From an uncultured Alphaproteobacteria bacterium (GTDB lineage: Bacteria > Pseudomonadota > Alphaproteobacteria > CAAGCB01 > CAG-977): a stretch of DNA of 64,000 nt. The translations under genes were made by a program, and so were the position numbers. Below the pieces are notes generated by a model. That model had not been told where the DNA came from. It saw only the letters and a list, made by a program, of their open reading frames with translations, and ran no database searches. The DNA is taken from positions 725-64,724 of the forward strand of contig CALXYE010000132.1 of NCBI GenBank assembly GCA_944392845.1, read 5' to 3'. This document shows, piece after piece, positions 1 to 64,000 of this stretch; the stretch's first letter is position 1; every line of letters begins with the position of its first letter.

Positions 1-216
1 GACGCAACGGCGAAATGCTTGTTCCGCAAGCGCGGAATTATTATCGTGCATCCCAAGGAAGGGACGGAATATCCGTATAATCCGATGCAAAAATTCTGTA
101 TGAAGTCCGACTTTACGGCTTTTTCGTTTCCGCTGTACGCCATGAGGGCGGAAGATGAAGCCGAGGTTCGGGAAATACTGAAGGAAAAAGGCATTTCCTT
201 TAAGGACAAGTCTTAA
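1..216 (+). CDS. 3' end of a CDS entering from upstream of the window; hypothetical protein (C-terminal ~70 aa)
   Basis: Frame 1 is open from nt 1 to TAA 214-216 and is followed by a strong terminator. No recognisable motif. Confidence 0.3.
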   Translation, partial: DATAKCLFRKRGIIIVHPKEGTEYPYNPMQKFCMKSDFTAFSFPLYAMRAEDEAEVREILKEKGISFKDKS

Positions 217-248
217 AAAAAAGCCCCCGAAAGGGGGCTTTTTCTTTT
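217..248. terminator. Bidirectional rho-independent terminator between convergent genes
   Basis: A6-GCCCCC-GAAA-GGGGGC-T-run. Perfect 6-bp GC stem with a GAAA loop, with an A-tract on one side and a T-tract on the other. Confidence 0.8.
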
Positions 249-982
249 CAGTCTCTGCGCGATCCGAAGAAACGCAACAGATAAAGAAACAGATTGATGA
301 AATCCAAATACAAATCCAAAGCGCCGAATATGGCTTTGCTTGTCATAACGTTTTCGGCGTCGCCTTCACTATACATGCGGCGGATTTTCCATGTGTCAAA
401 AGCGGTCAGCCCGACGAACAAAAGGACGCCGATGACGGACAGGGTCAAATCGAACGCGGCGCTTTTAATAAAGAAGTTGACAAGCATTGCCAGGATCACG
501 CCCCACAAGCCCATGATCAGGAAAGAGCCGAATTTCGTCAAATCGCGTCCCGTCGTATAGCCGTACAGGCTCATTCCCGCGAAAGTTCCCGCCGTGATCA
601 GGAAGGTTTTAACGATGGACAGCGCGGAATATACCCAAAAGATTGTTGTCAGGGATACGCCCATCAGCGCGGAAAAAGCGCAAAACAGGACGAGAGCCTT
701 TCCCGAATTGCCTTGAGAAACGGCGGAACTCATCATAAAAATCAGAGCAAACGGCGACAGGATGGCGATCCATCCCGCGATTGTCAAAGAGGCATCGGGT
801 TTGTAAAAGATGCCGCTTAAAGACGAATGAGCCAAAGCAAAGCTGACGAGCGTCGTAATCAACAGCCCGATCGTCATATAGTTATAGACCTGAAGCATGT
901 ATTTGCGCAGGCCTTCATCAATCTGTACGGCAGCGCCGGAACGCACGATGACGTTTTCGCTGCGGTCGGTTTCCCAAGACAT
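248..982 (-). CDS. Bax inhibitor-1/YccA family inner-membrane protein
   Basis: 244 aa with 7 predicted TM helices. N-terminal DEGLRKYMLQVYNYM motif typical of the BI-1/YccA family. Confidence 0.75.
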   Translation of the reverse strand: MSWETDRSENVIVRSGAAVQIDEGLRKYMLQVYNYMTIGLLITTLVSFALAHSSLSGIFYKPDASLTIAGWIAILSPFALIFMMSSAVSQGNSGKALVLFCAFSALMGVSLTTIFWVYSALSIVKTFLITAGTFAGMSLYGYTTGRDLTKFGSFLIMGLWGVILAMLVNFFIKSAAFDLTLSVIGVLLFVGLTAFDTWKIRRMYSEGDAENVMTSKAIFGALDLYLDFINLFLYLLRFFGSRRD

Positions 983-1106
983 TTATGTTTCCTCCGTAAT
1001 GAAAAGATATCGTCTTATATCACAGATGTATTCCGAAGACCAGATATTCAAGAGGATAAGATTTCGCGTTATGTCTTTGTTAACGTTTCTGTGTTCACAT
1101 AAGGAT

Positions 1107-1586
1107 ATGTATAAAGTTTTGTTCGTATGCACGGGAAACATTTGCCGTTCTCCGACGGCCGAGGGCGTATTCCGCAAGTTGGCGGACGACGCGGGCAAAG
1201 GAGAGGCGTTTTTCGCGGATTCGGCAGGAATCAGCGGTTGGCATGCGGGAAGCGCTCCCGACGCCAGAGCCGTTGAGGCCGCTTTATATAACGGAGTGGA
1301 CATTTCCGCATTGCGCGCAAGGCAAGTCGTTCGGGACGATTTTAAGGATTTTGATCTGATTGTCGCCCTGGATCAAAGCCATCTCAAGGCGCTCGAAGGA
1401 ATGCGTCCGGGATTCAGCCCGGCGCATGAACGGGCGGCGCTGAAATTGATGATGGATTTTGCGCCCGAATACGGGATAACGGATGTTCCTGATCCGTATT
1501 ACGGAGGAAAAGAAGGCTTTCAAAACGTTTTCAATATGATAGAATCAGCCTGTCGAAACCTTTTGAACAGCATTTCGCCGGAGTGA
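1107..1586 (+). CDS. Low-molecular-weight protein-tyrosine phosphatase
   Basis: Starts MYKVLFVCTGNICRSP, i.e. the CX5R P-loop signature of LMW-PTPs, and DPYYG near the C-terminus. The ORF-track start at 897 is a spurious N-terminal extension overlapping the divergent gene. Confidence 0.85.
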   Translation: MYKVLFVCTGNICRSPTAEGVFRKLADDAGKGEAFFADSAGISGWHAGSAPDARAVEAALYNGVDISALRARQVVRDDFKDFDLIVALDQSHLKALEGMRPGFSPAHERAALKLMMDFAPEYGITDVPDPYYGGKEGFQNVFNMIESACRNLLNSISPE

Positions 1587-1592
1587 ACAGGG

Positions 1593-2468
1593 ATGCAGGT
1601 AGAGAAAAATACTTTATCGGCGGCGTTGACGCGAATCGTCGAGCATTCGACGGGAAAGCGCGTCGTTTCCGCCGCGACCCTGTCCGGCGGGCTGGTCGCG
1701 AACACGAAGCATGTCGTCCTGTCGGACGGTTCCCAAGTGGTCGTAAAAATCAGCAATTCCGAAAATTTGGAAGTCGAAGGCGCGGAAATGAAGTATTTGG
1801 AAAAGAATACTTCTCTGCCCGTGCCGAAATTGTTTTATTCGGGGCCAGACGTTTTGGTGCACGAATACGTCGTCGCGGACGGGATTCCCGATGAAGCCTC
1901 CGAAAGGCAGGCCGCCGAGCTGATCGCGGCTTTGCATGAAAACACGTCGGATTCATACGGCTTTGAGTACGATACGGCCGTAACGGGGTTGCACCAGCCG
2001 AACGACCGAATGCGCAAATGGTTGCCGTTCTTTACGGAAAACCGTTTGATGTATATGGCCGAAAATGCCGTTGCGGAAGGAAAACTTCCCGCCGATATGA
2101 TGGCGCGCATTGAACGTTTCGCGGGACGCATCAACCATTACTTGGACGAACCGCCGCGTCCGTCCTTGGTTCACGGCGATCTGTGGGCAACGACAATTCT
2201 TTGCCGCGAAGGAAAGGTCAGGGCGTTCGTCGATCCCGCTTTGTATTTCGGCGATTCCGAGATCGAATTTACCTATTCGACGAAAAATACGACGTTCAGC
2301 AAGGCGTTTTTCGACCGTTATAACGAAATCCGGCCGTTCCGTCCCGGATATTTCGAAGCGCGGCAGTATATCTATAATCTGTATCCGCTGTTGGTTCACG
2401 TCAGGTTGTTCGCGCCCGACCAATATTTGGAAAGGATTGACGCCGTATTAAAACGCTTCGGATCTTAA
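1593..2468 (+). CDS. Fructosamine/ketosamine-3-kinase family protein (aminoglycoside phosphotransferase-like fold)
   Basis: 291 aa with the LVHGDLWATT catalytic motif and overall FN3K-family layout. Stop/start are 6 nt from the PTP gene, suggesting an operon. Confidence 0.75.
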   Translation: MQVEKNTLSAALTRIVEHSTGKRVVSAATLSGGLVANTKHVVLSDGSQVVVKISNSENLEVEGAEMKYLEKNTSLPVPKLFYSGPDVLVHEYVVADGIPDEASERQAAELIAALHENTSDSYGFEYDTAVTGLHQPNDRMRKWLPFFTENRLMYMAENAVAEGKLPADMMARIERFAGRINHYLDEPPRPSLVHGDLWATTILCREGKVRAFVDPALYFGDSEIEFTYSTKNTTFSKAFFDRYNEIRPFRPGYFEARQYIYNLYPLLVHVRLFAPDQYLERIDAVLKRFGS

Positions 2469-2471
2469 AAA

Positions 2472-3110
2472 ATGACACCCGATAAGATCAAAGAATTTTT
2501 CGCGCGTATGAAGCGGGAAAATCCCGAACCGAAGTGCGAACTGAATTATACGACCCCGTTTACTTTGCTGGTTGCGATCGTTTTGTCCGCGCAAACGACG
2601 GACAAAAACGTCAACAAAGCGACTCCCGAACTGTTCAAAATCGCCGATACGCCCGAAAAAATGGCGGCTTTGGGCGAAGAAAAACTCAAGGCGTACATCC
2701 GTTCCATCGGTCTGTTCAATACGAAAGCCAAAAACGTTATTGCGTTATCGAAAGAGCTGATTGAAAAATACGGCGGAAACGTTCCGAATGACAGGGACGT
2801 CTTGCAGACCTTACCCGGAGTGGGGCGCAAAACGGCGAACGTTTATTTAAACACATTGAACGGCGCGCCGACGATCGGCGTTGACACGCATGTTCTGCGT
2901 TTGGGCAACCGTATCGGCCTGGCAAAGGGCAAAACGCCCTTGGAGGTCGAAAAGAATATGGAAAAGGCGGTTTTCGGCACGATTCCCGACGAAGATTTGA
3001 AATATGTCGGGCATTGGCTGGTTTTGCACGGGCGCTATGTCTGCACGGCGAAAAAACCGCGCTGCGGCGAATGTCCCGTTGCGGATTTGTGCGAAAAAAA
3101 CGGATTGTAG
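2472..3110 (+). CDS. nth: Endonuclease III (DNA glycosylase/AP lyase)
   Basis: HhH-GPD motif LPGVGRKTANVYL and the C-terminal 4Fe-4S cluster ligands C-x6-C-x2-C-x5-C (CTAKKPRCGECPVADLC). Confidence 0.9.
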   Translation: MTPDKIKEFFARMKRENPEPKCELNYTTPFTLLVAIVLSAQTTDKNVNKATPELFKIADTPEKMAALGEEKLKAYIRSIGLFNTKAKNVIALSKELIEKYGGNVPNDRDVLQTLPGVGRKTANVYLNTLNGAPTIGVDTHVLRLGNRIGLAKGKTPLEVEKNMEKAVFGTIPDEDLKYVGHWLVLHGRYVCTAKKPRCGECPVADLCEKNGL

Positions 3111-3142
3111 GTTTGGATTTTTTACGACAGGACCGGAAGAAA

Positions 3143-3547
3143 ATGAAGAAAGCTCCATTATACGCATTGCTTCTTTGTTTATGCGGGTGTGCTGAAACGG
3201 GTACGTTTTCCGAGGCGGGAAAATCTCTCTTTTCTCGAACTGTCAAAAATGAGAAATGCGAGGATATTGAAGTAGTGAAAGTGTTTCAAGTTACTAAAGA
3301 CTTTTCTTTAGGAAATGTTTGTGAAGAATCCTCTTACGGAATAAGTTGTTTTGGGCATGTTGTTTATATTCCTAAAGAAAAAGGAAAATTATATTACGAT
3401 GATCAAATTATAAAGCCTGAATCTGGAAAATGCTTTTCGTATAGTAGTACATATCAATATGAAGATTGCATCGGATATTTGTGTCGCCAACGTACCGTTC
3501 CCGTAATCGAGTTTGTTGACGAAGAAATTTCCGTTAAAAACAGATGA
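3143..3547 (+). CDS. Cys-rich lipoprotein of unknown function, in a low-GC islet
   Basis: MKKAPLYALLLCLCGCA lipobox, then 8 further Cys. Coding DNA is markedly more AT-rich than its flanks. The ORF-track start at 3014 is an artefactual extension into nth. Confidence 0.5.
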   Translation: MKKAPLYALLLCLCGCAETGTFSEAGKSLFSRTVKNEKCEDIEVVKVFQVTKDFSLGNVCEESSYGISCFGHVVYIPKEKGKLYYDDQIIKPESGKCFSYSSTYQYEDCIGYLCRQRTVPVIEFVDEEISVKNR

Positions 3548-3634
3548 TGGTTTGAAAATTATTGATTTTTAAACGGGGCGACGGCATTTAAAAAATTAAA
3601 AGGGGCTGACCAGGCGGATTTCATCGTGATTGCG

Positions 3635-4408
3635 TTAAAATCCTTCGTCTGAATAAGGTCGGGTAAAGCGGCATGCGGGATAGCTTTTACATCCCCAAAA
3701 TTTCCCGTATTTTCCTTCCCTTAATACAAGTTGATTGCCGCACCTGGGACATAAATCGTACCGTTCAATACGTTTTGATTCTAAAGTTTTGCGTTTAACG
3801 GCGGAAATATGTTTTTTTCGTATTTCCGGAGCGTCTTCATTTAGAGCCGTTAAAATACTCGTTATCAGGCCGATTTGGGAAAGAGTCAGTTTTATATCGG
3901 TATATCCGTATATATTTTTGTTTAATTCATTTAAGTATATAATATTACTTTCCGTATTTACACGTAAATTACAATCTGATGTAAAGACGACAATAGGAAT
4001 AAACTTATCGTTGGGTAAACTTAAAATTTTTTGAAGAGCTAAAACATGGCTTTTATTTTGTTTTATCGGATTGTAAAACGAATACTTATGTCCGAATATA
4101 TTTTGAGTCCAATTTTTCGAATTTTCGTTTCCTGAAATCCATCCCTTAATATGTTTCGTTTCGATAACGAAAATTCCATAGACCGAAATAACAATATGAT
4201 CGATTTGAGTCGTGTGCATCCCCGAGTTTAAAAGAATATTATTTATAACGCGATATTTGTCGGCAGGTAAGGAAGAAAGCTCTTTCGCGACGCGGTATTC
4301 TCCCCAATCGCCTTTTGTTTTTATAATAAAATTTTTAATAAAAGCATCAATCGCAAGAATTATTAAGAATATTGCGATAAATAAAATAAGTGAAAAGATG
4401 CTTTCCAA
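3635..4408 (-). CDS. Membrane-anchored NERD-domain nuclease with C-terminal topoisomerase-type C4 zinc ribbon
   Basis: N-terminal TM helix. NERD core (GDWGEYRVAKEL ... TQIDHIVISVYGIFVIETKH). C-terminal CPRCG-x-CKSYPAC zinc ribbon as in topo I/zf-C4_Topoisom. Low GC. Confidence 0.7.
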   Translation of the reverse strand: MESIFSLILFIAIFLIILAIDAFIKNFIIKTKGDWGEYRVAKELSSLPADKYRVINNILLNSGMHTTQIDHIVISVYGIFVIETKHIKGWISGNENSKNWTQNIFGHKYSFYNPIKQNKSHVLALQKILSLPNDKFIPIVVFTSDCNLRVNTESNIIYLNELNKNIYGYTDIKLTLSQIGLITSILTALNEDAPEIRKKHISAVKRKTLESKRIERYDLCPRCGNQLVLREGKYGKFWGCKSYPACRFTRPYSDEGF

Positions 4409-4417
4409 TGCGTTTTC

Positions 4418-4459
4418 CGTGAAAAGTGATTTAAAAAGGCGGGAACCGTGCCCCGCCTT
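4418..4459 (-). terminator. Rho-independent terminator of trpS
   Basis: AAGGCGGG-8nt-CCCGCCTT stem immediately after the trpS stop, followed on the minus strand by UUUUAAAUCACUUUU. Confidence 0.6.
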
Positions 4460-4465
4460 AGGTGG

Positions 4466-5464
4466 TTAATTCCTTAAAAATCCGATCGTGTCATAGACTT
4501 CGTTCAAAACGGGTTGAGCCAGCGCGTCGGCGCGTTCTCCGCCGTTTTTAAGAACGGAATCAATATAAGCCGTATCCTGCGCAATTTTGTGCATTTCCTT
4601 TGAAATCGGTTCCAATTCCGCGACGACGGCGTCCGTTAAGACTTTTTTGAAGCGCGAAAATTCTTGTCCGCCGACTTCTTTTAAGGCCTCTTCAGTCGTA
4701 ATGTCGCGGACGCCCGCATAAATATTAACCAGATTTAACGCTTCGGGGCGGCCTTCAAAGCCTTCGACCGTTTCGGGCAGGGGCATCGGGTCGGTCTTTG
4801 CCTTGCGAAATTTCAGCGCGATTGTGTCGGCGTCGTCCGACAGGTTGATGCGCGAGTAATCCGACGGGTCGGATTTGCTCATCTTTTTCGTCGCGTCGCG
4901 CAGGCTCATGACGCGGCGGGAAGTTCCCAACATTACGGGTTCGGGCAGAGGAAAAACATTGCATTTATAATCGTTGTTGAATTTGACGGCGATGTCGCGC
5001 GCCAGTTCCAGATGCTGGATCTGATCTTCGCCGACGGGGACTTTCGTCGCCTTATAAACCAAAATGTCCGCCGCCATCAGGCTGGGGTACGCGAACAAGC
5101 CCAAAGAAACGTTTTCACGGTTTTTTCCCGCTTTGTCCTTGAACTGGGTCATACGGCTCATCCATCCCATGCGGGCGACGCAATTCAAGACCCAGGCCAG
5201 CTCGGCATGGGCGGGAACGCGGCTTTGGTTAAACAGGATGTGCTTTTTCGGGTCCACGCCCGCCGCCAGCATACAGGCTGCGACTTCGTGAACGCTGCGA
5301 ATCAGCTCGGCAGGCTCCTTAAAGATCGTTATGGCGTGCATGTCAACGACGCAGTAAATGCATTCGTAACCGCTTTGAAGTTTTACCCAGTTGCGAATAG
5401 CGCCCAGATAATTGCCTAAATGAAGGTTTCCCGTGGGTTGAGCCCCTGAAAAGATGCGTTCCAT
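4466..5464 (-). CDS. trpS: Tryptophan--tRNA ligase
   Basis: Class I aaRS HIGH-type motif ([11 protein letters not shown]) and KMSKS. Confidence 0.95.
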
Positions 5465-5508
5465 TTTTTTCGTCCGAAATAAGTTCTCCGTGAAAAACAG
5501 TTATAAAA

Positions 5509-7104
5509 TCAACCGCGCCGCCGCGCAAGCAGACTTTTTATTTCCTGTAGTTTCACGCCGCCCGTGACGAGTACGAGCATTCCGAAAACGGCGGCGCCCG
5601 CGCCGATCAGCCCGCCGAGCAAAAGGTAACGCCGCATTCCTTCCTCATGCGGCCATAAGGGGAAGAAAAGCAACGTTTGCGCATAAGCAAAGCGGACGAG
5701 CCCCCCCATTGCAAGGGAAGAAATTAAGATTGAAAGGGCGCGGCGGCGAAATTTGGCGTCGGTTTTATGCAATCCGCGCTTTTTGATAAGGAAAAGATAT
5801 TGAAAGACGTTCAGCCACGCGACAATCCCCGTTGCCAGGGCGATTCCCAGATAGCTCATGACGGGCAGGAGGAGCAGGCACAAAACGATATAAGAAACCA
5901 AAGCGGCGGCGGCAATACGTACGGGAGTCGCCGTATCTCCGCGGGCATAAAACGCGGGCGCAAGGGCTTTCGTCAGGATGTAAGCGGGCAATCCGACGGC
6001 ATAAGCGGACAGCGCCAGCCCCGTTTTGACGGCGGCATCCGTTGAAAAGGCGCCGCGCTCAAACAAAACGGCGATGACGGGAACGTTTAAAGCAATCAGC
6101 CCCGCGGCGGCGGGCAGGGAAAGCAACAGAGCCGTTTCAAGGGCACGGTTCATGCTTTCGCGGGCGGCGGCTTCGTCGTTTGATTTCAGCTGTCGGCTTA
6201 AAACGGGCAAAAGAACCGTGCCGATGGCCGCGCCGATGATGCCGACGGGCAGCTGATACAAACGATTGGCGTAATACAGCCAGGATACCGCTCCCGTGGA
6301 CAGAAAGGAAACGAACAGCGTATCCAAGAACAGGTTGATCTGATAAATTCCCGAACCGAACACTCCGGGCAGGATGCGCTTCATGAGCAGGGACACTTCT
6401 TCGGATTTGTTTTTGACGACGGCTTTTAAAGACATCAGGCCCAAGGGCAGCCCCGCCCGCCGCGTATGCCAAATCAGCCACAACAGCTGTAAAACGCCCG
6501 CGACGGTTACGCCCAGGGACAGGGCATAAGCGCAGTTGCCGCCGAACAGGGGCGTGAAAGCGAACAAGGCCGCGATCATTGTCAGGTTCAGCAAGGTCGG
6601 TGTCAAAGCGGCGGCGGCGAATTTCCCGACGGAGTTCAGCATCCCGCTTTGCAGGGAATTAAGCGATACCAGCAACAGGTAAGGGAAGGTGATGCGCGAC
6701 ATCAAAACGGCGGCTTCGGTTTTCGCGGGATCTTTGATGAAACCGGGAGCCTGAACGATAACGACGAACGGCATGAATATTTCCATCAACGCCGTAAAAA
6801 GCAGGACGACGTAAAACAGGCAGGAAAAGGCTTCTTCGGCGAATTTTAGGGCTTTTTCGCGGTTTCGGGTTTCCAGCATTTCCGAAAACAGCGGCACGAA
6901 GGCAACGTTGAAAGCCCCTTCGGCGAACAGGCTGCGGAACAGGTTGGGCAGCTTGAAGGCGACGAAAAAAGCATCGGCCAACATACCCGCGCCCAAAAAT
7001 TTGGCAATCAGCACGTCGCGGATGAAGCCCGTTACGCGGCTGACCATGGTAAAGCCTCCCACGGCGGCGATGGATCTAACCAGCGAGTTCTGCGAAAAAG
7101 CCAT
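5509..7104 (-). CDS. murJ: Lipid II flippase MurJ/MviN
   Basis: ~530 aa, 14 TM segments. Canonical MurJ N-terminus MAFSQNSLVRSIAAVGGFTMVSRVTGFIRDVLIAKFLGAG. Start taken at the internal ATG (7104) rather than the ORF-track start at 7236. Confidence 0.9.
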   Translation of the reverse strand: MAFSQNSLVRSIAAVGGFTMVSRVTGFIRDVLIAKFLGAGMLADAFFVAFKLPNLFRSLFAEGAFNVAFVPLFSEMLETRNREKALKFAEEAFSCLFYVVLLFTALMEIFMPFVVIVQAPGFIKDPAKTEAAVLMSRITFPYLLLVSLNSLQSGMLNSVGKFAAAALTPTLLNLTMIAALFAFTPLFGGNCAYALSLGVTVAGVLQLLWLIWHTRRAGLPLGLMSLKAVVKNKSEEVSLLMKRILPGVFGSGIYQINLFLDTLFVSFLSTGAVSWLYYANRLYQLPVGIIGAAIGTVLLPVLSRQLKSNDEAAARESMNRALETALLLSLPAAAGLIALNVPVIAVLFERGAFSTDAAVKTGLALSAYAVGLPAYILTKALAPAFYARGDTATPVRIAAAALVSYIVLCLLLLPVMSYLGIALATGIVAWLNVFQYLFLIKKRGLHKTDAKFRRRALSILISSLAMGGLVRFAYAQTLLFFPLWPHEEGMRRYLLLGGLIGAGAAVFGMLVLVTGGVKLQEIKSLLARRRG

Positions 7105-9562
7105 TGATCGCGTCCAGTAAAGAAGTTTTAATCCGCGCCGTTTTTTCGGCGTCCGTGATTTTTTTGCCGTTTTTGTCGGTAACGTAAAACACGTCGACGA
7201 CCTTTGAACCATAAGTGTAAATGTGCGCCGACACAATATTTAAATCTGCCAAAGTCATCGCGCGCGTGACGGCGTGCAGAAAACCGACGGCGTCCGAAGC
7301 GTTGATTTCGATCAGCGTACAGGAATTTGACGCCGTATCGTCAATCAGGACGCGGGGGTCGCTCCAAAAGGCTTTGCGGACGATTTTTTTGCTTTTCAGC
7401 TCTTTTTCAACGGCCGCGGTATCGGCGGAGCGGATTTTTTCTCGGATGCGGGCGATTTTTTTCGCCGAAGCGACGGGGCGGCGCGCGCCGTTGTCCAGCG
7501 TATCCGTTTCCTGTATTAAAAACGTGTCCAAAGCCATCCCGTTTTTCAATGTCATGATCTGCGCTTCGGCGACGGAAACGTTTTCCAAAGCTAAAATCCC
7601 CGTGATTTTTGCGAACAGGCCGTCTTCGTCGGGCGCCCAAACGGTCAGAGAGGTAACGCCCTTTTCTTCGTCGGTTTCGACGGCAAATGACGGTTCGCGC
7701 GACGGCGGCAATTCCGCCAGCCTTTTTTGAGCTTCGGTCAACGGACGGGGGCGGTCTTCGTTGCCTTGAATGCGTTCCAAAGCCGCTTCAAACAAGGTTT
7801 TTAAAAGTTGCTCCTTGAATCCGTTCCAAACGTTCGGCCCGACGGCGCGAATGTCGGCTTCGGTCAACGCGTATAACAGGCGCAACCGTTCGGGAGATTG
7901 GACTTCGGCAACGAAATCGTCCAACGTTTTCGGATCGAATACGTCGCGCTTGAACGCCGTGTGCGACATCAGCAAATGGTTTTCAACCAGCCAAACGGCG
8001 GTGTCCGTTTCTTCGCCGCTCATTCCCAAATCGCGGCAAACTTCTTTTGCAATGACGGCGCCTTTTCGGGCGTGGTCGCCGCCCCGCCCCTTTGCGATGT
8101 CGTGCAGCAATCCCGCGGTCAGCAGGCTTTTCCCCGACTGCGAGGCTTTTGCCGCATCGTAAAGAAAGCCTGCGGTTTTAAACGTATGTTCGTCCGTCGT
8201 ATAGACGTGATACAGGTCGAATTGAACCTGTCCCGTTATTTTTCCGAAAGCGGGGATCAGCACATTCAAAACGCCGGCTTCGTTCATGCGGCGCAACGAG
8301 CTTTCGGGACGGAATCCCGTTAATATTTTAAAAAACAGGGAACGGATAACGTCCGTTTTTCTCAAAGGGCGCAGTAAATGCGCGCTTTTTCCGAGCTTTT
8401 CCGTCAGGGCGGGGGAAAACGGCAGATCCAGACGGGCTTTCAGGTCGAACGCCCGTAAAATCGCGGCGGGGTCGTCGGCAAAAGAAAACCCGTTTTTAAT
8501 ATCTAAACGGCCGTTTCTGACGATAAAAGCGGGATCTTCCGTCGGCTTCTCGGTATTTTGCCGTCCGTCTGCAAAATCTTCGATAACGGAAATGACCAGT
8601 TCCGACAATTCGGCAACCTTGCGCGATACCAGATAATAGTGCTTCATAAAGCGTTCAACGGCGGAACAGCCCGCGCGTCGGGCGTAACCCGTCCGTTCGG
8701 CGATTTCCTTTTGGGCTTCCAGCGTCAAAACGTCGCCCGCCTTTCCCGATAACAGGTGCAAATGGCAACGCACCGTCGCCAAAAAGCGGTGAGCCTTCAG
8801 GAACCGTCCGACCGTTTCGGGAGTCAGCAACTCCCTGCGGATCAGATCGGGCATTTCCGCCGTTCCGAAAAAGTATTTCGTCAGCCAGAACGCCAAATGC
8901 AAATCGCGCAGTCCGCCGCGTCCTTCCTTTATGTTCGGCTCCAGCATATATTTTGAACCGCCCGTTTTTTTCAGGCGTTCTTCGCGTTCTTTCAGCTTGG
9001 CGTTTAAAAAAGCCCGCGCATCCGAAGTTTTTCGCAATTCTTCGTATCGGGCGGCAAAATCGTCAAACAATCGCCGTTTGCCGCAAACAAAACGCGCTTC
9101 CAAAAAAGCGGTGCGGGTTTCGATATCCGTTTTCGCGCGTTCAATCCGTTCTTCGGGCGTACCGACGGAAGAACCGACTTTGACGCCCGCGTCCCAAAGC
9201 AGGTAAAGGATGAAGGAAACGGCCGACTGCGTACGTTCGTTTTTATCGTCTTCGGTCAAAAACAACAGGTCCGTATCCGAATAGGGCGCCAGCTCTTTTC
9301 TGCCGTATCCGCCGACGGCGCAGATTGCCAGATCGGGGCGTTCGGCAGAGGGGAAGACGTCGCCGAAAACAAGGTCGTAAAGTGCCGAAAACAAAGCGTC
9401 GGTCGCGTCCGCGCGGTCAAATTCGGCAAGCAGGCCGTCATGCGGCGGACGATTCAGCGCGACCTTCATCCGTTCGCGCGCGGCGTTCAGTTCGGCTTTG
9501 ACCGCCTCCAATAAAGCGGCGCGCCCGCCCGTTTCCCATGCCTGTTTCAGTTCCGCGGCCAT
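7076..9562 (-). CDS. glnD: [Protein-PII] uridylyltransferase/uridylyl-removing enzyme
   Basis: Nucleotidyltransferase motif GGYGRKELAPYSDTDLLFL, an HD domain (LLHDIAKGRGGDH) and C-terminal ACT repeats. Confidence 0.9.
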   Translation of the reverse strand: MAAELKQAWETGGRAALLEAVKAELNAARERMKVALNRPPHDGLLAEFDRADATDALFSALYDLVFGDVFPSAERPDLAICAVGGYGRKELAPYSDTDLLFLTEDDKNERTQSAVSFILYLLWDAGVKVGSSVGTPEERIERAKTDIETRTAFLEARFVCGKRRLFDDFAARYEELRKTSDARAFLNAKLKEREERLKKTGGSKYMLEPNIKEGRGGLRDLHLAFWLTKYFFGTAEMPDLIRRELLTPETVGRFLKAHRFLATVRCHLHLLSGKAGDVLTLEAQKEIAERTGYARRAGCSAVERFMKHYYLVSRKVAELSELVISVIEDFADGRQNTEKPTEDPAFIVRNGRLDIKNGFSFADDPAAILRAFDLKARLDLPFSPALTEKLGKSAHLLRPLRKTDVIRSLFFKILTGFRPESSLRRMNEAGVLNVLIPAFGKITGQVQFDLYHVYTTDEHTFKTAGFLYDAAKASQSGKSLLTAGLLHDIAKGRGGDHARKGAVIAKEVCRDLGMSGEETDTAVWLVENHLLMSHTAFKRDVFDPKTLDDFVAEVQSPERLRLLYALTEADIRAVGPNVWNGFKEQLLKTLFEAALERIQGNEDRPRPLTEAQKRLAELPPSREPSFAVETDEEKGVTSLTVWAPDEDGLFAKITGILALENVSVAEAQIMTLKNGMALDTFLIQETDTLDNGARRPVASAKKIARIREKIRSADTAAVEKELKSKKIVRKAFWSDPRVLIDDTASNSCTLIEINASDAVGFLHAVTRAMTLADLNIVSAHIYTYGSKVVDVFYVTDKNGKKITDAEKTARIKTSLLDAINGFFAELAG

Positions 9563-12283
9563 TCAGTCGGTTTCCGCCAGTTTTTTCAGTTCGTACAAAG
9601 CGTCCAAAGCCTGTCTGGGCGTCAGGTCGTCGGGGCACACGGCTTTCAGCTTTTCCAAAAGGGCGGACGGCGTTCGGGAACGTTCTTCTTCTTCGCTTCG
9701 TTCATGCTCTTCGTCGGCTTTTTTCTTGACAAGAGCGAACAGGGGCAGGTCGTTCATAAAATCGATTTCGTAAGATCCCTTCTTTTCCATTTGAACCAAT
9801 ACCTGCTTGGCGCGGGCAATGACGGCGGGAGGCAGTCCCGCCAGCCGCCCGACGTGGATGCCGTAGGATCTGTCCGCCGCCCCTTTGACGACTTCGTGCA
9901 AAAAGACGACGTTTCCGCGCCATTCCTTGATGCGCATCGTGTACAAAGACAGCTGCGGCAGGCGTTCCGCCAGGGCGGTCAGCTCGTGGTAATGCGTTGC
10001 GAACAAGGCGCGGCATTTGTTCGTTTCATGCAAGTGTTCAACGACCGCCCAAGCGATGGACAAGCCGTCAAACGTTGCCGTGCCGCGTCCGATTTCGTCC
10101 AAGATGACCAAAGAGCGTTCCGTCGATTGGTTCAAGATGGCGGCCGTTTCGACCATTTCGACCATAAAGGTTGAGCGTCCGCGCGCCAGATCGTCCGCCG
10201 CGCCGACGCGGCTGAACAATTTGTCAATCATGCCGATATGCGCCGATTTCGCGGGAACGTACGACCCAGATTGCGCCATTACGGCGATCAGGGCGTTTTG
10301 GCGCAAAAAGGTGCTTTTACCCGCCATGTTCGGCCCCGTGATCAGCCACAAGCGTCCGTCATGCGTGTCGGGATTGCCCAAACGGCAGTCGTTACCGACG
10401 AAATCCGTTTCTCTCGCGGCTTTTAGGGCTTGTTCAACGACGGGATGGCGGCCTTTTTCGACGTCAAAGGCAAAACTGTCGTCCAAAACGGGACGGACGT
10501 AGCCGTTTTCTTCGGCGACCTGAGCCAGACCGCAGGCAACGTCCAGCATCGCCAAAGCGTGCGCCGTCCCCGCAATTTGCGACGCGGCGGATAGGACCGC
10601 GCCGACTAAATCGGCGAACAGGTTTAATTCCAAAGCCAGCGCCTTTTCTCCGACGCCGCGCAACTTCGTTTCCAGTTCGGACAGCTCGACCGTCGTGAAA
10701 CGGACGGCGTTTGCCATCGTTTGGCGGTGCAGAAAGATTGAGGTGCCGTTTCGGGCGTCTTCCAGCATTTGTTTGGCGTTTTTGGCCGTTACTTCAATGT
10801 AGTAGCCCAGAATGTTGTTGTGAGAGATCTTTAAGGGGACTTTGGCGGCGTCGCAATATTTGGACTGCAGTTCGGCGATCAGGCGGCGGCTTTCGTCGCG
10901 CAGTTCTTTCAATTCATCCAGTTCTTTAGAGTATCCGGGGGCGATGAAACCGCCGTCGCGCGCCAATAAGGGCAGATCGTCCGCCAAAGCGCGCTGTAAA
11001 CGGTCGGTCAGCGTTTCAAGAGGGTCAAGGGCGTTCAGGCAGTCTTCCAAGGATTTCGGCATTCCCGAAGTTTCCGCCGTTTTAATCAAAGAGTTTTTGA
11101 TGTCGGGAACCTGTTTCAAGGTGTCCCGCAACGCCGCCAGATCGCGGGGGCCTCCGCGTCCCAAAGACAGGCGGGACAAAGCGCGTTCCGTGTCGGGGCA
11201 TTGTTCGAAACGGTCGCGCAATTCGGCGCGCGCCAAAGGGTTTTGTACGAAAAAGGTAACGCGGTCGAGGCGTTTGTTGACGGCTTCGGCATCAGTCAGC
11301 GGCGCGGACAGGTAACGGCTGAGCAATCGGGCTCCCGCGCCCGTTACGGTGCGGTCAATCGCGGAGAACAGACTGGGGCTTTTTTCTCCGGACAATGAAC
11401 GGAAAAGCTCCAAATTTCGGCGCGTCGCGGCGTCAATTTCCATCAAACGCCCCGCGCTGAAACGGCGCAACGGGTTCAGGCGCGGCATTTGCCCTTTTTG
11501 GGTCAGTTCGACGTAATCGACCAGCGCGCCCGCCGCGGCCAGTTCGCTTTTGTTGAAGGCGCCGAAAGAATCAAGCGTGCCGACCTTGAAAAACGCTTCC
11601 AGGCGCTTTTGTCCGTTTTCGGGATTGAAACGCGACGGCGGCAGAGGAGTCAGAGCGGCTTTCCAATCGTTGAAGACTTCAAAGAATTCGGGCGTCTGAA
11701 GGATTTTTTCCGAAACGATGATTTCTTTGGGATCCAAACGGGACAATCCTGCCGCCAGATTGACGGCTTTGCGGGCGGGCAGGGTCTGAACGGCGAAATC
11801 GCCCGTCGAAACGTCAACCCACGCCATGCCCATGCCTTCGTTCGTTTCCGTCAGCGATACCAGATAATTACAGGCGCGGGCTTCCAAAATGTTGTCTTCC
11901 GTCAGCGTCCCCGGCGTAATCAGGCGGATGACGTCGCGGTTGACTAACGCCGTTGAACCGCGCAGGCGGCGGGCTTCGGCGGGGTCTTCGGTCTGTTCGC
12001 AAATAGCAACCTTGAAGCCTTTGCGGATCAGGCGGGACAGATACATCTCGTGAGAATGGACGGGAACGCCGCACATCGGAATGTCCTTGCCGTTGTTTTT
12101 GCCCCGTTTCGTCAAAGCGATGTCCAGAGCGGCGGCCGCCTTGACGGCGTCGTCAAAGAACATTTCGTAAAAATCGCCCATGCGGTAAAACAACAGATAA
12201 CCTTCCGTCTGTTTTTTGATGGCGAAGTACTGTTCCATCATCGGCGTCATTTTTTCGGCTTTGTTTTGCTCTTTCTCGCTCAT
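9563..12283 (-). CDS. mutS: DNA mismatch repair protein MutS
   Basis: 906 aa. N-terminal mismatch-binding region ([13 protein letters not shown] ... GDFYE) and Walker [10 protein letters not shown]. Stop abuts the glnD start. Confidence 0.95.
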
Positions 12284-12357
12284 GAGAATTCACATCCCTT
12301 TTTATTTGTGGTATGGATAACATATCATTTTTACTTTTGGAATAAAGACGGAAAAAC

Positions 12358-13638
12358 ATGACGGAACAGAAAAAAACACTGGGTGAAGAATCCCTTATTT
12401 TGCATGCGTCGGGAAAACCCGGAAAGATCGAAATCCGCGCGACGAAGCCCTTAAATACGCAAAAAGATTTGGCTTTGGCGTATTCCCCCGGCGTTGCGGC
12501 GCCGTGTCTGGAAATCGCGAAAGACGCTTCTAAGGCATATGCCTATACGGATAAGGGAAATACGGTGGCGGTCGTGTCAAACGGCACGGCGGTCTTAGGG
12601 CTGGGAAATATCGGCGCTTTGGCGTCCAAGCCCGTCATGGAGGGAAAGGCCGTTCTGTTCAAAAGGTTCGGCGACGTTGACGCCGTTGACGTCGAGATTG
12701 ATTCCGAAGACCCCGATAAAGTCGTTGAAACGACGGCGCTGATCGCATCGGGTTTCGGCGGCATCAATTTGGAAGACATTAAAGCGCCCGAATGTTTTTA
12801 TATCGAAAAAGAATTGCGTTCAAGACTCGGCATTCCCGTTTTTCATGACGACCAGCACGGTACGGCGATCGTCGTCGCGGCGGCTTTGCTGAACGGGTTG
12901 GAGCTGACGGGAAAAAAGATAGAAGACGTCAAAGTCGTCGTCAACGGCGCGGGGGCGGCGGCAATTGCGTGTTCTTCGCTGATCCGTTCCTTAGGCGTGA
13001 AGCATATCGTTATGTGCGATACCAAAGGCGTGATCTATAAAGGGCGTTCCGCGGGAATGAACCCGTGGAAGGAAACGTTTGCCGCCGAAACGGAAGCCCG
13101 TACGCTGGCCGAAGCCGTTAAAGGCGCCGACGTGTTTTTGGGCCTGTCCGTCAAGGGCGTTTTGACGGGCGACATGGTTAAAACGATGGCGGCCCGGCCG
13201 ATGATCTTTGCCATGGCGAATCCCGATCCCGAAATCACGCCCGACGAGGCGCATGCCGCCGTTTCCGACGCGATTGTCGCGACGGGGCGTTCCGATTATC
13301 CGAACCAGATTAACAATATTTTGGGCTTTCCCTATATCTTCCGCGGCGCTTTGGACGTTCGCGCTTCAACGGTCAACGAAGAAATGAAGCTGGCGGCCGC
13401 GCATGCCTTGGCCGAATTGGCCCGCCGTCCCGTTCCCGAAGAGGTGAAGAAGGCTTATCGCGGCAAGGATCTGTCTTTCGGCCCCGAATACATCATTCCC
13501 GTGCCGTTTGATCCGCGTTTGATCGAGGTCGTGCCGCCCGCAATCGCGAAGGCCGCGGCGGATACGGGCGTCGCGCGCAAGCCGATCGCCGATTTTGCCG
13601 CTTATGCCGAAGCGCTGAAGGCTCGTTTGAAAGGATAG
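12358..13638 (+). CDS. NAD(P)-dependent malic enzyme (short form, no PTA domain)
   Basis: 426 aa. Malic enzyme N-terminal and NAD-binding domains ([24 protein letters not shown]). Confidence 0.85.
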
Positions 13639-13641
13639 CCG

Positions 13642-15117
13642 TTGTTCAAAAAAAAGGAAGAAGCGCCGCAAGTCGAACCGTTGTACCGCTTTTCGGAGCG
13701 CGTATTGACGGTTTGCGCGCCGTCGGCGATTATGCTGCTGGCGCTGGTCTGGGCCGGCGAGGTTCAGCCGGGGTCGGCGGTTGTCGGGTTCGGCATGGTC
13801 GTGTCGCTTACGATCGTTCTGACGCTTCCTTTTTTGACAAACCTGCAAAATCTGGCGCAGTATACGCATAAACTGGCGCAGGACGAAGACGTTTCCGAAA
13901 TACCTCAAATCGGGTCGGCGGATGACGAATCCGCCCGCATCGTCGCCGCAATCAACCAAATGCGCAATATTTGGACGTCCCGCGCGGAACAGCTGGAAGC
14001 GCAAACAATGTCCGACGCCGCCGTTTTGGACAGCCTGCCCGATCCGTTGCTGATGCTGGACGAAGACGGCATCGTAACGGGCGCGAATTTCGCCGCGCGC
14101 GGCTTTTTCGGGTTTAACGCCCGCAATAAAAAGCTGTCCGATTTGATCGAAGACGAAACGCTGTTGGCGGCGGCGGGGCGTATCCTTGATAAAAAATCGA
14201 AAAAGGAAACGCTGGAGATTTCCCTGCGCCAAAAGGTGTTTAATGCAAAGATTGAACGTTTGCCCGCCGAGGCAAAGGGCGGCGCGGTCGGCATTTTGGC
14301 TTTGTACGACATGACGGCGCAAAAACAGTTGGAACAAATGCAAGCGGACTTCGTCGCGAACGCCAGCCATGAATTGCGTACGCCTTTGTCCGTTTTGTCG
14401 GGGTTTATTGAAACGCTTCAGGGGCCTGCAAAGGATGATCCCAAAGCGCAGGAAGAGTTTTTAGGCATTATGAGCGTTCAGGCGCGGCGGATGTCGAAAC
14501 TGATTGAAAGTCTGTTGTCCCTGTCGCGAATACAAATGAACGAACATTCAAAGCCTTCCGATATTGTCGATATATGTGATATTTTGGCCGGCGTCCGCTT
14601 TGCTCTCGGCGCCAAAGCCGAAAAGAACGGCATGGAAATCGTTTTGAAATCCTGTCCGCCCGAAGCGCCGATTTTAGGCAATGCGGGCGAGTTGATGCAG
14701 GTATTTCAAAATATTACGGACAACGCTATCAAATACGGGCGTAAAGGAAGCGCGATAACGATATCGTGCCATACTGAAAACAATATGGATTTCCCCGATA
14801 TTCCTTCCGCCCGCCTGTTTTCCGTATCAATTCATAACAAGGGCGACCCGATTCCCGCGGAGGATCTGCCGCGGTTGTCGGAGCGGTTCTATCGCGTCGA
14901 CGCGACAAAAAATAAAGCGGTCGGAACGGGATTGGGGCTGGCGATCGTTCAACAGATATTAAAACGACACTGCGGCGCTTTTCGGGTTCGCAGTTCGGCG
15001 GAAGAAGGAACGGTGTTTACTGTTTTTCTTCCGATGGGGAATCGTGACCGTTCGGAGGAAAACGACGATTCAACAGGTACAGAAGCAGTAACCCGGGAAG
15101 GCTCAGAAAAGCCGTAA
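13642..15117 (+). CDS. PAS-containing sensor histidine kinase (PhoR-like HisKA)
   Basis: TTG start. TM region, PAS-like segment, H-box ANASHELRTPLSVLSGF, and HATPase_c G-boxes (GLGLAIVQ). Confidence 0.8.
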   Translation: MFKKKEEAPQVEPLYRFSERVLTVCAPSAIMLLALVWAGEVQPGSAVVGFGMVVSLTIVLTLPFLTNLQNLAQYTHKLAQDEDVSEIPQIGSADDESARIVAAINQMRNIWTSRAEQLEAQTMSDAAVLDSLPDPLLMLDEDGIVTGANFAARGFFGFNARNKKLSDLIEDETLLAAAGRILDKKSKKETLEISLRQKVFNAKIERLPAEAKGGAVGILALYDMTAQKQLEQMQADFVANASHELRTPLSVLSGFIETLQGPAKDDPKAQEEFLGIMSVQARRMSKLIESLLSLSRIQMNEHSKPSDIVDICDILAGVRFALGAKAEKNGMEIVLKSCPPEAPILGNAGELMQVFQNITDNAIKYGRKGSAITISCHTENNMDFPDIPSARLFSVSIHNKGDPIPAEDLPRLSERFYRVDATKNKAVGTGLGLAIVQQILKRHCGAFRVRSSAEEGTVFTVFLPMGNRDRSEENDDSTGTEAVTREGSEKP

Positions 15118-16294
15118 AAACAAAAAACGACGGCCATCCCATGGCGACGACCAGCCATCCGCTTCCCGAAGACAGCAAATCGCGGGGCAAAGCCGTTAAC
15201 GAGCTTAATAACGCATACTGCGTCGCCGTATAGGCCGTATTGCACAGCGAGGACATATAAGCGACGAAAGCAGTCGTCGCCATTCCCGATGCCATGTTAT
15301 CCGATACGATTGACAGGCTCAGCCAAATCATGGAATTTCCGTTGAGCGATAAACCGGCGAACGGCAGGTTTGACAATCCCTGTAAAATGCCGCAGATGAT
15401 CAGGCTTTTGAACAGACCGAAACGCACGACCAACGCACCGCCCAAAAAACCGCCGCCGATCGTCGCGATCAATCCCCATACTTTAACGACGGAAGCGATT
15501 TCGGCGTTCGTAAAACCCAGTTCTTTATATAATTTCGGCGTGACCGTTCCGATCGTCGTTTCGCACAGTTTGTATGTGACAATGAATAAAACGATCAGCA
15601 TCCAGCCGGGATTTTTTAAAAAATCGCGGATCGGGGCGACAACGGCGTCGCGAAAGAAATTTTTTCCGTCTTTCGGAACAACCGTTTCGGAAGGATGCAG
15701 AGCCAGTACCGTTACGATGCCCAATATTCCCGATACCGCCAACGTTTCGTAAACGCGCGTCCAACCGATGACGTCGGAAAGGAACAATGCGCCCGCGCCC
15801 GCCGCCAGCATGCCGATACGATACCCGAAAATATACGAAGCCGCCGCAGCTGCCTGATCTTCTTTTTCAAAACATTCGATTCTCAAAGCGTCGAAAACAA
15901 TATCCTGCGATGCTGAAAAGAATGCCACGGCAACGGCAAAGGCTCCCGTCGCCGCGGGGTTTGCCGCGGGATCCGTGTGAATCAGCGCCGTCAGGCAAAA
16001 AATCAGACAAAACTGGAAAAAAACCGCCCAAGACCGCCGCTGTCCCAGACGCTTCGTCAAAAACGGCAGAGGCGTGCGGTCAATATAAGGCGCCCATAAA
16101 AACTTAAAACTGTAGGGCAGGCGAACCAGAGAAAACGCCGCGATTGCCTTGACGCTGACGCCGCAATCCGCCAGCCAGAAAGACAAAGTTGAAAAAATCA
16201 GAACGAAAGGCAGAGCGCTGAACATCCCCAAAACCGGCATCGCGACCATTTTCGGGTTGCGATACACGGCGAAAGAAGATTTCCAGCTTTTCAT
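15017..16294 (-). CDS. ampG: AmpG-family muropeptide permease (MFS)
   Basis: 12-TM MFS. AmpG signature YSFKFLWAPYIDR ... LGQRRSW. Confidence 0.75.
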   Translation of the reverse strand: MKSWKSSFAVYRNPKMVAMPVLGMFSALPFVLIFSTLSFWLADCGVSVKAIAAFSLVRLPYSFKFLWAPYIDRTPLPFLTKRLGQRRSWAVFFQFCLIFCLTALIHTDPAANPAATGAFAVAVAFFSASQDIVFDALRIECFEKEDQAAAAASYIFGYRIGMLAAGAGALFLSDVIGWTRVYETLAVSGILGIVTVLALHPSETVVPKDGKNFFRDAVVAPIRDFLKNPGWMLIVLFIVTYKLCETTIGTVTPKLYKELGFTNAEIASVVKVWGLIATIGGGFLGGALVVRFGLFKSLIICGILQGLSNLPFAGLSLNGNSMIWLSLSIVSDNMASGMATTAFVAYMSSLCNTAYTATQYALLSSLTALPRDLLSSGSGWLVVAMGWPSFFVFTAFLSLPGLLLLYLLNRRFPPNGHDSPSEEKQ

Positions 16295-16297
16295 GTC

Positions 16298-18118
16298 TTA
16301 ATCTTGAGACGCGGCTTTTGCGGCACGTTTGCGCAGGACGGGATCAAGGATCGTTTTGCGCAGGCGGAACGTTTTCGGGGTGACTTCAACCAGTTCGTCG
16401 TCCTGAATGTAGGACAAAGCGTCTTCCAGACTCATTTTAATCGGCGGCGTCAGCGTGACGGCGTCGTCTTTGCCCGCCGCGCGGATATTCGTCAGGTGCT
16501 TCGTTTTGACGGGATTAACCTCGATGTCGTTGCCTTTGGTGTGTTCGCCGATGATCATGCCTTCGTACACGTCAACGCCGGGTTCAATGAACATCGGGCC
16601 GCGGTCTTCCAATTTCCAAAGCGCGTAAGGCACGGCCTTTCCGTTGTCCGTTGAGATCATTACGCCCGTGCGGCGCGTCGGAATGGGGCCTTTGAACGGT
16701 TCGTAACTGTGAAACAGCTTGTTCATCACGCCCGTGCCGCAGGTGTCGGTCAAAAACTGCGAGTGATAGCCGATCAGTCCCCGCGAAGGCACAAGAAACG
16801 TCACGCGCGTCTTGTTGCCGCCCGAGGGACGCATGTCCGTCATTTCGGCGCGCCGTTCGCCCATCTTTTCGCAAACGACTCCGACGTATTCTTCGTCAAC
16901 GTCAATGACGACTTCTTCAATCGGTTCCAGCTTTTTGCCCGAAACGGGATCGGTCTGCATCAAAACGCGCGGACGGCTGATGGACAGCTCGAATCCTTCC
17001 CGACGCATCGTTTCAATCAGGATGCCCAGCTGCAACTCTCCGCGTCCCGCGACTTCAAAGGAATCCGTCGAGCTTGTGCGGGAAATACGCAACGCGACAT
17101 TGCCTTCGGCTTCCTTGGCCAAACGGTCCCAAATGACGCGGGACGTCACCTTGTCCCCGTCTTTACCCGCCAAGGGAGAGTTGTTAATTGAAAACGTCAT
17201 TGCCAGCGTCGGCGGATCAATCGGCTGGGCGGGGATGGGCTCCGTGACCGAAGGGTCGCACAACGTGTCCGCAACGGTGGCTTTCGTCATGCCCGCAATG
17301 GCGACGATATCGCCCGCCTGCGCTTCGTCCAGGCCGACGCGTTTTAATCCGCGAAAGGCCAGTATCTTGCTGACGCGGGAGTTTTCAAGCGTCTTTCCGT
17401 CGCGGGAAAGCGCCTTAACGACGGAATTGAGCTTGATTGACCCCGAATGAATCTTTCCCGTCAGAATGCGGCCGACGAACGGATCGTTTTCAATGGCGGT
17501 AACCAGGAAGGAAAACGGCGCGTACGGATCGCATTTCGGCGCGGGGACACATTCCATGATCATGTCGAACAGCGGAGCGATCGATTCGCGGGGGTCTTTG
17601 TCCAAATCTTTTACGGCCCAACCTTCGCGCCCCGAAGCGAACAGAACGGGGAAATCAAGCTGTTCGTCGGTCGCGTCCAGAGAAGCGAACAAATCGAACA
17701 CTTCGTTATAAACCTCCATCGGGCGGGCATCGGGACGGTCAACCTTGTTGATGACGACAATCGGTTTCAGTCCGATCTTCAACGCTTTGCCGACGACGAA
17801 TTTCGTTTGAGGCAAAGGGCCTTCCGCCGCATCAACCAAAACGATCGCGCCGTCCACCATGTCGAGGATGCGTTCGACCTCGCCGCCGAAATCGGCGTGT
17901 CCCGGAGTGTCAACAATGTTGAACCGCGCGCCTTTCCATTCGACGGAGGTGCATTTTGCCAGAATCGTGATGCCTCTTTCGCGCTCCAGATCATTCGAAT
18001 CCAAAGCGCGTTCCGCAACGACCTGATTATCGCGGAAAGTGCCGCTTTGGCGCAGCATGGTATCGACCAGTGTTGTTTTGCCGTGGTCGACGTGGGCAAT
18101 GATGGCAACGTTACGCAT
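16298..18118 (-). CDS. typA: Translational GTPase TypA/BipA
   Basis: [11 protein letters not shown]1 and DTPGHADF G3 motifs. 606 aa EF-G-like architecture. Confidence 0.95.
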
Positions 18119-18160
18119 GGACAGTCTTCTTTAAAAAATCAAGACAAAACTCAAGTACTG

Positions 18161-18189
18161 CTTTTATGTACTTTTCGCCTTTTTGTCAA
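18161..18189 (-). promoter_or_regulatory. Putative sigma70-type promoter for typA
   Basis: On the minus strand: TTGACA, 17-nt spacer, TAAAAG. About 45 nt upstream of the typA ATG. Confidence 0.3.
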
Positions 18190-18328
18190 TTCCCGAGCAG
18201 TGTTTTTTATGGTTTTCGGCACTGCCGCTACAGGGAGAATTCAATAAAAACTCCGACAAAAGTCAATAAATCGCGGTTTGCGATTTCTTAAGGACGGATT
18301 GTATGTAAATCTTTCGATTCCGAAACAT

Positions 18329-18367
18329 AAAGCTAACGTTTTTTAAACGTTAGCTTTTATTTTGCGG
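18329..18367. terminator. Perfect 13-bp palindromic hairpin (AAAGCUAACGUUU-UUU-AAACGUUAGCUUU) overlapping the stop codon of the PfkB kinase gene
   Basis: Seen directly in the sequence. A T-tract follows on the plus strand. It probably acts as the pfkB terminator and/or typA upstream insulator. Confidence 0.55.
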
Positions 18368-19374
18368 TCAATCAGGTCGCGCAACGGCGTTTCGGGTCTG
18401 GCTCCGTAATGAGAGATAACCTCTGCGGCGGAAAGCGCCCCCATTTGCAAACATTCGGACACGGGACGGTTTTGGGCGTATCCCGTCAGGAACCCCGCGG
18501 CGAACAAATCGCCCGCGCCCGTCGTGTCGATAACTTTTACGATCGGTTCGGCGGGAACTTCGAAACGTTCTTCGCCTTTGACGGCAACGGCGCCTTTTTC
18601 TCCGCGCGTCACGACGACCAGTTCGCATAAAGTCTTGCAGCGTTCAAACGCTTCTTCGGGATCGTTGACGCCGAATAACGCCAGAATTTCGTCTTCGTTG
18701 CAAAAAACGATGTCAACGCCGCTTTTTATCAGGCTGACGAAGCTGTCGCGGTGGCGGTTGACGCAGTACGGATCGGACAGCGACAAAGCCACCTTTCGCC
18801 CGTGCTTGTGCGCCAGTTCGACGGCATAGGCAAGCGCGTCCTTGGCTTCTTCCCTGTCCCAAAGGTAGCCTTCCATATAAACGATCTTTGCCTGGCGGAT
18901 CAGTTCTTCGTCAATATCCTTGCGGGAAAGTTTCGCGCATGCCCCCAGATAGGTGTTCATCGTGCGTTGGGCGTCGGGGCTGACGATGACCATGCAACGC
19001 GCCGTCGGCCGTTCGTTTTCCAGGCACGGAGTCGAAAAGTGGACGCCCGATTTTGTAATGTCTTCGCGGAAAACGCTTCCCAGTTTGTCGTCGGCGACCT
19101 TGCCGATAAAAGCGGGTTTGCCTCCTAAGGCGGCGACTCCGACGGCGGTATTGGCGGCGGATCCTCCCGAACATTCGCGGCCGACTCCGGCAATACGGCC
19201 GTAGATGATTTCCGCCAGATTTGCATCCACAAGGGTCATAACGCCCTTGGGCATATTATGTTCCTTTAGAAATTCATCGTCCATGCTCGCCAAAACGTCA
19301 ACGATGGCGTTCCCGATCGCCACAACGTCAAAACGCGCCATTGCATCCATGTCAAAAACTCCGAGAGGGGACAA
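18343..19374 (-). CDS. PfkB-family carbohydrate/adenosine kinase
   Basis: Ribokinase-like fold with the C-terminal DTTGAGDLFAAGFL anion-hole motif. N-terminal AIGNAIVDVL. Confidence 0.8.
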   Translation of the reverse strand: MSPLGVFDMDAMARFDVVAIGNAIVDVLASMDDEFLKEHNMPKGVMTLVDANLAEIIYGRIAGVGRECSGGSAANTAVGVAALGGKPAFIGKVADDKLGSVFREDITKSGVHFSTPCLENERPTARCMVIVSPDAQRTMNTYLGACAKLSRKDIDEELIRQAKIVYMEGYLWDREEAKDALAYAVELAHKHGRKVALSLSDPYCVNRHRDSFVSLIKSGVDIVFCNEDEILALFGVNDPEEAFERCKTLCELVVVTRGEKGAVAVKGEERFEVPAEPIVKVIDTTGAGDLFAAGFLTGYAQNRPVSECLQMGALSAAEVISHYGARPETPLRDLIDRKIKANV

Positions 19375-19448
19375 AAAGCAAAAAAGCAGTATAAAGAATG
19401 TTTCGTTTCATACAAGAGTCTGTTACAAAAAAATAAATAATTTATAGG

Positions 19449-20129
19449 GTGAAAACGATGTTAAACGCATTAAAAAAAGCATTTTCGGATGTTTTTAAAC
19501 GCAATATCCGCGGATTGTTGTGGGCGACGGTCTTTATTACGCTGGTATTGTTCGGACTTCTTTTTTTCGGGTTTTCGGAGCTGTCGCGTTATTGGCAAAT
19601 CAAGGACATGCCCTATATGTCGGCTATTATCAACGCCGTCGGGGTTTTGGCCTTTTTTGTTTTGGCGCTGTTTTTATTTCCGCCCGTCGCGACGTTTGTC
19701 GCGGGTTTTTTTATGGATACGGCGGTCGAACGTCTGGAAGCCGAAAACAAAAACCTGCCGCTTCGCGCCGTTCCGTTGGCGGAAAGCGTGAAAATGTCCG
19801 GAGTCGCAATGGCCAAAAGCGTTTTGACGTCTTCCGTCCTCGTTCCGATGAGCTTTGTTCCGATATTTACGCTGATTACGCCGATTTTGTTTTATTTTTT
19901 TAACGGCCGCCTGTTTGCCCGCGAATATTTTTTTACCGTGGCGTTGCGTTACCAAGATTATGAAAAGACGGAAAAAATGTTTCGCGATCATCGGAATTAC
20001 TGGACGCTTGCAGGCGTCGTCATCGTTTTTTTGATGACAATTCCCCTGATAAATATAATATCTCCGTTAGTCGCCGTTGCATTTATGCAGAATCTGTTTT
20101 TGGAAAAACGGAAAGGAATGAAACAGTGA
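19449..20129 (+). CDS. EI24/CysZ-like integral membrane protein
   Basis: 226 aa with 4-5 TM helices and overall resemblance to the EI24/CysZ family. Weak assignment. Confidence 0.45.
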   Translation: MKTMLNALKKAFSDVFKRNIRGLLWATVFITLVLFGLLFFGFSELSRYWQIKDMPYMSAIINAVGVLAFFVLALFLFPPVATFVAGFFMDTAVERLEAENKNLPLRAVPLAESVKMSGVAMAKSVLTSSVLVPMSFVPIFTLITPILFYFFNGRLFAREYFFTVALRYQDYEKTEKMFRDHRNYWTLAGVVIVFLMTIPLINIISPLVAVAFMQNLFLEKRKGMKQ

Positions 20130-20494
20130 AACGCGTCTTTTATGCTTTGTTGGCCGTTTTAACGGCGTGTTCCAACGTTCCGCAGGAACTGCCCGTCGTT
20201 GCGGAAGAAGCGTTGCCCAAGCCCGTGAACGGAGCCGCCGTCAAGCCGCGCCGCCCGATTATTTTGAATGCGGACAGGATACTGAGCGTTTTGGGCGAAC
20301 CGACGGTTCGACGCTTTGAGGCTCCGTCCGAAGTTTGGGTCTACTCCCAACCGTCGTGCGTTTTGTTCATTTATATGAACGACAAGGGCGAACCTTCGCC
20401 GCGCGTCAGACATATGGAAATCGGGACTCCGTCGTTCGGCATCCGTGAAAAACAGTCGGCGGATTGCCTGAAGTTGGCTTCCCGATTACGGTAA
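20126..20494 (+). CDS. Small lipoprotein, unknown function
   Basis: GTG start overlapping the upstream stop (GTGA). Signal peptide plus lipobox LTAC. Confidence 0.4.
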   Translation: MKRVFYALLAVLTACSNVPQELPVVAEEALPKPVNGAAVKPRRPIILNADRILSVLGEPTVRRFEAPSEVWVYSQPSCVLFIYMNDKGEPSPRVRHMEIGTPSFGIREKQSADCLKLASRLR

Positions 20495-20498
20495 GATA

Positions 20499-20533
20499 TG
20501 AAAAAGGCGCCCGAAACGGACGCCTTTTGATTT
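20499..20533. terminator. Bidirectional terminator between convergent lipoprotein gene and trxA
   Basis: A-run, AAGGCG-11nt-CGCCUU, U-run. Confidence 0.5.
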
Positions 20534-20546
20534 TAAAAAGAATACG

Positions 20547-20861
20547 TCAAACGGCGCTTTGCAGCCATTCAAGGACTTTGGATTTCGGCATGCCGCCGAC
20601 TTTTGTGTCCACCGCTTCGCCGTTTTTGAACAGGATCATTGTCGGAATACTTCTGATACCGAAAGCCGTCGGCGTTTCGGGAGCTTCGTCAATGTCCATT
20701 TTAACGATCTTTAATTTGCCTTCCATTTCGTTTGCGATTTCTTCCAAAACGGGGCCCAGCTGACGGCAGGGGCCGCACCATTGCGCAAAAAAATCGACCA
20801 GAACGGGGACGTCCGACTGTTTGACTTCGGTTTCAAATTCGCTGTCTTTGATGACTTTCAT
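20547..20861 (-). CDS. trxA: Thioredoxin
   Basis: WCGPC active site. 104 aa. Confidence 0.95.
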   Translation of the reverse strand: MKVIKDSEFETEVKQSDVPVLVDFFAQWCGPCRQLGPVLEEIANEMEGKLKIVKMDIDEAPETPTAFGIRSIPTMILFKNGEAVDTKVGGMPKSKVLEWLQSAV

Positions 20862-20945
20862 ATCCGTTTCCTTATTGTCAGGGTTTGTGAACCGTAAAAT
20901 AATTTAAGTTTCTTTCGGCGGCAGGTCAAGGAGTCCCGCAATTTT

Positions 20946-23900
20946 TTACAGAAATTCCGTTATTTCCGTCAGTCTTGTTTCTTCCGTCCAGATCAGGAAC
21001 GAGCGGATCTTTTTGTCGGGCCAGATCTTTTTTAAAACGTCCGCGTAGGCTCGCGCTTGGGCAAGGTAGGGTTCGGGCGTTTCGGCGGCGCTTTTCGGGA
21101 CGGCGCGGTTGCTTTTGTAATCGGCGGCCAAAACTTCCGTTTCCGTGACGGCCAGACGGTCGATTCTGCCGCTGACGATTCTGCCGTTTGCCAATCCCGA
21201 AACGGGGACTTCGGCCAATGAATCCGCGGAAAATAAGAAACTAAACTCGGGATGCTCCAAAATGTTCATGACGTCGGAAACAATTTTTGAACGTTCCGCC
21301 GCCGTTGCGTCGGGCATCCTTTTTTCCGTCAGTCGTTTCGCTGCCGTTCTGCGTTCTGAAAGCATGACAAAAGGCAGGGTTTCAAGTAAAGTGTGAATCA
21401 TCAAGCCGCGCTTGACGGCTTTTTCCCTGTCCGGCATTAACGGGGACAGAAAGGACGGGTCTTCATCGTCGGGGCGGGACGGAGCCAAGGGTTTGGGCGG
21501 GATCGGTTCGTCCGGCGCGGGACGGAACAAACAGGCGGGAATTTCTTTTTCAGGCAGAGTTGCAGAAACGTTTTCTGAAGTTTTTTCCGCGGCCGTTTGG
21601 GGGGATTCTATCCTTAAAACGGGTTCGTCAAACATCGGATCATTGACCTCTGTCGCGGCATAAACCGTTTTATCGCCGTCGTTTTCAAGAATCAGGGACG
21701 ACCTGACCATATCGTACCAATTTCCCGCGGGCGGTTTGTTCTTGCCGTCCCAGCCGCACAGATAAAGCCTGTCCGCCGCGCGGGTCAGAGCGACGTAAAG
21801 CAGGCGGTTATATTCCTCTTTTTCTTTCGCGTTCAGCTCATCCGTCGTTTTTTGCGCTTCGGCGTTTCGGAAGGGGGCTTTCGGCACCCAAACGGGAACG
21901 TTTTTGCCGTTCAGTATGAAAAACGACGGCGAATGTTTTTTGTATTGCCGCGTATCGGGCAAAAAGACGACGGGAGCCTGCAAGCCTTTTGAAGCGTGGA
22001 CGGTCATGATTCTGACCGCGTCGAAATTCTTTTGGTCGGGATCGCGCTTGATTTCGATTTCGTTTTTACGCAGGTATTTCAGGAAATTCTGCAAAGACGG
22101 CGCTTCGGTTTCGTCGCGGTTCAAGGCCAGCGACAGGAATTCATCCAAGGCGTCCGCCGCCTGATACCCCAAACGGGACAGAAAGGCCTTCTTTTTGCCG
22201 CAGGCGCCCAAAACGTAAGAATAAAGTTCGAACGGGCGCATTTTGTCCGCGCGATTTAAAAGATCGCTTAAAAAAACGTAGGCTTTGCCCAAAGCCGTTT
22301 CGGGCTCGCCCTTATATGCGGCCAGCCGCGTTAAAAGCGTTTGATTTTTTCTGTCGTAAGCCAGCTTGAACAGATCGTCTTCGGACACGTTGCACAGCGG
22401 AGAGCGCAAAACGGTCGCCAAAGCCAGATCGTTTTCGGGCAGCAGGAGAAAATCGCCCAATACCGCCAAATCCTTTACGGCGATATGGGACGTTATTTTT
22501 AAACGGTCAACGCCCGATACGGGGATGTTCAGGGCTTTTAAGGCGCGGGAAAGTTCTTCAACGAACGCGTTGCGGCGGCGCACCAGAATTAAAACGTCGC
22601 CCGCGCGTATCGGACGTCCTAATGAAGGCAGGCGTTCCTTGGCGTTTATCATGGCGGCGATTTTTTTCGCGATCTTTTCCGCCAATCGCGTCGAAGCGTT
22701 TTTGACGACGATCTGCTCAACGGGCTTCGTATAGATTTCCGGCGTATCGCCTTCCGCCGCTTTTTCGGGCGGCCAGATCTCGATCAGTCCCGCCTGTCCC
22801 TTTCGTCGGGACAGATGCGTCGCGTCTTCTCCGTCGTTCAGGACGCCGCGCGCGGCTTCGGGATTTTTAAGCGTGCGGTTGACTAATTCAATAACGGCGG
22901 GCGTCGAGCGGAAAGAAATGTACATCGGCACGTCATGCCATTTTTTACCCGCGTCTTCGGCTTTTTTTCGGAAAAAGGCGCGCATCCGTTCAAATTCGTC
23001 GGGGTCGGCGCCCTGAAAACTGTAGATGGATTGTTTTTTATCGCCGACGGCAAATATCGTTCTGTCCGATCGGCGCGCACCGTCGCCCGCGAAAAATTCT
23101 TCGGCCAAAGCGCGCACGACGGCCCATTGGTCGGGGCTGGTATCCTGGGCTTCGTCAACCAAAATATGGTCAATGCCGCCGTCCAGCTTGAACAGTACCC
23201 ATGCCGCCGCGCCCGATTTTTCCAACAGACGCCGCGCCGCCGCGATCAGGTCGTCGTAATCCGCGACCGAGCGTTCGTTTTTCAATTCGGCGTAACGGCG
23301 CATGACCGCGATGCCGATCCTGACCAGAGCCAGCGACGCCTTTAAAAGGGTCGCGCTTTTCAGGGCGTCGCAAAATGCCAGAACGCGCGCCGCTTCTTCG
23401 CGCATCGTGTCTTCGGCGGCTTCCGTCCCCTTATGCGTCAATCCGTCCCGAATTTTTGAAAAATCGGCCGTTAAAAAACAACGCGCGTATTTGCGCCAGT
23501 TTTCCTTGCGTTTGCTTTCGTTCGCGTTAAGGAATTCTTCGATATTCATGGCGTTTTTTTTGTCGGTGACGCCCGTTCCCGCCGCCAGAATTGCGGCAGC
23601 GGTTCTCATCGCATTTTCCCGCGACGCGTCAAGGCGGCAGAAATCCGCCGTCAGACTTTCTTCCGAAGCGTCTTCGGGAAGGCCGAAGGCTTTCGCGTAT
23701 TCCCGTTTCAGGGCTTCTTCCGTCGGGCAGCGCCGCGCCAATTCTTCCGTTTCGCGCAAGTGAAAAGTCATGTCTTTTAAAACGCTTGCGAATCCGTCTT
23801 CGGTCGTCATCGCCGAAACGGTATCAAGGGGTTCGGCAAATTCGGGGCGGCTCAACACGTCTTCTTCGGCGCGTTCGATCAGTTCGGAAGCGCCCTGTTC

Positions 23901-24341
23901 GTCCAAAACGTCGAATTGCGGCGAAACGCCCGCCTCTACGGGAAATCGTTTAAGTAAAGACTGGCAAAATCCGTGAATCGTCATAATGTTCATGCCGCCG
24001 GGGGCATCCAGCAGGCGGGCGAACAGGCGTTTGGCTTTTTCTGTTGTTTTCGCGTCGGGCGTTTTGCCCGACAAAGCGGTTAAGTCGGCTTCAAGCGCGC
24101 TTTCTTCGGCGGTTGCCCATCTTGCCAGAATTTCCGTTATGCGATTGGCCATTTCCGCCGCCGCCGTGCGCGTAAAGGTCAGGCAAAGTATCTTTTCGGG
24201 CGGCGTTCCGTCAAGCAACAGGTTTAACACGCGGTCGGACAAAACTTTCGTTTTACCCGATCCTGCCGAGGCCGCAACCCATGCCGAAGCGTCGGGAGCC
24301 GCCGCCGTCCTTTGAAGTTCGTTCGGATCGTTCGCGTTCAT
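20946..24341 (-). CDS. addA: Double-strand break repair helicase AddA (UvrD-like helicase plus C-terminal PD-(D/E)xK nuclease)
   Basis: Walker A GSGKTKVL, UvrD/Rep helicase motifs, and a C-terminal nuclease domain. Start placed at the ATG forming an ATGA overlap with the addB stop. Confidence 0.9.
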   Translation of the reverse strand: MNANDPNELQRTAAAPDASAWVAASAGSGKTKVLSDRVLNLLLDGTPPEKILCLTFTRTAAAEMANRITEILARWATAEESALEADLTALSGKTPDAKTTEKAKRLFARLLDAPGGMNIMTIHGFCQSLLKRFPVEAGVSPQFDVLDEQGASELIERAEEDVLSRPEFAEPLDTVSAMTTEDGFASVLKDMTFHLRETEELARRCPTEEALKREYAKAFGLPEDASEESLTADFCRLDASRENAMRTAAAILAAGTGVTDKKNAMNIEEFLNANESKRKENWRKYARCFLTADFSKIRDGLTHKGTEAAEDTMREEAARVLAFCDALKSATLLKASLALVRIGIAVMRRYAELKNERSVADYDDLIAAARRLLEKSGAAAWVLFKLDGGIDHILVDEAQDTSPDQWAVVRALAEEFFAGDGARRSDRTIFAVGDKKQSIYSFQGADPDEFERMRAFFRKKAEDAGKKWHDVPMYISFRSTPAVIELVNRTLKNPEAARGVLNDGEDATHLSRRKGQAGLIEIWPPEKAAEGDTPEIYTKPVEQIVVKNASTRLAEKIAKKIAAMINAKERLPSLGRPIRAGDVLILVRRRNAFVEELSRALKALNIPVSGVDRLKITSHIAVKDLAVLGDFLLLPENDLALATVLRSPLCNVSEDDLFKLAYDRKNQTLLTRLAAYKGEPETALGKAYVFLSDLLNRADKMRPFELYSYVLGACGKKKAFLSRLGYQAADALDEFLSLALNRDETEAPSLQNFLKYLRKNEIEIKRDPDQKNFDAVRIMTVHASKGLQAPVVFLPDTRQYKKHSPSFFILNGKNVPVWVPKAPFRNAEAQKTTDELNAKEKEEYNRLLYVALTRAADRLYLCGWDGKNKPPAGNWYDMVRSSLILENDGDKTVYAATEVNDPMFDEPVLRIESPQTAAEKTSENVSATLPEKEIPACLFRPAPDEPIPPKPLAPSRPDDEDPSFLSPLMPDREKAVKRGLMIHTLLETLPFVMLSERRTAAKRLTEKRMPDATAAERSKIVSDVMNILEHPEFSFLFSADSLAEVPVSGLANGRIVSGRIDRLAVTETEVLAADYKSNRAVPKSAAETPEPYLAQARAYADVLKKIWPDKKIRSFLIWTEETRLTEITEFL

Positions 24342-27181
24342 TCGTTGTCCTCCGCGTCCTCGGACGTTTTGACGACGCTCCATTCCGCCGTGCGCGCCAA
24401 ATGGTCGTAATCGGTGTATTTCAGGCTGAAAGCGGGATTGGGCGTCGCCAGATAAGGCGTTTCTTCGGAATCGAATTTTGCAACCAATTCCTTTAAATTG
24501 TCGGCGATGCGCTCTATTTTTTCTTCGGGTTCGGGCAACTGCTTTGTTTCGCCGCCGTCTTCCGCGCCGCGCAGGCGCCAGTATTCCAAAGCGACCCCTT
24601 TTTCGGGAACGGGAACGTCCTTAAAGCCGCCGCGGAGCAGGATGTGCGCTTCTAAGGGCAACTGCGGCGCATAGCCGGCGTCAATCGTCTTTTTTGAGGG
24701 GAGAATACCCGTTTTATAATCCAAAACGGCGGCGGAACCGTCTTTGAGCAAATCGATACGGTCGGCGCGGCCGAACAGTTCAAATTCGCCCGCGGGGGCG
24801 TCAAATCTGACGCTGCCGTCGCATTCGCAAAGGATATGCCTGATGTTGCCGATGCGTTGCCGCTGTTGCCCGACGAACCATAACAGGGCGCGGCGGATGC
24901 GCGGATGCCAGAACGCGGCGGCTTTGACGGGAAAATTTAGTGTTCGGATCAGCCGTTCGCCGATGTCCGAAATGATTTTTTCGGCATCGTCGGGCAGGGA
25001 AGACGGATAAAGCGAACAAAACGTTTCCGCCGCTTTGTGCAACAAGTCGCCGACGTCGGCGGGGGTCGGCGCTTCTTCAATGTCGTCCAAGGGCTTTAAG
25101 TTCAGGATGTAACGGGCATAGATCGAATACGGATCGCGCATCCACGTTTCAATCCGCGTAACGGACAATCGGCGCGGACGGGCGGAAACGGGAGGCTTCG
25201 GCGCGGGCGGCGCGATCGTTTCGAACTTTTCGGGGGCATCGAAGCGTTCCGCCCATTTGTTCCATTCGCCGCCGTTCATCGAAAGGTTTGACGACGACAG
25301 CACGGCGTCCAGCCGTCTCAGCCAGCGCGACGGAACCGTCGGCGTTCCGCCGTCTTTCAGCGCGCGGGTAATGATAACGTTCGGCGCGCAAAAGGCTTGG
25401 GCGAAGTCATGAGCGGCCAGCCCGATCTTTCTTTCCAAAGGAGGCAATCCGCATTCCCGACGCATCGGACGGCTCAGCCACGGGTCTGCGGGGGGCGTTT
25501 GGGGCCATGTGCCTTCGTTTAACCCGCCCAAGATTAATACGTCGGGACGGATCAGGCGCGCCTCCATGGATCCCAGGATGTCAATGCGCGGATGCATGCC
25601 GTATTTTAAACGGACCGGCACCGAGGACATAAAGGAATTGATCAGGCCGGCGTATTCAAAGGCGGAAAGCGGTTCGGCGATTTCCGATTCTTCTTTGAGG
25701 CCGTTGAACAAAGATACGGCGACTTCGCCCGCTTCAGCCTTCCACAGGCGTTCGGCTCCCGTCCTGTCCGCGCTTTGCGCCAGCGTTTCCGCCGCTTTCA
25801 AATGTGCGTTGAGCCACTCCGCAAGCGGGCGTTTTTCGGCGGATTGCATCAGCGACGTCAGTTCGCCCAGCGCCTTTTCAAGCGTTTCGGCGAGGGCGGC
25901 CGCATCGGGATCGTCGTTTGCCGATACTTTCAATCCGTCAAAGCCGTCGCCCGTCTGTTTGCCGCGCAGAGAAGAGATTTCCAACTTGCGGACAAGGGTT
26001 CTGAATTCGCCCTGAGGCTTTCCGCCCGTTGCCAAAGGATGTTTCAGACAGGCAAGCAGGGAATAAGGGGAAACGTTGTCCGCCGCCGCCTGCAATACCA
26101 AAGACAGATACGTTCCGAGAGGCGTTTTTGATAAAGGCGTCCCCGCCGAATCGTCCAAAACGACGTTCCAGCGCGCCATTTCCGCAATCACCCGCCGTGC
26201 GAGCGTTCTGTCGGGCGTGATCAGGGCTGCGGTTTTTCCCGCCGTTTCCAGCGTGTCGCGCAGGATCAGGGCGATTGTCAGAGCTTCGTCCCGCACCGTC
26301 GGGCAATCCAAACGCATTACGCCTTCCAACGCCGATTTATCGAACGGTTTTATTTTTCGCCACGCATCCGACGTTTCGGCGGGACGCATCGCTTCGCAAA
26401 TCAGGCGCAGGCGCTCGGACGGCGTTTTTCCTTCTTCCCTGCCGAAGGGTTTGACGTCTTTGCGCGTTATGCCCATTTTTTTCAGCAGGTTCATCATATT
26501 GTACTGCGGATGCGTCGCTTCCAGTCCTTTTAAAGCCTCGTCGTCGGAGATCAGATCAAGTCCGGGCAGTATGACGCGACCGTTCGGCAAAGAAGCGACG
26601 GCGTTCAGAAAATCCGCCGTTGCGGGTTGCGACCCCGTTGATCCCGCGGCGATCACGGGATAGGGCGGCGGCGTTTCGAGCCACAGATCGGCTTGAGCCT
26701 TAAAAAGGCGGGACTGGCGGTCGGCGGGGTCAATAAATCCTTGTTCTTTTAAGATCTGCGGCCAGTAAAAGGTTACCGTTTCCAAAAATTTCAGGATGTC
26801 CTGCCAATGTTCGGCAAATTCGTCGGGAACAAGGCTTTCCAAGCGTTCGAAAGGCATTCGTTCAATATAGGACTGGTCCAAAAAAGCGCAGAGGGCTTCC
26901 GCCAGCCGAAGCGCTTTTTCGGCGCTCAGATTTTTCGCTTCCGGATTTCTGCGGATCAGGCGCATTAAAAGCAGTTTTCGGCGCAAAGGAGAAATCGCGG
27001 GCGGTATGTCGTCATCTTTTCCCGCCAAAATCAGCGACGTTTCCGTTTCTTCGCCGTCAATGCCGCCGAAAGGAATCAGGCGGGGCAGAAGGACGGGTTT
27101 GCCGCCGCTTTGGCGCAAAAAAGCGTCCTGAACGGTTTTGCAGGCGCGGCGGGTCGGCAAAAAAACGGCGTATTTAGCCAA
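24338..27181 (-). CDS. addB: Double-strand break repair protein AddB (alphaproteobacterial type)
   Basis: 947 aa immediately upstream of and translationally coupled to addA. Inactivated-helicase-like N-terminus and C-terminal RecB-like nuclease region. Confidence 0.85.
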   Translation of the reverse strand: MAKYAVFLPTRRACKTVQDAFLRQSGGKPVLLPRLIPFGGIDGEETETSLILAGKDDDIPPAISPLRRKLLLMRLIRRNPEAKNLSAEKALRLAEALCAFLDQSYIERMPFERLESLVPDEFAEHWQDILKFLETVTFYWPQILKEQGFIDPADRQSRLFKAQADLWLETPPPYPVIAAGSTGSQPATADFLNAVASLPNGRVILPGLDLISDDEALKGLEATHPQYNMMNLLKKMGITRKDVKPFGREEGKTPSERLRLICEAMRPAETSDAWRKIKPFDKSALEGVMRLDCPTVRDEALTIALILRDTLETAGKTAALITPDRTLARRVIAEMARWNVVLDDSAGTPLSKTPLGTYLSLVLQAAADNVSPYSLLACLKHPLATGGKPQGEFRTLVRKLEISSLRGKQTGDGFDGLKVSANDDPDAAALAETLEKALGELTSLMQSAEKRPLAEWLNAHLKAAETLAQSADRTGAERLWKAEAGEVAVSLFNGLKEESEIAEPLSAFEYAGLINSFMSSVPVRLKYGMHPRIDILGSMEARLIRPDVLILGGLNEGTWPQTPPADPWLSRPMRRECGLPPLERKIGLAAHDFAQAFCAPNVIITRALKDGGTPTVPSRWLRRLDAVLSSSNLSMNGGEWNKWAERFDAPEKFETIAPPAPKPPVSARPRRLSVTRIETWMRDPYSIYARYILNLKPLDDIEEAPTPADVGDLLHKAAETFCSLYPSSLPDDAEKIISDIGERLIRTLNFPVKAAAFWHPRIRRALLWFVGQQRQRIGNIRHILCECDGSVRFDAPAGEFELFGRADRIDLLKDGSAAVLDYKTGILPSKKTIDAGYAPQLPLEAHILLRGGFKDVPVPEKGVALEYWRLRGAEDGGETKQLPEPEEKIERIADNLKELVAKFDSEETPYLATPNPAFSLKYTDYDHLARTAEWSVVKTSEDAEDNE

Positions 27182-27269
27182 AACGGAAGGATTGCCGCCG
27201 CTTTCCCTTAAAAGCTCCTCGCTTAAAACGTCCGCAAACGAATACAGCGGACTGATGCTGAAAACGCGC

Positions 27270-27995
27270 TTATCCGAAATGGCCGCCTCCGAAAACCTTT
27301 TCCGCCAGTTCCGCCGCTTCGGGCGTACCGACGTGGAACCAATCGCCGTCGTGGACGATACACTTCAACCGCCCCGCCTTTTCGGCTTTGTCATACAGCT
27401 CCGTCAGTCTGAACTTTCCGTCGGGAGAACCGTCAAACAGTCGCGGGCACAGGATCTGCGCTCCCGCGAAAACGTACGGCGCGGATGTTTCTCCCGCGAT
27501 GCGGCGGCGGGGCTTTCCGTTTTCGATGAAATAATCTCCCGTGCCGTCGTGTCCGAAAACGCGCGCCATCGGTTGAAGCATCAAAACGGCATCCGCCGTT
27601 TCGGGATCCCACGCCTTTTTCAAACGTTCCAAAGCGGGCTCGGCCGGTTCCGTCCACAGCGGATCCGAATTCAAAACAAAAAACGGCTCATTCCCTAATA
27701 AAGGCAGAGCCTTTTTAACGCCGCCGCCCGTTTCAAGAGCTTGTTCCTCGACGGAAAACGAAAACGTCATATCCGTCCGTTTTTCCAAGCGGGAACGGAT
27801 CGCTTCTCCCAAATAGCACAAATTGACGACACATTCGGAAACGCCTGCCGCTTTTGCCTTGTCCAATACATAATCAATCAGCGGCTTTCCCGCGACGCGC
27901 ACCAACGGTTTCGGCAGAGCGTCCGTCAGATGCTTCATCCGCGTGCCCCGTCCCGCCGCCAGAATCATCGCTTTTCTTATTTGATCAGCAGGCAT
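27270..27995 (-). CDS. murU: N-acetylmuramate alpha-1-phosphate uridylyltransferase (MurU-like sugar-1-P nucleotidyltransferase)
   Basis: AMILAAGRGTRM nucleotidyltransferase motif. Conserved position downstream of amgK. Confidence 0.75.
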   Translation of the reverse strand: MPADQIRKAMILAAGRGTRMKHLTDALPKPLVRVAGKPLIDYVLDKAKAAGVSECVVNLCYLGEAIRSRLEKRTDMTFSFSVEEQALETGGGVKKALPLLGNEPFFVLNSDPLWTEPAEPALERLKKAWDPETADAVLMLQPMARVFGHDGTGDYFIENGKPRRRIAGETSAPYVFAGAQILCPRLFDGSPDGKFRLTELYDKAEKAGRLKCIVHDGDWFHVGTPEAAELAEKVFGGGHFG

Positions 27996-28999
27996 TCGGG
28001 AATTCCTCTTTGTTCGGGGGGGATGTATTTGTTAAACCATAACTTTAAACCGCTTAAGGCGGGATGTTCCAGCGCCCGTTCCAGCAAACGCCACAAACGC
28101 GGAATGTGATGCAAATAGCGCGGCTTGCCGTCGCGGACGCACAGGCGCACGAAAATGCCGAGAACTTTGGCGTGCCGTCCCGCCGCCAAAACGGCCCAGG
28201 ACGTCAAAAACTTTTCCTTGTCGGGAATCCGTCCGCCCATGGCGTCTAAATAACGGTCCCGCATTTTGACAAACAATTCGGGCGATATGTCGCGCCGCGC
28301 GTCTTCCATCAGCGACATGACGTCGTACGAAACCGCGCCGTGCAAAGCATCCTGAAAATCCAAAAGCCCGCACGCCCTGACGCCCGTCCGTCCGTTCAGG
28401 CGCATCAGATTGTCAACGTGGTAATCGCGCAACACCATAGTTTGCGGCACTTCGCGCGCGAGAGGAAAGATTTCTTCCCATAACAGGGCATATTCATCGG
28501 CGATTTCCTTATCCGTTTGACGGCCGAACGCCGCGGGCATAAACCAGTCGGGAAACAGCATCGCTTCCTTTAACAGAGCTTCGTCGTCATAAAGCGGAAG
28601 ACCTTCGGGGACGACGTCTTTTTCGGGTTTCGAATGCATGTCCGCCAAAACGTCGACCGCCAAAGCGTACAGGCTTTCTTCGTTTTCGCCCGCGTTTAAC
28701 AGGCGGGTATATGTGGAATCGCCGAAATCCTCCAATAAAACGAAGCCGTTTTCCTCGTCTGCGGCGTACAGATGCGGCGCGCTGTAGCCGTTGTTTTCCA
28801 GCGCGCGGGCAACTTTGAGGAAGGGGCGGACGTTTTCCATGGGAGGCGGAGCATCCATGAAGACCATTGTTTCGCCGTCCTTTGAAAACAGCCTGTCATA
28901 GCGTCTGAATGACGCATCGGCGGCCAGCACGCGGCGTTCCGCATCTCCCCATCCGTTCGCGCGTAAAAATTCGGCGGCTAATTCCTCGCGGTCTTTCAT
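27977..28999 (-). CDS. amgK: Anomeric MurNAc/GlcNAc kinase AmgK (aminoglycoside phosphotransferase family)
   Basis: APH-like kinase (DYHVDNLM catalytic region). ATGA overlap with the tsaE stop. Conserved tsaE-amgK-murU synteny. Confidence 0.75.
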   Translation of the reverse strand: MKDREELAAEFLRANGWGDAERRVLAADASFRRYDRLFSKDGETMVFMDAPPPMENVRPFLKVARALENNGYSAPHLYAADEENGFVLLEDFGDSTYTRLLNAGENEESLYALAVDVLADMHSKPEKDVVPEGLPLYDDEALLKEAMLFPDWFMPAAFGRQTDKEIADEYALLWEEIFPLAREVPQTMVLRDYHVDNLMRLNGRTGVRACGLLDFQDALHGAVSYDVMSLMEDARRDISPELFVKMRDRYLDAMGGRIPDKEKFLTSWAVLAAGRHAKVLGIFVRLCVRDGKPRYLHHIPRLWRLLERALEHPALSGLKLWFNKYIPPEQRGIPECLLIK

Positions 29000-29472
29000 C
29001 TTTTTATCCGATCCAGTCTGTTTTCCCATGTTTTTCCGCACGGCGTTATGTCGATGCGGCGGGCATTTGCGTTTTCCGCCGCCCGAACGGCGATTTCCAA
29101 TCGGTTTTTCGGCAACAGCCGCTCCGCCCGTTCGGGCCATTCGATCAGGCAAACGCCGTCGGAAAGAGCGTCTTCAAATCCCAGTTCGTAAATTTCTTCG
29201 GCGCTTTTTATGCGGTACAGGTCGAAATGCCATACCGTTAGGGGCGTCCCGTCCTTTTTTTCTCCGTCATACGTTTGAACCAGCGTGAACGTCGGGCTGG
29301 GGACGTCTTCGTCCGGCAATCCGAGGGAACGGATAAACGCGCGTGAAAAAACGGTCTTTCCGGCGCCGAGGTCGCCGTACAGCGCAATAACGTCCCGCGT
29401 TGCGCAGGCTTCGGCGATTCGCGCGGCAAGAAGCTCTAATTCTGTTTGGGAAAGCGACGGAAAAGAAATCAC
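28996..29472 (-). CDS. tsaE: tRNA threonylcarbamoyladenosine biosynthesis ATPase TsaE
   Basis: Walker A GDLGAGKTVFSRA. ~158 aa. Confidence 0.85.
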   Translation of the reverse strand: MISFPSLSQTELELLAARIAEACATRDVIALYGDLGAGKTVFSRAFIRSLGLPDEDVPSPTFTLVQTYDGEKKDGTPLTVWHFDLYRIKSAEEIYELGFEDALSDGVCLIEWPERAERLLPKNRLEIAVRAAENANARRIDITPCGKTWENRLDRIKR

Positions 29473-29475
29473 GAC

Positions 29476-30426
29476 CTAGAAAACATCAAAGATGCTTTTC
29501 CCTTTTTTCTTCGGAACGGGAGGAGGGTCGGGAATCTTGACGTTTTGGCGTTCCTCCGCCATTTGCCGTTGCTGGGCGGCCCATTCCCACGGCATATAAA
29601 ACTGCCCCGCCCACAGGCCGCTTTGCTTTTGCCGTGCGGTGTCTTCATAGGGGATGTAAACGGGCGAAACGTCGCGCAAGGCGACGGCCCATCCCGCTTC
29701 GACCAAAACGGCTCCCAGATCGTACCGGTCAATGGAGCAACGGGCCGAAACGGCGCCTTGAGCCGATACCGTCATGACGGTACAGGTTACCTCGTCGCTG
29801 CCTAACAGATCTTTGAGCTTTCGGGCGACCGTATAACCGCAGTTGAACGCCCTGCCGTGGTCGTCCGTACAGGTTTGGTTAATGTCGGGCGCGGCGACGC
29901 CGAAAAGGCGGATCCATTGGTTTCCGATGCGGAAACGGTCGCCGCTGGCGATTGAATTGACGGGCCCCTTGATGACGGGTTGCTGTTGCGGCATCGGTTG
30001 AGCCTGCGGAACGGGTTGCGCCTGTTGGGGCGTCGCGCCGCCCAAGGCTTGAATCATCGGAGCGGCCCGGCTGATCATGCCGTTCGCCGCGCTTTGAGGC
30101 GGCTGTCCCTGAACGGGAAGAGCGGCGGGCTGAACCGTTGTCGCGGGGGGCTCGTTACCTTTGTTCAAAAATTTATTCAGCAGGTCGGAACCGCTGACAA
30201 AATAGAAAATGACGCCGACGATTACGGCCACAATGATGAACGTCGTCAGGCATCCCAATATCCGCCATAATCCCTTTGCCAAGAAGAAAAAGCATACGAC
30301 GGCGACCAACAGTCCCATTCCGCCGATGGCAAAATCGACGCCGTTGTTTTCGTTAAAGCTTAAACTTCCGACGTATGATCCGACCAAACCGACCAACAGA
30401 AGTACGATACGCAACAAAAAGCTCAT
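29476..30426 (-). CDS. Membrane-anchored protein with Pro/Gln-rich linker and C-terminal staphylococcal-nuclease (SNase-like) domain
   Basis: Three N-terminal TM helices, a low-complexity Q/P linker (QPPQSAANG ... QAQPMPQQQP), then a thermonuclease-like fold (RLFGVAAPD ... GRAFNCG ... LVEAGWAV). Confidence 0.6.
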   Translation of the reverse strand: MSFLLRIVLLLVGLVGSYVGSLSFNENNGVDFAIGGMGLLVAVVCFFFLAKGLWRILGCLTTFIIVAVIVGVIFYFVSGSDLLNKFLNKGNEPPATTVQPAALPVQGQPPQSAANGMISRAAPMIQALGGATPQQAQPVPQAQPMPQQQPVIKGPVNSIASGDRFRIGNQWIRLFGVAAPDINQTCTDDHGRAFNCGYTVARKLKDLLGSDEVTCTVMTVSAQGAVSARCSIDRYDLGAVLVEAGWAVALRDVSPVYIPYEDTARQKQSGLWAGQFYMPWEWAAQQRQMAEERQNVKIPDPPPVPKKKGKSIFDVF

Positions 30427-30519
30427 ATCCCGGCCCTTTTTGATAAAGCAAGGGACAACGGACGATGGTTATCCGTTGCCCCTGAAAAAACGAAAGATTC
30501 CTTTAAACACAGAAAGCTT

Positions 30520-31290
30520 TTAACGCGTATTTTCGTCCCGTTTGCGGATCTGCATTTGCATCCGCGCCCGTTTTACGCGTTCCGCCTTCATGGCCTGTCT
30601 GCCGGAATCATGTTCCCGTCTTTGTGCAGGTGAGCTATATTTACCCGTCCCGCGCAGACGGTCAATATTTATTTTCTTTCCGTCCAACGTAACGACCAAG
30701 TCTTTTTTGGCTTCGCGGTTTTTCAGATTGGCTTTGACCTTCGCGCGCCCCTGTTTGCGCAGGCGGTCAAGCTTTGCTTGCAACAGGCGGTCGGTCTTGC
30801 GTTCGCTGGGGCGTCTGGTGCGCCGTTTCCTTTTTGATTTGCCCAGGACCTCCAAATCTTTTTTCTTGCCTTTCAGCGGGTTTCTTTTTCCGACCAATGT
30901 CCGCGACATTTGAGCGCGTTCCAATTCGCTGTAAGACAGGGCGCCGTCGATTCCCAAGCGTTTTTCCTGATTCAATATGTTGTTTCTGATGTCCAGACCC
31001 TCGCGAATCTGGCGCTCGACGGTCAGGCGTTCCTGTTCCAACGATTTCTTGGAAGCATTTTCGCTTTCCCTATTTATATCGCGGTTGATTTTTTCGGCAT
31101 GGGCGCGTTCTTCCGCGCGGCGGGCCGCCTTTTCGTCGCGGTACAAAACCGCGTCGCTGCGCGCCGTGTTGTCAAAGACGCCGCCCTCCTGCCGCTTACG
31201 CAGAGCGGCGGGATTGATCCGCTTTTGGATCCATCCCATTTCTTCGCGGGAAAAATCGATGCGAGGACGTTTTCTTTGATTGTTTTCCAT
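30520..31290 (-). CDS. Highly charged Lys/Arg/Glu-rich coiled-coil protein, unknown function
   Basis: 256 aa, about 40% charged residues, with basic clusters (KGKKKD, KSKRKRRTRRPSERK). No TM segment or signal peptide. Confidence 0.5.
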   Translation of the reverse strand: MENNQRKRPRIDFSREEMGWIQKRINPAALRKRQEGGVFDNTARSDAVLYRDEKAARRAEERAHAEKINRDINRESENASKKSLEQERLTVERQIREGLDIRNNILNQEKRLGIDGALSYSELERAQMSRTLVGKRNPLKGKKKDLEVLGKSKRKRRTRRPSERKTDRLLQAKLDRLRKQGRAKVKANLKNREAKKDLVVTLDGKKINIDRLRGTGKYSSPAQRREHDSGRQAMKAERVKRARMQMQIRKRDENTR

Positions 31291-31401
31291 TTTTCTAACC
31301 TTTCAAAATGCTTTCTTAGCACAATTTTATTTTACACAAATCAAAGTGAAAAATAAATATTTTTCCGAAAATTTTGACAAAAATAAATCAAGAGGAGCAT
31401 T

Positions 31402-33984
31402 TCAGCGCAAGGGCAGAAGGATGCGCGTTTCTTTCGCGCCGTTCCTGTCCGATTTTTCCAGCCGGCCGCCGTGCATTTCAACCAGACTGCGGATCAATGT
31501 TTCCGCGAAGCCCTCGCCCGAAGGGGGAGGCGTTTCGGGGCGCCCTTCCAGATCGAGAGAGGATTCGGAAATGCTGATGCAGAGTTGTCTTTCGCCGTTT
31601 TCCTTTTTTTGTTCCGCTTTTAAAACGACGGTTCCGCCCTTATACGACGAATCAAGGGCATCGTTTAAAAGGAAAAACAAAACCTGCTTCAGCCGTTTTT
31701 TATCGGCGCCGAGCGGCGGAAAAGATTTGGGGCAATGCGTTTTCAGCGTGATGCTCCGGGCTTTCGCCTTTTCTTTAACGGCGTTTGCGGCGGTTTTTAT
31801 CAGCTCGGGAACGTTGACGGATTCCAGCTCAAGAACGTTTGAGCCCGCCTTGATCAGCGCCAAATCCGTCATGTCTTCCAGCAGTGACCGCAGCATTTCC
31901 GAAGCGTTTTTCAGTTTTTGCAAGGCCGTTTTTTCTTCTTTGGTTCGGGATTTGGGATTTCCCGCCGCCAGAGTTGCCGATGCTTCGCTCAGGGCGTCCA
32001 AAGGCGCGCGCATTTCCGATTTCAGCTCTTTGACAAAAGAGGATCGCAATTCGTCCGCCTGAACGGCCGTTTGCCTGTAGCGCGACAACAAATCTTCCTT
32101 TTCCGTTAAAAGGGCGGAGTTCCGCTCTTCGTTCGATACGTCGAAGAAAGAAACGAACGTGCCGCCGTCGGGAAGGGCGACGGCATTGAATTCGATCGTT
32201 TTTCCGTCGGGACGCAGGATCTGGAAAAATTCGCCCGTATGAGAGGTAACGACGCCTAAAAGCTGTTCTTTCAGGGCTTCCCAGTCGCCGTCGTTTTCAA
32301 AAAAGCTCTTTTGGTGTTCGATAAGTTCCGTTACGGAAGGCGGCGTTTTTCTGTAATCGGGGGGCGTAAAATTCCACAATCGGGCATAAGCTTTGTTCGC
32401 CAGGCGTAATCGTCCGTTGCTGCCGAAGACCAAAATACCTTCGCGCATTTGATTGATCAGCATGCATTGCGTTTCGCTCAGAACCGTCATGGAACGCTCC
32501 ATGCTCAGGTGTCCCGTGACGTCTTCGTATGTGATCAGCAACCCGCCCAGAGGATGCGGAGTCAGCATGCGGCGCAACGTCATGCCCGAAGGCAGATGCA
32601 TGATGTCTTCTTTGGCGGACACGAGCGTTGAAAAATATCGCAGTTCCTGAGTTTTATACGCGCGAAAATCCCTGTTTTCGGGCAGACGCCGTTTTTCGCG
32701 CAAGAGATCCAAAAAAGCGGAATACGTCGGCGATCCGTCCAACCATTCTTCTTCCAGATCCCACAGGCGCAGGAAGGAAGTGTTGTAAAACTGCAGGCGC
32801 ATATCCATGTTGAATACGGCGATGGCCGTTTTCAAATGTTCCAGAACGCCGTTATGGGAATCGATGTGGTTTTGCAGCTCTTCCCTCAAATCCTGTTCCG
32901 TCGTAACGTCGCGAATGAAGCCGAGCGTGCGGCTTCTGAACGTGTCTGTTTCGGGCGGCAGGGGGATTTCGGAAACTTCGATGCGTTTCCTTTTTCCGCC
33001 AATGACGACGAATTCGGCGGCTTTGTGTTCTTTGCCCGAAGCGCGGGCGGCGGCGGCAAGAATGCGCGCTTCTCTGGGGGATTTTTCGTAAACGAGTTCT
33101 CCACCCGTCAGGACGGCCTGTTCGGTTGAAGGGGCGTTGACGGCGCGGGCGTAGGCGGGATTGCAAAACACGATCTGCAGGTCTTCGTTCCTCATCCACG
33201 CAGGGAAGGGCAAAGCGTCGAAAGCCTGCTCCAAAAACGCGCGGCGTTTTTTCTGTTCGCCGCATTCCGCGCTCAGCTCCCTGTATTTTTTTTCTTCCTC
33301 CGTAACGTCCCGCACCCAAATGATGTCCAGCAAAGGGCGTTCGTTCTCCGCCGTTTGGCGAAATCCGCCAATCAGATAAGCCGCCGTTTCGGAGACGTTT
33401 TTCGCTTCTATGGAAAATGCGGAGCCGTCATCGCGCATTTGACGCAACGCTTCGGAAAGAGCTTCCGCATCCTCGAGGCGGAAACGCTCCGTCAGCGCTT
33501 CGAAGGGGGAATCGAACCCGCCGCTTAATCCCAACATGACGGCCAGCCGCCGCGAACAGAGCGTTTTTGTCAAAAAGCCGACCTCGTCATATATCCACAT
33601 ATAGCATCCGTCGGGCAGGGCTTCCAAAGCTTCTTCGCAAACATGCAGGGAACTTTTCGCGCGCCGCAACTTTTTTTTCGCGCGCAACAGGCGAACGGCA
33701 AGAAAAACGGACAGTATTAAAGGAAAAACAAAGACGGCGGCCAGCGTTTTCGGGTAAAAAAACGCCGGCCAGAATACTTTTGAAATAAGCAATCCGCTTT
33801 CCGTCATATACAAAAAATAGCGTGAACGAATCCAAACGGAAAGGAAAATTTCAAAATTTAACACATAAGGCAATTGAAACATATTCTTTTGCATTTCTAT
33901 TGATTTTTTGATACAAGATACTATTCTCTTAAAATGAGAGCGTGGCCTGACGGCGTTTTCGTCGGACGGATTTTTTCCCGACAA
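31402..33984 (-). CDS. Multi-PAS sensor histidine kinase
   Basis: N-terminal TM helices, several PAS-like repeats, HisKA and a C-terminal HATPase_c. The true start is probably internal (e.g. MTESGLLIS). Confidence 0.8.
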   Translation of the reverse strand: MSGKNPSDENAVRPRSHFKRIVSCIKKSIEMQKNMFQLPYVLNFEIFLSVWIRSRYFLYMTESGLLISKVFWPAFFYPKTLAAVFVFPLILSVFLAVRLLRAKKKLRRAKSSLHVCEEALEALPDGCYMWIYDEVGFLTKTLCSRRLAVMLGLSGGFDSPFEALTERFRLEDAEALSEALRQMRDDGSAFSIEAKNVSETAAYLIGGFRQTAENERPLLDIIWVRDVTEEEKKYRELSAECGEQKKRRAFLEQAFDALPFPAWMRNEDLQIVFCNPAYARAVNAPSTEQAVLTGGELVYEKSPREARILAAAARASGKEHKAAEFVVIGGKRKRIEVSEIPLPPETDTFRSRTLGFIRDVTTEQDLREELQNHIDSHNGVLEHLKTAIAVFNMDMRLQFYNTSFLRLWDLEEEWLDGSPTYSAFLDLLREKRRLPENRDFRAYKTQELRYFSTLVSAKEDIMHLPSGMTLRRMLTPHPLGGLLITYEDVTGHLSMERSMTVLSETQCMLINQMREGILVFGSNGRLRLANKAYARLWNFTPPDYRKTPPSVTELIEHQKSFFENDGDWEALKEQLLGVVTSHTGEFFQILRPDGKTIEFNAVALPDGGTFVSFFDVSNEERNSALLTEKEDLLSRYRQTAVQADELRSSFVKELKSEMRAPLDALSEASATLAAGNPKSRTKEEKTALQKLKNASEMLRSLLEDMTDLALIKAGSNVLELESVNVPELIKTAANAVKEKAKARSITLKTHCPKSFPPLGADKKRLKQVLFFLLNDALDSSYKGGTVVLKAEQKKENGERQLCISISESSLDLEGRPETPPPSGEGFAETLIRSLVEMHGGRLEKSDRNGAKETRILLPLR

Positions 33985-34075
33985 GTCATAAAACGCTTGA
34001 TTTTATGCTCTTATCTACGATAGGATGCACCGCTACCCTTGACAGGGGTAAAGGAATAAACAAGAGAGGCTCATT

Positions 34076-34579
34076 ATGAATAAAGTAGTCAGAAGATCAT
34101 CCCGCGGACGTACCGAAGACGGATCTCCCAATCCGATCGACGTCCATGTCGGGTCCAGAGTAAAACTGCGCCGCACGCTGTTGGGCTTGAGTCAGGAAAA
34201 GCTGGGCGAGGCCATCGGACTGACGTTCCAGCAGGTGCAGAAGTATGAACGCGGACTGAATCGCATCGGCGCCAGCCGTTTGTTCGATATCAGCAAGGTT
34301 TTGGAAGTGCCTATCGGCTTTTTCTTTGAGGAAATGAACGAAGGCGTTGCGGAACGCAGCCCCCGCAAACTGGCCGGCGCCGTCGGTCTGGCCGAGGAAC
34401 CCGCAAATTTCCATTACGATCCGATGAGCAAACGCGAAACGCTGGAGCTGGTTCGCGCTTATTATAAAATTCAGGATCGCACGGTTGCCCGCAAGGTGTT
34501 TGAGCTTGTCAAATCCCTGGCGAAATCCTGCGCTGACGAAGTTGAAGGCGAAGAAGGCGAAAACGAAGGAAATTCATAA
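34076..34579 (+). CDS. XRE-family helix-turn-helix transcriptional regulator
   Basis: LRRTLLGLSQEKLGEAIGLTFQQVQKYERGLNRI HTH_XRE motif. Conserved upstream of metK in alphaproteobacteria. Confidence 0.8.
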   Translation: MNKVVRRSSRGRTEDGSPNPIDVHVGSRVKLRRTLLGLSQEKLGEAIGLTFQQVQKYERGLNRIGASRLFDISKVLEVPIGFFFEEMNEGVAERSPRKLAGAVGLAEEPANFHYDPMSKRETLELVRAYYKIQDRTVARKVFELVKSLAKSCADEVEGEEGENEGNS

Positions 34580-34594
34580 GCCGGTATAAAAGTC

Positions 34595-34623
34595 TTTGCA
34601 AAACGCCCTCCGTGTTTTATACA
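34595..34623 (+). promoter_or_regulatory. Putative metK promoter (TTTGCA-N17-TATACA)
   Basis: Near-consensus sigma70 hexamers with 17-nt spacing, ~40 nt upstream of the metK RBS AGGAG. Confidence 0.4.
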
Positions 34624-34642
34624 TAGGGGGCGTTATTATTTT
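34602..34642 (+). terminator. Terminator hairpin of the HTH regulator gene (9-bp stem incl. one G-U, 15-nt loop, then AUUAUUUU)
   Basis: AACGCCCUC ... GGGGGCGUU pairing, seen directly in the sequence. Confidence 0.5.
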
Positions 34643-34661
34643 GGACATGAGGAGTACATTT

Positions 34662-35831
34662 ATGCAGAAAAGTTATCTTTTCACCAGTGAATCCGTATCC
34701 GAAGGGCATCCCGACAAAGTATGCGACGGTATTTCCGACGCGCTCTTGGATCTTTTTCTTTCCGTCGACCCGCAAGCCCGCGCCGCCGTCGAAACCGTGG
34801 CGACGACCGACAGGGTCGTTTTGTGCGGCGAATTTCGCTTGCCCGATACTTTTGACGGATCAAAAATCGAAGAAACCGTTCGCGCCAAGGTACGCGACAT
34901 CGGCTATGAAGGCGCGGGATTCGATTGGCGGACGCTGACGCTTGAAAATTATATGCACGCCCAATCCGCCGACATCGCCATGGGCGTTGACGCTTCCGAA
35001 ACAAAGGAAGAAGGCGCGGGCGACCAAGGCATAATTTTCGGTTATGCGTCAAACGAACTGGCGGGACAGGAATTGATGCCGGCTCCCGTCGCGCTTTCTC
35101 ATAAAATATTAAAAGAATTGGCTCGTATGCGCCGGTCGGGAGAAGTCGGTTGGCTGCGTCCCGACGCGAAAAGTCAGGTAACGTTGCGTTATGAAAACGA
35201 TATTCCCGTTGATGTGGATACGGTAGTCGTTTCGACGCAGCACGACGACAAAGTTTCTTATGAAGAAATTCGTGAAACGGTTCGCGGCGTCGTTAAAAAA
35301 GTTATGCCCGAAGGCTGGTTTCCCGCCGAAAATAAATTTTACGTCAATCCGACGGGGCGTTTCGTGATCGGCGGCCCCGACGGCGATACGGGGCTGACGG
35401 GACGCAAGATCATCGTCGATACTTACGGCGGCGCGGTGGCGCACGGCGGCGGCGCCTTTTCGGGAAAGGACCCGACGAAGGTTGACCGTTCGGCGGCGTA
35501 CGCGACGCGTTATCTGGCAAAAAACATCGTTGCGGCGGGGCTGGCGGACAAGGCGCTGATACAAGTGGCTTACGCCATCGGCATTGCCAAACCTTTGGCG
35601 GTCTACCTCAATACGTTCGGGACGGCAAAGGTTGACGAAGCCCGTCTGACGGCGATGCTTCCCGAAGTGATGGATCTGAGCCCGCGCGGCATCCGTACGC
35701 ATTTAAAGCTGAACCGTCCGATTTATTCCGCGACCTCTTCTTACGGCCATTTCGGGCGCGTTCCCGACGTTGAGGGCGCCTTTCCTTGGGAAAAAACGGA
35801 TTTGGCGGAAACGTTGAAGGCAGCCTTTTGA
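34662..35831 (+). CDS. metK: S-adenosylmethionine synthetase
   Basis: [23 protein letters not shown]-terminus and the [19 protein letters not shown] signature. Confidence 0.95.
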
Positions 35832-35846
35832 TACGGGAAGGGGCGA

Positions 35847-36590
35847 ATGGAAACTCAGAACTATAAGGAAAACCGTTTTTACGGCAGGAGGAAGGGGAAA
35901 AAACTGAAAGCCTCCCGCGTTGTTCTTTTGGAAGCTTTTCTGCCGAAGGTTCGGTTGCGTTCGTTCGGGGACGGCGAAACGGTTAATCCTGCGGACGAGT
36001 TTTCTTTTTCGCCGAACGAAGTTTGGCTTGAGGTCGGTTTCGGCGGCGGCGAGCATCTGGCGGAACAATCCCGCCGCCGTCCCGAAACGGGTTTCATCGG
36101 CGCAGAGGTTTTCGTGAACGGCGTGACGAGCCTGCTGGCGCATTTGAGCGGGACGGAAGGCAAGGGAAACCTTGCTCCCGAAAACGTCGGGCTTGCGGAC
36201 GGGCGTACCGATAACGTCCGCGTTTACGACGAAGACGTCAGGGATCTGTTTCCGCATTTTAAGGACGGTTCTTTTGACCGTATTTACGTTCTTTTTCCCG
36301 ATCCGTGGCCGAAAAGGAAGCATTGGGGGCGCCGCTTCATCGGGCCGAAGAATCTTCCCGTTTTGTCGCGCTTGCTAAAGTCGGGCGGCGAATTGCGCGT
36401 TGCCAGCGACGATATGAAATATATCCGCTGGTCTTTGGAACATCTGATGAAATCGCAGGATTTCGAATGGACGGCGGAACGGGCGGACGATTGGCGGAAA
36501 CCTCCCGCCGACTGGGTGCCGACGCGCTACGAACAAAAAGCGCTGGCTCAAGGGAAAAAGCCCGTTTATCTGACGTTTAGGCGTAAATAG
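35847..36590 (+). CDS. trmB: tRNA (guanine46-N7)-methyltransferase
   Basis: FGGGEHL SAM-binding motif and FPDPWPKRKH motif. Confidence 0.9.
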   Translation: METQNYKENRFYGRRKGKKLKASRVVLLEAFLPKVRLRSFGDGETVNPADEFSFSPNEVWLEVGFGGGEHLAEQSRRRPETGFIGAEVFVNGVTSLLAHLSGTEGKGNLAPENVGLADGRTDNVRVYDEDVRDLFPHFKDGSFDRIYVLFPDPWPKRKHWGRRFIGPKNLPVLSRLLKSGGELRVASDDMKYIRWSLEHLMKSQDFEWTAERADDWRKPPADWVPTRYEQKALAQGKKPVYLTFRRK

Positions 36591-36911
36591 ATGAAATATT
36601 CGGTCAAGGCGACGGCAACCGAGCGCGAATTTAAACTTGTCGGCGATTTTTCCGCCGCGGACGAGGGAATTTTTTTCGACATTTTTATGCAAATTCGCCG
36701 TCAACCCGAACCGCAAACGGTTTTTGAGCTTTCCGAATGTTCTTCGGTTGACGCCGCGGCGGCGGGAATGCTGATCGTCGCATGCGAAGAAGCGGCGAAG
36801 CGGAACCTGATCCGCGTTTTGCGCAACGTCCCGGAAAACATTCGGGAATTTTTGGTTACGTCGGGGCTGGGGGCGTATTATCATTTTCAGGACTCCGAAA
36901 AAAGGACTTGA
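36591..36911 (+). CDS. STAS-domain protein (anti-sigma-factor antagonist-like)
   Basis: 106 aa with a SpoIIAA-like pattern (FELSECSSVDAAAAGML ... VLRNVPENIREFLVTSGL). Confidence 0.5.
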   Translation: MKYSVKATATEREFKLVGDFSAADEGIFFDIFMQIRRQPEPQTVFELSECSSVDAAAAGMLIVACEEAAKRNLIRVLRNVPENIREFLVTSGLGAYYHFQDSEKRT

Positions 36912-36979
36912 TTCCCGTTAAGGCGTTTGGTACAACTCTTGACAGATACATTCTTATGGTCCGATACGGAGTTGTGAGG

Positions 36980-37006
36980 GTGGGCTGAAAAGCCCGCTTT
37001 TTTTTA
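36980..37006 (+). terminator. Rho-independent terminator (GUGGGCU-GAAA-AGCCCGC + U8)
   Basis: 7-bp stem with a GAAA tetraloop and a U-tract, downstream of the trmB/STAS operon. Confidence 0.7.
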
Positions 37007-37028
37007 TACCGAAGGCAGGAGAAAAGCG

Positions 37029-37523
37029 TTGACGCTGAACGAAAAATTGAATGCTTTGTTTGAACCCGTGTTCAACGGGATGGGATATGATATCGTTCGT
37101 TTGATGCTCAGCGGCGGCGAAAAGCGCAAAACTTTGCAGGTCATGGCGGAACGCAGGGACGGAAAGCCGATGACGGTTGAGGACTGCGCCGATCTGAGCC
37201 GAGCGATTTCTCCGATTTTGGACGAAGAAGATCCGATTGAAGGCAATTATTCCTTGGAGGTCAGCTCTCCCGGGCTTGACCGCCCTTTGGTGAAACTTGC
37301 CGATTTTGAAAGATTCAAAGGTTTTGAAGCCAAAGTCGAAACCTCCGTTCTTTTGAACGGGCGCAAACGGTTTTCCGGGCGCTTGCGGGGAACGGACGGA
37401 GAAGACGTCGTTTTGGCGTTTGAAGGCGAAGACATAAAAATTCCTTTCGCCGACATTGCCAAGGCGAAACTTTTGCTGACGGACGAGCTGATCGAGGCTT
37501 TCGCGCCGTCGGACGACGAATAA
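37029..37523 (+). CDS. rimP: Ribosome maturation factor RimP
   Basis: TTG start. SSPGLDRPL motif. Conserved position upstream of nusA. Confidence 0.85.
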   Translation: MTLNEKLNALFEPVFNGMGYDIVRLMLSGGEKRKTLQVMAERRDGKPMTVEDCADLSRAISPILDEEDPIEGNYSLEVSSPGLDRPLVKLADFERFKGFEAKVETSVLLNGRKRFSGRLRGTDGEDVVLAFEGEDIKIPFADIAKAKLLLTDELIEAFAPSDDE

Positions 37524-37545
37524 TTTGTTTAAGGAAAGACTGAAC

Positions 37546-39081
37546 ATGGAACATACGGCAGCTTTACCGCGTCCCGAACTTTTGCAGGTCGCCGATGCGG
37601 TCGCCCGCGACAAGGGCATTGAAAAAGACGAAGTCCTGACGGCGATGGAATTCGCCATCCAAAAGGCCGGGCGTTCGAAATACGGCCAGGAACACGATAT
37701 CCGCGCGACGATTGACCGCAAAACGGGCGAAATTCGTTTGGCGCGTTACGTCGAGGTCGTCGAAGGCCCCGAAAACGTCGAAAACGAAGCGGCCCAGATC
37801 ATTTTGGCGGACGCCGTCAAAAAAGACCCGTCCCTGAAGGTCGGCGACTTTATCATTGATCCCCTGCCTCCGATTGATGATTTCGGGCGCATTGCGGCCC
37901 AGACGGCAAAACAGGTTATCGTTCAGAAGGTTCGCGACGCCGAACGCCTGCGCCAGTATAACGAATACAAGGATCGCGTCGGCGAGATCTGCAACGGCAT
38001 CGTCAAACGCGTCGAAGGCGGTAACGTCATCGTTGACATGGGCCGCGCCGAGGCTCTGTTGCGTCGCGACGAATTGATTCCCCGCGAAATATTCCATAAC
38101 GGCGACCGCATCCGCGCTTATATTATGGACGTCCGTCAGGAACCCCGCGGCCCGCAGATCTTCCTGTCCCGCACGCATCCCCAGTTTATGGCGAAGCTGT
38201 TCGCTCAGGAAGTTCCCGAAATATATGACGGCGTGATCGAGGTCAAGGCCGTTGCCCGCGATCCCGGTTCCCGCGCAAAGATGGCGGTTACGGCGACGGA
38301 TTCTTCCATTGATCCCGTCGGCGCGTGCGTCGGCATGCGCGGCGTGCGCGTTCAGGCCGTCGTAACCGAGTTGCAGGGCGAAAAAGTTGACATTATCCAA
38401 TGGTCTCCCGACGCGGCGACGTTCATTGTCAACGCTTTGGCGCCCGCCGAAGTCGTCAAGGTCGTTCTGGACGAGGAAGCTCACCGCATTGAAGTCGTCG
38501 TTCCCGACGACCAGCTGTCTTTGGCGATCGGCCGCCGCGGTCAGAACGTCCGTCTGGCTTCTCAGCTGACGGGCTGGTACATTGATATTCTGACGGAGGC
38601 CGAAGAATCCGAACGCCGCCAGAGCGAAGCCAAAGTCCGTACCCGGATGTTTATGGACGCTTTGGACGTCGACGATATGATCGCGCATCTGTTGGTCGCC
38701 GAAGGCTTTACTTCCGTTGAGGAAGTCGCTTTCGTTCCCACGGAGGACATCTCTTCCATTGAAGGGTTTGACGAAGATTTGGCGGCGGAGCTGCAAAACC
38801 GCGCCAAGGCATTCGTTGAAAAGCAAAACGCCGAATTCGCCGTTAAGAGCAAAGAACTCGGCGTTGACGAAAGCCTGATCAATTTTGAAGGGCTGACGCA
38901 GGCAATGATCGTCAAGCTGGCGGAAAAAGGCATCAAGACGCTGGATGATTTCGCCGATCTGGCGAACGACGAGCTGTTGGACATTCTGGGCGAAGACACG
39001 ATGACCGCCCACGATGCCGACGCATTGATCATGAAGGCGCGGGAGCACTGGTTTGACGAAGACGGCAACCCCAAAGCCTGA
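37546..39081 (+). CDS. nusA: Transcription termination/antitermination factor NusA
   Basis: S1 and KH domains and C-terminal acidic repeats. Start set at the ATG preceded by AAGGAAAG. Confidence 0.95.
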   Translation: MEHTAALPRPELLQVADAVARDKGIEKDEVLTAMEFAIQKAGRSKYGQEHDIRATIDRKTGEIRLARYVEVVEGPENVENEAAQIILADAVKKDPSLKVGDFIIDPLPPIDDFGRIAAQTAKQVIVQKVRDAERLRQYNEYKDRVGEICNGIVKRVEGGNVIVDMGRAEALLRRDELIPREIFHNGDRIRAYIMDVRQEPRGPQIFLSRTHPQFMAKLFAQEVPEIYDGVIEVKAVARDPGSRAKMAVTATDSSIDPVGACVGMRGVRVQAVVTELQGEKVDIIQWSPDAATFIVNALAPAEVVKVVLDEEAHRIEVVVPDDQLSLAIGRRGQNVRLASQLTGWYIDILTEAEESERRQSEAKVRTRMFMDALDVDDMIAHLLVAEGFTSVEEVAFVPTEDISSIEGFDEDLAAELQNRAKAFVEKQNAEFAVKSKELGVDESLINFEGLTQAMIVKLAEKGIKTLDDFADLANDELLDILGEDTMTAHDADALIMKAREHWFDEDGNPKA

Positions 39082-39715
39082 CTTTGAAAACGGGGAGGCT
39101 TCCGCAATCTCGGAAGCCTCTTTGAAGGCGGATAAGGCGGAAACGGTCAGGCGCTGCATCGTTTCGGGAAAAACCTTTCCGAAACGGGAGCTGATCCGTT
39201 TTTGCGTATCTCCCGACCGCGAGCTTGTCCCCGATTTGGCAAACAAACTTCCCGGAAGGGGAATATGGGTGCGCGCGGACGCCGACGCGGTGCAAACCGC
39301 AATGACAAAAGGCTTGTTTGCAAAGGCGGCGGGGAGTAAAGTAACTTACCCGGACGACTTGGTTGAACGGGTGCGGGCGCTTTTCCGACGCCGTTGCGCG
39401 GATTTGCTCGGCGTGGCGAAAAAGGCGGGACTGGTCGTTTCGGGCTTTGAGAAAGTCGCGGACGCCCTGCGAAAGGGTAAACTGGCCTGGTTGTTAGAGG
39501 CCGAGGACGGCGCGGACGACGGCAGGGAAAAGATTCTCCGTTTGGCAAAGGACGTTTCCGTTCTTTACTTTTTGTCAAGCGGGGAAACGGCTCATGCCTT
39601 GGGGCGGGAGCACGGCATCCATACGGGACTGAAGCCCGGCGGCGCAACGGACGCGTTTATCGCCGAAGCAAAGCGGTGTATGGCTTTTGAAAAGAAACGA
39701 ACGTTTAACGATTGA
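39053..39715 (+). CDS. YlxR/DUF448 RNA-binding protein fused to L7Ae-like domain
   Basis: [18 protein letters not shown] ... GRGIWV (DUF448), then an L7Ae-like C-terminus. Start codon uncertain (TTG candidates). Confidence 0.6.
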
Positions 39716-39734
39716 ATATAGAGGCTTGTTCAGA

Positions 39735-42269
39735 ATGACTGACGCTAAAGATAAAAACACAAATGCTCCTCTGACGCTGAGCCGTCCGAAGTTGGAACTG
39801 AAAAAAACGGTCGAGGTCGGGCGCGTCCATCAGAGCTTTTCTAACGGCAGATCAAAGCCTGTTCAGGTCGAAGTCCGTAAAAAACGTTCTTTCGTAACCG
39901 ACGCGCGCGGACACGTTCAAGTCAGGGGGGCGGACGCCTCTGCCGAACTTGACGGCGAAAAGGCGCATCGTTTGAAGGTCTTAAAGGATGCGATGAAGGC
40001 CGACGAAGAGGCGAAGCGTCAGGCCGAGGAAGATGCCAAGCGCGCCGCGGAGGAAGCCGCGCGCAAGGCTAAAGAGGAAGCGGAAAGAAAAGCGGCGGAG
40101 GAAAAAGAAGCCGCCCGTCGCGCCGAAGAAGAAAAGGCGGCGCCCGTTGTTCGCCCCGTCGCCGAACCGAAAAAAGCCGAAGTCCGTCCGGCGCCGCAAC
40201 GTCAGGAGCCGCCGAAAAGGACTTTTGAAACCCGTCGTTCGGCATCGTCGGACGATTTTGATTCCGATATGCGCCGCAAAATGCCGTCGAAGCGTCGCGA
40301 CGCGCGCGACGATGACGGCCGCCATTCCCGCAGGGGCGGCGGCGAAGATAAATGGCGCGGCGGCAGGATCAACCTGTCTAATCTGATGAGCGGGGACGAC
40401 GACCGCGGCGAACGCGGACGCAGTTTGGCGTCAATCAAACGCGCCCGTGAAAAGGAACGTCAGAAAATGTTCGGTCAACCTAAGCCCGCCGAAAAAATCT
40501 ATCGCGAGGTTGTCATCCCCGAAACGATTACCGTTCAGGAATTGGCTTCCCGCATGTCCGAGCGCGGCGCCGACGTCGTGAAGCAGCTGATGAAGCTGGG
40601 CGTTATGGCGACGATTACGCAAACGATTGACGCCGATACGGCGCAAATCATCGTTGAAGAAATGGGACACCGCGTCCGTCGCGTTTCCGATGCGGACGTT
40701 GAGGAAGGTTTGCGCGACGCCGACGATCCCGAAGAAGCCAAATTGCCGCGTCCGCCCGTCGTTACCGTTATGGGACACGTTGACCACGGCAAAACGTCTT
40801 TGCTGGACGCCTTGCGTTCAACCGACGTCGCCAGCCACGAAGCGGGCGGCATTACGCAGCATATCGGCGCGTATCAGGTGCGTTTGGAAAACGGCCAGCG
40901 CGTAACGTTTATTGATACGCCGGGACACGCGGCCTTTACGGAAATGCGCGCCCGCGGGGCAAAGGTGACGGATATCGTCGTTTTGGTCGTCGCGGCGAAC
41001 GACGGCATCATGCCTCAAACGATTGAAGCCATTCGCCATGCCAAAGCGGCGAACGTTCCCATCGTCGTCGCAATTAACAAAATTGACGTTCCGGGAGCCG
41101 ATCCCGAAAAGGTGCGTATGGATCTGCTCAGCCATGAAGTTGTCGTCGAAAGTCTGGGCGGCGATGTTTTGGCGGTTGAAGTGTCCGCGAAAAAGCGCAT
41201 CAATCTGGACAAGCTGATTGAAGCAATCTTGTTGCAGGCCGAAGTTTTAGACCTGAAAGCCAATCCGAACCATTCCGCCGAAGGCGCGATCGTTGAAGCG
41301 AAAATGGAGAAAGGGCGCGGTTCCGTCGCGACCGTTTTGGTTCAGCGCGGCACGTTGCGCCAGGGCGATATATTCGTTGCCGGAAAGGATTGGGGGCGCG
41401 TTCGCGCTTTGATGGACGAACGCGGCCGCCGTCTGACGGAAGCAACGCCTTCCGTTCCCGTCGAAGTTCTGGGCTTCCAGAGCACGCCCGCCGCGGGCGA
41501 CGACTTTATCGTCGTTGCAAGCGAAGATAAGGCGCGTGAAATCGCCAACTACCGCCAGCGTAAGGAACGCGAAGCCCTGCAGGTTAAGAGCGCCCGTTCC
41601 GCCGTTGAACAGATGTTTGATAAAATCAAGGCGGGCGAGGTCAAAGAGTTGCCCGTCGTCGTCAAGGCGGACGTTCAGGGTTCCGTTGAAGCAATTACGG
41701 CGACTTTGAACAAAATTGCAAACGATAAAGTTCGCGTTCATGTTTTACACGCCGCCGTCGGAGGAATCAACGAATCGGACGTTACTTTGGCGAAGGCTTC
41801 CAATGCTTTGATCATCGGGTTTAACGTTCGCGCGAACACGCAGGCGAGGGACTTGGCGAAGCGCGACGGCATTGAGATCCGCTATCATTCCGTCATTTAT
41901 AACGTTGCGGATGATATCCGTACGGCGCTGGAAGGAATGTTGGCGCCCGAGCTGAAGGAAAAGATCATCGGCTACGCATCAATCCGCGAAGTCTTTTCAA
42001 TCTCCAAAGTCGGCAAGGTCGCGGGCTGTATGGTTACCGAGGGCGTCGTTCGCCGCGGAGCGAAAGTCCGCCTGTTGCGCGATGACGTCGTGATCTATAC
42101 GGGAGCTTTGGCTCAGCTGAAACGTTTCAAGGATGACGTGAAGGAAGTCCGCGAAACCTACGAATGCGGCATGTCGTTTGAAAACTATAACGATATTGCG
42201 GTAGGCGACGTTGTCGAGTGCTTCGAGGTTGAAGAGGTTGCGGCGAAGCTGGAAGAAATCCGCGTTTAA
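39735..42269 (+). CDS. infB: Translation initiation factor IF-2
   Basis: Charged N-terminal region. G-domain motifs [12 protein letters not shown] and DTPGH. Confidence 0.95.
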
Positions 42270-42280
42270 GGACAAAACGG

Positions 42281-42694
42281 ATGAGAAGCAATTCTAAACC
42301 GCCTTCACAGCGTCAGTTGCGCGTCGGAGAACAGATTCGCCATATCTTTGCCGAAACGTTCATGTGCGGCAACGTGCCGAAAGAGTTGTCGGACATTCCG
42401 CCCGTTTCCGTTATGGAAGCGCGGGTGTCTCCCGATTTTTCGTACTGCAAGGTCTTTGTCCTTCCTTTGGGCGGCGATCATGAAACGGCTTTGGTTCTGG
42501 CAAAGGCCTTAAATCAGGCGCGCGGTTTTTTCAGGACGATACTGGCTAAAAAAATGCGTTTGCGCGTTGCTCCCGAAGTCCGCTTTTATGCGGATGAATC
42601 CGAACATGAAGCGGAAAAAATCGAAGCGTTGCTTTCTTCCGAAAAGGTTCAAAGGGATTTGAACGCTCCGAGGGAAGACGACGGCGCGGAATGA
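42281..42694 (+). CDS. rbfA: Ribosome-binding factor A
   Basis: RQLRVGEQIRHIFAE ... KH-like fold. 137 aa. Confidence 0.9.
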   Translation: MRSNSKPPSQRQLRVGEQIRHIFAETFMCGNVPKELSDIPPVSVMEARVSPDFSYCKVFVLPLGGDHETALVLAKALNQARGFFRTILAKKMRLRVAPEVRFYADESEHEAEKIEALLSSEKVQRDLNAPREDDGAE

Positions 42695-43467
42695 TAAAGG
42701 CTGTCTTTTTCGATATTGACGGAACGCTGATCAGCTTTAAAACGCATCGGATGCCCGAATCGACGCGCCGCGCTTTGAAAATGTTGCGCGCCAACGGCAT
42801 AAAGCTGTTCGTCGCGACGGGGCGCGCGCCGAAAGATACCGATTTTCTGAAGGAATACTTTGATTTTGACGGCATCGTTTCCTTTAACGGCCAATATTGT
42901 TTTGATAAAAGCGGCGTCATTTATCAAAGCCCGTTTCCTTTAAAATCCGTCGCCGCCGTTTTGCCGTATTTGGCGGAACACAATATTGCCTGCTGTTTCG
43001 AAACGGTTGCGGGCAACCGATTTAATTTGGTGGATTCCCGCGTATCGGAGCTGTTGGAATTGGTCGGCATGTCGCACGTCAAGCCCGTTTTGGCGGATAT
43101 GGACAATCTGCCGAAAGAGATATTTCAGCTGACGGTTTATGTGACTCCCGAAGAAGAAAAGCCGCTGATGAAGCTGTTGCCCGAATGCAAAGCGCTCAGG
43201 TGGTCTTCCCTGCTGATCAACGTGATCGGCAAAGATGCGGGAAAACCCGTCGGCATCCGAAAGGTTGCCGAACGTTACGGAATTAAGCGGGAAGAAATAA
43301 TGGTCTTCGGCGACGGGGGCAACGACGTCGACATGCTGAAATACGCGGGCGTCGGCGTCGCGATGGGGAACGCGGGAGATGAAGCCAAGGCCGCGGCGGA
43401 CTATGTTACGGCGGATGTTGACGACGACGGTATTTTCAAAGCGTTGGAACACTGCCGTATCCTTTAA
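42691..43467 (+). CDS. Cof-type HAD-IIB phosphatase
   Basis: IKAVFFDIDGTL motif I and FGDGGNDVDML motif IV. ATGA overlap with the rbfA stop. Confidence 0.8.
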   Translation: MIKAVFFDIDGTLISFKTHRMPESTRRALKMLRANGIKLFVATGRAPKDTDFLKEYFDFDGIVSFNGQYCFDKSGVIYQSPFPLKSVAAVLPYLAEHNIACCFETVAGNRFNLVDSRVSELLELVGMSHVKPVLADMDNLPKEIFQLTVYVTPEEEKPLMKLLPECKALRWSSLLINVIGKDAGKPVGIRKVAERYGIKREEIMVFGDGGNDVDMLKYAGVGVAMGNAGDEAKAAADYVTADVDDDGIFKALEHCRIL

Positions 43468-43500
43468 AAAAGCCCCCCGTTTTCGGGAGGCTTTTTTGAC
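43468..43500. terminator. Bidirectional terminator between convergent HAD and lipoprotein genes
   Basis: A5-GCCCCCCG-loop-CGGGAGGC-U6. Confidence 0.6.
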
Positions 43501-44070
43501 TCAAACGGCTGAAACGATTTTTTCCGCGGCATCGGTTTCATTCAAAGATTTTTTGAACAATTCCTCAAGACGTTCTTTCCGTAATCCCGTTGCGGCGGAT
43601 AAAGCGCCGATATGTTCCGCGTTTCCCGCTTTCAACGGGGAATAATTAAACAAGACGTAGCGGCGTATTTCCGAGATTTTATTAAATTTGTTCCGTTCGG
43701 CTTGCGTCATGTCGGTTTTTTCCATTTCCACATAGACGGAATCAGGCGAATATCGCCATACGCCGTTTGATAAAAAATCGGTTGTCCAACTATACAAAGC
43801 CGACAGGTTAATAATGCTGACGGGATTAATTTGTGAGGTTAAAACGGCCGTTGCGTCTTCGTATCCGCTCTTTTTCAGAACGATGACGGTGTTGCTTTGA
43901 CTGCGCTTTAAGTCGATCGCGCAGGGGGTGCTGCACATAGGCATGCCGTTAACGTACACTTTTGCTTTGGGAACGTTTGCGTTGACGGTTATATTTTGCC
44001 GTGTTCCCGAGAAAATCGTTCCGCATCCTGACAGGGTTAGGATTCCCAAAAAAAGAAGTAAAGATTTCAT
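43501..44070 (-). CDS. Lipoprotein (possible PEGA-like beta domain), unknown function
   Basis: Signal peptide plus lipobox LSGC. KAKVYVNGMPMCSTPC resembles PEGA. AT-rich coding DNA. Confidence 0.45.
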   Translation of the reverse strand: MKSLLLFLGILTLSGCGTIFSGTRQNITVNANVPKAKVYVNGMPMCSTPCAIDLKRSQSNTVIVLKKSGYEDATAVLTSQINPVSIINLSALYSWTTDFLSNGVWRYSPDSVYVEMEKTDMTQAERNKFNKISEIRRYVLFNYSPLKAGNAEHIGALSAATGLRKERLEELFKKSLNETDAAEKIVSAV

Positions 44071-44484
44071 GGCTTCTCCTTAAAAAAGCGTTCAATGAAC
44101 CAAAACCGCCGTAAAAGGCGGTCGGAGAGTTCAGAAATCATACAATGAGAATGATCGTTTTGACCTTTAATCCTTCAGAGATACAGCCGAAGAATCTGAA
44201 CATACGTCAAAACCTCCCCGACCATATCGCATGGAATCGGGGATATAATTCCGTTTTAAAACGGATTGACGGCGTTTATATCGACGCCGCTCATTGTAAG
44301 AGCTTCTGACGGCTCCGCGCCCGAGGGGCACTTGATGCCGAAACATCCGATTAAAAATAATAACAGCTTCGGAACAGATGTAAACAGTTGATTAAAGCCA
44401 TGCGAAAACGCCTTTTTTCAAAGAGTCGGGTTGTAAATCCCAAACGATTCCTGTAACATTCCCGCGCAAAAGGAAAAGGGACGA

Positions 44485-45411
44485 ATGGGAAAAAAACGCA
44501 AAGGCGACAACGTCAACGGCTGGGTCATCGTTGATAAGCCCGTCGGCATCGGCTCGACGACGGTCGTTTCGATTGTCAAACGTTTGTTCAACGCGCAAAA
44601 GGCGGGACACGCGGGAACCTTGGATCCCGCCGCATCGGGCGTTCTGCCCGTCGCTTTGGGCGAAGCGACGAAAACAATCCCTTATGTCGCGGACGGCGCG
44701 AAAACCTATCGTTTCGCCGTTCGCTGGGGGGCTTCGACGACGACGGACGATGCCGAAGGCGAGGTTACGGCGGTTTCAGAGGTTCGCCCCTCAAAAGAAG
44801 ACATATTAAAAATAATTCCTGAATTTATCGGCGAAATCGAACAGGTGCCGCCAAAATACTCCGCCGTTCACGTTAACGGGAAAAGGGCTTACGATTTGGC
44901 GCGCGAAAATGCCGAAATCGAATTGAAACCGCGTCGGATTCGCATTGACGATTTAAGATTGATCGAGGTTTCGGACAAAGACGCCGCCGTATTTGAGGTT
45001 GATTGCGGCAAAGGGACGTACGTGCGCTCTTTGGCAAGGGATATGGCGGAAAAATTGGGGTGTTTGGGGCACGTTTGCATGCTGCGCCGCACCCGATGCG
45101 GAAAATTTTATGCCGAAAATGCATTTTCACTGGAATATCTGAAGGCGTTAGGGCATATTTCTAAAGAATCAAACGAGTTTCTGCCCGTAGAGACCGTGCT
45201 GGACGACATCCCTGCTCTGGCCGTTACGGAAGCGGAAGCCCGCTTGCTGTCGAACGGCGGCTTTTTGCCTTTCGTTTCCGAACGCATTGAACCGCAAGGC
45301 GTTTCAATATCGGCGGAAACGGTGTTTCAGGCAAAGTCAAACGGCCGTTTGACGGCTTTGGTTCGCGTACGGGACGGTTTTGTTCGCCCCGTGCGTGTCA
45401 TCACTCAATAA
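44485..45411 (+). CDS. truB: tRNA pseudouridine(55) synthase
   Basis: GHAGTLDPAASGVLPV catalytic-Asp motif. Confidence 0.9.
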   Translation: MGKKRKGDNVNGWVIVDKPVGIGSTTVVSIVKRLFNAQKAGHAGTLDPAASGVLPVALGEATKTIPYVADGAKTYRFAVRWGASTTTDDAEGEVTAVSEVRPSKEDILKIIPEFIGEIEQVPPKYSAVHVNGKRAYDLARENAEIELKPRRIRIDDLRLIEVSDKDAAVFEVDCGKGTYVRSLARDMAEKLGCLGHVCMLRRTRCGKFYAENAFSLEYLKALGHISKESNEFLPVETVLDDIPALAVTEAEARLLSNGGFLPFVSERIEPQGVSISAETVFQAKSNGRLTALVRVRDGFVRPVRVITQ

Positions 45412-45428
45412 CGAAATAGGAGTATGCG

Positions 45429-45698
45429 ATGTCGATTACACCGGAACGCAAACAGCAGCTGATCAAAGAATTCGCGACGAAAGAAGGCGATACGGGTTCG
45501 CCCGAAGTACAGGTCGCCATCCTGTCCGAACGGATTAAAAACCTGACCGAACACCTCAAAGACCATGCGAAGGATTTTCATTCCCGCCGCGGTCTTCTGA
45601 TCATGGTCGGTCAGCGCCGCCGTTTGCTGGACTATGTAAAGGGCAAAGATCCCGCCCGCTATGAGAGCCTGATCTCTCGCCTGGGTCTGCGCCGCTAA
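45429..45698 (+). CDS. rpsO: 30S ribosomal protein S15
   Basis: 89 aa. [16 protein letters not shown] signature. Confidence 0.95.
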
Positions 45699-45705
45699 GG
45701 ATTTT

Positions 45706-45745
45706 GCCGGCGCGCGTTCTCTTGAAAAAGGGGGAGCGCGCCGGC
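45706..45745 (+). promoter_or_regulatory. 10-bp perfect GC stem-loop in the rpsO-pnp intergenic region (rpsO terminator / pnp leader RNase III-type processing stem)
   Basis: GCCGGCGCGC-20nt-GCGCGCCGGC, with no U-tract. The position matches the known autoregulatory pnp leader hairpin. Confidence 0.5.
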
Positions 45746-45831
45746 TAAAAGCATAAATTAGTCAATTTGGTTTGAAAACACATGACAACAGTCCTCCGAA
45801 CGGGTCGGGGGAAGAAGGAGAAAAAGTAAAG

Positions 45832-47976
45832 ATGTCTATGTTTAAGGTATTCCGCAAGGAAATCGAATGGGGCGGACGCCCTCTGTCCGTTGAAACGGGA
45901 AAAATCGGCCGCCAGGCTGATGCTTCCGTGATCGTCCGCTACGGCGAAACCGTCGTTCATTGCGCCGTTTGCGCGGCCAAATCGGTTCCCGAAGGCTCCG
46001 AAGAAGATTTCCTGCCCTTGACGGTCAACTATCAGGAAAAAGCGTATGCGGCCGGCCGCATCCCCGGCGGATTCTTCCGTCGCGAAGGCCGTCCCGCCGA
46101 ACACGAAATTCTGGTTTCCCGCCTGATCGACCGTCCCGTCCGCCCGCTGTTTGCCAAAGGGTATTGCAACGATACGCAGGTTACCTGCACGACGCTCAGC
46201 CATGACATGGAAAACGATCCCGATATCGTCGCCATGATCGCCGCGTCGGCGGCTTTGACTTTGTCGGGGCTGCCCTTCTTGGGTCCCATCGGCGCCGCGC
46301 GCGTCGGCTACAAGGACGGCGAATATCTGCTGAACCCCACGATGGCGGAACGCGAAACGTCTCAGCTGGATCTGGTCGTCGCCGGTACGGCTCAGGGCGT
46401 TTTGATGGTCGAATCCGAAGCGGGCGAACTGACCGAAGAAGTCATGTTGGGCGCCGTTACGTTCGGCCACGAGCAGATGCAGCCGGTGATCGACATGATT
46501 ATCTCGTTGGCGGAAGAATGCGCGAAAGAGCCTTGGGTTCTGCCGGCTCCCGCTCCCGAGCTGCAGATCGTTCATGACAAGTTCATGAAGGATTTCGGCG
46601 ATGAGTTGCGCGCCGCTTATAAAATCACGGATAAACTGGAACGTCAGAACAAGGTCGGAGAAATCCGCGACGCGGCAAAGGCCTCCGTCGCCGATAACGA
46701 AGCCGAAGCCGCCGTTGCCGCCCGCGTTTTCCATGCTTTGGAAGCCGAAATCGTCCGCGGGGCGATTCTGGATACGGGTATCCGCATTGACGGCCGCGAT
46801 ACGAAAACCGTCCGTCCGATTACGGCGGAGGTCGGCGTTCTGCCCCGCGCTCACGGTTCGGCGCTGTTTACCCGCGGCGAAACGCAGGCTCTGGTCGTAA
46901 CGACTTTGGGAACGGAACAGGACGAACAAATCGTGGATGCTCTGACGGGCGAATACCGTCAGCCGTTCATGTTGCACTATAATTTCCCGCCCTATTCCGT
47001 CGGGGAAACGGGACGCATCGGTTCTCCCGGCCGTCGCGAAATCGGACACGGAAAGCTGGCGTGGCGCGCGATTCATCCGATGTTGCCCTCCAAGGAAGAA
47101 TTTCCGTATTCCATCCGCGTCGTTTCCGAAATTATGGAATCGAACGGTTCGTCTTCCATGGCGACGGTTTGCGGTTCCTGCCTGTCTTTGATGGACGCGG
47201 GCGTTCCCATGAAGCATCCCGTCGCGGGTATTGCGATGGGCCTGATTAAGGAAGAAGACGGCCGCTTTGCCGTTTTGACCGATATTCTGGGCGACGAGGA
47301 TCACCTGGGCGATATGGACTTTAAGGTTGCCGGTACGGAAAACGGCGTTACGTCGTTGCAGATGGACATCAAGATCACTTCGATTACGAAAGAGATCATG
47401 GAAATCGCTTTGAAGCAGGCGAAAGAAGGCCGTATGCACATTTTGGGCAAGATGGCCGAAGCTTTGGCCGCGCCGCGCGATGCCGTCAGCGAGAACGCGC
47501 CCCGCATCACGACGATGCAGATCAATAAAGACAAGATCCGCGACGTGATCGGCACGGGCGGCAAAGTTATCCGCGAAATTACGGAACAAACGGGCTGCAA
47601 GATTGACATCGGCGAAGACGGCGTGATCAAGATCGCTTCCTTCTCTCAGGAAGCGGGAGAAGCCGCGCGTCAGTGGATTCTCGGCATCGTTTCCGAACCC
47701 GAGGTCGGCCGCGTCTATGACGGCAAGGTCGTTAAGGTTGTCGAATTCGGCGCCTTTGTGAACTTCCTGGGGGCGAAAGACGGTCTGGTTCATATTTCCG
47801 AAATGGCTCCGCAGCGGATCGCCAAAGTAACGGACGTCGTCAATGAAGGCGACCATGTCAAGGTCAAATGCATCGGCATTGACAACCGCGGCAAGGTCAA
47901 GCTGTCCATGAAGCGCGTCAATCAGGAAACGGGCGAAGATCTGGAAGCTAAAGCGGAAGAACAGGCTGAGGCATAA
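45832..47976 (+). CDS. pnp: Polyribonucleotide nucleotidyltransferase
   Basis: RBS GAAGGAG. Two RNase PH domains plus KH and S1 domains. Confidence 0.95.
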
Positions 47977-47997
47977 TTTCAAAAGGGAGCGATTCTC

Positions 47998-49392
47998 GTG
48001 AAGCCTTTGAAACCTTTATTTATATCGGGACGCGAAGTCCTCCCTCTGATTGAGGGAGGCAAAGGCGTCGCCGTTTCAACGGGAAAAACGGCGGGAGCGT
48101 GGGCGGCCGAAAACGCGGTCGGTACGATCTCGGGCGTCATTCCCGACGTCGTTGACGAAGACGGTAACGTCATCCCGATGAAAATTAAGGCAAAATCCCG
48201 CCGCGAGCGTTTTGAGGAGCAGGTGCGCCATTCGATAGAGGGATGCATCACTCAGGCAAAGCTCGCTTATGAAATATCAAACGGGCTTGGGCGTATCCAT
48301 CTGAACGTTTTATGGGAACAGGGCGGAGCGATTTCGATTCTCGAAGGTGCTCTGGCCGGTGCGAAAGGCCTGATCCACGGCGTAACTTGCGGTGCGGGAA
48401 TGCCTTACAAGCTGGCTCAGATTGCGTCCTCTTTCAAAACGTTCTATTATCCCATCGTTTCTTCGGGACGCGCTTTTAAAGCGTTGTGGGCGCGCGCTTA
48501 TCATTCTTACAAAGAATTTTTGGGCGGCGTCGTTTACGAAGATCCGTGGAAGGCGGGCGGACACATCGGCCTGTCCAACAGCGAGGATCCGAACGTTTAT
48601 GAAGATCCGTATCCCCGCGTTCTGGCATTGCGCAAAGCGATGAAGGAAGCGGGGCTGGACGATACGCCCATCATTATCGCGGGCGGCGTTTGGTATCTGC
48701 GCGAATTTGAACGCTTTATCGATAATCCCGAAATCGGCCCGACGGCTTTTCAATTCGGAACGCGGCCCCTTTTGACGAAGGAAAGCCCTGTTGCCGAAGC
48801 GTGGCAGAAAACGTTGCTGGGATTGAAGCCGGGCGATGTCGTTCTGCAACGTTTCAGTCCGACGGGGTTTGCGTCTTCGGCGGTACGGAACGGGTTCTTG
48901 AACGATTTGTTCGAACGTTCCGCGACGACGATGGAGTATAAGGACGCTCCCGAGGGCGTTTTCCAGTTTCCGCTGGAAATCGGACACCGAAAGATTTATG
49001 TGGCCGACGCCGATAAAACGCGGGCGAACGAATACTTTAAAAAAGGGCGTACCGTGATTTTGCGGGTTCCCGACAATCAGATTATTTTCGTTACGCCGAA
49101 AGACAACGAAAATATTCGGACGGCGCGGACGAATTGCATGGGATGCATTTCGCAGTGTCTGTTTTCGGGATGGTCTCAGTCGGGTGAACATAACACGACG
49201 GGCAAAGAACCCGATTCCCGTTATTTCTGCATTCAGGAAAAGCTGTACCGCGTCGCTCACGGTTTCCCCGTTGAAGGCGAACTGATGTTCGCGGGGGCTA
49301 ATGCCGTGCGTTTTGCGACGGATCCGTTTTTTAAGGACGGACGCCTTCCGACGGTTAAGGAATTTATCGCCCGTCTGCTGACGGGGGACTAA
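47998..49392 (+). CDS. Nitronate monooxygenase/FabK-family (TIM-barrel, FMN-dependent) oxidoreductase with C-terminal extension
   Basis: GTG start. NMO-like N-terminal segment. IIAGGV and FQFGTRPL resemble the GGI ... VQ-GT-F motifs. 464 aa is longer than canonical NMO. Confidence 0.45.
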   Translation: MKPLKPLFISGREVLPLIEGGKGVAVSTGKTAGAWAAENAVGTISGVIPDVVDEDGNVIPMKIKAKSRRERFEEQVRHSIEGCITQAKLAYEISNGLGRIHLNVLWEQGGAISILEGALAGAKGLIHGVTCGAGMPYKLAQIASSFKTFYYPIVSSGRAFKALWARAYHSYKEFLGGVVYEDPWKAGGHIGLSNSEDPNVYEDPYPRVLALRKAMKEAGLDDTPIIIAGGVWYLREFERFIDNPEIGPTAFQFGTRPLLTKESPVAEAWQKTLLGLKPGDVVLQRFSPTGFASSAVRNGFLNDLFERSATTMEYKDAPEGVFQFPLEIGHRKIYVADADKTRANEYFKKGRTVILRVPDNQIIFVTPKDNENIRTARTNCMGCISQCLFSGWSQSGEHNTTGKEPDSRYFCIQEKLYRVAHGFPVEGELMFAGANAVRFATDPFFKDGRLPTVKEFIARLLTGD

Positions 49393-49413
49393 GCCGAAGA
49401 TCTTGATAAAAAA

Positions 49414-49437
49414 AGACCGCTTTTAGGCGGTCTTTTC
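49414..49437 (+). terminator. Terminator after the oxidoreductase gene
   Basis: AGACCGC-UUUUAG-GCGGUCU, then UUUUC. Confidence 0.55.
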
Positions 49438-49535
49438 AATATGTTCCGTCATTTTTTAAAAAGAGTCTTGAAAAGGCTCTTTTTTTATTTAATCATAGAA
49501 TAAATAGAAAGTATTTAAAAAACGGGATAAATGAA

Positions 49536-49952
49536 ATGGGTAAAATCGCTCGTCCTTACGCGTGGACGGTAGATATTTTACGGCGCGCCAATTTGCGTCC
49601 GACGCGTCAGCGTATGGGATTGGTACGTTTATTGTTTGAAAACGGGCATCGTCACGTTTCTGCCGAGGAGTTATACAAGGAAGCCTGTCGGAACGGGTTG
49701 GATTTGTCTTTGGCGACGGTTTATAATACATTGAACCAGTTTAAGGAACTGGGGATCATGCGCGAGATCGTTACGGGCGGGGAATGCTCTTTTTTTGATA
49801 CGAACACGGCGCCTCACGGCCATATATTTTATGAGCAAAGCGGCAGAGTTGAAGACATATCGGACGATATGCTTTCCGTTCAAACGTTACCGGGGTTTCC
49901 GTCGCACTTGGACATATCGGGCATTGAGATCGTCATCCGCGTCAGGGGATGA
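49536..49952 (+). CDS. Fur-family transcriptional regulator, Irr-like (iron response regulator)
   Basis: LRPTRQRMGLVRLL winged-helix segment. No C-terminal Cys metal site but a HGH His cluster, as in Irr. Sits in an AT-rich neighbourhood. Confidence 0.7.
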   Translation: MGKIARPYAWTVDILRRANLRPTRQRMGLVRLLFENGHRHVSAEELYKEACRNGLDLSLATVYNTLNQFKELGIMREIVTGGECSFFDTNTAPHGHIFYEQSGRVEDISDDMLSVQTLPGFPSHLDISGIEIVIRVRG

Positions 49953-50310
49953 GTTTTTTTATCGCTTAAAGAAACATCGAAAAGATCCGAAAGCTCCCTT
50001 TATTTCGTTATTCGTTAAAAGGGGAAGAGGGAATTTAAATCCCCCTCAGACGTTAAAAAGGCGGGTATGTTCCGAAAGTTATTTTCTTAACGTGCCGAAA
50101 TTGTTTTTAAAAATTTTCGGATGCATGCCTTTTCGCGGCGGGTATCCGAATTTTTATACGCTTTTGAAATATAACGACATTTCTTTCTCCTTACTTTTAG
50201 GAAAGTGAAATAAACCGCTTAATAAATCCGATTGCAAAATCTTTCGGTTTTGATAGTGTGTTTAAGGAACGGTATCTGCCGTTCAGGGCGTCAGAAACCC
50301 TTTCAGAGAT

Positions 50311-50471
50311 AGTCGCTTTGCATAAGCGACTTTAAAAATAGTTATGCCGATTTCTGCTCCGTGCGGGCGGATGTCGGCTGAATACGGCTATCCGCCCAAT
50401 AGGTCGAGCCGTATATCTCTGTACGGTTTCTGAACATCCGCCCACCTTATTTTTTAAGGTGGGTTTTGTTT
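50311..50471 (+). promoter_or_regulatory. Candidate cis-regulatory leader RNA with mutually exclusive antiterminator/terminator structures, upstream of the lipoprotein gene
   Basis: Hairpin 50311-50331 (8-bp perfect). GGGCGGAUG (50365-73) can pair with UAUCCGCCC (50389-97) or with CAUCCGCCC (50435-43). The latter overlaps the 5' arm of the terminator CCACCUU-7nt-AAGGUGG + GUUUUGUUU (50442-71). Confidence 0.45.
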
Positions 50472-50499
50472 AACCAAAAAAACAAAAGGACGTTCGGAA

Positions 50500-50910
50500 A
50501 TGAAAAAATTTCTTTTTTCGGCTTTGTTAGCCGTTTCTTTGTCAGCATGCGCATCTTTGACAAGGATGGAAGAAAACCAACTCAGGGAATTGAAAACTTA
50601 CGGTATCAGCGTTGATAAACCGACGGGATATTGGGAAAAACCCGCAAGCCCGTTAGCAGCGGGAATGTTGAACCTTCTGCCCGGGGTCGGGAATTTTTAT
50701 CTGGGAGTGGGCAACGGTTCCGACGGAGCGCAGGTTCTGTACGGATTTTTAAACCTGTTGTTTTGGCCCGCATCCATATTATGGGGGATTCCCGAAGCCG
50801 CGATAGATGCCGGTACGATCAATGAGCGCGAGCTGTTATACTACTACGCTTATGATCCGAACGGCAAACGCGAACTTGAAGAAGCTCGGAAAAAATTCGG
50901 GAAAAAATAA
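50500..50910 (+). CDS. Lipoprotein with TM2-like Gly-rich domain
   Basis: Lipobox LSAC and RBS AAGGA. LLPGVGNFYLGVGNGSDG ... LLFWPASILWGI resembles the TM2 domain. Confidence 0.5.
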   Translation: MKKFLFSALLAVSLSACASLTRMEENQLRELKTYGISVDKPTGYWEKPASPLAAGMLNLLPGVGNFYLGVGNGSDGAQVLYGFLNLLFWPASILWGIPEAAIDAGTINERELLYYYAYDPNGKRELEEARKKFGKK

Positions 50911-51100
50911 CGAAAAGCGCGGCGGATTTTTACGCTTATAAAAAACCGTCGCGCAGAAAAAAGCGGAGACGGAGGGCGCGCTTTGAGCCGTCGGCGTTTC
51001 GGAAGCGTCGGCATATTGCAACCGCGTCGTCGGCAACGCTCTTTTATCAATGTGCCTTTCTCTTCCGCTCTTTCCCGTTTCGGCATGAACGGAGAGGGCA

Positions 51101-51583
51101 TCATTCATATATTTCGTCGGGATAAACGCCCCAAAGGATTTTCTTGGGAAGCCAGCCCTCGAAACCTTGTAAGTCAACTTTGCAAAAATTAACGTGATCG
51201 GGACACATTTCCAACTTTCCGATGACTCCCGCTTCCGCTTTGGCAACGGGCAGAGCTCCTTTTGCGGGGGCGCGCAACAGCAGGGCATCTTCGTTCAGAC
51301 GGATCGTTCGGCGTCCCGACAGCATATGCTGATGCACCCATCCTTCTTTGCCGTCCCAATCCTTGATGCGCCGCCAGTTTTCAAATTCTGCCGTGATTTC
51401 GACGGGCAGATCGCTTTTCATATAGACCCATTCAACGGGATAACGCATTCCCGGCCCCGTACGCAGGTTAATCTGGTTTGAGCGCAACGATACGAAGCGC
51501 GGAATCGGCAATCCCGTAACGTCTGCCGCGCACGGACGGGAAAAAAGGGTTAAAAGCGTTACAAAAAACGGCCAAAACTTCAT
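51101..51583 (-). CDS. Secreted bacterial SH3-domain protein
   Basis: Signal peptide MKFWPFFVTLLTLFSRPCAA. SH3b-like RTGPGMRYPVEWVY ... GWV segment. Start set at an internal ATG 1 nt after the dut stop. Confidence 0.55.
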   Translation of the reverse strand: MKFWPFFVTLLTLFSRPCAADVTGLPIPRFVSLRSNQINLRTGPGMRYPVEWVYMKSDLPVEITAEFENWRRIKDWDGKEGWVHQHMLSGRRTIRLNEDALLLRAPAKGALPVAKAEAGVIGKLEMCPDHVNFCKVDLQGFEGWLPKKILWGVYPDEIYE

Positions 51584-51584
51584 T

Positions 51585-52034
51585 TTAAACTCCGGTAGAC
51601 CCGAAACCGCCCGCGCCTCTTTGCGTCGCGTCCAAAGCCGAAACTTCCTTCCAATCAACGCGTACGACGGGGGCAATGACCATCTGGGCAATCTTCATGC
51701 CGCGTTTTAAAACGAATATTTTGTTACTTGAGTTATATAAAATGACGGATATTTCTCCGCGATAATCGGCGTCTATCGTACCCGGAGAGTTTAGAACGAA
51801 TACGCCGTCTCTGGCGGCAAGCCCCGATCGGGAACGGATTTGGGCTTCCAGTTCCGCGGGCAGGGATATGGCGAAGCCCGTCGGAATGACTTCGTGTTCG
51901 TGAGGGGCGATTCGCAACGTTGAAGGAATCGCCGCGCAAAGATCCATTCCCGAAGACAGCGGAGTCGCATAAGAGGGGAGCGGAAGTCCGTGGCCGCTTG
52001 GCAGCCGAACGAGGGGGAAAACGGGTCTTTGCAT
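51585..52034 (-). CDS. dut: dUTP diphosphatase
   Basis: SGLAARDGVFVLNSPGTIDADYRGE dUTPase motifs. 149 aa. Confidence 0.9.
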   Translation of the reverse strand: MQRPVFPLVRLPSGHGLPLPSYATPLSSGMDLCAAIPSTLRIAPHEHEVIPTGFAISLPAELEAQIRSRSGLAARDGVFVLNSPGTIDADYRGEISVILYNSSNKIFVLKRGMKIAQMVIAPVVRVDWKEVSALDATQRGAGGFGSTGV

Positions 52035-52141
52035 ATTCGGATTCCTTTCTTTTCTGGCTTTTTGTGCGAATATAGCTTATAACAATATAAGAGAAAATTC
52101 TTAAATAAGTCTTGATCGTCGGAAACGAAGGTTTCGTATTG

Positions 52142-52693
52142 ATGCGGAAATGTTTTTTGGTTTTCTTGATCGCCGGTTTTATGCCTTGCTCCGCGCATTC
52201 GTTCGGATTGACGGCCGATCAGATGTACAGGAACCTTTTAACGACGGAAAACCGCGGCATTTTGCCTTCATATTACGCCCGTTCTCCCAAACGGGAACCC
52301 GAAACACACTTGGTCTTTAAAAAGGTTGAATCCGTTCCCGAAAAGATATGGTCGGAAAAACACGGTACTTTTCCCGATCCGAAAGACGCCGATATTTTTT
52401 CGACGGATCGCGGCGAAGATTGGAAAGAGGTTGTTAAATCGGTCAAAAGCGGACATACGACGCCGTTTGATTTGGAAACGATCCGCCGCCGCAGCGAAGC
52501 CGACGATGCCGAAGCCGTTGAGCTTTTGGCTTGGATGTACGCGACGGGCAAAGGCGTCCGTCAAAACTTAACGAAGTCTTGGACGTATTATTTACAGGCG
52601 GCGCATTTGGGCGTTCCTTCCGCGGCGGATAATGCGCGCGCCGTTTATAAAGCGATGAACGCCGCCCAACGGGCGCAACTTCCCGCCATTTAA
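52142..52693 (+). CDS. Secreted Sel1-like repeat protein
   Basis: Signal peptide, then Sel1/TPR-like repeat (AVELLAWMYATGKGVRQNLTKSWTYYLQAAHLG). Confidence 0.55.
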   Translation: MRKCFLVFLIAGFMPCSAHSFGLTADQMYRNLLTTENRGILPSYYARSPKREPETHLVFKKVESVPEKIWSEKHGTFPDPKDADIFSTDRGEDWKEVVKSVKSGHTTPFDLETIRRRSEADDAEAVELLAWMYATGKGVRQNLTKSWTYYLQAAHLGVPSAADNARAVYKAMNAAQRAQLPAI

Positions 52694-54015
52694 AACAGGA
52701 CGATCGCTGCCGTCAAAAATCCCAAAGCCAACAGGGGGATCAGAACGTTTGCGCCGATTCCCGACGGTCGGGAACGAAAACGATACCCCGCTTCCGCGCG
52801 TTTGATCATTTCGGGAATCAATTTTTTATTTTTGACGAAGTTCGTCATTTTCTTTCCCTGAACGCGGCGGGTCAGAGCATAAGTTTCGGGCATTTCCGCT
52901 CCCTTGTCCAAAAAATCGGCGGGAGAGGAAAATTCGCCCTTCGGTTCGACGCCGATCCATTCTTTGAAACTTTCGGCGGCCTCAAACCACAATCCGCTTT
53001 TAACGTTCAGCGTTTCTTCGGCAAAGGTTTTGAACGAGCTCAAGGAAAAGCGCAGCAAAAAGAACGAAGGCGGCAGAGAAACTCCCGCTTTGCCCAATTC
53101 TTTGAAAACGGTTTCGGCACGGGAGAAGGCATCCGTGTCTTTTCGACGAATGCTTTCCAACGATTTTGTCAGCTCCGACATCGGAAAATACGGCGGCAGC
53201 GTTTTGTTTTTGAATAAAAGTTTCGCGGCTTCAAGGAAGTTTTCCTTTTCAAACGCCGCGATGAAGCCGTTTAAAAAACGCCGCTCCGTCAAGGACAGAA
53301 CAATGAAGCGCGAACATTTTTTTAAGAAAATTTCTCCGTTTTCCGTGAGGAACCATTCGTTCGGATCAAATACGGGAAAAGCGCCGTCGCGAAAAATGCA
53401 AAGCGTCAGAATGTCCGCCAGTGTCCGCGCCGTTTTTTCGCCGGCCCGAAAAAGAAGGCGCAAAGGCGGGAGCGGTTCCAAAACCAGACGGTTTTCTTTC
53501 GTCTTCATCCAATCGGGCGAGGCGATTTGCAGGCGTTCGTCTTCGTAAAACGCATCTTTAAGGCGTTCCAGGGCGGCGCCTTCGAACCTCAGGTCAAAGA
53601 CGGAAGAGGCGAAACGCTCGTAATTTTCGACGAACGAAGAGGCTTCGGTGTTTTTATTCTTTTTATCAAGGCGCCGCGCGACGGCATAAAGCTCTTTCAA
53701 CAAACCGATATGAGCGGCGCCGATTCCGTCGGGCAGTTCCTCCGTCGCCAAAGACGGATCGTTTTCGCGGGGCAGCAAGAAAAACTTTCGCGCCGCGTCG
53801 CAAACGGCGCTTCCGAAAAGTTCGGGAAAAGCGGCGGCGTATTCCGCAAACACGGTTTCCGCAGGAGAAAGCGCTTCAAAAAAGGCAAAAGCCCGCTTGT
53901 CGCTTCCGTTCGTTTCGGAAAGGAAAAAATCAAAACGGCCGCACAAGGCGGCTTCGGCCGCTTTTTTCGCGGCGGGCGAAAGGTTCTTAGAACCGAAAAA
54001 CGAATCGAATGGCAT
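52690..54015 (-). CDS. Tail-anchored hypothetical protein (441 aa, single C-terminal TM helix)
   Basis: Long ORF with coding-like periodicity. No recognisable domain. C-terminal IGANVLIPLLALGFLTAAIVLF. Confidence 0.5.
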   Translation of the reverse strand: MPFDSFFGSKNLSPAAKKAAEAALCGRFDFFLSETNGSDKRAFAFFEALSPAETVFAEYAAAFPELFGSAVCDAARKFFLLPRENDPSLATEELPDGIGAAHIGLLKELYAVARRLDKKNKNTEASSFVENYERFASSVFDLRFEGAALERLKDAFYEDERLQIASPDWMKTKENRLVLEPLPPLRLLFRAGEKTARTLADILTLCIFRDGAFPVFDPNEWFLTENGEIFLKKCSRFIVLSLTERRFLNGFIAAFEKENFLEAAKLLFKNKTLPPYFPMSELTKSLESIRRKDTDAFSRAETVFKELGKAGVSLPPSFFLLRFSLSSFKTFAEETLNVKSGLWFEAAESFKEWIGVEPKGEFSSPADFLDKGAEMPETYALTRRVQGKKMTNFVKNKKLIPEMIKRAEAGYRFRSRPSGIGANVLIPLLALGFLTAAIVLF

Positions 54016-54091
54016 ATAAATTTTCCCGTTTGGAAGTTTATCATAGCATTTTTATGGTGAGAAGCGCCTAAAAATGATGTAAAAACAAAAT

Positions 54092-54475
54092 ATGAAAAAA
54101 ATATGTCCGATATTTTTGTTTTTGGCGTTTTGCGCTTTTTCCTTTGCCGTTCGCGCGGAAAAGGCCGAGTTCGTTTCGGGATTTGAAGACCTGCCCTTAA
54201 TGCCGGGGTTGGTCGAACACGACGACACGGGCGTTTCCTTCGATACGCCGGGGGGCAGAATCATTGAAGCCTATGCCGAAACGTCGCGCCTGTCGGAAAA
54301 GGATATTTTCGCCTTCTACGCCAAAACGCTGCCCCAACTGGGATGGAAGCCGAAAACGAAAAGCGGAACATCCGGCGCGCATGAAAGATACGGCCGCGAC
54401 GGTGAGATTTTGGATATTTCGGTTGAAAACGGATCGCCCGTTATCGTTCGCTTTGAACTGACGACCGAGGGATAA
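54092..54475 (+). CDS. Small secreted protein, unknown function
   Basis: Signal peptide MKKICPIFLFLAFCAFSFAVRA. Lies 16 nt upstream of the crotonase gene (operon). Confidence 0.45.
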   Translation: MKKICPIFLFLAFCAFSFAVRAEKAEFVSGFEDLPLMPGLVEHDDTGVSFDTPGGRIIEAYAETSRLSEKDIFAFYAKTLPQLGWKPKTKSGTSGAHERYGRDGEILDISVENGSPVIVRFELTTEG

Positions 54476-54490
54476 CAGGAGGGGAAAACA

Positions 54491-55258
54491 ATGAGTTTTG
54501 AAACGATCACGGTAGAAACAAACGGTTCCGTCGCCGTTGTCGGGCTGAACAGGCCGTCGTCCATGAACGCCGTTTGCGCGGCGATGTTGTACGATCTGGC
54601 GGAAGCGTTCGGGCAGCTGGATAAGGAAGATACCGTGCGCGCGATCGTTTTGAAGGGCGGCGATTCTTTCTTTGCCGCGGGAACGGATATGTCGGAGTTT
54701 TCCGAAAAGGAAAGCGCCGAATTGGTCGGGGAAGGCCTTTACGGCCGTGCTGCGGAACGCATTGCGTCGTGCCGCAAACCCGTCGTGGCCGCCGTATCGG
54801 GGTATGCTTTCGGCGGCGGTTTGGAGCTTGTTTTGATGAGCGATATCGTCATCGCCGCCGACAACGCGCGTTTCGGATTCCCCGAAATGACTTTGGGCGT
54901 GCTGCCTCAGATGGGCGGCGTATCTTTGCTGGCGGAACGCGTCGGACGCGCCCGCGCGGCGGACATGGTTTTAACGGGACGCCATATTTCCGCCGACGAA
55001 GCGTTGGCTTGCGGCATCGTTTCCAGAATCGCCGATTCCGCCGAGGTCGTTCGCGAAGCTTTGGCCGTTGCGGAACGCGTCGCTTCAATGCCCGCGGCGG
55101 GAGTTATGCTTGCCAAACGCGCCGTTTGCGCCGCTTCGCACGCCGATGCGGCGAAGAACGAGGAAACGCTGGCCCGTTTGTCGCTGATGTCCGCCGACGC
55201 TCGCGAAGGGCTGACGGCTTTGGTCGAAAAACGCGCGCCCCGTTTTAAACATAAGTAG
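54491..55258 (+). CDS. Enoyl-CoA hydratase/isomerase (crotonase) family protein
   Basis: AVSGYAFGGGLELVLMSD oxyanion-hole region. 255 aa. Confidence 0.85.
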   Translation: MSFETITVETNGSVAVVGLNRPSSMNAVCAAMLYDLAEAFGQLDKEDTVRAIVLKGGDSFFAAGTDMSEFSEKESAELVGEGLYGRAAERIASCRKPVVAAVSGYAFGGGLELVLMSDIVIAADNARFGFPEMTLGVLPQMGGVSLLAERVGRARAADMVLTGRHISADEALACGIVSRIADSAEVVREALAVAERVASMPAAGVMLAKRAVCAASHADAAKNEETLARLSLMSADAREGLTALVEKRAPRFKHK

Positions 55259-55335
55259 TTTAATTGCTTGACGCGGGGGCGGCTTTATTATATAAAGCGG
55301 GTCTCGGTTCTATGAAAGAAGCAGGATTATAGGAA

Positions 55336-55599
55336 ATGGCTAACCATCTTTCGTCAAAAAAACGTATCCGCCGCAATGCGCGCCGCGCCGTTATCAACGC
55401 TACCCGCATGAGCCGCGTTCGTACGTTCGTTAAAAAAGCGGAAGCCGCGATCTCCGCCGGGGATCAGGCTGTTGCGAAGGAAGCTTTCCGGACGGCTGAG
55501 TCTGAAATCATGCGCGCCGTGTCTAAGGGCACGATGCACATGAACACGGCGGCCCGTAAGGTTTCCCGCCTGTCTGCCCGCGTCAAGGCGATGGCATAA
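55336..55599 (+). CDS. rpsT: 30S ribosomal protein S20
   Basis: [18 protein letters not shown]-terminus. 87 aa. Conserved rpsT-dnaA synteny. Confidence 0.95.
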
Positions 55600-55904
55600 G
55601 GGCTTCGGCTTTACGGTTCTTTCGTCGAACAGGCCGGCGCGCGGCGCGCGACGGGGACGTTTCGGCGAAAGGGCTCGAATTTCAAAAGCGGGGCGGATAA
55701 AGTATCCGCCGCCGCTGTTTTTATATTTGTTCTTTATTTTACCCGCCGTTTTTGCGAAACGGATACTATATCTTGAGTCAAGTTTTTTTATTCGCGTTTC
55801 GGCGTTTTGTTCTGTTGCGTTTCGGTAAACGGGACAGTAGTATCACGGCAAAGAATCGGGGCAGGGAGATTCTTTTTTCGGCTTAACGGAGATCCTTTTG
55901 CGCA

Positions 55905-57299
55905 ATGACGGAAAATGAATTTGAACAATTGACGGCGGAATGGCGGTCAGTCTGTAGCGACCTGCGCCGAAAGTTGGGCGATTCCGCTTTTGAAAGCTGG
56001 CTGGAACCGATGACTCCCGGCGCTCTGAAAGACGGGACGCTGTGTCTGTTTCTGCCGACCCGTTTCATGAGGGATTACATTGTCCGCCATTTTGCCGACG
56101 AAGTTACGGATTCGTGGCTGGAAAATTCAAAGCTCGTCAAGGCGCTGTCCTTTGAAGTCGGCGTCGGCCGTTCTTTCGCTTCCGCCGTCGAGGCGGAAAC
56201 TCCCGCCGCCGCTCCCGCGACGCCTTCGGTTCTTTTGGACGGAACGTCCGCGCCCGAAGCTTCGGAAACGGCGGATAACTTGTCCGCGCCGCTTGATCCC
56301 CGTTTTACCTTTGATAAATTCGTCGTCGGGAAACCGAACGAATACGCCTATGCTTTGGCGCGGCGCGTTGCCGAAAGCGACGTACCGCCGTTCAACCCGC
56401 TTTATCTGTATTCGGGCGTGGGATTGGGCAAAACGCACCTGATGCATTCGATCGCATGGTACATCCGCGCGCATAATCCTTCGCGCCGCGTCGTTTACAT
56501 GCCTTCCGAAAAGTTTATGTTCAGCTTCGTGCGCGCCATTCGGGCGAAGGATACCTTTTCCTTTAAGGAACAGCTTCGTTCCGTTGACGTTTTGATGATT
56601 GACGACGTTCAGTTTTTGATCGGCAAGGAAAGTACGCAGGAAGAGTTTTTTCATACCTTTAATGCGCTGATTGACGAGGGAAAACAAATCGTTTTGTCGG
56701 CGGATCAGCCTCCCGTTAATCTGGAGCGGGCGGAAAGCCGGCTGAAAACAAGGCTGGCATCCGGAATTGTCGCGGATATCCATCCGACGACGTACGAGCT
56801 GCGTTTGGGGATATTGGAAAGTAAATCCGAGGCTTTGGGCGTTTTTGTGCCTCAGGAGGTTATGGAGTTTTTGGCGGAAAAGATGACCTCCAGCGTTCGC
56901 GAGTTGGAAGGTTCTTTGATTCGCGTCGTATCGCATGTGCAGCTGATGGGCGGGGCGGTTACCCTGGAGCGTACGCGCGAGGTTTTGCGCGACGTGCTGA
57001 GTGTCGTTGACCGCCGCGTTACCATTGAGGAAATCCAGCAAAAAGTCGCCGAGCGTTACGGGATTCGCGTTTCGGAAATGCAGTCGAAGCGCCGTGAAAG
57101 AACGGTCGCCCGTCCGCGCCAGATCGCCATGTATTTGGCAAAAGCGCTGACGCCCAGATCCCTGCCCGAAATCGGACGCAAGTTTGACCGCGACCATACG
57201 ACCGTAATCCATGCCGTGAAAAAGGTTGAGGAAATGATGGCGGAAGACGCTTCTTTCCGCGAAGAAGTCGAGGGCTTGCGCCGTTCCCTCTCTTTGTGA
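55905..57299 (+). CDS. dnaA: Chromosomal replication initiator DnaA
   Basis: AAA+ Walker A GVGLGKTHL and C-terminal DnaA-box-binding HTH (DHTTVIHA). Confidence 0.95.
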   Translation: MTENEFEQLTAEWRSVCSDLRRKLGDSAFESWLEPMTPGALKDGTLCLFLPTRFMRDYIVRHFADEVTDSWLENSKLVKALSFEVGVGRSFASAVEAETPAAAPATPSVLLDGTSAPEASETADNLSAPLDPRFTFDKFVVGKPNEYAYALARRVAESDVPPFNPLYLYSGVGLGKTHLMHSIAWYIRAHNPSRRVVYMPSEKFMFSFVRAIRAKDTFSFKEQLRSVDVLMIDDVQFLIGKESTQEEFFHTFNALIDEGKQIVLSADQPPVNLERAESRLKTRLASGIVADIHPTTYELRLGILESKSEALGVFVPQEVMEFLAEKMTSSVRELEGSLIRVVSHVQLMGGAVTLERTREVLRDVLSVVDRRVTIEEIQQKVAERYGIRVSEMQSKRRERTVARPRQIAMYLAKALTPRSLPEIGRKFDRDHTTVIHAVKKVEEMMAEDASFREEVEGLRRSLSL

Positions 57300-57386
57300 G
57301 CCCGCCTGCTTTCGGACAATGCGGCGACTCGTTGAAAACCTTTGGAATTTTATAAAAAAAACTTTACCCCGAAATCATATTTTTGT

Positions 57387-57414
57387 TTGGGAAAGAAGGG
57401 GCGTGTGGTATACT
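57387..57414 (+). promoter_or_regulatory. Putative dnaN promoter (TTGGGA-N16-TATACT)
   Basis: Hexamers seen in the dnaA-dnaN spacer, ~55 nt upstream of the dnaN ATG. Overlaps a GGGGCG ... CGCCCC hairpin. Confidence 0.35.
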
Positions 57415-57469
57415 CGCCCCGTCACGGCGGATGCCGTTTTTAACAGTTTTTTATTGAGCGGAAGGTCCT

Positions 57470-58585
57470 ATGAAATTTACGATTGAACGCGCTGCGTTGT
57501 TAAAGTCTTTGTCCCATGTTCAGAACGTGGTTGAGCGCCGCCACACCAACCCGTTGCTGTCCAACGTTAAGATTACCGCGAAAGATGACGGAATCACCCT
57601 GAATGCGACGGACAACGAACTGGAGATCAGCGAAAACACGCCTGCGAAGGTCGAAAAGGCGGGATCCGTCACGGCGTCCGCGCATAAGCTGTACGAGATC
57701 GTCCGCAAACTGCCCGAAGGGGCTCAGGTTGAATTTTCCCAGAATGCCGAACAGGGGCGTTTGAACGTTTCCGCGGGACGCGCCAAATTCGTTCTGGCGA
57801 CGATGCCCGGCGAAGACTTTCCGACGATCGCCGACGGCGAAATGACTCATAAGTTTACGTTGCCGGCGCAGGATATGCGCGACTTGATTGAGCGCACGTC
57901 CTTTGCCGTTTCCACGGATGAAACGCGCTATTATCTGAACGGGATCTATCTGCATGAAGCCGTTTCCAAGGAAGAAAAAATTTTGCGCGCCGTTGCGACG
58001 GACGGCCATCGTTTGGCGTGCGCCGAAGCGGCTTTGCCCGAAGGCGCGGCGGGGATGCCCGGCGTTATTGTTCCGCGCAAGGCGATCGGGGAGCTGAGCA
58101 AGCTGTTGGCGGAAGAAAGCGGCGATGTCAGGGTGGCTCTGTCAACGTACAAGATTCAGTTCATGTTTGGCGATCTGGTGCTGACGTCTTTGTTGATTGA
58201 AGGGACGTATCCCGATTATGAACGCGTCATTCCTTTGGAAAATGACAAGATACTGGAGGTCGAAGCGGCGGCGCTGATGGCGGCGGTTGACCGCGTTGCG
58301 GTTGTTTCCGAAAAATCGCGCGCCGTGCGTCTGAGCCTTTCCAAGGGGTTGGTGGTCGTTTCCTCCGCCAGCGCCGAAGAAGGCAGCGCAAGCGACGAAT
58401 TGGAAGCCAAATACGATTCCGAAAGCATCGACGTCGGGTTGAACTACGTTTATTTTCTGGATGTTTTGCGCCAGATCAAGGGCGGCTTGGCGCGCATCGC
58501 GTTTTTGGATTCGGCTGCGGCGATCGTTTTGACGGACATGTCCGATCCCGCGGTGTTGTTTGTTTTGATGCCGATGCGGGTGTAA
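57470..58585 (+). CDS. dnaN: DNA polymerase III beta sliding clamp
   Basis: 371 aa, three-domain clamp. MKFTIERAALLK start. Confidence 0.95.
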   Translation: MKFTIERAALLKSLSHVQNVVERRHTNPLLSNVKITAKDDGITLNATDNELEISENTPAKVEKAGSVTASAHKLYEIVRKLPEGAQVEFSQNAEQGRLNVSAGRAKFVLATMPGEDFPTIADGEMTHKFTLPAQDMRDLIERTSFAVSTDETRYYLNGIYLHEAVSKEEKILRAVATDGHRLACAEAALPEGAAGMPGVIVPRKAIGELSKLLAEESGDVRVALSTYKIQFMFGDLVLTSLLIEGTYPDYERVIPLENDKILEVEAAALMAAVDRVAVVSEKSRAVRLSLSKGLVVVSSASAEEGSASDELEAKYDSESIDVGLNYVYFLDVLRQIKGGLARIAFLDSAAAIVLTDMSDPAVLFVLMPMRV

Positions 58586-58610
58586 GACGATTATTACGGC
58601 GAACGAACTG

Positions 58611-62295
<3,685 letters not shown>

Positions 62296-62389
62296 TTCGC
62301 AAACGGAAGCGGGATTTTCGTTCGCGCCGCCGATTTATGAAAAAAGTTCTTGAAGTTCGTTTTAAAACGATATACAAGAACACCAAGTC

Positions 62390-62465
62390 GCCGCAGTAGC
62401 TCAGCTGGTAGAGCAACGCATTCGTAATGCGTGGGTCGGGAGTTCAAATCTCTCCTGCGGCACCA
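62390..62465 (+). tRNA. tRNA-Thr (anticodon CGU)
   Basis: Cloverleaf folded by hand. 7-bp acceptor GCCGCAG/CUGCGGC, D-arm GCUC/GAGC, anticodon stem ACGCA/UGCGU with loop UUCGUAA, T-arm GGGAG-UUCAAAU-CUCUC. CCA is encoded. Confidence 0.9.
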
Positions 62466-62466
62466 T

Positions 62467-62510
62467 TAAAAAGCCTTGTTTCTTTCGGGATTCAAGGCTT
62501 TTTTGGTTTT
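62467..62510 (+). terminator. Terminator after tRNA-Thr
   Basis: AAGCCUUG-14nt-CAAGGCUU followed by UUUUGGUUUU. Confidence 0.7.
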
Positions 62511-63016
62511 TAAGTCAAAATTCAACGGTTTGATTTTTTAAAAGCGTTTCGCGCTTATTTCGCGCGAAGGTCGCGTAAAAATTCGGGGCGTTTTACAGGG
62601 GCGAGCGCGATTCGTTCTTTCGTAAAAAAAGAAACGGGCGGATTTTTGAGTTTAAGTAATCTTTTTAGAGGGGATATCCGTTTTTTCGCGACGGACGGAA
62701 CCGCGTTCGGTTTTATCGCTTCCTTTATTGCTTCCGAAAAAGTGTCGCGCTGATTTTTTCCGTTTCGGTTTTTCGATTGCGCGTATTCGGGGGGCGGCCT
62801 TGTGCCTTTTTTGATTCGGTCTTCCGCGAGGCGCTTTTCGGAGCGAGTCGTTTTCTTTATCAGATATTCAAATCCCGTTTTTTCCCGTTTTTTCTTCTTT
62901 GAAGGGGGTTTTTGCGCTTATTTAAATATAAATTATACCTTTTATTATGATTTTGTTTATTTATTCCGAATACCCTGTAAAATAAGAAAAACATCTCTCG
63001 CGCACGGGTGAATGCC

Positions 63017-64000
63017 ATGTCTTTGACAATTTTGACGATTTTGTGCATCTGCGTTACGTCGTTTTGCGGAATCTTTTTGGGAAATTTGAAGTTTAAAGGC
63101 ATCAGCATCGGCATGGGCGGCGTTTTGTTCGCGGGCCTGATTGCGGGACATTTTCTTCATTTCGGCGGAAAGGCTCTGAACGCGGACGTTTTAGCATTTT
63201 TGCGCGAATTCGGATTGATTCTGTTCATTTACTCTATGGGACTGAGCGTCGGGCCGGGGATATTTGCTTCGTTGAAAAAGAACGGGCTGACGCTGAATCT
63301 GATCGCTTTGGCCGTCGTCGCGCTCGGCACGCTGACCGCCGTCGTGATTTATAAGTTTTCTGGGATTTCCCTGTCCGAAACGCTGGGGCTTTATTCGGGC
63401 GCCGTAACCAGCACGCCCGCGTTGGGCGCCGCACAGCAAATCCTGGGCGAGCTCGGCGTTAAAGCGGAAGAGATTGCAAAATCGGGCTTGGCCTATGCTC
63501 TGGCGTATCCGTTCACGATCCTGTCCAGCATCATGGTTTTTATCGCTTTGAAGTTTGTGTGCCGCGTCAATATCGGCGACGAAGTGGCTTCTTACGAATA
63601 CCGCAAGGCTCAAGACAATCCCCAAATGGAAGCGTTTAACGTCGTCGTAAACAACCCGAATTTTAACGGAATCGAAATCGGGCATTTTTTAAAAATGGTG
63701 CATTACGTCATGGCGGTTTCAAGAATGAAACGCGGTGACGAATATCTGGTGCCTCACGAACATACGAAATTGCAGGTCGGGGACGTTTTGTTGCTGTTCG
63801 GACCGAAAAGCTATTTTGAAACCGTATCCATGCTGTTTCAGGTCGATCCGAAACGCGATTTGATGGCGGAAAGCGCAAATAAAATTCAATCTCAGACCTT
63901 GCGCGTGACAAAGCCTTCTCGGGTCGGAAAGCCGTTGCGCAAAATTATGGGACATGCCCGCCGCCATTGGGTGATTTCCCGCGTGATCAGAAACGGCATT
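63017..64000 (+). CDS. YidE/YbjL (AspT/AAE) family transporter, 5' portion (continues beyond window)
   Basis: ATG at 63017. The frame stays open to the window end. N-terminal TM bundle then an RCK_C/TrkA_C-like domain (NGIEIGHFLKMVHYVMAVSRMKRGDEYLVPHEHTKLQVGDVLLLFG). Confidence 0.7.
   Translation, partial: MSLTILTILCICVTSFCGIFLGNLKFKGISIGMGGVLFAGLIAGHFLHFGGKALNADVLAFLREFGLILFIYSMGLSVGPGIFASLKKNGLTLNLIALAVVALGTLTAVVIYKFSGISLSETLGLYSGAVTSTPALGAAQQILGELGVKAEEIAKSGLAYALAYPFTILSSIMVFIALKFVCRVNIGDEVASYEYRKAQDNPQMEAFNVVVNNPNFNGIEIGHFLKMVHYVMAVSRMKRGDEYLVPHEHTKLQVGDVLLLFGPKSYFETVSMLFQVDPKRDLMAESANKIQSQTLRVTKPSRVGKPLRKIMGHARRHWVISRVIRNGI

What the first reader, a model, noticed from the sequence alone, without database searches (positions are those of the whole stretch)
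3120..4465. Low-GC 1.3-kb islet between nth and trpS: Cys-rich lipoprotein plus membrane-anchored NERD nuclease with topoisomerase zinc ribbon
The two genes at 3143-3547 and 3635-4408 sit in DNA that is visibly far more AT-rich than the flanking core genes. That is the classic signature of recent horizontal acquisition.

The larger protein combines an N-terminal TM helix, a NERD (nuclease-related) domain and a zf-C4 topoisomerase-type ribbon. NERD proteins are predicted PD-(D/E)xK-like nucleases that recur in phage-defence neighbourhoods.

The partner is a convergent, 8-Cys lipoprotein with no homology I can recognise.

The pair is wedged into the otherwise conserved alphaproteobacterial nth ... 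trpS-murJ-glnD-mutS block. The islet has no integrase, and the NERD gene start abuts the trpS terminator. It is a candidate compact defence or toxin/immunity-like module.
Basis: partly seen in the sequence, partly recalled or inferred. Interest (0 to 1): 0.6.

Follow-up and report, generated by a model that had tools for sequence, protein, structure and literature searches.

The report
Low-GC nuclease-lipoprotein islet in variable hotspot
Two foreign-looking genes, a membrane-anchored NERD nuclease and a small exported lipoprotein, sit in a spot between nth and trpS that carries different cargo in each related genome, which makes them a plausible but untested anti-phage or anti-plasmid islet.

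Summary
Window 3111-4465 is 35.6% GC against 53.1% overall, the lowest value of any equal-sized stretch. It holds a 134-aa lipoprotein gene (3143-3547, +) and a convergent 257-aa TM + NERD + Topo-I zinc-ribbon gene (3635-4408, -).

The islet is accessory. Four relatives share the flanking synteny but have four different contents between nth and trpS: lipoprotein + NERD, NERD alone, kinase-like + lipoprotein homologue + HD + GmrSD/BrxU-like enzyme, or no called gene.

It is not a toxin/immunity pair, because NERD occurs without the lipoprotein. It is not very recent either: the relative's NERD is 76% identical against 96% for the flanks, with dN/dS 0.14. nth-trpS adjacency is clade-specific, not alphaproteobacterial (0 of 80 distant genomes).

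The NERD catalytic residues and zinc cysteines are invariant, and the predicted fold is restriction-endonuclease-like. The lipoprotein belongs to a large unannotated family. Its members lie next to NERD genes in four independent contexts, and elsewhere next to Azaca, Hachiman or GmrSD genes.

Best reading: a defence-hotspot islet with a membrane-tethered nuclease that cuts incoming DNA, by analogy with SNIPE, and an envelope partner of unknown role. No named system matches and nothing was tested functionally.

The parts
3111..4465 (.). Low-GC accessory islet between the nth stop and the trpS stop
   Evidence: 35.6% GC against 53.1% for the window, z = -4.6, the lowest 1355-bp stretch. Content differs among four syntenic relatives.
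3143..3547 (+). 134-aa exported small protein ('family A'). It has an N-terminal signal peptide with lipobox L-C-G-C (Cys16) and an all-beta, OB-like domain at residues 34-130.
3143..3190 (+). Signal peptide and lipobox (MKKAPLYALLLCLCGC)
   Evidence: Read from the sequence. Homologues share the ...CGC / ...SSC / ...TAC lipobox at the same position. The strict PROSITE-type pattern fails at position -4 in this copy.
3548..3634 (.). 87-bp spacer between the two convergent stop codons
   Evidence: No terminator-like hairpin was flagged here.
3635..4408 (-). 257-aa TM + NERD (PD-(D/E)xK) + Topo-I-type C4 zinc-ribbon protein, TTG start
4337..4399 (-). N-terminal transmembrane helix (residues 4-24). 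Predicted N-out/C-in, because there is no basic residue before it and a K-rich segment follows it.
   Evidence: Sequence and family alignment. Helix 2-44 in the AF2 model. The topology is inferred from the positive-inside rule and was not tested.
3980..4315 (-). NERD nuclease domain (residues 32-143) with E37, D70, H71, E83-x-K85, Q117, N118 and H121
   Evidence: Pfam stretch 32-143. These residues are invariant in 28 homologues.
3653..3754 (-). C-terminal C4 zinc ribbon (residues 219-252; C220, C223, C240, C246)
   Evidence: Pfam PF01396. The cysteines are invariant. Matches the C-terminal zinc ribbons of E. coli topoisomerase I, 4rul.
4430..4459 (-). trpS intrinsic terminator hairpin (GGCGGG-loop-CCCGCC plus T run), about 25 nt upstream of the NERD start codon
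   Evidence: Retained in the relative L001, where differences fall in the stem and are partly compensatory.
2472..3110 (+). nth (endonuclease III), left border of the hotspot
   Evidence: Pfam HhH-GPD and EndIII_4Fe-2S. 96% aa identity to L001.
4466..5464 (-). trpS, right border of the hotspot
   Evidence: Pfam tRNA-synt_1b. 96% aa identity to L001.

Best explanation
The nth-trpS junction of this alphaproteobacterial clade is an integrase-less variable hotspot that collects horizontally acquired, defence-type genes. In this genome it holds two such genes.

(1) An inner-membrane-tethered PD-(D/E)xK (NERD) endonuclease. Its catalytic domain and its C-terminal topoisomerase-type zinc ribbon, a DNA-binding module, face the cytoplasm. 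The most likely mechanism is cleavage of foreign DNA (phage, plasmid or transforming DNA) as it crosses or leaves the inner membrane. The tether would keep the nuclease away from the nucleoid. This is the same logic as the SNIPE membrane nuclease.

(2) A small disulfide-containing, OB-like lipoprotein exported to the envelope. Its family is a recurrent resident of defence islands. It is often, but not always, a neighbour of this NERD subfamily. It probably acts on the periplasmic side as an exclusion factor or an accessory/sensor. It is not an antitoxin.

Shown here: composition, the domains, conserved catalytic residues, the predicted fold, presence/absence among relatives, neighbourhoods and purifying selection.

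Inferred only: topology, the nuclease substrate, the defence function, and any physical or functional coupling of the two proteins.
For: - GC and GC3 anomaly.
- Four different fillings of the same junction in syntenic relatives: W, L001, L163 and L166. L163 carries a GmrSD-type gene that hits PADLOC HEC-05 (the BrxU type) at 1e-50.
- NERD and zinc-ribbon domains with invariant E37/D70/E83/K85 and four Cys.
- dN/dS of 0.14 between W and L001, so the gene is maintained. Its dN is about six times that of the flanks.
- NERD and partner genes have lower GC than their host contig in six other loci; in L119 only the partner gene does.
- Homologues occur on plasmids, on C. difficile phage records and in integrase/resolvase islands.
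- Immediate neighbours of homologues hit PADLOC: mREase_IV 1.5e-181, PDC-S13 3.5e-115, PDC-S02 4.5e-127, PDC-S26 2.6e-13. By Pfam they include HNH, PDDEXK_4 and Mrr_cat.
- Family A small proteins adjoin NERD in four independent contexts with different orientations: W, L086-88, L092/93 and L099. Elsewhere they adjoin Azaca ZacA/ZacB (3e-77 / 2e-130), Hachiman HamB (8e-108) and an integrase/TA island.
- Unrelated small lipoproteins lie directly upstream of NERD in L119, L121 and L123.
- Literature: NERD is an effector in a validated defence system, HEC-02 (bioRxiv 10.1101/2024.01.29.577857). SNIPE shows that an N-out single-TM nuclease with a DNA-binding domain cleaves phage DNA at injection (bioRxiv 10.1101/2025.11.03.685801).
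Against: - No experiment addresses function, and no named PADLOC system is matched. Only the NERD modules of PglW (7e-8) and MkoA (0.037) hit.
- The window locus has no other defence gene nearby and lies among housekeeping genes.
- The general test 'NERD has an exported neighbour' is only marginal on an unbiased set of 24 NERD clusters: 10-11 observed against about 6 expected, p about 0.03-0.06.
- NERD stands alone in L001, and family A often stands without NERD. The pair is therefore not obligate.
- A characterised TM + NERD protein, SmdA of S. aureus, is a cell-division factor and not a defence protein (PMC9040797).
- One NERD protein, ZwsA, cleaves RNA rather than DNA (bioRxiv 10.64898/2026.04.06.716636).
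- No promoter was recognised for NERD downstream of the trpS terminator, so its expression is unknown.
Confidence: 0.5

Rival explanations
1. Obligate two-gene envelope-coupled system. The periplasmic lipoprotein senses or blocks phage DNA injection or envelope damage and controls the membrane-tethered NERD nuclease through its TM helix. The variable lipoprotein families would set the specificity.
For: - Family A lies next to NERD in four independent loci, sometimes with a 4-bp overlap (L088).
- Three further NERD loci have a non-homologous small lipoprotein directly upstream on the same strand.
- L092 has exported small proteins on both sides of NERD.
- 7 of 9 loci of the closest NERD subfamily (45% identity or more) have an exported neighbour.
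Against: - L001 keeps an intact, selected NERD without any partner.
- Family A also occurs beside Azaca, Hachiman or GmrSD genes without NERD.
- In the window the genes are convergent, so they are not co-transcribed.
- NERD exposes only about 3 residues to the periplasm.
- The association is weak over all 24 NERD clusters.
Confidence: 0.17
2. Housekeeping membrane NERD protein, analogous to SmdA. It would act as a cell-envelope or division factor, or as a membrane-nucleoid tether, and not as a nuclease against invaders. The neighbouring lipoprotein would reflect envelope biology.
For: SmdA has the same outline: a short outside N-terminus, one TM helix and a cytoplasmic NERD-like domain. It affects septation (PMC9040797). 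The recurrent lipoprotein neighbours could fit an envelope role.
Against: - SmdA is conserved in its family and, according to its authors, lacks several of the most conserved NERD residues. Here all catalytic residues are invariant.
- The gene is accessory: absent from L163 and L166.
- It is AT-rich and fast-evolving.
- Homologues are found on plasmids and phage records and beside restriction genes.
- SmdA has no zinc ribbon.
Confidence: 0.08
3. DNA-uptake or repair nuclease. A membrane-tethered enzyme would process incoming single-stranded DNA during transformation or conjugation for the cell's own benefit (EndA/NucA/CoiA-like), or assist repair next to nth.
For: The zinc ribbon is of the type found in the C-terminal region of topoisomerase I. 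That this region binds single-stranded DNA is established knowledge and was not tested here. There is a weak CoiA_N similarity (E 0.037), and a CoiA_N protein neighbours a homologue in L132.
Against: - No competence or conjugation genes are nearby.
- The adjacency to nth is not conserved outside the clade, and the gene is missing in relatives.
- The neighbourhoods of homologues are restriction or defence genes, not competence genes.
Confidence: 0.1
4. Nuclease toxin with a lipoprotein immunity or antitoxin partner.
For: The genes are adjacent and both are AT-rich. The nuclease could be toxic if released from the membrane, as the SNIPE delta-TM construct is.
Against: - NERD is intact without the lipoprotein in L001.
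- The lipoprotein is exported, while the NERD domain is predicted to be cytoplasmic.
- Family A pairs with many unrelated genes.
- There are no secretion or delivery domains.
Confidence: 0.04

Closest known systems
Pfam architecture NERD (PF08378) + Zn_ribbon_Top1 (PF01396), annotated in databases as 'NERD domain-containing protein' (Grynberg & Godzik 2004; classed as PD-(D/E)xK by Steczkiewicz et al. 2012, PMC3424549)
   Same: Same two domains in the same order, with an N-terminal hydrophobic helix. 2182 homologues were found; all 120 listed carry both Pfam domains. The catalytic D...ExK motif and four Cys are invariant.
   Different: Nothing differs in architecture. The family itself has no demonstrated function. 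This copy is 50% identical or less to all others except one relative at 76%.
SNIPE membrane-bound anti-phage nuclease (bioRxiv 10.1101/2025.11.03.685801)
   Same: Single N-terminal TM helix with the N-terminus outside, a cytoplasmic DNA-binding module and a nuclease domain. In SNIPE, membrane tethering was shown to protect the host chromosome, and cleavage occurs during genome injection.
   Different: Not homologous. SNIPE uses DUF4041 and a GIY-YIG nuclease; here the modules are a PD-(D/E)xK NERD domain and a Topo-I zinc ribbon, in the opposite order (nuclease first). The resemblance is one of logic only and is untested here.
NERD-containing defence systems: HEC-02 (ABC ATPase + NERD), Mokosh type I MkoA, BREX type 2/Pgl PglW, Nhi-like (PMC10952713; bioRxiv 10.1101/2024.01.29.577857)
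   Same: The NERD nuclease module is shared. There are PADLOC hits to the PglW N-terminus (7e-8) and to MkoA (0.037), and NCBIfam hits to MAD6 and PglW below their cut-offs.
   Different: No kinase, helicase or ATPase partner or fusion is present. No HEC-02 model hit was found. The TM helix and zinc ribbon are absent from those systems' descriptions.
SmdA of Staphylococcus aureus (PMC9040797)
   Same: TM helix plus a cytoplasmic NERD-like domain.
   Different: SmdA is essential and conserved in its family, has a degenerate NERD and no zinc ribbon, and acts in cell division. The window gene is accessory and has an intact active site.
Integrase-less defence hotspots between core genes; GmrSD/BrxU type IV restriction (HEC-05)
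   Same: One core-gene junction (nth-trpS) has alternative cargo in relatives, including a GmrSD_N protein that hits HEC-05 at 1e-50 in L163.
   Different: The hotspot is defined here from only four alleles. The window allele carries no recognised system.

Membership tests
NERD / PD-(D/E)xK nuclease (PF08378) | Profile match above the curated threshold | tested here: met
   114.5 bits against a cut-off of 22.1, E 4.6e-33, covering profile positions 1-111 of 111.
NERD / PD-(D/E)xK nuclease (PF08378) | Catalytic acidic residue plus the (D/E)xK motif | tested here: met
   D70 and E83-T-K85, plus E37, are invariant in 28 homologues.
NERD / PD-(D/E)xK nuclease (PF08378) | Restriction-endonuclease-like alpha/beta fold | tested here: met
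NERD / PD-(D/E)xK nuclease (PF08378) | Metal-dependent nuclease activity | not testable with these tools
   Needs biochemistry.
Topoisomerase-type C4 zinc ribbon (PF01396) | Profile match and four zinc-ligand cysteines | tested here: met
   53.8 bits against a cut-off of 32. C220, C223, C240 and C246 are invariant. Aligns to the E. coli TopA C-terminal ribbons, 4rul.
Bacterial lipoprotein (small protein 3143-3547) | Signal peptide ending in a lipobox with an invariant Cys | tested here: inconclusive
   MKKAPLYALLLCLCGC has L-C-G-C. The Cys is nearly invariant in the family and homologues have typical lipoboxes. This copy fails a strict PROSITE-like pattern at position -4. No dedicated predictor was available.
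Known anti-phage systems in PADLOC-DB 2.0 | Match of the proteins to the system's models, with the required partner genes present | tested here: not met
   NERD matches only the NERD module of PglW (7e-8) and MkoA (0.037). The lipoprotein has no hit. No kinase, helicase or ATPase partner lies within the islet.
Toxin-antitoxin / toxin-immunity pair | Obligate co-occurrence of the two genes, with both products in the same compartment | tested here: not met
   L001 has NERD without the small gene. Family A occurs without NERD in L089, L098, L106 and L163. The predicted compartments differ, which is inferred from the sequence.
Classical genomic island / integrative element | Integrase, tRNA or other attachment site, and flanking direct repeats | tested here: not met
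   There is no integrase ORF. The only tRNA lies at 62390. No meaningful flanking repeats were found.
Variable (defence) hotspot between core genes | Same flanking core genes with different accessory cargo among relatives, including defence genes | tested here: met
   W has lipoprotein + NERD. L001 has NERD only. L163 has kinase-like + lipoprotein homologue + HD + GmrSD (HEC-05, 1e-50). L166 has a 622-bp gap.
SNIPE-like membrane-tethered injection nuclease (works like, not homologous to) | N-out single TM helix, cytoplasmic DNA-binding domain and nuclease; cleavage of DNA at entry; toxicity of the delta-TM form | not testable with these tools
   The architecture is analogous. There is no sequence relationship, since the domains differ. 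Topology and activity are untested.
SmdA-type morphology determinant | Core, conserved gene with a degenerate NERD and a division phenotype | tested here: not met
   The gene is accessory in the clade and its NERD motifs are intact. No direct sequence comparison with SmdA was made.

The most novel reading that the evidence does not exclude
TM-NERD-zinc-ribbon nucleases together with interchangeable small envelope lipoproteins (family A, and at least three other unrelated lipoproteins, one of which recurs in two loci) form an unrecognised, widespread two-part anti-phage or anti-plasmid system. The periplasmic partner would detect or obstruct DNA entry, and the membrane-tethered nuclease would destroy the entering DNA. 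Family A would then be a general envelope-side accessory that also serves other defence systems (Azaca, Hachiman, GmrSD).
Probability: 0.15. Interest if true: 0.7.

Novelty: new variant of a known kind. Interest (0 to 1): 0.45.

Why it matters
Nuclease-based immunity usually tells self from non-self by sequence or by modification. SNIPE recently showed a third way, which is location at the membrane.

A very common but uncharacterised protein family (TM + NERD + zinc ribbon, thousands of members) has the right layout to use that same principle with a different nuclease and a different DNA-binding module.

The work here also flags an unannotated exported protein family of at least 722 clusters that keeps turning up beside defence genes, and a clean natural presence/absence series at one locus. 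Both are directly testable. Either result would put a function on two large 'hypothetical' families.

Tried and rejected
- Family searches for the small protein in Pfam, PADLOC, PHROGs and NCBIfam found nothing.
- No flanking direct or inverted repeats, tRNA or integrase were found. A classical integrative element was therefore rejected.
- I tested whether NERD genes in general have an exported neighbour. On 24 NERD clusters fetched without reference to the small protein the result was marginal (10-11 of 24 against 26% expected, p about 0.03-0.06). My signal-peptide heuristic is crude and missed L123 and the window's own gene in a first version. I do not rest the case on this test.
- The broad alignment A4 was too diverse for locus scanning.
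- The context look-up of P0130 gave contigs too short to be informative.
Close relatives had to be reached through exact-protein look-ups.
- A sequence search of PDB with the NERD profile found no solved NERD domain, only topoisomerase zinc ribbons.
- The toxin/immunity and SmdA-like readings were considered and rejected, as set out under the rival explanations.
Full report
**1. What is in the sequence**

The interval between the nth stop codon (3110) and the trpS stop codon (4466) is 1355 bp at 35.6% GC. The window average is 53.1%. It is the most AT-rich 1355-bp stretch in the 64 kb, with z = -4.6; the next lowest is 43.1%. Third-codon-position GC is 27% and 30% for the two genes, against 62-66% for nth, trpS, murJ, glnD and the fructosamine-kinase gene.

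They are convergent, with 87 bp between the stop codons. Gene callers on four public contigs that carry the identical locus give the same products.

The larger protein hits NERD (PF08378, E 4.6e-33) and Zn_ribbon_Top1 (PF01396, E 1.6e-14). The flanking genes are endonuclease III and TrpRS.

The trpS terminator hairpin (4430-4459 on the minus strand) ends about 25 nt before the NERD start codon. It is retained in a relative, where differences fall in the stem and are partly compensatory. No sigma-70-like promoter was seen between the terminator and the start codon. NERD may therefore depend on read-through or on an unrecognised promoter; this is an inference.

No integrase, tRNA or flanking repeats mark the borders.

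**2. Is it acquired, and when?**

The host is a poorly represented alphaproteobacterium.

In 80 such distant genomes murJ usually lies upstream of trpS, but nth is never within 6 kb and NERD never occurs there. The 'conserved alphaproteobacterial nth...trpS block' therefore does not exist at that depth.

Within the close clade the synteny does hold: Bax1-I, LMW phosphatase, fructosamine kinase, nth, then the junction, then trpS, murJ, glnD, mutS. The junction is filled differently in each lineage:

| Locus | Identity of flanks to the window | Content between nth and trpS |
|---|---|---|
| Window | - | lipoprotein + NERD |
| L001 | 96% aa, 89-91% nt | NERD only, with an unalignable 155-bp spacer of 49% GC in place of the lipoprotein gene |
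| L163 | Nth 86%, TrpS 91.5% | a P-loop kinase-like protein, a homologue of the lipoprotein (49% identical) and an HD protein in an overlapping operon of host-like GC; then a 36%-GC GmrSD_N gene that hits the PADLOC HEC-05 (BrxU-type) model at 1e-50; no NERD |
| L166/L167 | Nth 78%, TrpS 85% | 622 bp with no called gene |

This is a variable hotspot and the islet is accessory.

It is not a very recent arrival. The NERD genes of the window and L001 sit at the same position but are only 76% (aa) and 78% (nt) identical. Between them dS is 1.0, against 0.43-0.62 in the flanks, and dN is 0.143, against 0.02-0.04. The dN/dS ratio is 0.14. The gene is therefore maintained by selection. Either it evolves several-fold faster than its neighbours, or it has been exchanged for a diverged allele. 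The low GC has not been ameliorated in either lineage.

**3. The NERD protein**

The domain combination is common: 2182 homologues, and all 120 listed carry the same two Pfam domains.

In an alignment of 28 homologues the following are invariant: E37, D70, H71, E83, K85, Q117, N118 and H121, plus the four zinc cysteines C220, C223, C240 and C246.

By sequence, no solved NERD domain exists. The ribbon aligns to the C-terminal ribbons of E. coli topoisomerase I.

The N-terminus has no basic residue before the hydrophobic helix and a Lys-rich stretch after it, across the whole family. This predicts an N-out/C-in orientation with a cytoplasmic nuclease. The prediction is an inference, but it fits the need for a reduced C4 zinc site.

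**4. The small protein**

It starts MKKAPLYALLLCLCGC, a lipoprotein-type signal. A strict lipobox pattern fails at one position in this copy, although homologues have typical lipoboxes.

It has no hit in Pfam, PADLOC, PHROGs or NCBIfam. It is not an orphan, however. A word-indexed search found 7 relatives, and a profile search of 1.84 billion representatives found 722 at E <= 1e-3 and 209 at E <= 1e-10. These include TM-anchored and tandem-domain versions.

C39, C97, Y106 and P120 are invariant, and C60 and C69 nearly so. This suggests two disulfides in an exported domain, which is an inference.

**5. Are the two genes a unit?**

Evidence for a link:
- Family A genes lie directly beside a NERD + zinc-ribbon gene in four independent genomic contexts with different orientations. 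These are the window (convergent), L086-88 (tandem, with a 4-bp overlap in L088, between PhoU and ABC-transporter genes), L092/93 (convergent, in an integrase/resolvase island) and L099 (tandem).
- Three further close NERD homologues (L119, L121, L123) have a small lipoprotein immediately upstream on the same strand. These lipoproteins are not homologous to family A.
- L092 has an exported small protein on each side of NERD.

Evidence against an obligate link:
- L001 keeps NERD alone.
- Family A occurs without NERD in L089, L098, the L100-118 group and L163.
- On 24 NERD clusters fetched independently of the small protein, an exported neighbour is only marginally over-represented.

The two products are also predicted to lie on opposite sides of the inner membrane. 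A toxin/immunity relationship is therefore rejected. A looser functional or ecological association is likely, and a true two-part system remains possible (about 15-17%).

**6. Defence context**

The immediate neighbours of NERD homologues include:
- a type IV methyl-directed restriction enzyme (PADLOC 1.5e-181);
- PDC-S13 (3.5e-115), PDC-S02/Mrr (4.5e-127) and PDC-S26 (2.6e-13);
- HNH and PDDEXK_4 proteins.

Homologues also occur on plasmids and on C. difficile phage records.

Family A genes sit next to Azaca ZacA/ZacB (3e-77, 2e-130), close to Hachiman HamB (8e-108), beside the GmrSD-like gene in L163, and in an integrase/toxin-antitoxin island.

NERD and partner genes are more AT-rich than their host contig in six other loci examined; in L119 only the partner gene is.

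The literature agrees on the general point. NERD is classed as PD-(D/E)xK with unknown function (PMC3424549). It appears in Mokosh I, Nhi-like and PglW (PMC10952713). A NERD effector with an ABC ATPase partner (HEC-02) has been validated as a defence system (bioRxiv 10.1101/2024.01.29.577857). A multidomain NERD protein, ZwsA, cleaves RNA-phage genomes (bioRxiv 10.64898/2026.04.06.716636).

Against this, the window protein matches no PADLOC system beyond the NERD modules of PglW and MkoA. The only characterised TM + NERD protein, SmdA, is a staphylococcal division factor with a degenerate NERD (PMC9040797).

**7. Mechanism proposed**

The layout has three parts: an outside N-terminus with a single TM helix, a cytoplasmic nuclease and a DNA-binding module. 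This parallels SNIPE. SNIPE is a non-homologous GIY-YIG membrane nuclease shown to cut phage DNA during injection, and its membrane tether prevents self-cleavage (bioRxiv 10.1101/2025.11.03.685801).

I therefore propose that this NERD protein is a membrane-tethered endonuclease acting on DNA as it enters the cell. The exported OB-like lipoprotein would act on the envelope side as an exclusion factor or an accessory.

Shown here: domains, residues, fold, accessory status, selection and neighbourhoods. Inferred: topology, substrate, defence function and coupling. My confidence is about 0.5 in the general reading (a defence-type accessory islet with a membrane nuclease) and lower for the details.

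**8. Verdict**

The NERD gene is an ordinary member of a large, uncharacterised family. What is new here:
- the natural allele series at the nth-trpS hotspot;
- the recognition that the 'orphan' lipoprotein belongs to a large unannotated family that tracks defence loci;
- the recurrent lipoprotein-NERD adjacency.

The finding is of moderate interest, at 0.45. It is a good, cheap experimental candidate rather than a surprise.

Noticed in passing
L166 8640-9261 (the 'empty' nth-trpS gap of a relative): The gap has no called gene. It does contain a lipoprotein-like ORF of about 125 aa on the trpS strand (...KKYLIVLLCLLSTAC...). This ORF is weakly similar (BLASTP E 4e-5, 21% identity) to the unrelated lipoprotein that precedes NERD in L121. 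Small lipoprotein genes may be the older residents of this junction.
   Followed up: partly
window 62390-64000: GC drops to about 45% immediately after tRNA-Thr(cgt) at 62390-62465. Three small minus-strand ORFs (84, 164 and 82 aa) have no Pfam hit. This may be a second, tRNA-adjacent islet that runs off the end of the window.
   Followed up: partly
window 49350-50900: This is the second-lowest GC stretch, at 43%. It holds a Fur-family regulator gene (49536-49952), two ORFs without any Pfam hit (50500-50910 + and 50836-51288 -) and a further no-hit ORF (49795-50208) that overlaps the Fur gene.
   Followed up: partly
L092/L093 4400-8600: The NERD gene is flanked on both sides by small exported proteins. 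Upstream and divergent is a lipoprotein homologous to the one upstream of NERD in L119. Downstream and convergent is a TM-anchored family A member. The whole unit sits between two resolvase + integrase modules.
   Followed up: partly
L163 3224-4574: In this relative the family A homologue lies in a three-gene operon with 4-bp overlaps: a P-loop kinase-like protein (AAA_33/dNK-like), the lipoprotein, then an HD-domain protein. The operon has host-like GC (47%), unlike the adjacent 36%-GC GmrSD gene. This suggests that family A can work with partners other than NERD.
   Followed up: no
L098 3833-7543 and L106 350-4339: TM-anchored family A members lie directly upstream of a complete Azaca pair (ZacA, ZacB) next to a TraG-like coupling protein. 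In a widespread human-gut locus they lie about 2 kb downstream of a Hachiman HamB helicase gene, with three small genes in between, at least two of which have lipoprotein/secretion-type N-termini.
   Followed up: partly
window 3635-4408 compared with L001 1420-2196: Synonymous divergence of NERD (dS 1.0) is about twice that of the flanking core genes (0.43-0.62). This hints at allelic replacement by recombination at the hotspot rather than simple vertical descent.
   Followed up: no
L119 1486-6025: This NERD locus is surrounded by two Fic-domain genes and by a Bro-N-like gene that hits the PADLOC candidate PDC-S13 at 3.5e-115.
   Followed up: no

Follow-up and report, generated by a model that had tools for sequence, protein, structure and literature searches.

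What is the structured sequence directly 5' of a small lipoprotein gene in an uncultured gut alphaproteobacterium, and how might it act upon that gene? Within the 64,000-nucleotide stretch analysed here (the window), an earlier note made from the letters alone had singled out positions 50311-50499 as a structured leader with mutually exclusive pairings, and had proposed either a transcription attenuator or a stand-alone sRNA ending at the terminator. The conserved structure and its exclusive pairings are borne out by folding and by covariation, and the flagged interval is the 3' half of a real pseudoknotted regulatory RNA of roughly 206 nt. This RNA is conserved, its helices covary, its pairings compete, and it is associated with the gene that follows, which it probably switches by covering and uncovering the ribosome-binding site (RBS) in turn.

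The RNA spans about 50266-50471, ends 28 nt 5' of the lipoprotein start codon, and as an element reaches about 100 nt further on the 5' side than 50311-50499. Its boundaries are set by two features:

50232-50259, plus strand: promoter-like site, with −35 TTGCAA (50232-37), a 16-nt spacer and −10 TAGTGT (50254-59)
50441-50471, plus strand: intrinsic terminator, with a stem of 50441-49/50455-63 followed by a U-tract to about 50471

The promoter-like site, read from the sequence, matches 8 of 12 consensus positions and so falls below the threshold of 9 used in the promoter scan; TG lies inside its spacer at 50251-52, and relatives carry TTGCAT, TTGACA or TTGCAA together with TAnnnT at an equal distance 5' of their first hairpin. 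Transcription would start at about 50265-66. The terminator, with stem CCCACCTTA/TAAGGTGGG followed by TTTTGTTT, ranked first in the terminator scan (10 pairs, 5 of them G-C), and the RNA likely possesses both a sigma-70-like promoter and a terminator of its own. Minimum free energies (MFE) are far below those of dinucleotide shuffles, at −76 kcal/mol for 50300-50480 against −43.3 ± 4.3 in 200 shuffles (z −7.67), and at −104.2 for 50266-50515 against −63.2 ± 4.6 (z −8.98). The repeat search lists, as I12, I17, I23 and I24, the inverted repeats that the earlier note had read from the letters, I23 being the perfect hairpin at 50311-31. A leader peptide was considered and rejected: the 30-codon ORF from ATG 50344 is unconserved, and relatives compared by eye show compensatory changes of the RNA type.

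The gene that follows is:

50500-50910, plus strand: regulated gene, encoding a 136-aa lipoprotein with lipobox LSAC, from the ORF list

Apart from the lipoprotein signal, this protein matched no family in Pfam or NCBIfam, and neither the Pfam TM2 model nor a TM2-like fold was recognised in it, which leaves the 'TM2-like' label formerly attached to it unsupported. Its AF2 model is all-helical (pLDDT 82), and its relatives number 137 homologs in the protein database and 186 in GTDB genomes. Among 80 species-level genomes of uncultured gut Alphaproteobacteria, about 60 have the same RNA 5' of this gene. A covariance model of the core computed in this analysis, R1, finds the core in 65 places in the 80 lipoprotein loci, always on the same strand, with 3' ends about 40-60 nt 5' of the start codon. 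The leader has been lost at 14-18 of the 80 loci, where the homologs tend, by eye, to canonical GGAG Shine-Dalgarno (SD) sequences.

The core of the RNA, and the strand that competes with it, are as follows:

50365-50443, plus strand: core three-way junction P1/P2/P3, defined by covariation, model R1 and the RF02221 alignment
50365-73 with 50435-43, plus strand: P1, part of the core
50374-78 with 50403-07, plus strand: P2, with internal loops containing AAUA
50408-13 with 50422-27, plus strand: P3, with loop b' at 50414-21
50426-35, plus strand: J3/1, also a', the partner of site a1
50346-50359, plus strand: Alt-5' strand, GCCGAU plus UCUGCUC, pairing with P1-5'/P2-5' (50365-71 and 50373-78)

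R1 scores 77.9 bits on the core site. RNAalifold and pair counts over 57 distinct sequences give 94.7% paired cells, compared with 73.2% in shuffles (0 of 500 as high) and 34-49% when partners are slid, and double changes occur in 14 of the 16 core pairs. Conserved unpaired positions are the AAC that precedes P1-3' and the AAUA motifs in the internal loops of P2. P1-5' ends on its 3' side in GGAUG, an SD mimic, and P1-3' (CAUCC) is the corresponding anti-SD.

The segments GGGCGGATG (50365-73), TATCCGCCC (50389-97) and CATCCGCCC (50435-43), which the earlier note had read as three strands in competition, are all in place, and in every sequence variant P1 takes two to three nucleotides from the base of the terminator stem. 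The choice of 50389-97 as the competitor of P1 does not extend to the family, with pairing between GGGCGGAUG and 50389-97 confined to the window and its two closest relatives (L001 and L002); what competes with P1 throughout the family is a hairpin involving the adjoining upstream strand, 50346-59. When the window core is folded in isolation, the 50365-73/50389-97 pairing is its MFE structure.

The Alt hairpin is local, excludes both P1 and P2, and is present in the MFE structure. It forms in all 63 units of the RNA, its free energy lies between −9 and −24 kcal/mol (z against shuffles averages −3.4), and its sequences covary across variants. Alt and P1 constitute a conserved, mutually exclusive pair. 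The open fold, containing Alt, is computed at −73.8 kcal/mol, and the nested part of the compact fold at −53.3, to which two pseudoknots, PK1 and PK2, would add about −23; on this crude estimate the two folds appear close in energy.

Both pseudoknots tie the core to a 5' domain comprising four elements:

50267-50284, plus strand: P-1 hairpin, GAACGGU/GCCGUUC, at the RNA 5' end and in the MFE structure
50286-50300, plus strand: P0 hairpin, GGG/CCC, whose loop is site a1
50304-50311, plus strand: site b1, CAGAGAUA, pairing with P3 loop b', UAUCUCUG (50414-21), to form PK2
50311-50331, plus strand: P0b hairpin, 8 bp and perfect

Site a1, UCAGAAA at 50291-97 and extendable to 50299, pairs with a' at 50426-35 to form PK1 (cofold energy −12.8 kcal/mol). 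An unconstrained best-duplex search recovers this pairing in nearly all of the 63 units, across 24 distinct a1 sequences, and by eye the P0 stem that displays a1 varies in a compensatory manner (GGG/CCC, GAGG/CCUC, GGAGA/UCUCC, CGGAA/UUCCG). Because the loops vary in length, PK2 was examined with an alignment-free positional test rather than column-based covariation. A search of the P3 region against the upstream 125 nt placed the start of its best duplex −1 to 8 nt past a1 in 51 of the 63 units; these 51 hold 43 distinct b1 sequences (binomial P about 4e-35); in the window the b1 and b' cofold energy is −10.4 kcal/mol. Covariation supports both pseudoknots. Relatives place a hairpin of other sequence at the P-1 position, as judged by eye. 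P0b, the perfect hairpin AGTCGCTT/AAGCGACT (50311-18/50324-31) recognised from the outset, recurs with changed stem sequences in most relatives of the GGRCGGAUG type and is missing from the short variant (L013/L014 type).

The same core strand has a further possible partner at the start of the lipoprotein gene:

50486-50502, plus strand: translation initiation region, with SD AAGGA (GGA at 50488-90), a2 GUUCGGAAAU at 50492-50501 and ATG at 50500

The SD, the start codon and the distance separating it from the terminator are as first read from the letters of this region. Its sequence complements a' together with the first part of P1-3' (50426-39), with a cofold energy of −16.7 kcal/mol for 50424-43 with 50484-503, and most units contain such a complementary stretch. 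The margin between cognate and non-cognate anti-RBS duplexes is modest (7.5 versus 6.3). The fourth SD base covaries with P1-3', in the combinations AUCC with GGAU or GGAC, UUCC with GGAA, and UCCC or UCUC with GGAG, and a word of at least 5 nt is common to a1 and a2 in 27 of 58 units. A b2 site is absent from the window and found in 13 of 58 units. Complementarity between the core 3' strand and the SD-to-AUG region is the strongest regulatory signal in the family and points to translational control. The proposal of a transcription attenuator stands in part: CCC at 50441-43 is at once the three basal terminator nucleotides and part of P1-3', but the strongest signal is translational, and since the terminator and P1-3' overlap by only 2-3 nt in all sequence variants, control of termination is uncertain.

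The window holds a second, paralogous module, located by R1 and with its layout read from the sequence:

44099-44331, minus strand: second module (R1 match 44117-44224, 29 bits, E 3e-4)
44299-44316, minus strand: copy 2 P0, with loop a1 GUCAGAAG
44290-98, minus strand: copy 2 b1, UACAAUGAG
44237-43, minus strand: copy 2 Alt-5'
44214-22 with 44121-29, minus strand: copy 2 P1
44141-49, minus strand: copy 2 b'
44105-22, minus strand: copy 2 terminator
43501-44070, minus strand: PEGA lipoprotein gene downstream of copy 2 (PEGA domain E 1.3e-8)

A protein search followed by contig look-ups found the RNA upstream of the gene in 5 of 6 contigs with PEGA homologs; a metagenome scan with the PEGA lipoprotein returned one weak relative only. 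Further contexts, each with the RNA immediately 5' of the gene and on the same strand, are an Acyl_transf_3 (acyltransferase) gene and, in a genome whose own lipoprotein gene has no leader, a gene for a Cys-rich secreted protein together with a gene pair of 113/404 aa. Secreted proteins of unknown function are among the products of the genes so preceded.

These contexts bear on the suggestion that the RNA acts in trans. A stand-alone sRNA, of about 206 nt or of about 107 nt once processed, would have its main targets elsewhere, and its position 5' of the lipoprotein gene would be mere synteny. Its own promoter-like site and strong terminator fit such an RNA, as do the two complete tandem units of locus L013, each with promoter and terminator, the core-only copy in L034, the detection of sRNA-Xcc1 in Xanthomonas and EHEC as a discrete RNA of high abundance and, in most units, the lack of a partner for b' at the gene downstream. 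We nevertheless consider this quite improbable: the gap of 10-25 nt between terminator and SD is too short to hold a promoter for the downstream gene, the downstream SD and spacer covary with the RNA, and the arrangement recurs before at least five unrelated gene families. The earlier proposal of an sRNA ending at the terminator comes close to the best explanation, although at about 206 nt rather than about 180.

The neighbours of the element include pnp, dut, a fur-family gene, an NMO-family gene and an SH3-domain gene; the surrounding genes, among them pnp, the fur-family gene, dut and truB, are of the housekeeping kind and not prophage genes. We give very little credence to a reading in which the element has no present role, being either the decaying remnant of a prophage immunity region or simply a terminator or insulator after the fur-family gene. 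That its relatives are phage-borne, that the leader is gone from 14-18 of 80 lipoprotein loci and that one truncated copy is known would all accord with decay; neighbours such as pnp, the fur-family gene, dut and truB would not, and a terminator-like hairpin at 49933-52 belongs to the fur-family gene itself. Every helix shows compensatory changes among loci whose lipoprotein homologs are only 55-83% identical, a pattern that indicates purifying selection on paired positions and is hard to reconcile with loss of function.

Kinship with known RNAs was sought in Rfam. Scans of the whole window at gathering and E-value thresholds yielded only a tRNA, a weak Xcc1 match and a chance-level match resembling Phe_leader; no T-box, riboswitch or leader family gave a useful score, in agreement with the initial view that no known riboswitch class, T-box or leader-peptide attenuator is present. 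The match to RF02221 (sRNA-Xcc1) scores 36.3 bits, below the cut-off of 53, over the full length of the model (1-87 of 87), with E-values of 1.3e-4 for a search of 701 nt and 0.012 for one of 64 kb. Seven of ten relatives tested give full-length RF02221 matches of 28.5-38.5 bits, and controls exceed the cut-off (68.2 bits for an E. coli prophage element, 55-87 bits for 12 phage loci). In the reverse test, R1 matches confirmed Xcc1 members at 28-45 bits and at the same coordinates. A BLAST search of plasmids with the Rfam Xcc1 consensus matched nothing, and at the published EDL933 coordinate for sRNA-Xcc1 the RefSeq assembly contains hok/sok.

In genuine Xcc1 members we found a 5' leader containing a1 and b1 that lies outside the Rfam model; b1 equals b2 in 43 of 72 members and a1 equals a2 in 38 of 72, b2 abuts the SD, and the members lie 5' of antirepressor genes. 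The sRNA-Xcc1 transcript has been mapped as an 88-nt RNA (PMC2996969). The RF02221 model has 87 positions and starts at the first P1 nucleotide; from the matching lengths, the mapped 5' end would correspond to the start of P1. The 87-nt Rfam model appears to cover no more than the 3' core of a module of roughly 200 nt that has a1/b1 and a2/b2 sites and precedes antirepressor genes. For C4 (RF01695) and c4-a1b1 (RF03163), neither family matched at E ≤ 10 in 49900-50600; the phage P1 control passes both (68.8 and 51 bits), and R1 reaches only 9 bits on c4. Taken with the shared layout described below, these comparisons make the window RNA a distant relative, in a bacterial chromosome, of sRNA-Xcc1 and C4, the immunity RNAs of phages.

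This kinship weighs upon a third alternative, a riboswitch sensing a metabolite or ion, in which the compact fold would be an aptamer and its ligand would stabilise P1, PK1 and PK2, weaken the terminator base, free the RBS and turn on a regulon of envelope and exported proteins. A complex, conserved, pseudoknotted fold with mutually exclusive pairings and two states near-equal in energy is what such a device would show; the unpaired AAUA motifs of P2 and the AAC before P1-3' are conserved, and the RNA always lies immediately 5' of genes, several of them unrelated within one genome, as in a regulon. We still hold it unlikely. No Rfam riboswitch family matches, and the nearest relatives are antisense RNAs of phages, for whose mode of action no ligand is required. 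Sites b', b1, a' and a1 are hypervariable and covary with their targets, which is typical of antisense RNAs and unlike a ligand pocket, and mimicry of SD and anti-SD largely explains the invariant positions. The downstream genes suggest no common metabolite.

The reading that we favour, with somewhat better than even confidence, is a domesticated, cis-encoded antisense and decoy switch of the C4/Xcc1 type before the lipoprotein gene. The promoter at 50232-59 would drive an RNA of about 206 nt consisting of a decoy domain with a1 and b1, the Alt strand, the core and the terminator. The core would be a tRNA-like three-way junction, with a1 complementary to J3/1 (a') and b1 to the P3 loop (b'). 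The RBS region of the lipoprotein gene repeats both the 3' end of P1-5', the SD mimic, and a1, as a2, so that this one core strand, a' plus anti-SD, could pair with it as well. In the compact fold, P1, P2, P3, a1:a' and b1:b' would form and bury the anti-RBS strand, and P1 would keep the three nucleotides that close the terminator base, favouring read-through with a free RBS. In the open fold, the Alt hairpin would sequester the P1-5' and P2-5' strands and the full terminator would form; in RNA that reads through, the freed a'/anti-SD strand would pair with the SD-to-AUG region and block translation. By analogy with C4 and sRNA-Xcc1, RNase P may excise the core at the 5' end of P1 (50364/50365); the stable antisense RNA set free by this cut, now without a1 and b1, would repress the same RBS in trans. 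P1 contains part of the anti-RBS strand, so that after processing, and with P1 closed, only a' would be available. The direction of regulation, the processing by RNase P and any trigger for the change of fold are inferred.

More tentatively, and with rather less than even confidence, the RNA would belong to an undescribed chromosomal clade of the C4/Xcc1 type that works as a general two-state switch, in which SD mimic, anti-SD and real SD compete and a1 and b1 serve as decoys; processing by RNase P, or a ligand, might gate it. If so, the switch controls a small regulon of lipoproteins and exported proteins in uncultured gut Alphaproteobacteria, and a phage immunity design, antisense RNA with co-transcribed decoys of its target site, regulates ordinary chromosomal envelope genes, co-opted by a group of bacteria that is abundant in the gut but uncultured. 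It would follow that sRNA-Xcc1, annotated as a virulence-linked trans-acting sRNA, is the core of an immI-like module, an immunity module governing antirepressor genes in many prophages, and this re-reading would alter the interpretation of family matches in pathogen and phage genomes. The hypervariable, covarying pairs of loop and target constitute a natural set of compensatory mutants.

Comparison of relatives' upstream regions, a check that the earlier note had proposed, revealed covariation in P1, P2 and P3, the pseudoknots, the Alt hairpin and the SD pairing; the Rfam check found no riboswitch and gave the sub-threshold 36.3-bit alignment to RF02221. With respect to known systems, the window RNA resembles riboswitch platforms and RBS-sequestering leaders in lying directly 5' of the regulated ORF and in having exclusive helices that would set the state of the terminator base and the availability of the SD. 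It differs from riboswitch platforms in that its switch strands duplicate the target site as decoys, an antisense logic that implies no ligand.

With sRNA-Xcc1, first described in integron cassettes of Xanthomonas campestris and widespread in prophages, it shares a junction closed by P1, a P2 with AAUA-rich internal loops, a P3, the J3/1 strand, RCC 3' of P1 and a position directly 5' of a gene. RCC directly follows P1 in 35 of 58 units, and genuine Xcc1 members mostly have ACCA, GCCC or CCCA there. In genuine members, too, a hairpin loop a1 pairs with J3/1 and b1 with the P3 loop. The hosts of sRNA-Xcc1 are phages, integrons or plasmids, whereas the window family occupies a chromosomal housekeeping neighbourhood of gut Alphaproteobacteria; the former precedes antirepressor genes (AntA, Bro-N, Rha, ORF6N, KilA-N, P22_AR_N) or symE, the latter genes for lipoproteins and exported proteins. 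Unlike sRNA-Xcc1, the window family mostly lacks b2, has a true intrinsic terminator after the core, and builds the anti-SD into P1-3' with P1-5' as the SD mimic.

C4 and c4-a1b1 belong to the immI operon of phages P1/P7. The phage P1 GenBank record gives the order promoter, a1, b1, c4, a2, b2, icd, where c4 is a three-stem RNA matured by processing that contains a' and b', and b2 lies over the RBS; the window keeps this C4/immI order with all parts except b2. As in C4, a1 lies upstream of b1 with few nucleotides between, hypervariable loops covarying with their targets determine specificity, and the sequence just 5' of the core can, by eye, pair with the P1 5' strand. RNase P cleaves C4 where the P1 stem begins on the 5' side, and the C4 loops block access to the RBS (PMC5320573). 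In C4 it is b' that covers the RBS, whereas a' plus anti-SD do so in the window RNA; the C4 target is icd/ant rather than a lipoprotein gene, and no terminator separates C4 from its target. The 'Group 1' C4-like sRNAs of Acinetobacter baumannii have multiplied in the chromosome, are processed from longer transcripts, and have been proposed to be co-opted for host targets (PMC5320573). They offer a precedent for RNAs of the phage C4 type in a bacterial chromosome and differ from the window family in matching the Rfam C4 motif rather than resembling Xcc1; no fixed downstream target gene or SD covariation is reported for them, whereas the window family is tied in cis to the genes that follow it.

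Reading the sequence bears out the structured leader that an earlier note had marked at 50311-50499, ahead of a 136-aa lipoprotein gene. Every feature it listed is present: the 8-bp hairpin (50311-31), GGGCGGATG (50365-73), which could pair with either 50389-97 or 50435-43, a terminator stem (50441-49/50455-63) followed by TTTTGTTT, and a Shine-Dalgarno sequence (SD) with an ATG at 50500. The inverted repeats were also listed by a repeat finder, and the terminator ranked first in a terminator scan. Folding against dinucleotide shuffles gave z-scores of -7.67 (50300-50480) and -8.98 (50266-50515); these scores and the confirmed features together establish that the observation is real and not due to chance. 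The label "TM2-like" for the downstream protein is unsupported.

The element is longer than the marked interval, and the 547-nt spacer in which it lies contains a promoter-like site.

49536-49952, Fur-family regulator gene upstream of the element, with its own terminator-like hairpin
50232-37, -35 hexamer TTGCAA of the promoter-like site, read from the sequence
16-nt spacer of the promoter-like site, containing TG
50254-59, -10 hexamer TAGTGT of the promoter-like site, read from the sequence

With 8 of 12 consensus positions matched, this site falls just short of the promoter scan's threshold, and relatives carry similar hexamers at an equal distance from the first hairpin. From the sequence we infer an RNA of some 206 nt that would start near 50266 and end in the U-tract near 50471. 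Because the terminator lies just 28 nt before the start codon, there is no space for a separate lipoprotein promoter.

Homologs of the lipoprotein occur only in uncultured gut Alphaproteobacteria (metagenome-assembled genomes labelled Alphaproteobacteria, "Acetobacter sp. CAG:977", Candidatus Enterousia and Scatocola). About 60 of the 80 species-level loci fetched possess a recognisably homologous leader, whose variants differ in helix P1 (GGGCGGAUG/CAUCCGCCC, GACUGGAAG/CUUCCAGUC, GUCGGGGAG/CUCCCCGGC, GGUUGGAAG/CUUCCAACC and others). R1, a covariance model built from 57 distinct cores, matches 65 sites upstream of lipoprotein genes and a few elsewhere.

50365-50443, core three-way junction of helices P1, P2 and P3, with AAUA-containing internal loops in P2 and strand J3/1 after P3

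In the core alignment, paired cells reach 94.7%, versus 73.2% in shuffles (0/500 as high) and 34-49% with slid partners, and both-sided changes occur in 14 of 16 pairs. The third P1 pair (window 50367/50441, columns 5/111 of alignment A2) is G-C in the window and an A.C mismatch (GGACGGAUG/CAUCCGCCC) in 16 or 17 members; the mismatch could be a protonated wobble pair or serve to weaken P1 deliberately. Some leaderless lipoprotein loci (L019, L032 and L033) retain, in their upstream regions, a ribosome-binding region of the GGAUGUUC/GGACGU type and a CACGCCUUU remnant, which suggests recent loss of the leader there.

Outside the core, several helix assignments are based on alignment-free tests and on sequences read by eye.

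50291-97 (loop of hairpin P0, site a1) with 50426-35 (J3/1, site a'), pseudoknot linking the 5' domain to the core
50304-11 (site b1, a few nt downstream of a1) with 50414-21 (P3 loop, site b'), pseudoknot linking the 5' domain to the core
50346-59 with 50365-78, stable local hairpin, Alt

Since loop lengths vary, the pseudoknots were tested without an alignment, by finding the best duplex of the P3 region against the whole upstream 125 nt in 63 distinct units, a unit being one leader copy. In 51 of the 63, b1 begins between -1 and 8 nt past J3/1's best partner (binomial P ~4e-35), with 43 distinct b1 and 24 distinct a1 sequences among these 51 units. An Alt hairpin is found in every unit: the P1-5' strand, often with the P2-5' strand, pairs with sequence just upstream (dG -9 to -24 kcal/mol, mean z -3.4), and its sequences covary across variants. 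Alt uses the P1-5' strand and therefore excludes P1. The competitor of P1 named in the earlier note, 50389-97, proved lineage-specific. Every helix shows compensatory change, which contradicts the reading of the element as a functionless remnant and makes it highly improbable.

The core also has a potential partner at the ribosome-binding site (RBS).

50426-39, a' and the first P1-3' bases, complementary to the SD-to-AUG region
50488-90 (GGA) and 50492-501 (GUUCGGAAAU), RBS-side partners

The cofold energy of this anti-RBS duplex in the window is -16.7 kcal/mol, and a duplex of this type was detected in most units. P1-3' and SD vary together as follows.

P1-3' xAUCC, SD GGAU (17) or GGAC (9)
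P1-3' xUUCC, SD GGAA (16)
P1-3' xUCCC, xUCUC or CCUCC, SD GGAG (11 or more)

The SD tracks the P1 variant; thus the 3' end of P1-5' (GGAUG, GGAAG or GGGAG) duplicates the real SD, and P1-3' constitutes an anti-SD. By eye, canonical GGAG SDs are commoner in leaderless homologs.

The helices, their mutual exclusivity, their covariation and their linkage to genes are observed features of these units, and the element as a whole is probably a switch between two folds. In the compact one, all of P1, P2, P3, a1:a' and b1:b' would form, burying the anti-RBS strand and leaving the RBS free; P1 would keep 50441-43, three bases that otherwise close the terminator stem beside the U-tract. In the open fold, Alt would take the P1-5' and P2-5' strands and the complete terminator would form; in read-through RNA the freed a'/anti-SD strand would pair with the SD-to-AUG region. 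The open fold (Alt, full terminator, anti-RBS:RBS) is computed at -73.8 kcal/mol, and the compact fold at -53.3 for its nested helices plus, by a crude estimate, about -23 for its two pseudoknots; on this crude comparison the two predicted folds lie close in energy. Direction of control, termination effect, processing step and trigger are what we infer beyond the observed pairings. The earlier note's reading is partly supported: a leader or sRNA whose competing pairings reach into the terminator stands, while its competitor is lineage-specific, the main control appears translational, not the attenuation it proposed, and the family affinity is to phage antisense RNAs.

Units also precede other genes.

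About 44099-44331 (-), second, paralogous module (R1 29 bits, E 3e-4)
L081 4475-4545 (-) and 7078-7156 (-), complete units upstream of a 113/404-aa gene pair and of the operon of a 369-aa Cys-rich secreted protein

A PEGA-domain lipoprotein gene (43501-44070, -) follows the second module at a distance of 46 nt; the module has the same parts, its own a1 matching its a' and its b1 its b'. Contigs with PEGA homologs (56-78% identity) have the RNA at the equivalent position in five of six cases (L209-L213), and one carries a further unit 5' of an Acyl_transf_3 gene (L213 924-1034). The two L081 units belong to a genome whose small-lipoprotein gene is leaderless; the 113-aa protein has a weak NCBIfam match to alpha-xenorhabdolysin subunit A (E 1.9e-5, far under cut-off). 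Locus L013 holds two complete tandem units, and L034 an extra core-only copy (P1-P3; 2626-2708) directly after the upstream gene's stop codon, lacking the 5' domain, with a degenerate terminator, 240 nt before a complete unit. Unit and following gene are always on the same strand, with the terminator a few tens of nt before the SD. A free-standing, trans-acting sRNA would fit the promoter, terminator and tandem units, yet it leaves unexplained both the SD covariation and the repeated position directly 5' of unrelated genes, and we consider it quite unlikely.

sRNA-Xcc1 (RF02221) was the sole Rfam family with a notable score on the window. All of its model (positions 1-87) aligns to the element, with 36.3 bits (E 1.3e-4 locally, 0.012 for the whole window), and seven of ten relatives are matched likewise, full-length and below threshold, at 28-38 bits; as the cut-off is 53, the element falls outside the family by Rfam's criterion. 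Elsewhere, the window has a tRNA gene (62390-62462, +) and a weak Phe_leader-like match (214-303, -; 30 bits, E 0.51) that is probably due to chance, and L013 has a sub-threshold T-box match (605-762; 38.9 bits against a cut-off of 93).

An E. coli prophage (L084 2340-2585) contains a genuine member of RF02221 (68.2 bits), and IMG/VR viral contigs (L085-L204) yielded more than 120 others, of which 12 of 12 checked score 55-87 bits. R1 matches genuine members at 28-45 bits and the same coordinates. Like the element, they have a 5' domain (for example GGUG-CUCAAAA-CACC) whose loop pairs with J3/1 GUUUUGAG, then a hypervariable b1 pairing with the P3 loop. Second copies of both sites lie downstream, sharing words of at least 6 nt in 43/72 units for b1/b2 and 38/72 for a1/a2; b2 adjoins the SD. 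The genes that follow are of antirepressor types (AntA, Bro-N, Rha, P22_AR_N, ORF6N, KilA-N). According to published notes, sRNA-Xcc1 precedes symE in integron cassettes of Xanthomonas and an ORF6N gene in phage APSE; mapping in Xanthomonas gave an RNA of 88 nt (PMC2996969). Judged by their sequences, genuine Xcc1 elements appear to form the 3' core of a longer module, about 200 nt in length, with a1/b1 upstream and a2/b2 at the RBS, on the plan of phage P1 c4. A ligand-sensing riboswitch would suit the element's complexity and regulon-like distribution; hypervariable loops that covary with their targets fit it poorly, as does the kinship with phage antisense RNAs. We therefore regard a riboswitch as unlikely and retain the two-fold switch.

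The P1 GenBank record lists, in order, promoter P1c4, a "putative a1 target site" and a "putative b1 target site", the c4 RNA (77 nt), a "target site a2" and, covering the icd RBS, a "target site b2", followed by icd and ant1. C4 has three stems, RNase P releases the RNA at the 5' end of its P1 stem, and loops a' and b' act on the target, b' occluding the RBS (PMC5320573). By analogy, RNase P might cut the element at 50364/65; an RCC flank after P1 in 35 of 58 units fits such a cut, which would strip a1, b1 and Alt and leave a stable antisense RNA able to act on the same site in trans. Just 5' of c4 in phage P1 (L207 1024-1054), ACGCCC can by eye pair with the c4 5' strand GGGCGU, in a position equal to that of Alt. 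One viral contig (L120 823-1603, -) carries c4-a1b1/isrK, C4 and sRNA-Xcc1 in tandem on one strand within about 800 nt, which suggests stacked immunity RNA modules.

Rfam's clan unites C4 with c4-a1b1 and leaves sRNA-Xcc1 outside, and the C4 models show no sequence similarity to the window. A literature search of incomplete coverage returned no paper tying Xcc1 to C4-type modules, so the newness of this link is unproven. In the window, a1, b1, core and a2 are ordered and spaced as in the C4 plan, and we regard the element as a divergent relative of both sRNA-Xcc1 and C4, one that lies in the chromosome, carries a terminator and is linked to envelope genes.

Follow-up and report, generated by a model that had tools for sequence, protein, structure and literature searches.

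UbiB is a membrane-anchored ATPase of ubiquinone biosynthesis with an atypical kinase fold. The UbiB/COQ8 family is of ancient origin and has links to human disease; exactly what these proteins do at the molecular level in coenzyme Q biosynthesis is still debated. In this family, the ATPase activity is stimulated by phenols or cardiolipin and, for COQ8, depends on the KxGQ domain; the proteins are required for ubiquinone synthesis, and E. coli UbiB is purified together with prenylated CoQ intermediates (10.1101/149823). Pseudokinases, which share the kinase fold and lack its catalytic residues, have been reviewed (PMC4718504). The literature that we searched on UbiB pseudokinases and on quinone metabolism in RF32/CAG-239 bacteria contained no description of the clade of degenerate UbiB proteins analyzed here.

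One member of this clade is encoded in a 64-kb stretch of alphaproteobacterial DNA, hereafter the window. Three ORFs, at 52112–52693 (+ strand), 52690–54015 (− strand) and 54092–54475 (+ strand), lie between two anchor genes, dut, encoding dUTPase (51585–52034, − strand; NF001862, E = 4e-56), and an enoyl-CoA hydratase (ECH) gene (54491–55258, + strand; PF00378, E = 1e-64), with rpsT and dnaA flanking the locus. The original prediction had described these ORFs, their topology and their position near dnaA, and the coordinates, hydropathy profiles and flanking genes agree with it. Gene order in relatives and the dN/dS values given below show that all three are genuine genes. The two divergent intergenic regions, between dut and the first ORF (52035–52141, 107 bp, 33% GC) and between the second and third ORFs (54016–54091, 76 bp, 29% GC), are AT-rich; promoter and terminator scans of both gave nothing above shuffled expectation, no sigma-70 consensus match was found in 54016–54091, and an Rfam scan of the window returned a single tRNA. 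The GC and GC3 contents of the trio resemble those of neighboring genes, which makes recent horizontal transfer unlikely, and we discarded recent horizontal acquisition of the trio on these grounds.

The protein encoded by the middle ORF (441 amino acids) is a diverged UbiB/ABC1 homolog, the local copy of ubiB, as evidenced by profile searches, hhalign, Foldseek, synteny and dN/dS. The NCBIfam UbiB profile TIGR01982 matched it with E = 8.7e-9 and 34.4 bits, the curated cut-off being far higher (487.55), and the Pfam ABC1 profile PF03109 with E = 0.027 and 14.0 bits against a cut-off of 22.9. Pfam by itself would leave the protein unassigned, none of the family members returned by the homolog search carries a precomputed Pfam domain, and annotation pipelines leave the gene without annotation. 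Alignment of the family to intact UbiB proteins with hhalign gave a probability of 98.8% (E = 5.9e-17) over 265 columns extending from after β3 to the end of the C-lobe, and the distant phmmer matches were all PF03109/UbiB proteins. Since searching PDB sequences with the profile of the family yielded only a chance match to AcrIIC3 (E = 0.1) and did not reach COQ8A, the link to UbiB had to come from NCBIfam, hhalign and fold comparison. When the AlphaFold model was searched with Foldseek, all 12 PDB matches at E ≤ 1e-3 were UbiB-family structures (E between 7e-6 and 4e-4), including 7cyr, 7udq, 4ped, 5i35 and 5yk0, the proteins represented being COQ8A, MSMEG_1954 and Rv3197. With a pLDDT of 68.9 and TM-scores to UbiB structures of 0.35–0.50, the model is a moderate one, and its alignment of nine sequences included intact UbiBs, which may bias the fold. 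Thus, the protein shares descent with UbiB and has a protein-kinase-like fold with helical additions, as judged by hhalign and by Foldseek with this moderate model, while scoring below both curated family thresholds. The earlier view that none of the three proteins can be assigned does not hold for this one.

The genomic position of the gene leads to the same assignment. In two relatives (loci L007 and L009), the order is gyrB-recF-dnaN-dnaA-rpsT-(ECH-137aa-fpg)-ubiE-ubiB-coaBC-dut, in the same orientation, so that the slot between dut and the ECH-rpsT-dnaA block, where the 441-amino-acid gene lies, is the one held by ubiE-ubiB-coaBC; the original prediction had suggested looking for coaBC or other core genes at this point in relatives, and they are present. 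Its proposal of a lineage-specific envelope or host-interaction module was to fall if all three genes proved conserved at the locus across the lineage, which the gene order in relatives largely bears out. We envisage that the array of ubiE, ubiB and coaBC separating dut from the dnaA block fell apart, with ubiE, coaBC and fpg disappearing from the slot; the locus would then show the way in which gut alphaproteobacteria came to lose this origin-proximal arrangement. Neither in the window nor in any clade member examined was ubiE found at the locus.

Because the gene occupies the ancestral ubiB position, it is an ortholog of ubiB and not an extra copy. This bears on the possibility that the protein regulates an intact UbiB encoded at another site in the genome, in the manner of a pseudokinase–kinase pair, quinone biosynthesis persisting, for example, by an O2-independent route. 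Pseudoenzymes often regulate active paralogs, and the helical scaffold retained here is the interface-forming part of the fold. Nevertheless, we consider such a partnership unlikely, given the orthology, the fact that scanning ORFs in the window and the fetched loci turned up neither an intact ubiB nor ubiE nor any further ubi gene, and the report that all terminal oxidases are missing from a related gut MAG, CAG:239 (PMC6431628). Both CAG:977 and CAG:239 carry FeFe-hydrogenases (PMC4967309). The ORFs scanned in our search for quinone and respiratory genes, which covered the 64-kb window, encode housekeeping proteins or have no Pfam match.

We compared 28 degenerate representatives with 10 intact UbiBs in a MAFFT alignment. 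Residues 53–68 (ETVFAEYAAAFPELFG; 53812–53859, − strand) align with the FIKLGQALSxRPDLxG helix of intact UbiBs, but ETVFAEYAA stands opposite FIKLGQALS, and the KxGQ motif is absent from all 28 degenerate representatives; P64 and G68 are still conserved. Further downstream, a short low-confidence linker (residues 82–98; 53722–53772, − strand) replaces strands β1–β3 of the N-lobe, which in intact enzymes carry the A-rich loop (AAASIAQVH) and the catalytic VAVK lysine of β3. Every member of the main degenerate clade has a gap here, and the model shows no β1–β3 strands, with a pLDDT of 58 for residues 81–90. Residues 208–221 (FRDGAFPVFDPNEW; 53353–53394, − strand) retain the RDG core and then run into a dead catalytic loop, PV-FDPNE in place of HxDxHPGN, and KCS within residues 231–237 (LKKCSRF; 53305–53325, − strand) takes the place of the Mg-binding DFG motif. 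Loss of the catalytic motifs is common to 28/28 degenerate representatives.

Other parts of the UbiB fold are retained. The DxRxEAA helix is present at residues 140–150 (FDLRFEGAALE; 53566–53598, − strand), and its D141 and R143, both invariant in intact UbiBs, occur in 100% and 96% of the degenerate clade, respectively; the Glu of FDLRFEGAA (residues 140–148) is also present, and by comparison with COQ8A we take it to be the αC Glu. The D-W..T core residues and W343 are likewise kept, as is the C-terminal anchor (residues 420–441; 52693–52758, − strand), identified by Kyte–Doolittle analysis. Windows above 1.6 occur only at residues 418–441 and there is no N-terminal signal, which, together with contents of 10.7% Phe and 7.7% Lys, agrees with the earlier description of a Phe/Lys-rich protein with a single C-terminal transmembrane helix. 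The tail anchor corresponds to a membrane segment of UbiB, with 9 of the 10 intact UbiBs and 22 of the 28 degenerate proteins having a segment of this kind; one degenerate subclade lacks the anchor, and membrane anchoring is accordingly not universal. In contrast to intact UbiBs, the 441-amino-acid protein is 60–90 residues shorter, has no adjacent ubiE, and has, adjoining the anchor, a motif specific to its clade, QGKK...F..[ND]...IPEMIKR..GYRFR (residues 386–416; 52768–52860, − strand). F393 of this motif is found throughout the degenerate clade (100%) and K389 in 79% of it; most intact UbiBs are gapped at this point.

With β1–β3 and all the catalytic motifs lost, the protein is almost certainly unable to bind ATP or to hydrolyze it as UbiB does. 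The degenerate state is shared by about 28 clusters at 50% identity, all with uninterrupted ORFs of 360–470 codons. The members that could be traced to a source all come from gut-type alphaproteobacterial metagenome assemblies, namely, a human-gut MAG collection, a pig gut metagenome, and 'Acetobacter sp. CAG:977'. Between the window and a relative (locus L015), the dN/dS of the gene is 0.18, compared with 0.04–0.06 for dut, ECH and dnaA in the same pair, and it is 0.12–0.24 across the pairs in which dS is finite. The gene is the fastest-evolving one at the locus, with a dN of 0.21 against 0.03 in its neighbors and 70% identity where dnaA has 94%; such a rate is also expected from relaxed constraint on a marginal function.

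The loss of every catalytic motif, the fast evolution and the absence of the pathway partner ubiE from the locus would each fit a decaying, functionless remnant of ubiB whose reading frame is still open by chance. However, a dN/dS of 0.18 indicates that the gene is functional rather than a pseudogene, open frames of similar length are found throughout the clusters, D141, W169, T172, L177 and F393 are invariant or nearly so in the degenerate clade, and the motif next to the anchor has become newly conserved. Furthermore, the position of the gene is held, and so is a palindromic TTAA (52690–52693) that contains the stop codons of the gene and of its convergent neighbor, the Sel1 gene; this overlap is common to the window and to loci L001/L005, L011 and L013 and is kept down to 28% identity. 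The pseudogene reading is strongly disfavored by dN/dS and ORF conservation, and we set it aside as highly improbable.

With the Lys, the catalytic Asp and the DFG Asp all lost in a gene evolving at this dN/dS, the 441-amino-acid protein qualifies as a pseudoenzyme. The comparison with eukaryotic-type pseudokinases is close in that the equivalents of the VAIK Lys, the HRD Asp and the DFG Asp have been lost under purifying selection, and a kinase fold maintained by such selection without its catalytic residues points to a role outside catalysis, in scaffolding or ligand binding. Unlike those pseudokinases, however, the protein belongs to the small-molecule/ATPase branch represented by UbiB and not to the protein kinases, has also lost part of the N-lobe sheet, and is bacterial and tail-anchored.

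We consider it likely that the gene is an ortholog of ubiB that turned into a pseudoenzyme in a clade of gut alphaproteobacteria represented solely by metagenomes and serves an ATP-independent role at the membrane. In this course of events, the ubiB descendant would have lost the β1–β3 nucleotide-binding segment together with KxGQ, the A-rich loop, the Lys, HxDxHPGN and DFG, kept the helical scaffold of the C-lobe, the DxRxEAA helix and the C-terminal anchor, and gained the anchor-adjacent motif. The product is predicted to be a tail-anchored inner-membrane protein that faces the cytoplasm and acts independently of ATP, most likely by binding polyprenyl or quinone-type lipids or by providing a scaffold on the membrane surface. 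That the scaffold and anchor remain under selection where the nucleotide site is gone suggests a non-catalytic activity of the UbiB fold, and the degenerate protein could give studies of binding and structure a naturally reduced form of the fold to work with. More speculatively, and in our estimate with the odds against it, the UbiB scaffold has an ancestral function free of both ATP and ubiquinone synthesis, for example, handling polyprenyl lipids or organizing a membrane site, and gut alphaproteobacteria living as strict anaerobes have long retained just this function after discarding the rest of the ubiquinone pathway. If so, the clade would amount to a separation-of-function mutant made by nature, in a family whose role at the molecular level is debated.

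The trio had also been proposed to form a lineage-specific envelope or host-interaction module, in which the tail-anchored protein would work with two secreted ones. The three genes are indeed adjacent across the clade, their order being kept in relatives, and N-terminal hydrophobic, signal-like segments were detected by hydropathy in both small proteins flanking the membrane-anchored one. However, alternation of strands makes a single operon impossible. At one locus (L018), a UbiB-like gene is paired with the small-protein gene without the Sel1 gene and without dut. Since the anchor comes last in the chain, most of the UbiB-like protein is predicted to lie in the cytoplasm, apart from the exported proteins, and no features of secretion systems or effectors were seen in the trio. 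The genes also have three different histories: the 441-amino-acid gene is an old ubiB, the 127-amino-acid gene is ancestral and widespread, and only the Sel1 gene, which was found solely in the degenerate-UbiB clade, is lineage-restricted. A coherent module is, in our view, very unlikely, and the two small neighbors of the ubiB ortholog are unremarkable.

The first of these neighbors encodes a 183-amino-acid exported protein with a single Sel1 repeat (52142–52693, + strand). An alternative TTG start at 52112 would give 193 residues; the ATG at 52142 is the likelier start because relatives are 181–183 residues long. PF08238 matched the protein with E = 2e-5 and 25.4 bits, short of the gathering score of 30.7, and many of its 62 homologs carry a precomputed PF08238 hit; the few homologs with a named source are from Alphaproteobacteria MAGs. 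The protein resembles Sel1-like repeat (SLR) proteins in having a signal peptide and one clear repeat (AVELLAWMYATGKGVRQNLTKSWTYYLQAAHLG; encoded at 52514–52624). Typical SLR proteins have arrays of repeats, whereas one repeat, and perhaps a partial second, was detected here, and the invariant N-terminal FGLTADQMYRN (encoded at 52202–52234) is not an SLR feature. The Sel1 gene fills the slot of the relatives' coaBC, and its dN/dS between the window and L015 is 0.087.

The second neighbor (54092–54475, + strand) encodes an ancestral, ordinary exported protein of 127 residues that is independent of the UbiB-like gene. It has 254 homologs, including ones from Rhodospirillales and Terasakiella, shows synteny in a relative whose ubiB is intact, and has a dN/dS of 0.08–0.26 in pairs other than the window and L015. 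The PF27226 label ('AF_1845') is precomputed on about a third of the listed homologs. Its confident model has an α+β fold structurally similar to PA1624 (PDB: 6td9) and to DcrB/DUF1795-type periplasmic domains, at 3–11% identity and with no Foldseek match at E ≤ 1e-3, and its signal peptide is of the AxA type as opposed to a lipobox; no function can be transferred from PA1624/DcrB. The gene is probably co-transcribed with the ECH gene, which begins 15 nt downstream.

Three genes lie between dut (51585–52034; NF001862, E = 4e-56) and the enoyl-CoA hydratase (ECH) gene (54491–55258), beyond which follow rpsT, dnaA, dnaN, recF and gyrB. The ORF listing contained all three as originally predicted: a Sel1-repeat gene (52112/52142–52693, +), a gene for a 441-aa protein (52690–54015, −) and a gene for a 127-aa exported protein (54092–54475, +). 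Their GC and GC3 are the same as those of neighboring genes. Hydropathy bore out the predicted topologies. The 127-aa and Sel1 proteins have hydrophobic N-terminal segments resembling signal peptides, and the 441-aa protein (Phe 10.7%, Lys 7.7%) lacks an N-terminal signal and contains a single hydrophobic stretch (residues 418–441) at its extreme C-terminus.

The 441-aa protein had been regarded as an orphan with no assignable function, but NCBIfam, profile-profile and fold comparisons identify it as a homolog of the ubiquinone-pathway ATPase UbiB. The sole Pfam match, to ABC1, was sub-threshold (E = 0.027), and NCBIfam matched residues 102–291 to UbiB (TIGR01982, E = 8.7e-9). A word-indexed homolog search returned five near relatives (46–99% identity), all from Logan or ENA assemblies and devoid of precomputed Pfam domains, and past these only genuine UbiB proteins at 22–25% identity. 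The profile of the near relatives matched that of intact UbiBs with 98.8% probability (E = 5.9e-17, 265 columns) from directly after β3 to the end of the C-lobe. The AlphaFold2 model, for which the 9-row input alignment included intact UbiBs, has a pLDDT of 68.9 overall and 70–90 over residues 41–350, with a dip to 58 at 81–90. At E ≤ 1e-3, this model matched only UbiB-family structures (MSMEG_1954, COQ8A/ADCK3 and Rv3197), with moderate TM-scores of 0.35–0.50; ordinary protein kinases matched more weakly (E > 1e-2). These comparisons show that the gene descends from ubiB.

Two relatives, L007 (GCA_964344255.1) and L009, have an intact UbiB. Their gene order is gyrB-recF-dnaN-dnaA-rpsT-[ECH-137aa-fpg]-ubiE-ubiB-coaBC-dut, with an SH3_4 gene close by, and the orientations agree with those of the window; the 441-aa gene thus occupies the exact ubiB position. 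The original prediction had asked whether relatives carry coaBC or other core genes here, and ubiE-ubiB-coaBC is what L007 and L009 carry. The slot in the window lacks ubiE, fpg and coaBC, and the oppositely oriented Sel1 gene fills the coaBC position.

When 1.84 billion representatives were searched exhaustively with HMMER, 28 proteins were recovered at E ≤ 1e-10, mostly full-length (360–470 aa) with a few short fragments; next below them came intact UbiBs of ~500–540 aa. We aligned the 28 representatives with 10 intact UbiBs. In the window protein, KxGQ (FIKLGQ) is replaced by VFAEYA, HxDxHPGN by PV-FDPNE, and DFG by KCS, and the segment with the A-rich loop and the VAVK lysine is deleted, leaving a 17-residue low-confidence linker, with β1–β3 absent from the model. 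None of these elements is kept by any of the 28 aligned members. Retained are the DxRxEAA helix (D141 in 100%, R143 in 96%), D168-W169..T172, R209-D210-G211 directly ahead of the dead catalytic loop, W343, and, in 22 of the 28, the C-terminal membrane segment. Adjoining this anchor is a clade motif, QGKK..F..[ND]...IPEMIKR..GYRFR (F393 in 100%), where most intact UbiBs have a gap. The nucleotide site has thus been lost, and the scaffold and anchor retained. A five-member subclade without the anchor (P0211, encoded at 475–1839 of locus L018, P0214, P0215, P0219 and P0228) keeps a remnant of the β3 strand, the lysine being gone. A further protein, P0221 (369 aa), is a GC-rich, partly degenerate UbiB that keeps the VAVK lysine and has FVTEFSGET for HxDxHPGN and DLG for DFG; it looks separate from the main clade, and the UbiB catalytic motifs may have been lost more than once.

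ATPase activity of COQ8 needs the KxGQ domain and parallels in-vivo function, and prenylated intermediates co-purify with E. coli UbiB (10.1101/149823). Given that all UbiB ATPase elements are missing, the 441-aa protein is predicted to be incapable of UbiB-type ATPase action. It also scores below both family cut-offs, and because it fails these and lacks KxGQ, the A-rich loop, the lysine, the catalytic loop and DFG, all of which define a functional UbiB, we class it and its relatives as a putative UbiB-derived pseudoenzyme clade, alike in mode to pseudokinases but of UbiB descent. Our literature searches found no description of such a clade. The protein would be tail-anchored, cytoplasm-facing and non-catalytic; binding of isoprenoid or quinone-type lipids, or membrane scaffolding, are its most plausible roles. 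Less probably, it may pair with and regulate an intact UbiB whose gene lies at another site in the genome. The clade, known here through sequence analysis of uncultured organisms, provides a natural version, minus the ATP site, of a poorly understood, disease-relevant family.

The UbiB-like gene is the fastest-evolving of the locus (70% identity between the window and relative L015, against 94% for dnaA), as might a decaying pseudogene be. However, its dN/dS in this pair (dS ~0.6–1.2) is 0.18 (dN 0.21), which indicates constraint and, by this estimate, purifying selection; the values are 0.087 for the Sel1 gene, 0.056 for dnaA, 0.041 for ECH and 0.039 for dut. Decay is strongly disfavored, the mostly full-length relatives and the conserved layout also counting against it. 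The convergent Sel1 and UbiB-like genes have both stop codons within one common palindromic TTAA (52690–52693), and this overlap recurs in relatives (L001/L005 11326–11329, L011 8519–8522, L013 8528–8531) despite just 28–50% identity among the UbiB-like proteins. Farther clade members, with a middle gene of 370–425 aa and 28–30% identity, have the arrangement unchanged. A constrained, non-catalytic UbiB derivative is therefore the favored reading.

The 127-aa protein, also labeled an orphan, is a conserved exported protein with 254 homologs at E ≤ 1e-3 (Rhodospirillales, Terasakiella and BAL199 among them), some carrying PF27226, and a 42%-identical syntenic 137-aa counterpart in L007. Just 15 nt separate its gene from that of the hydratase downstream, and this spacing makes co-transcription of the two probable. 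The divergent pairing with the UbiB-like gene persists in L018, whose UbiB-like gene adjoins gpsA instead of Sel1/dut and whose small protein carries PF27226. Only the Sel1 gene is truly lineage-restricted: the few source-labeled of its 62 homologs are from Alphaproteobacteria MAGs, and every homolog locus examined has the same arrangement. The relatives' length (181–183 aa) makes ATG 52142 the likely start; the protein has one Sel1 repeat and an invariant FGLTADQMYRN at the predicted N-terminus of the mature form. The proposal that the trio forms a host-interaction module is not supported, given alternating strands, three different gene histories and products predicted to lie on opposite membrane sides.

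The species-representative genome collection gave two matches, 'Acetobacter sp. CAG:977' and MAG HGM16795, which we take to be from human-gut MAG collections; one further clade member came from a pig gut metagenome. We presume that CAG:977 and its relative CAG:239 belong to GTDB order RF32. Both carry FeFe-hydrogenases and maturases (PMC4967309), and all terminal oxidases are reported missing in CAG:239 (PMC6431628). With an anaerobic lifestyle, the ubiquinone pathway could plausibly have been lost. Within the 64-kb window, the ORFs scanned with Pfam were housekeeping genes or had no match.

Some gene calls in the window merit comment. As listed, from a TTG start, the SH3_4 ORF shares ~100 nt with dut (51585–51691); its relatives are 160–162 aa long with a ~4-nt overlap, which suggests that the true start is the internal Met of MKFWPFF..., giving a signal-peptide protein directly downstream of dut. 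The stretch from the SH3-domain gene to irr (window 49953–50910; L015 11103–13034; L001 12960–21209) looks like an insertion hot spot, its content differing among relatives: a 136-aa putative lipoprotein and ~550 bp with few ORFs and a low GC content (0.41) in the window, a Fic gene in L015, and a relaxase, a resolvase and a 1588-aa type ISP restriction enzyme in L001–L004. Antisense ORFs of 745 aa (45745–47982, −), opposite probable pnp (45772–47976, +; assigned by synteny with L013), and of 560 aa (37564–39246, −), opposite nusA (37525–39081, +), are most likely shadow ORFs rather than genes. Three other minus-strand ORFs of 255–316 aa (29476–30426, 30520–31290 and 36954–37721) matched no Pfam family at E ≤ 1e-6. 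The region 20946–27181 (−) encodes a UvrD-like helicase (1145 aa) and, after it, a PD-(D/E)XK nuclease protein (947 aa), which together resemble an AddAB-type recombination pair.
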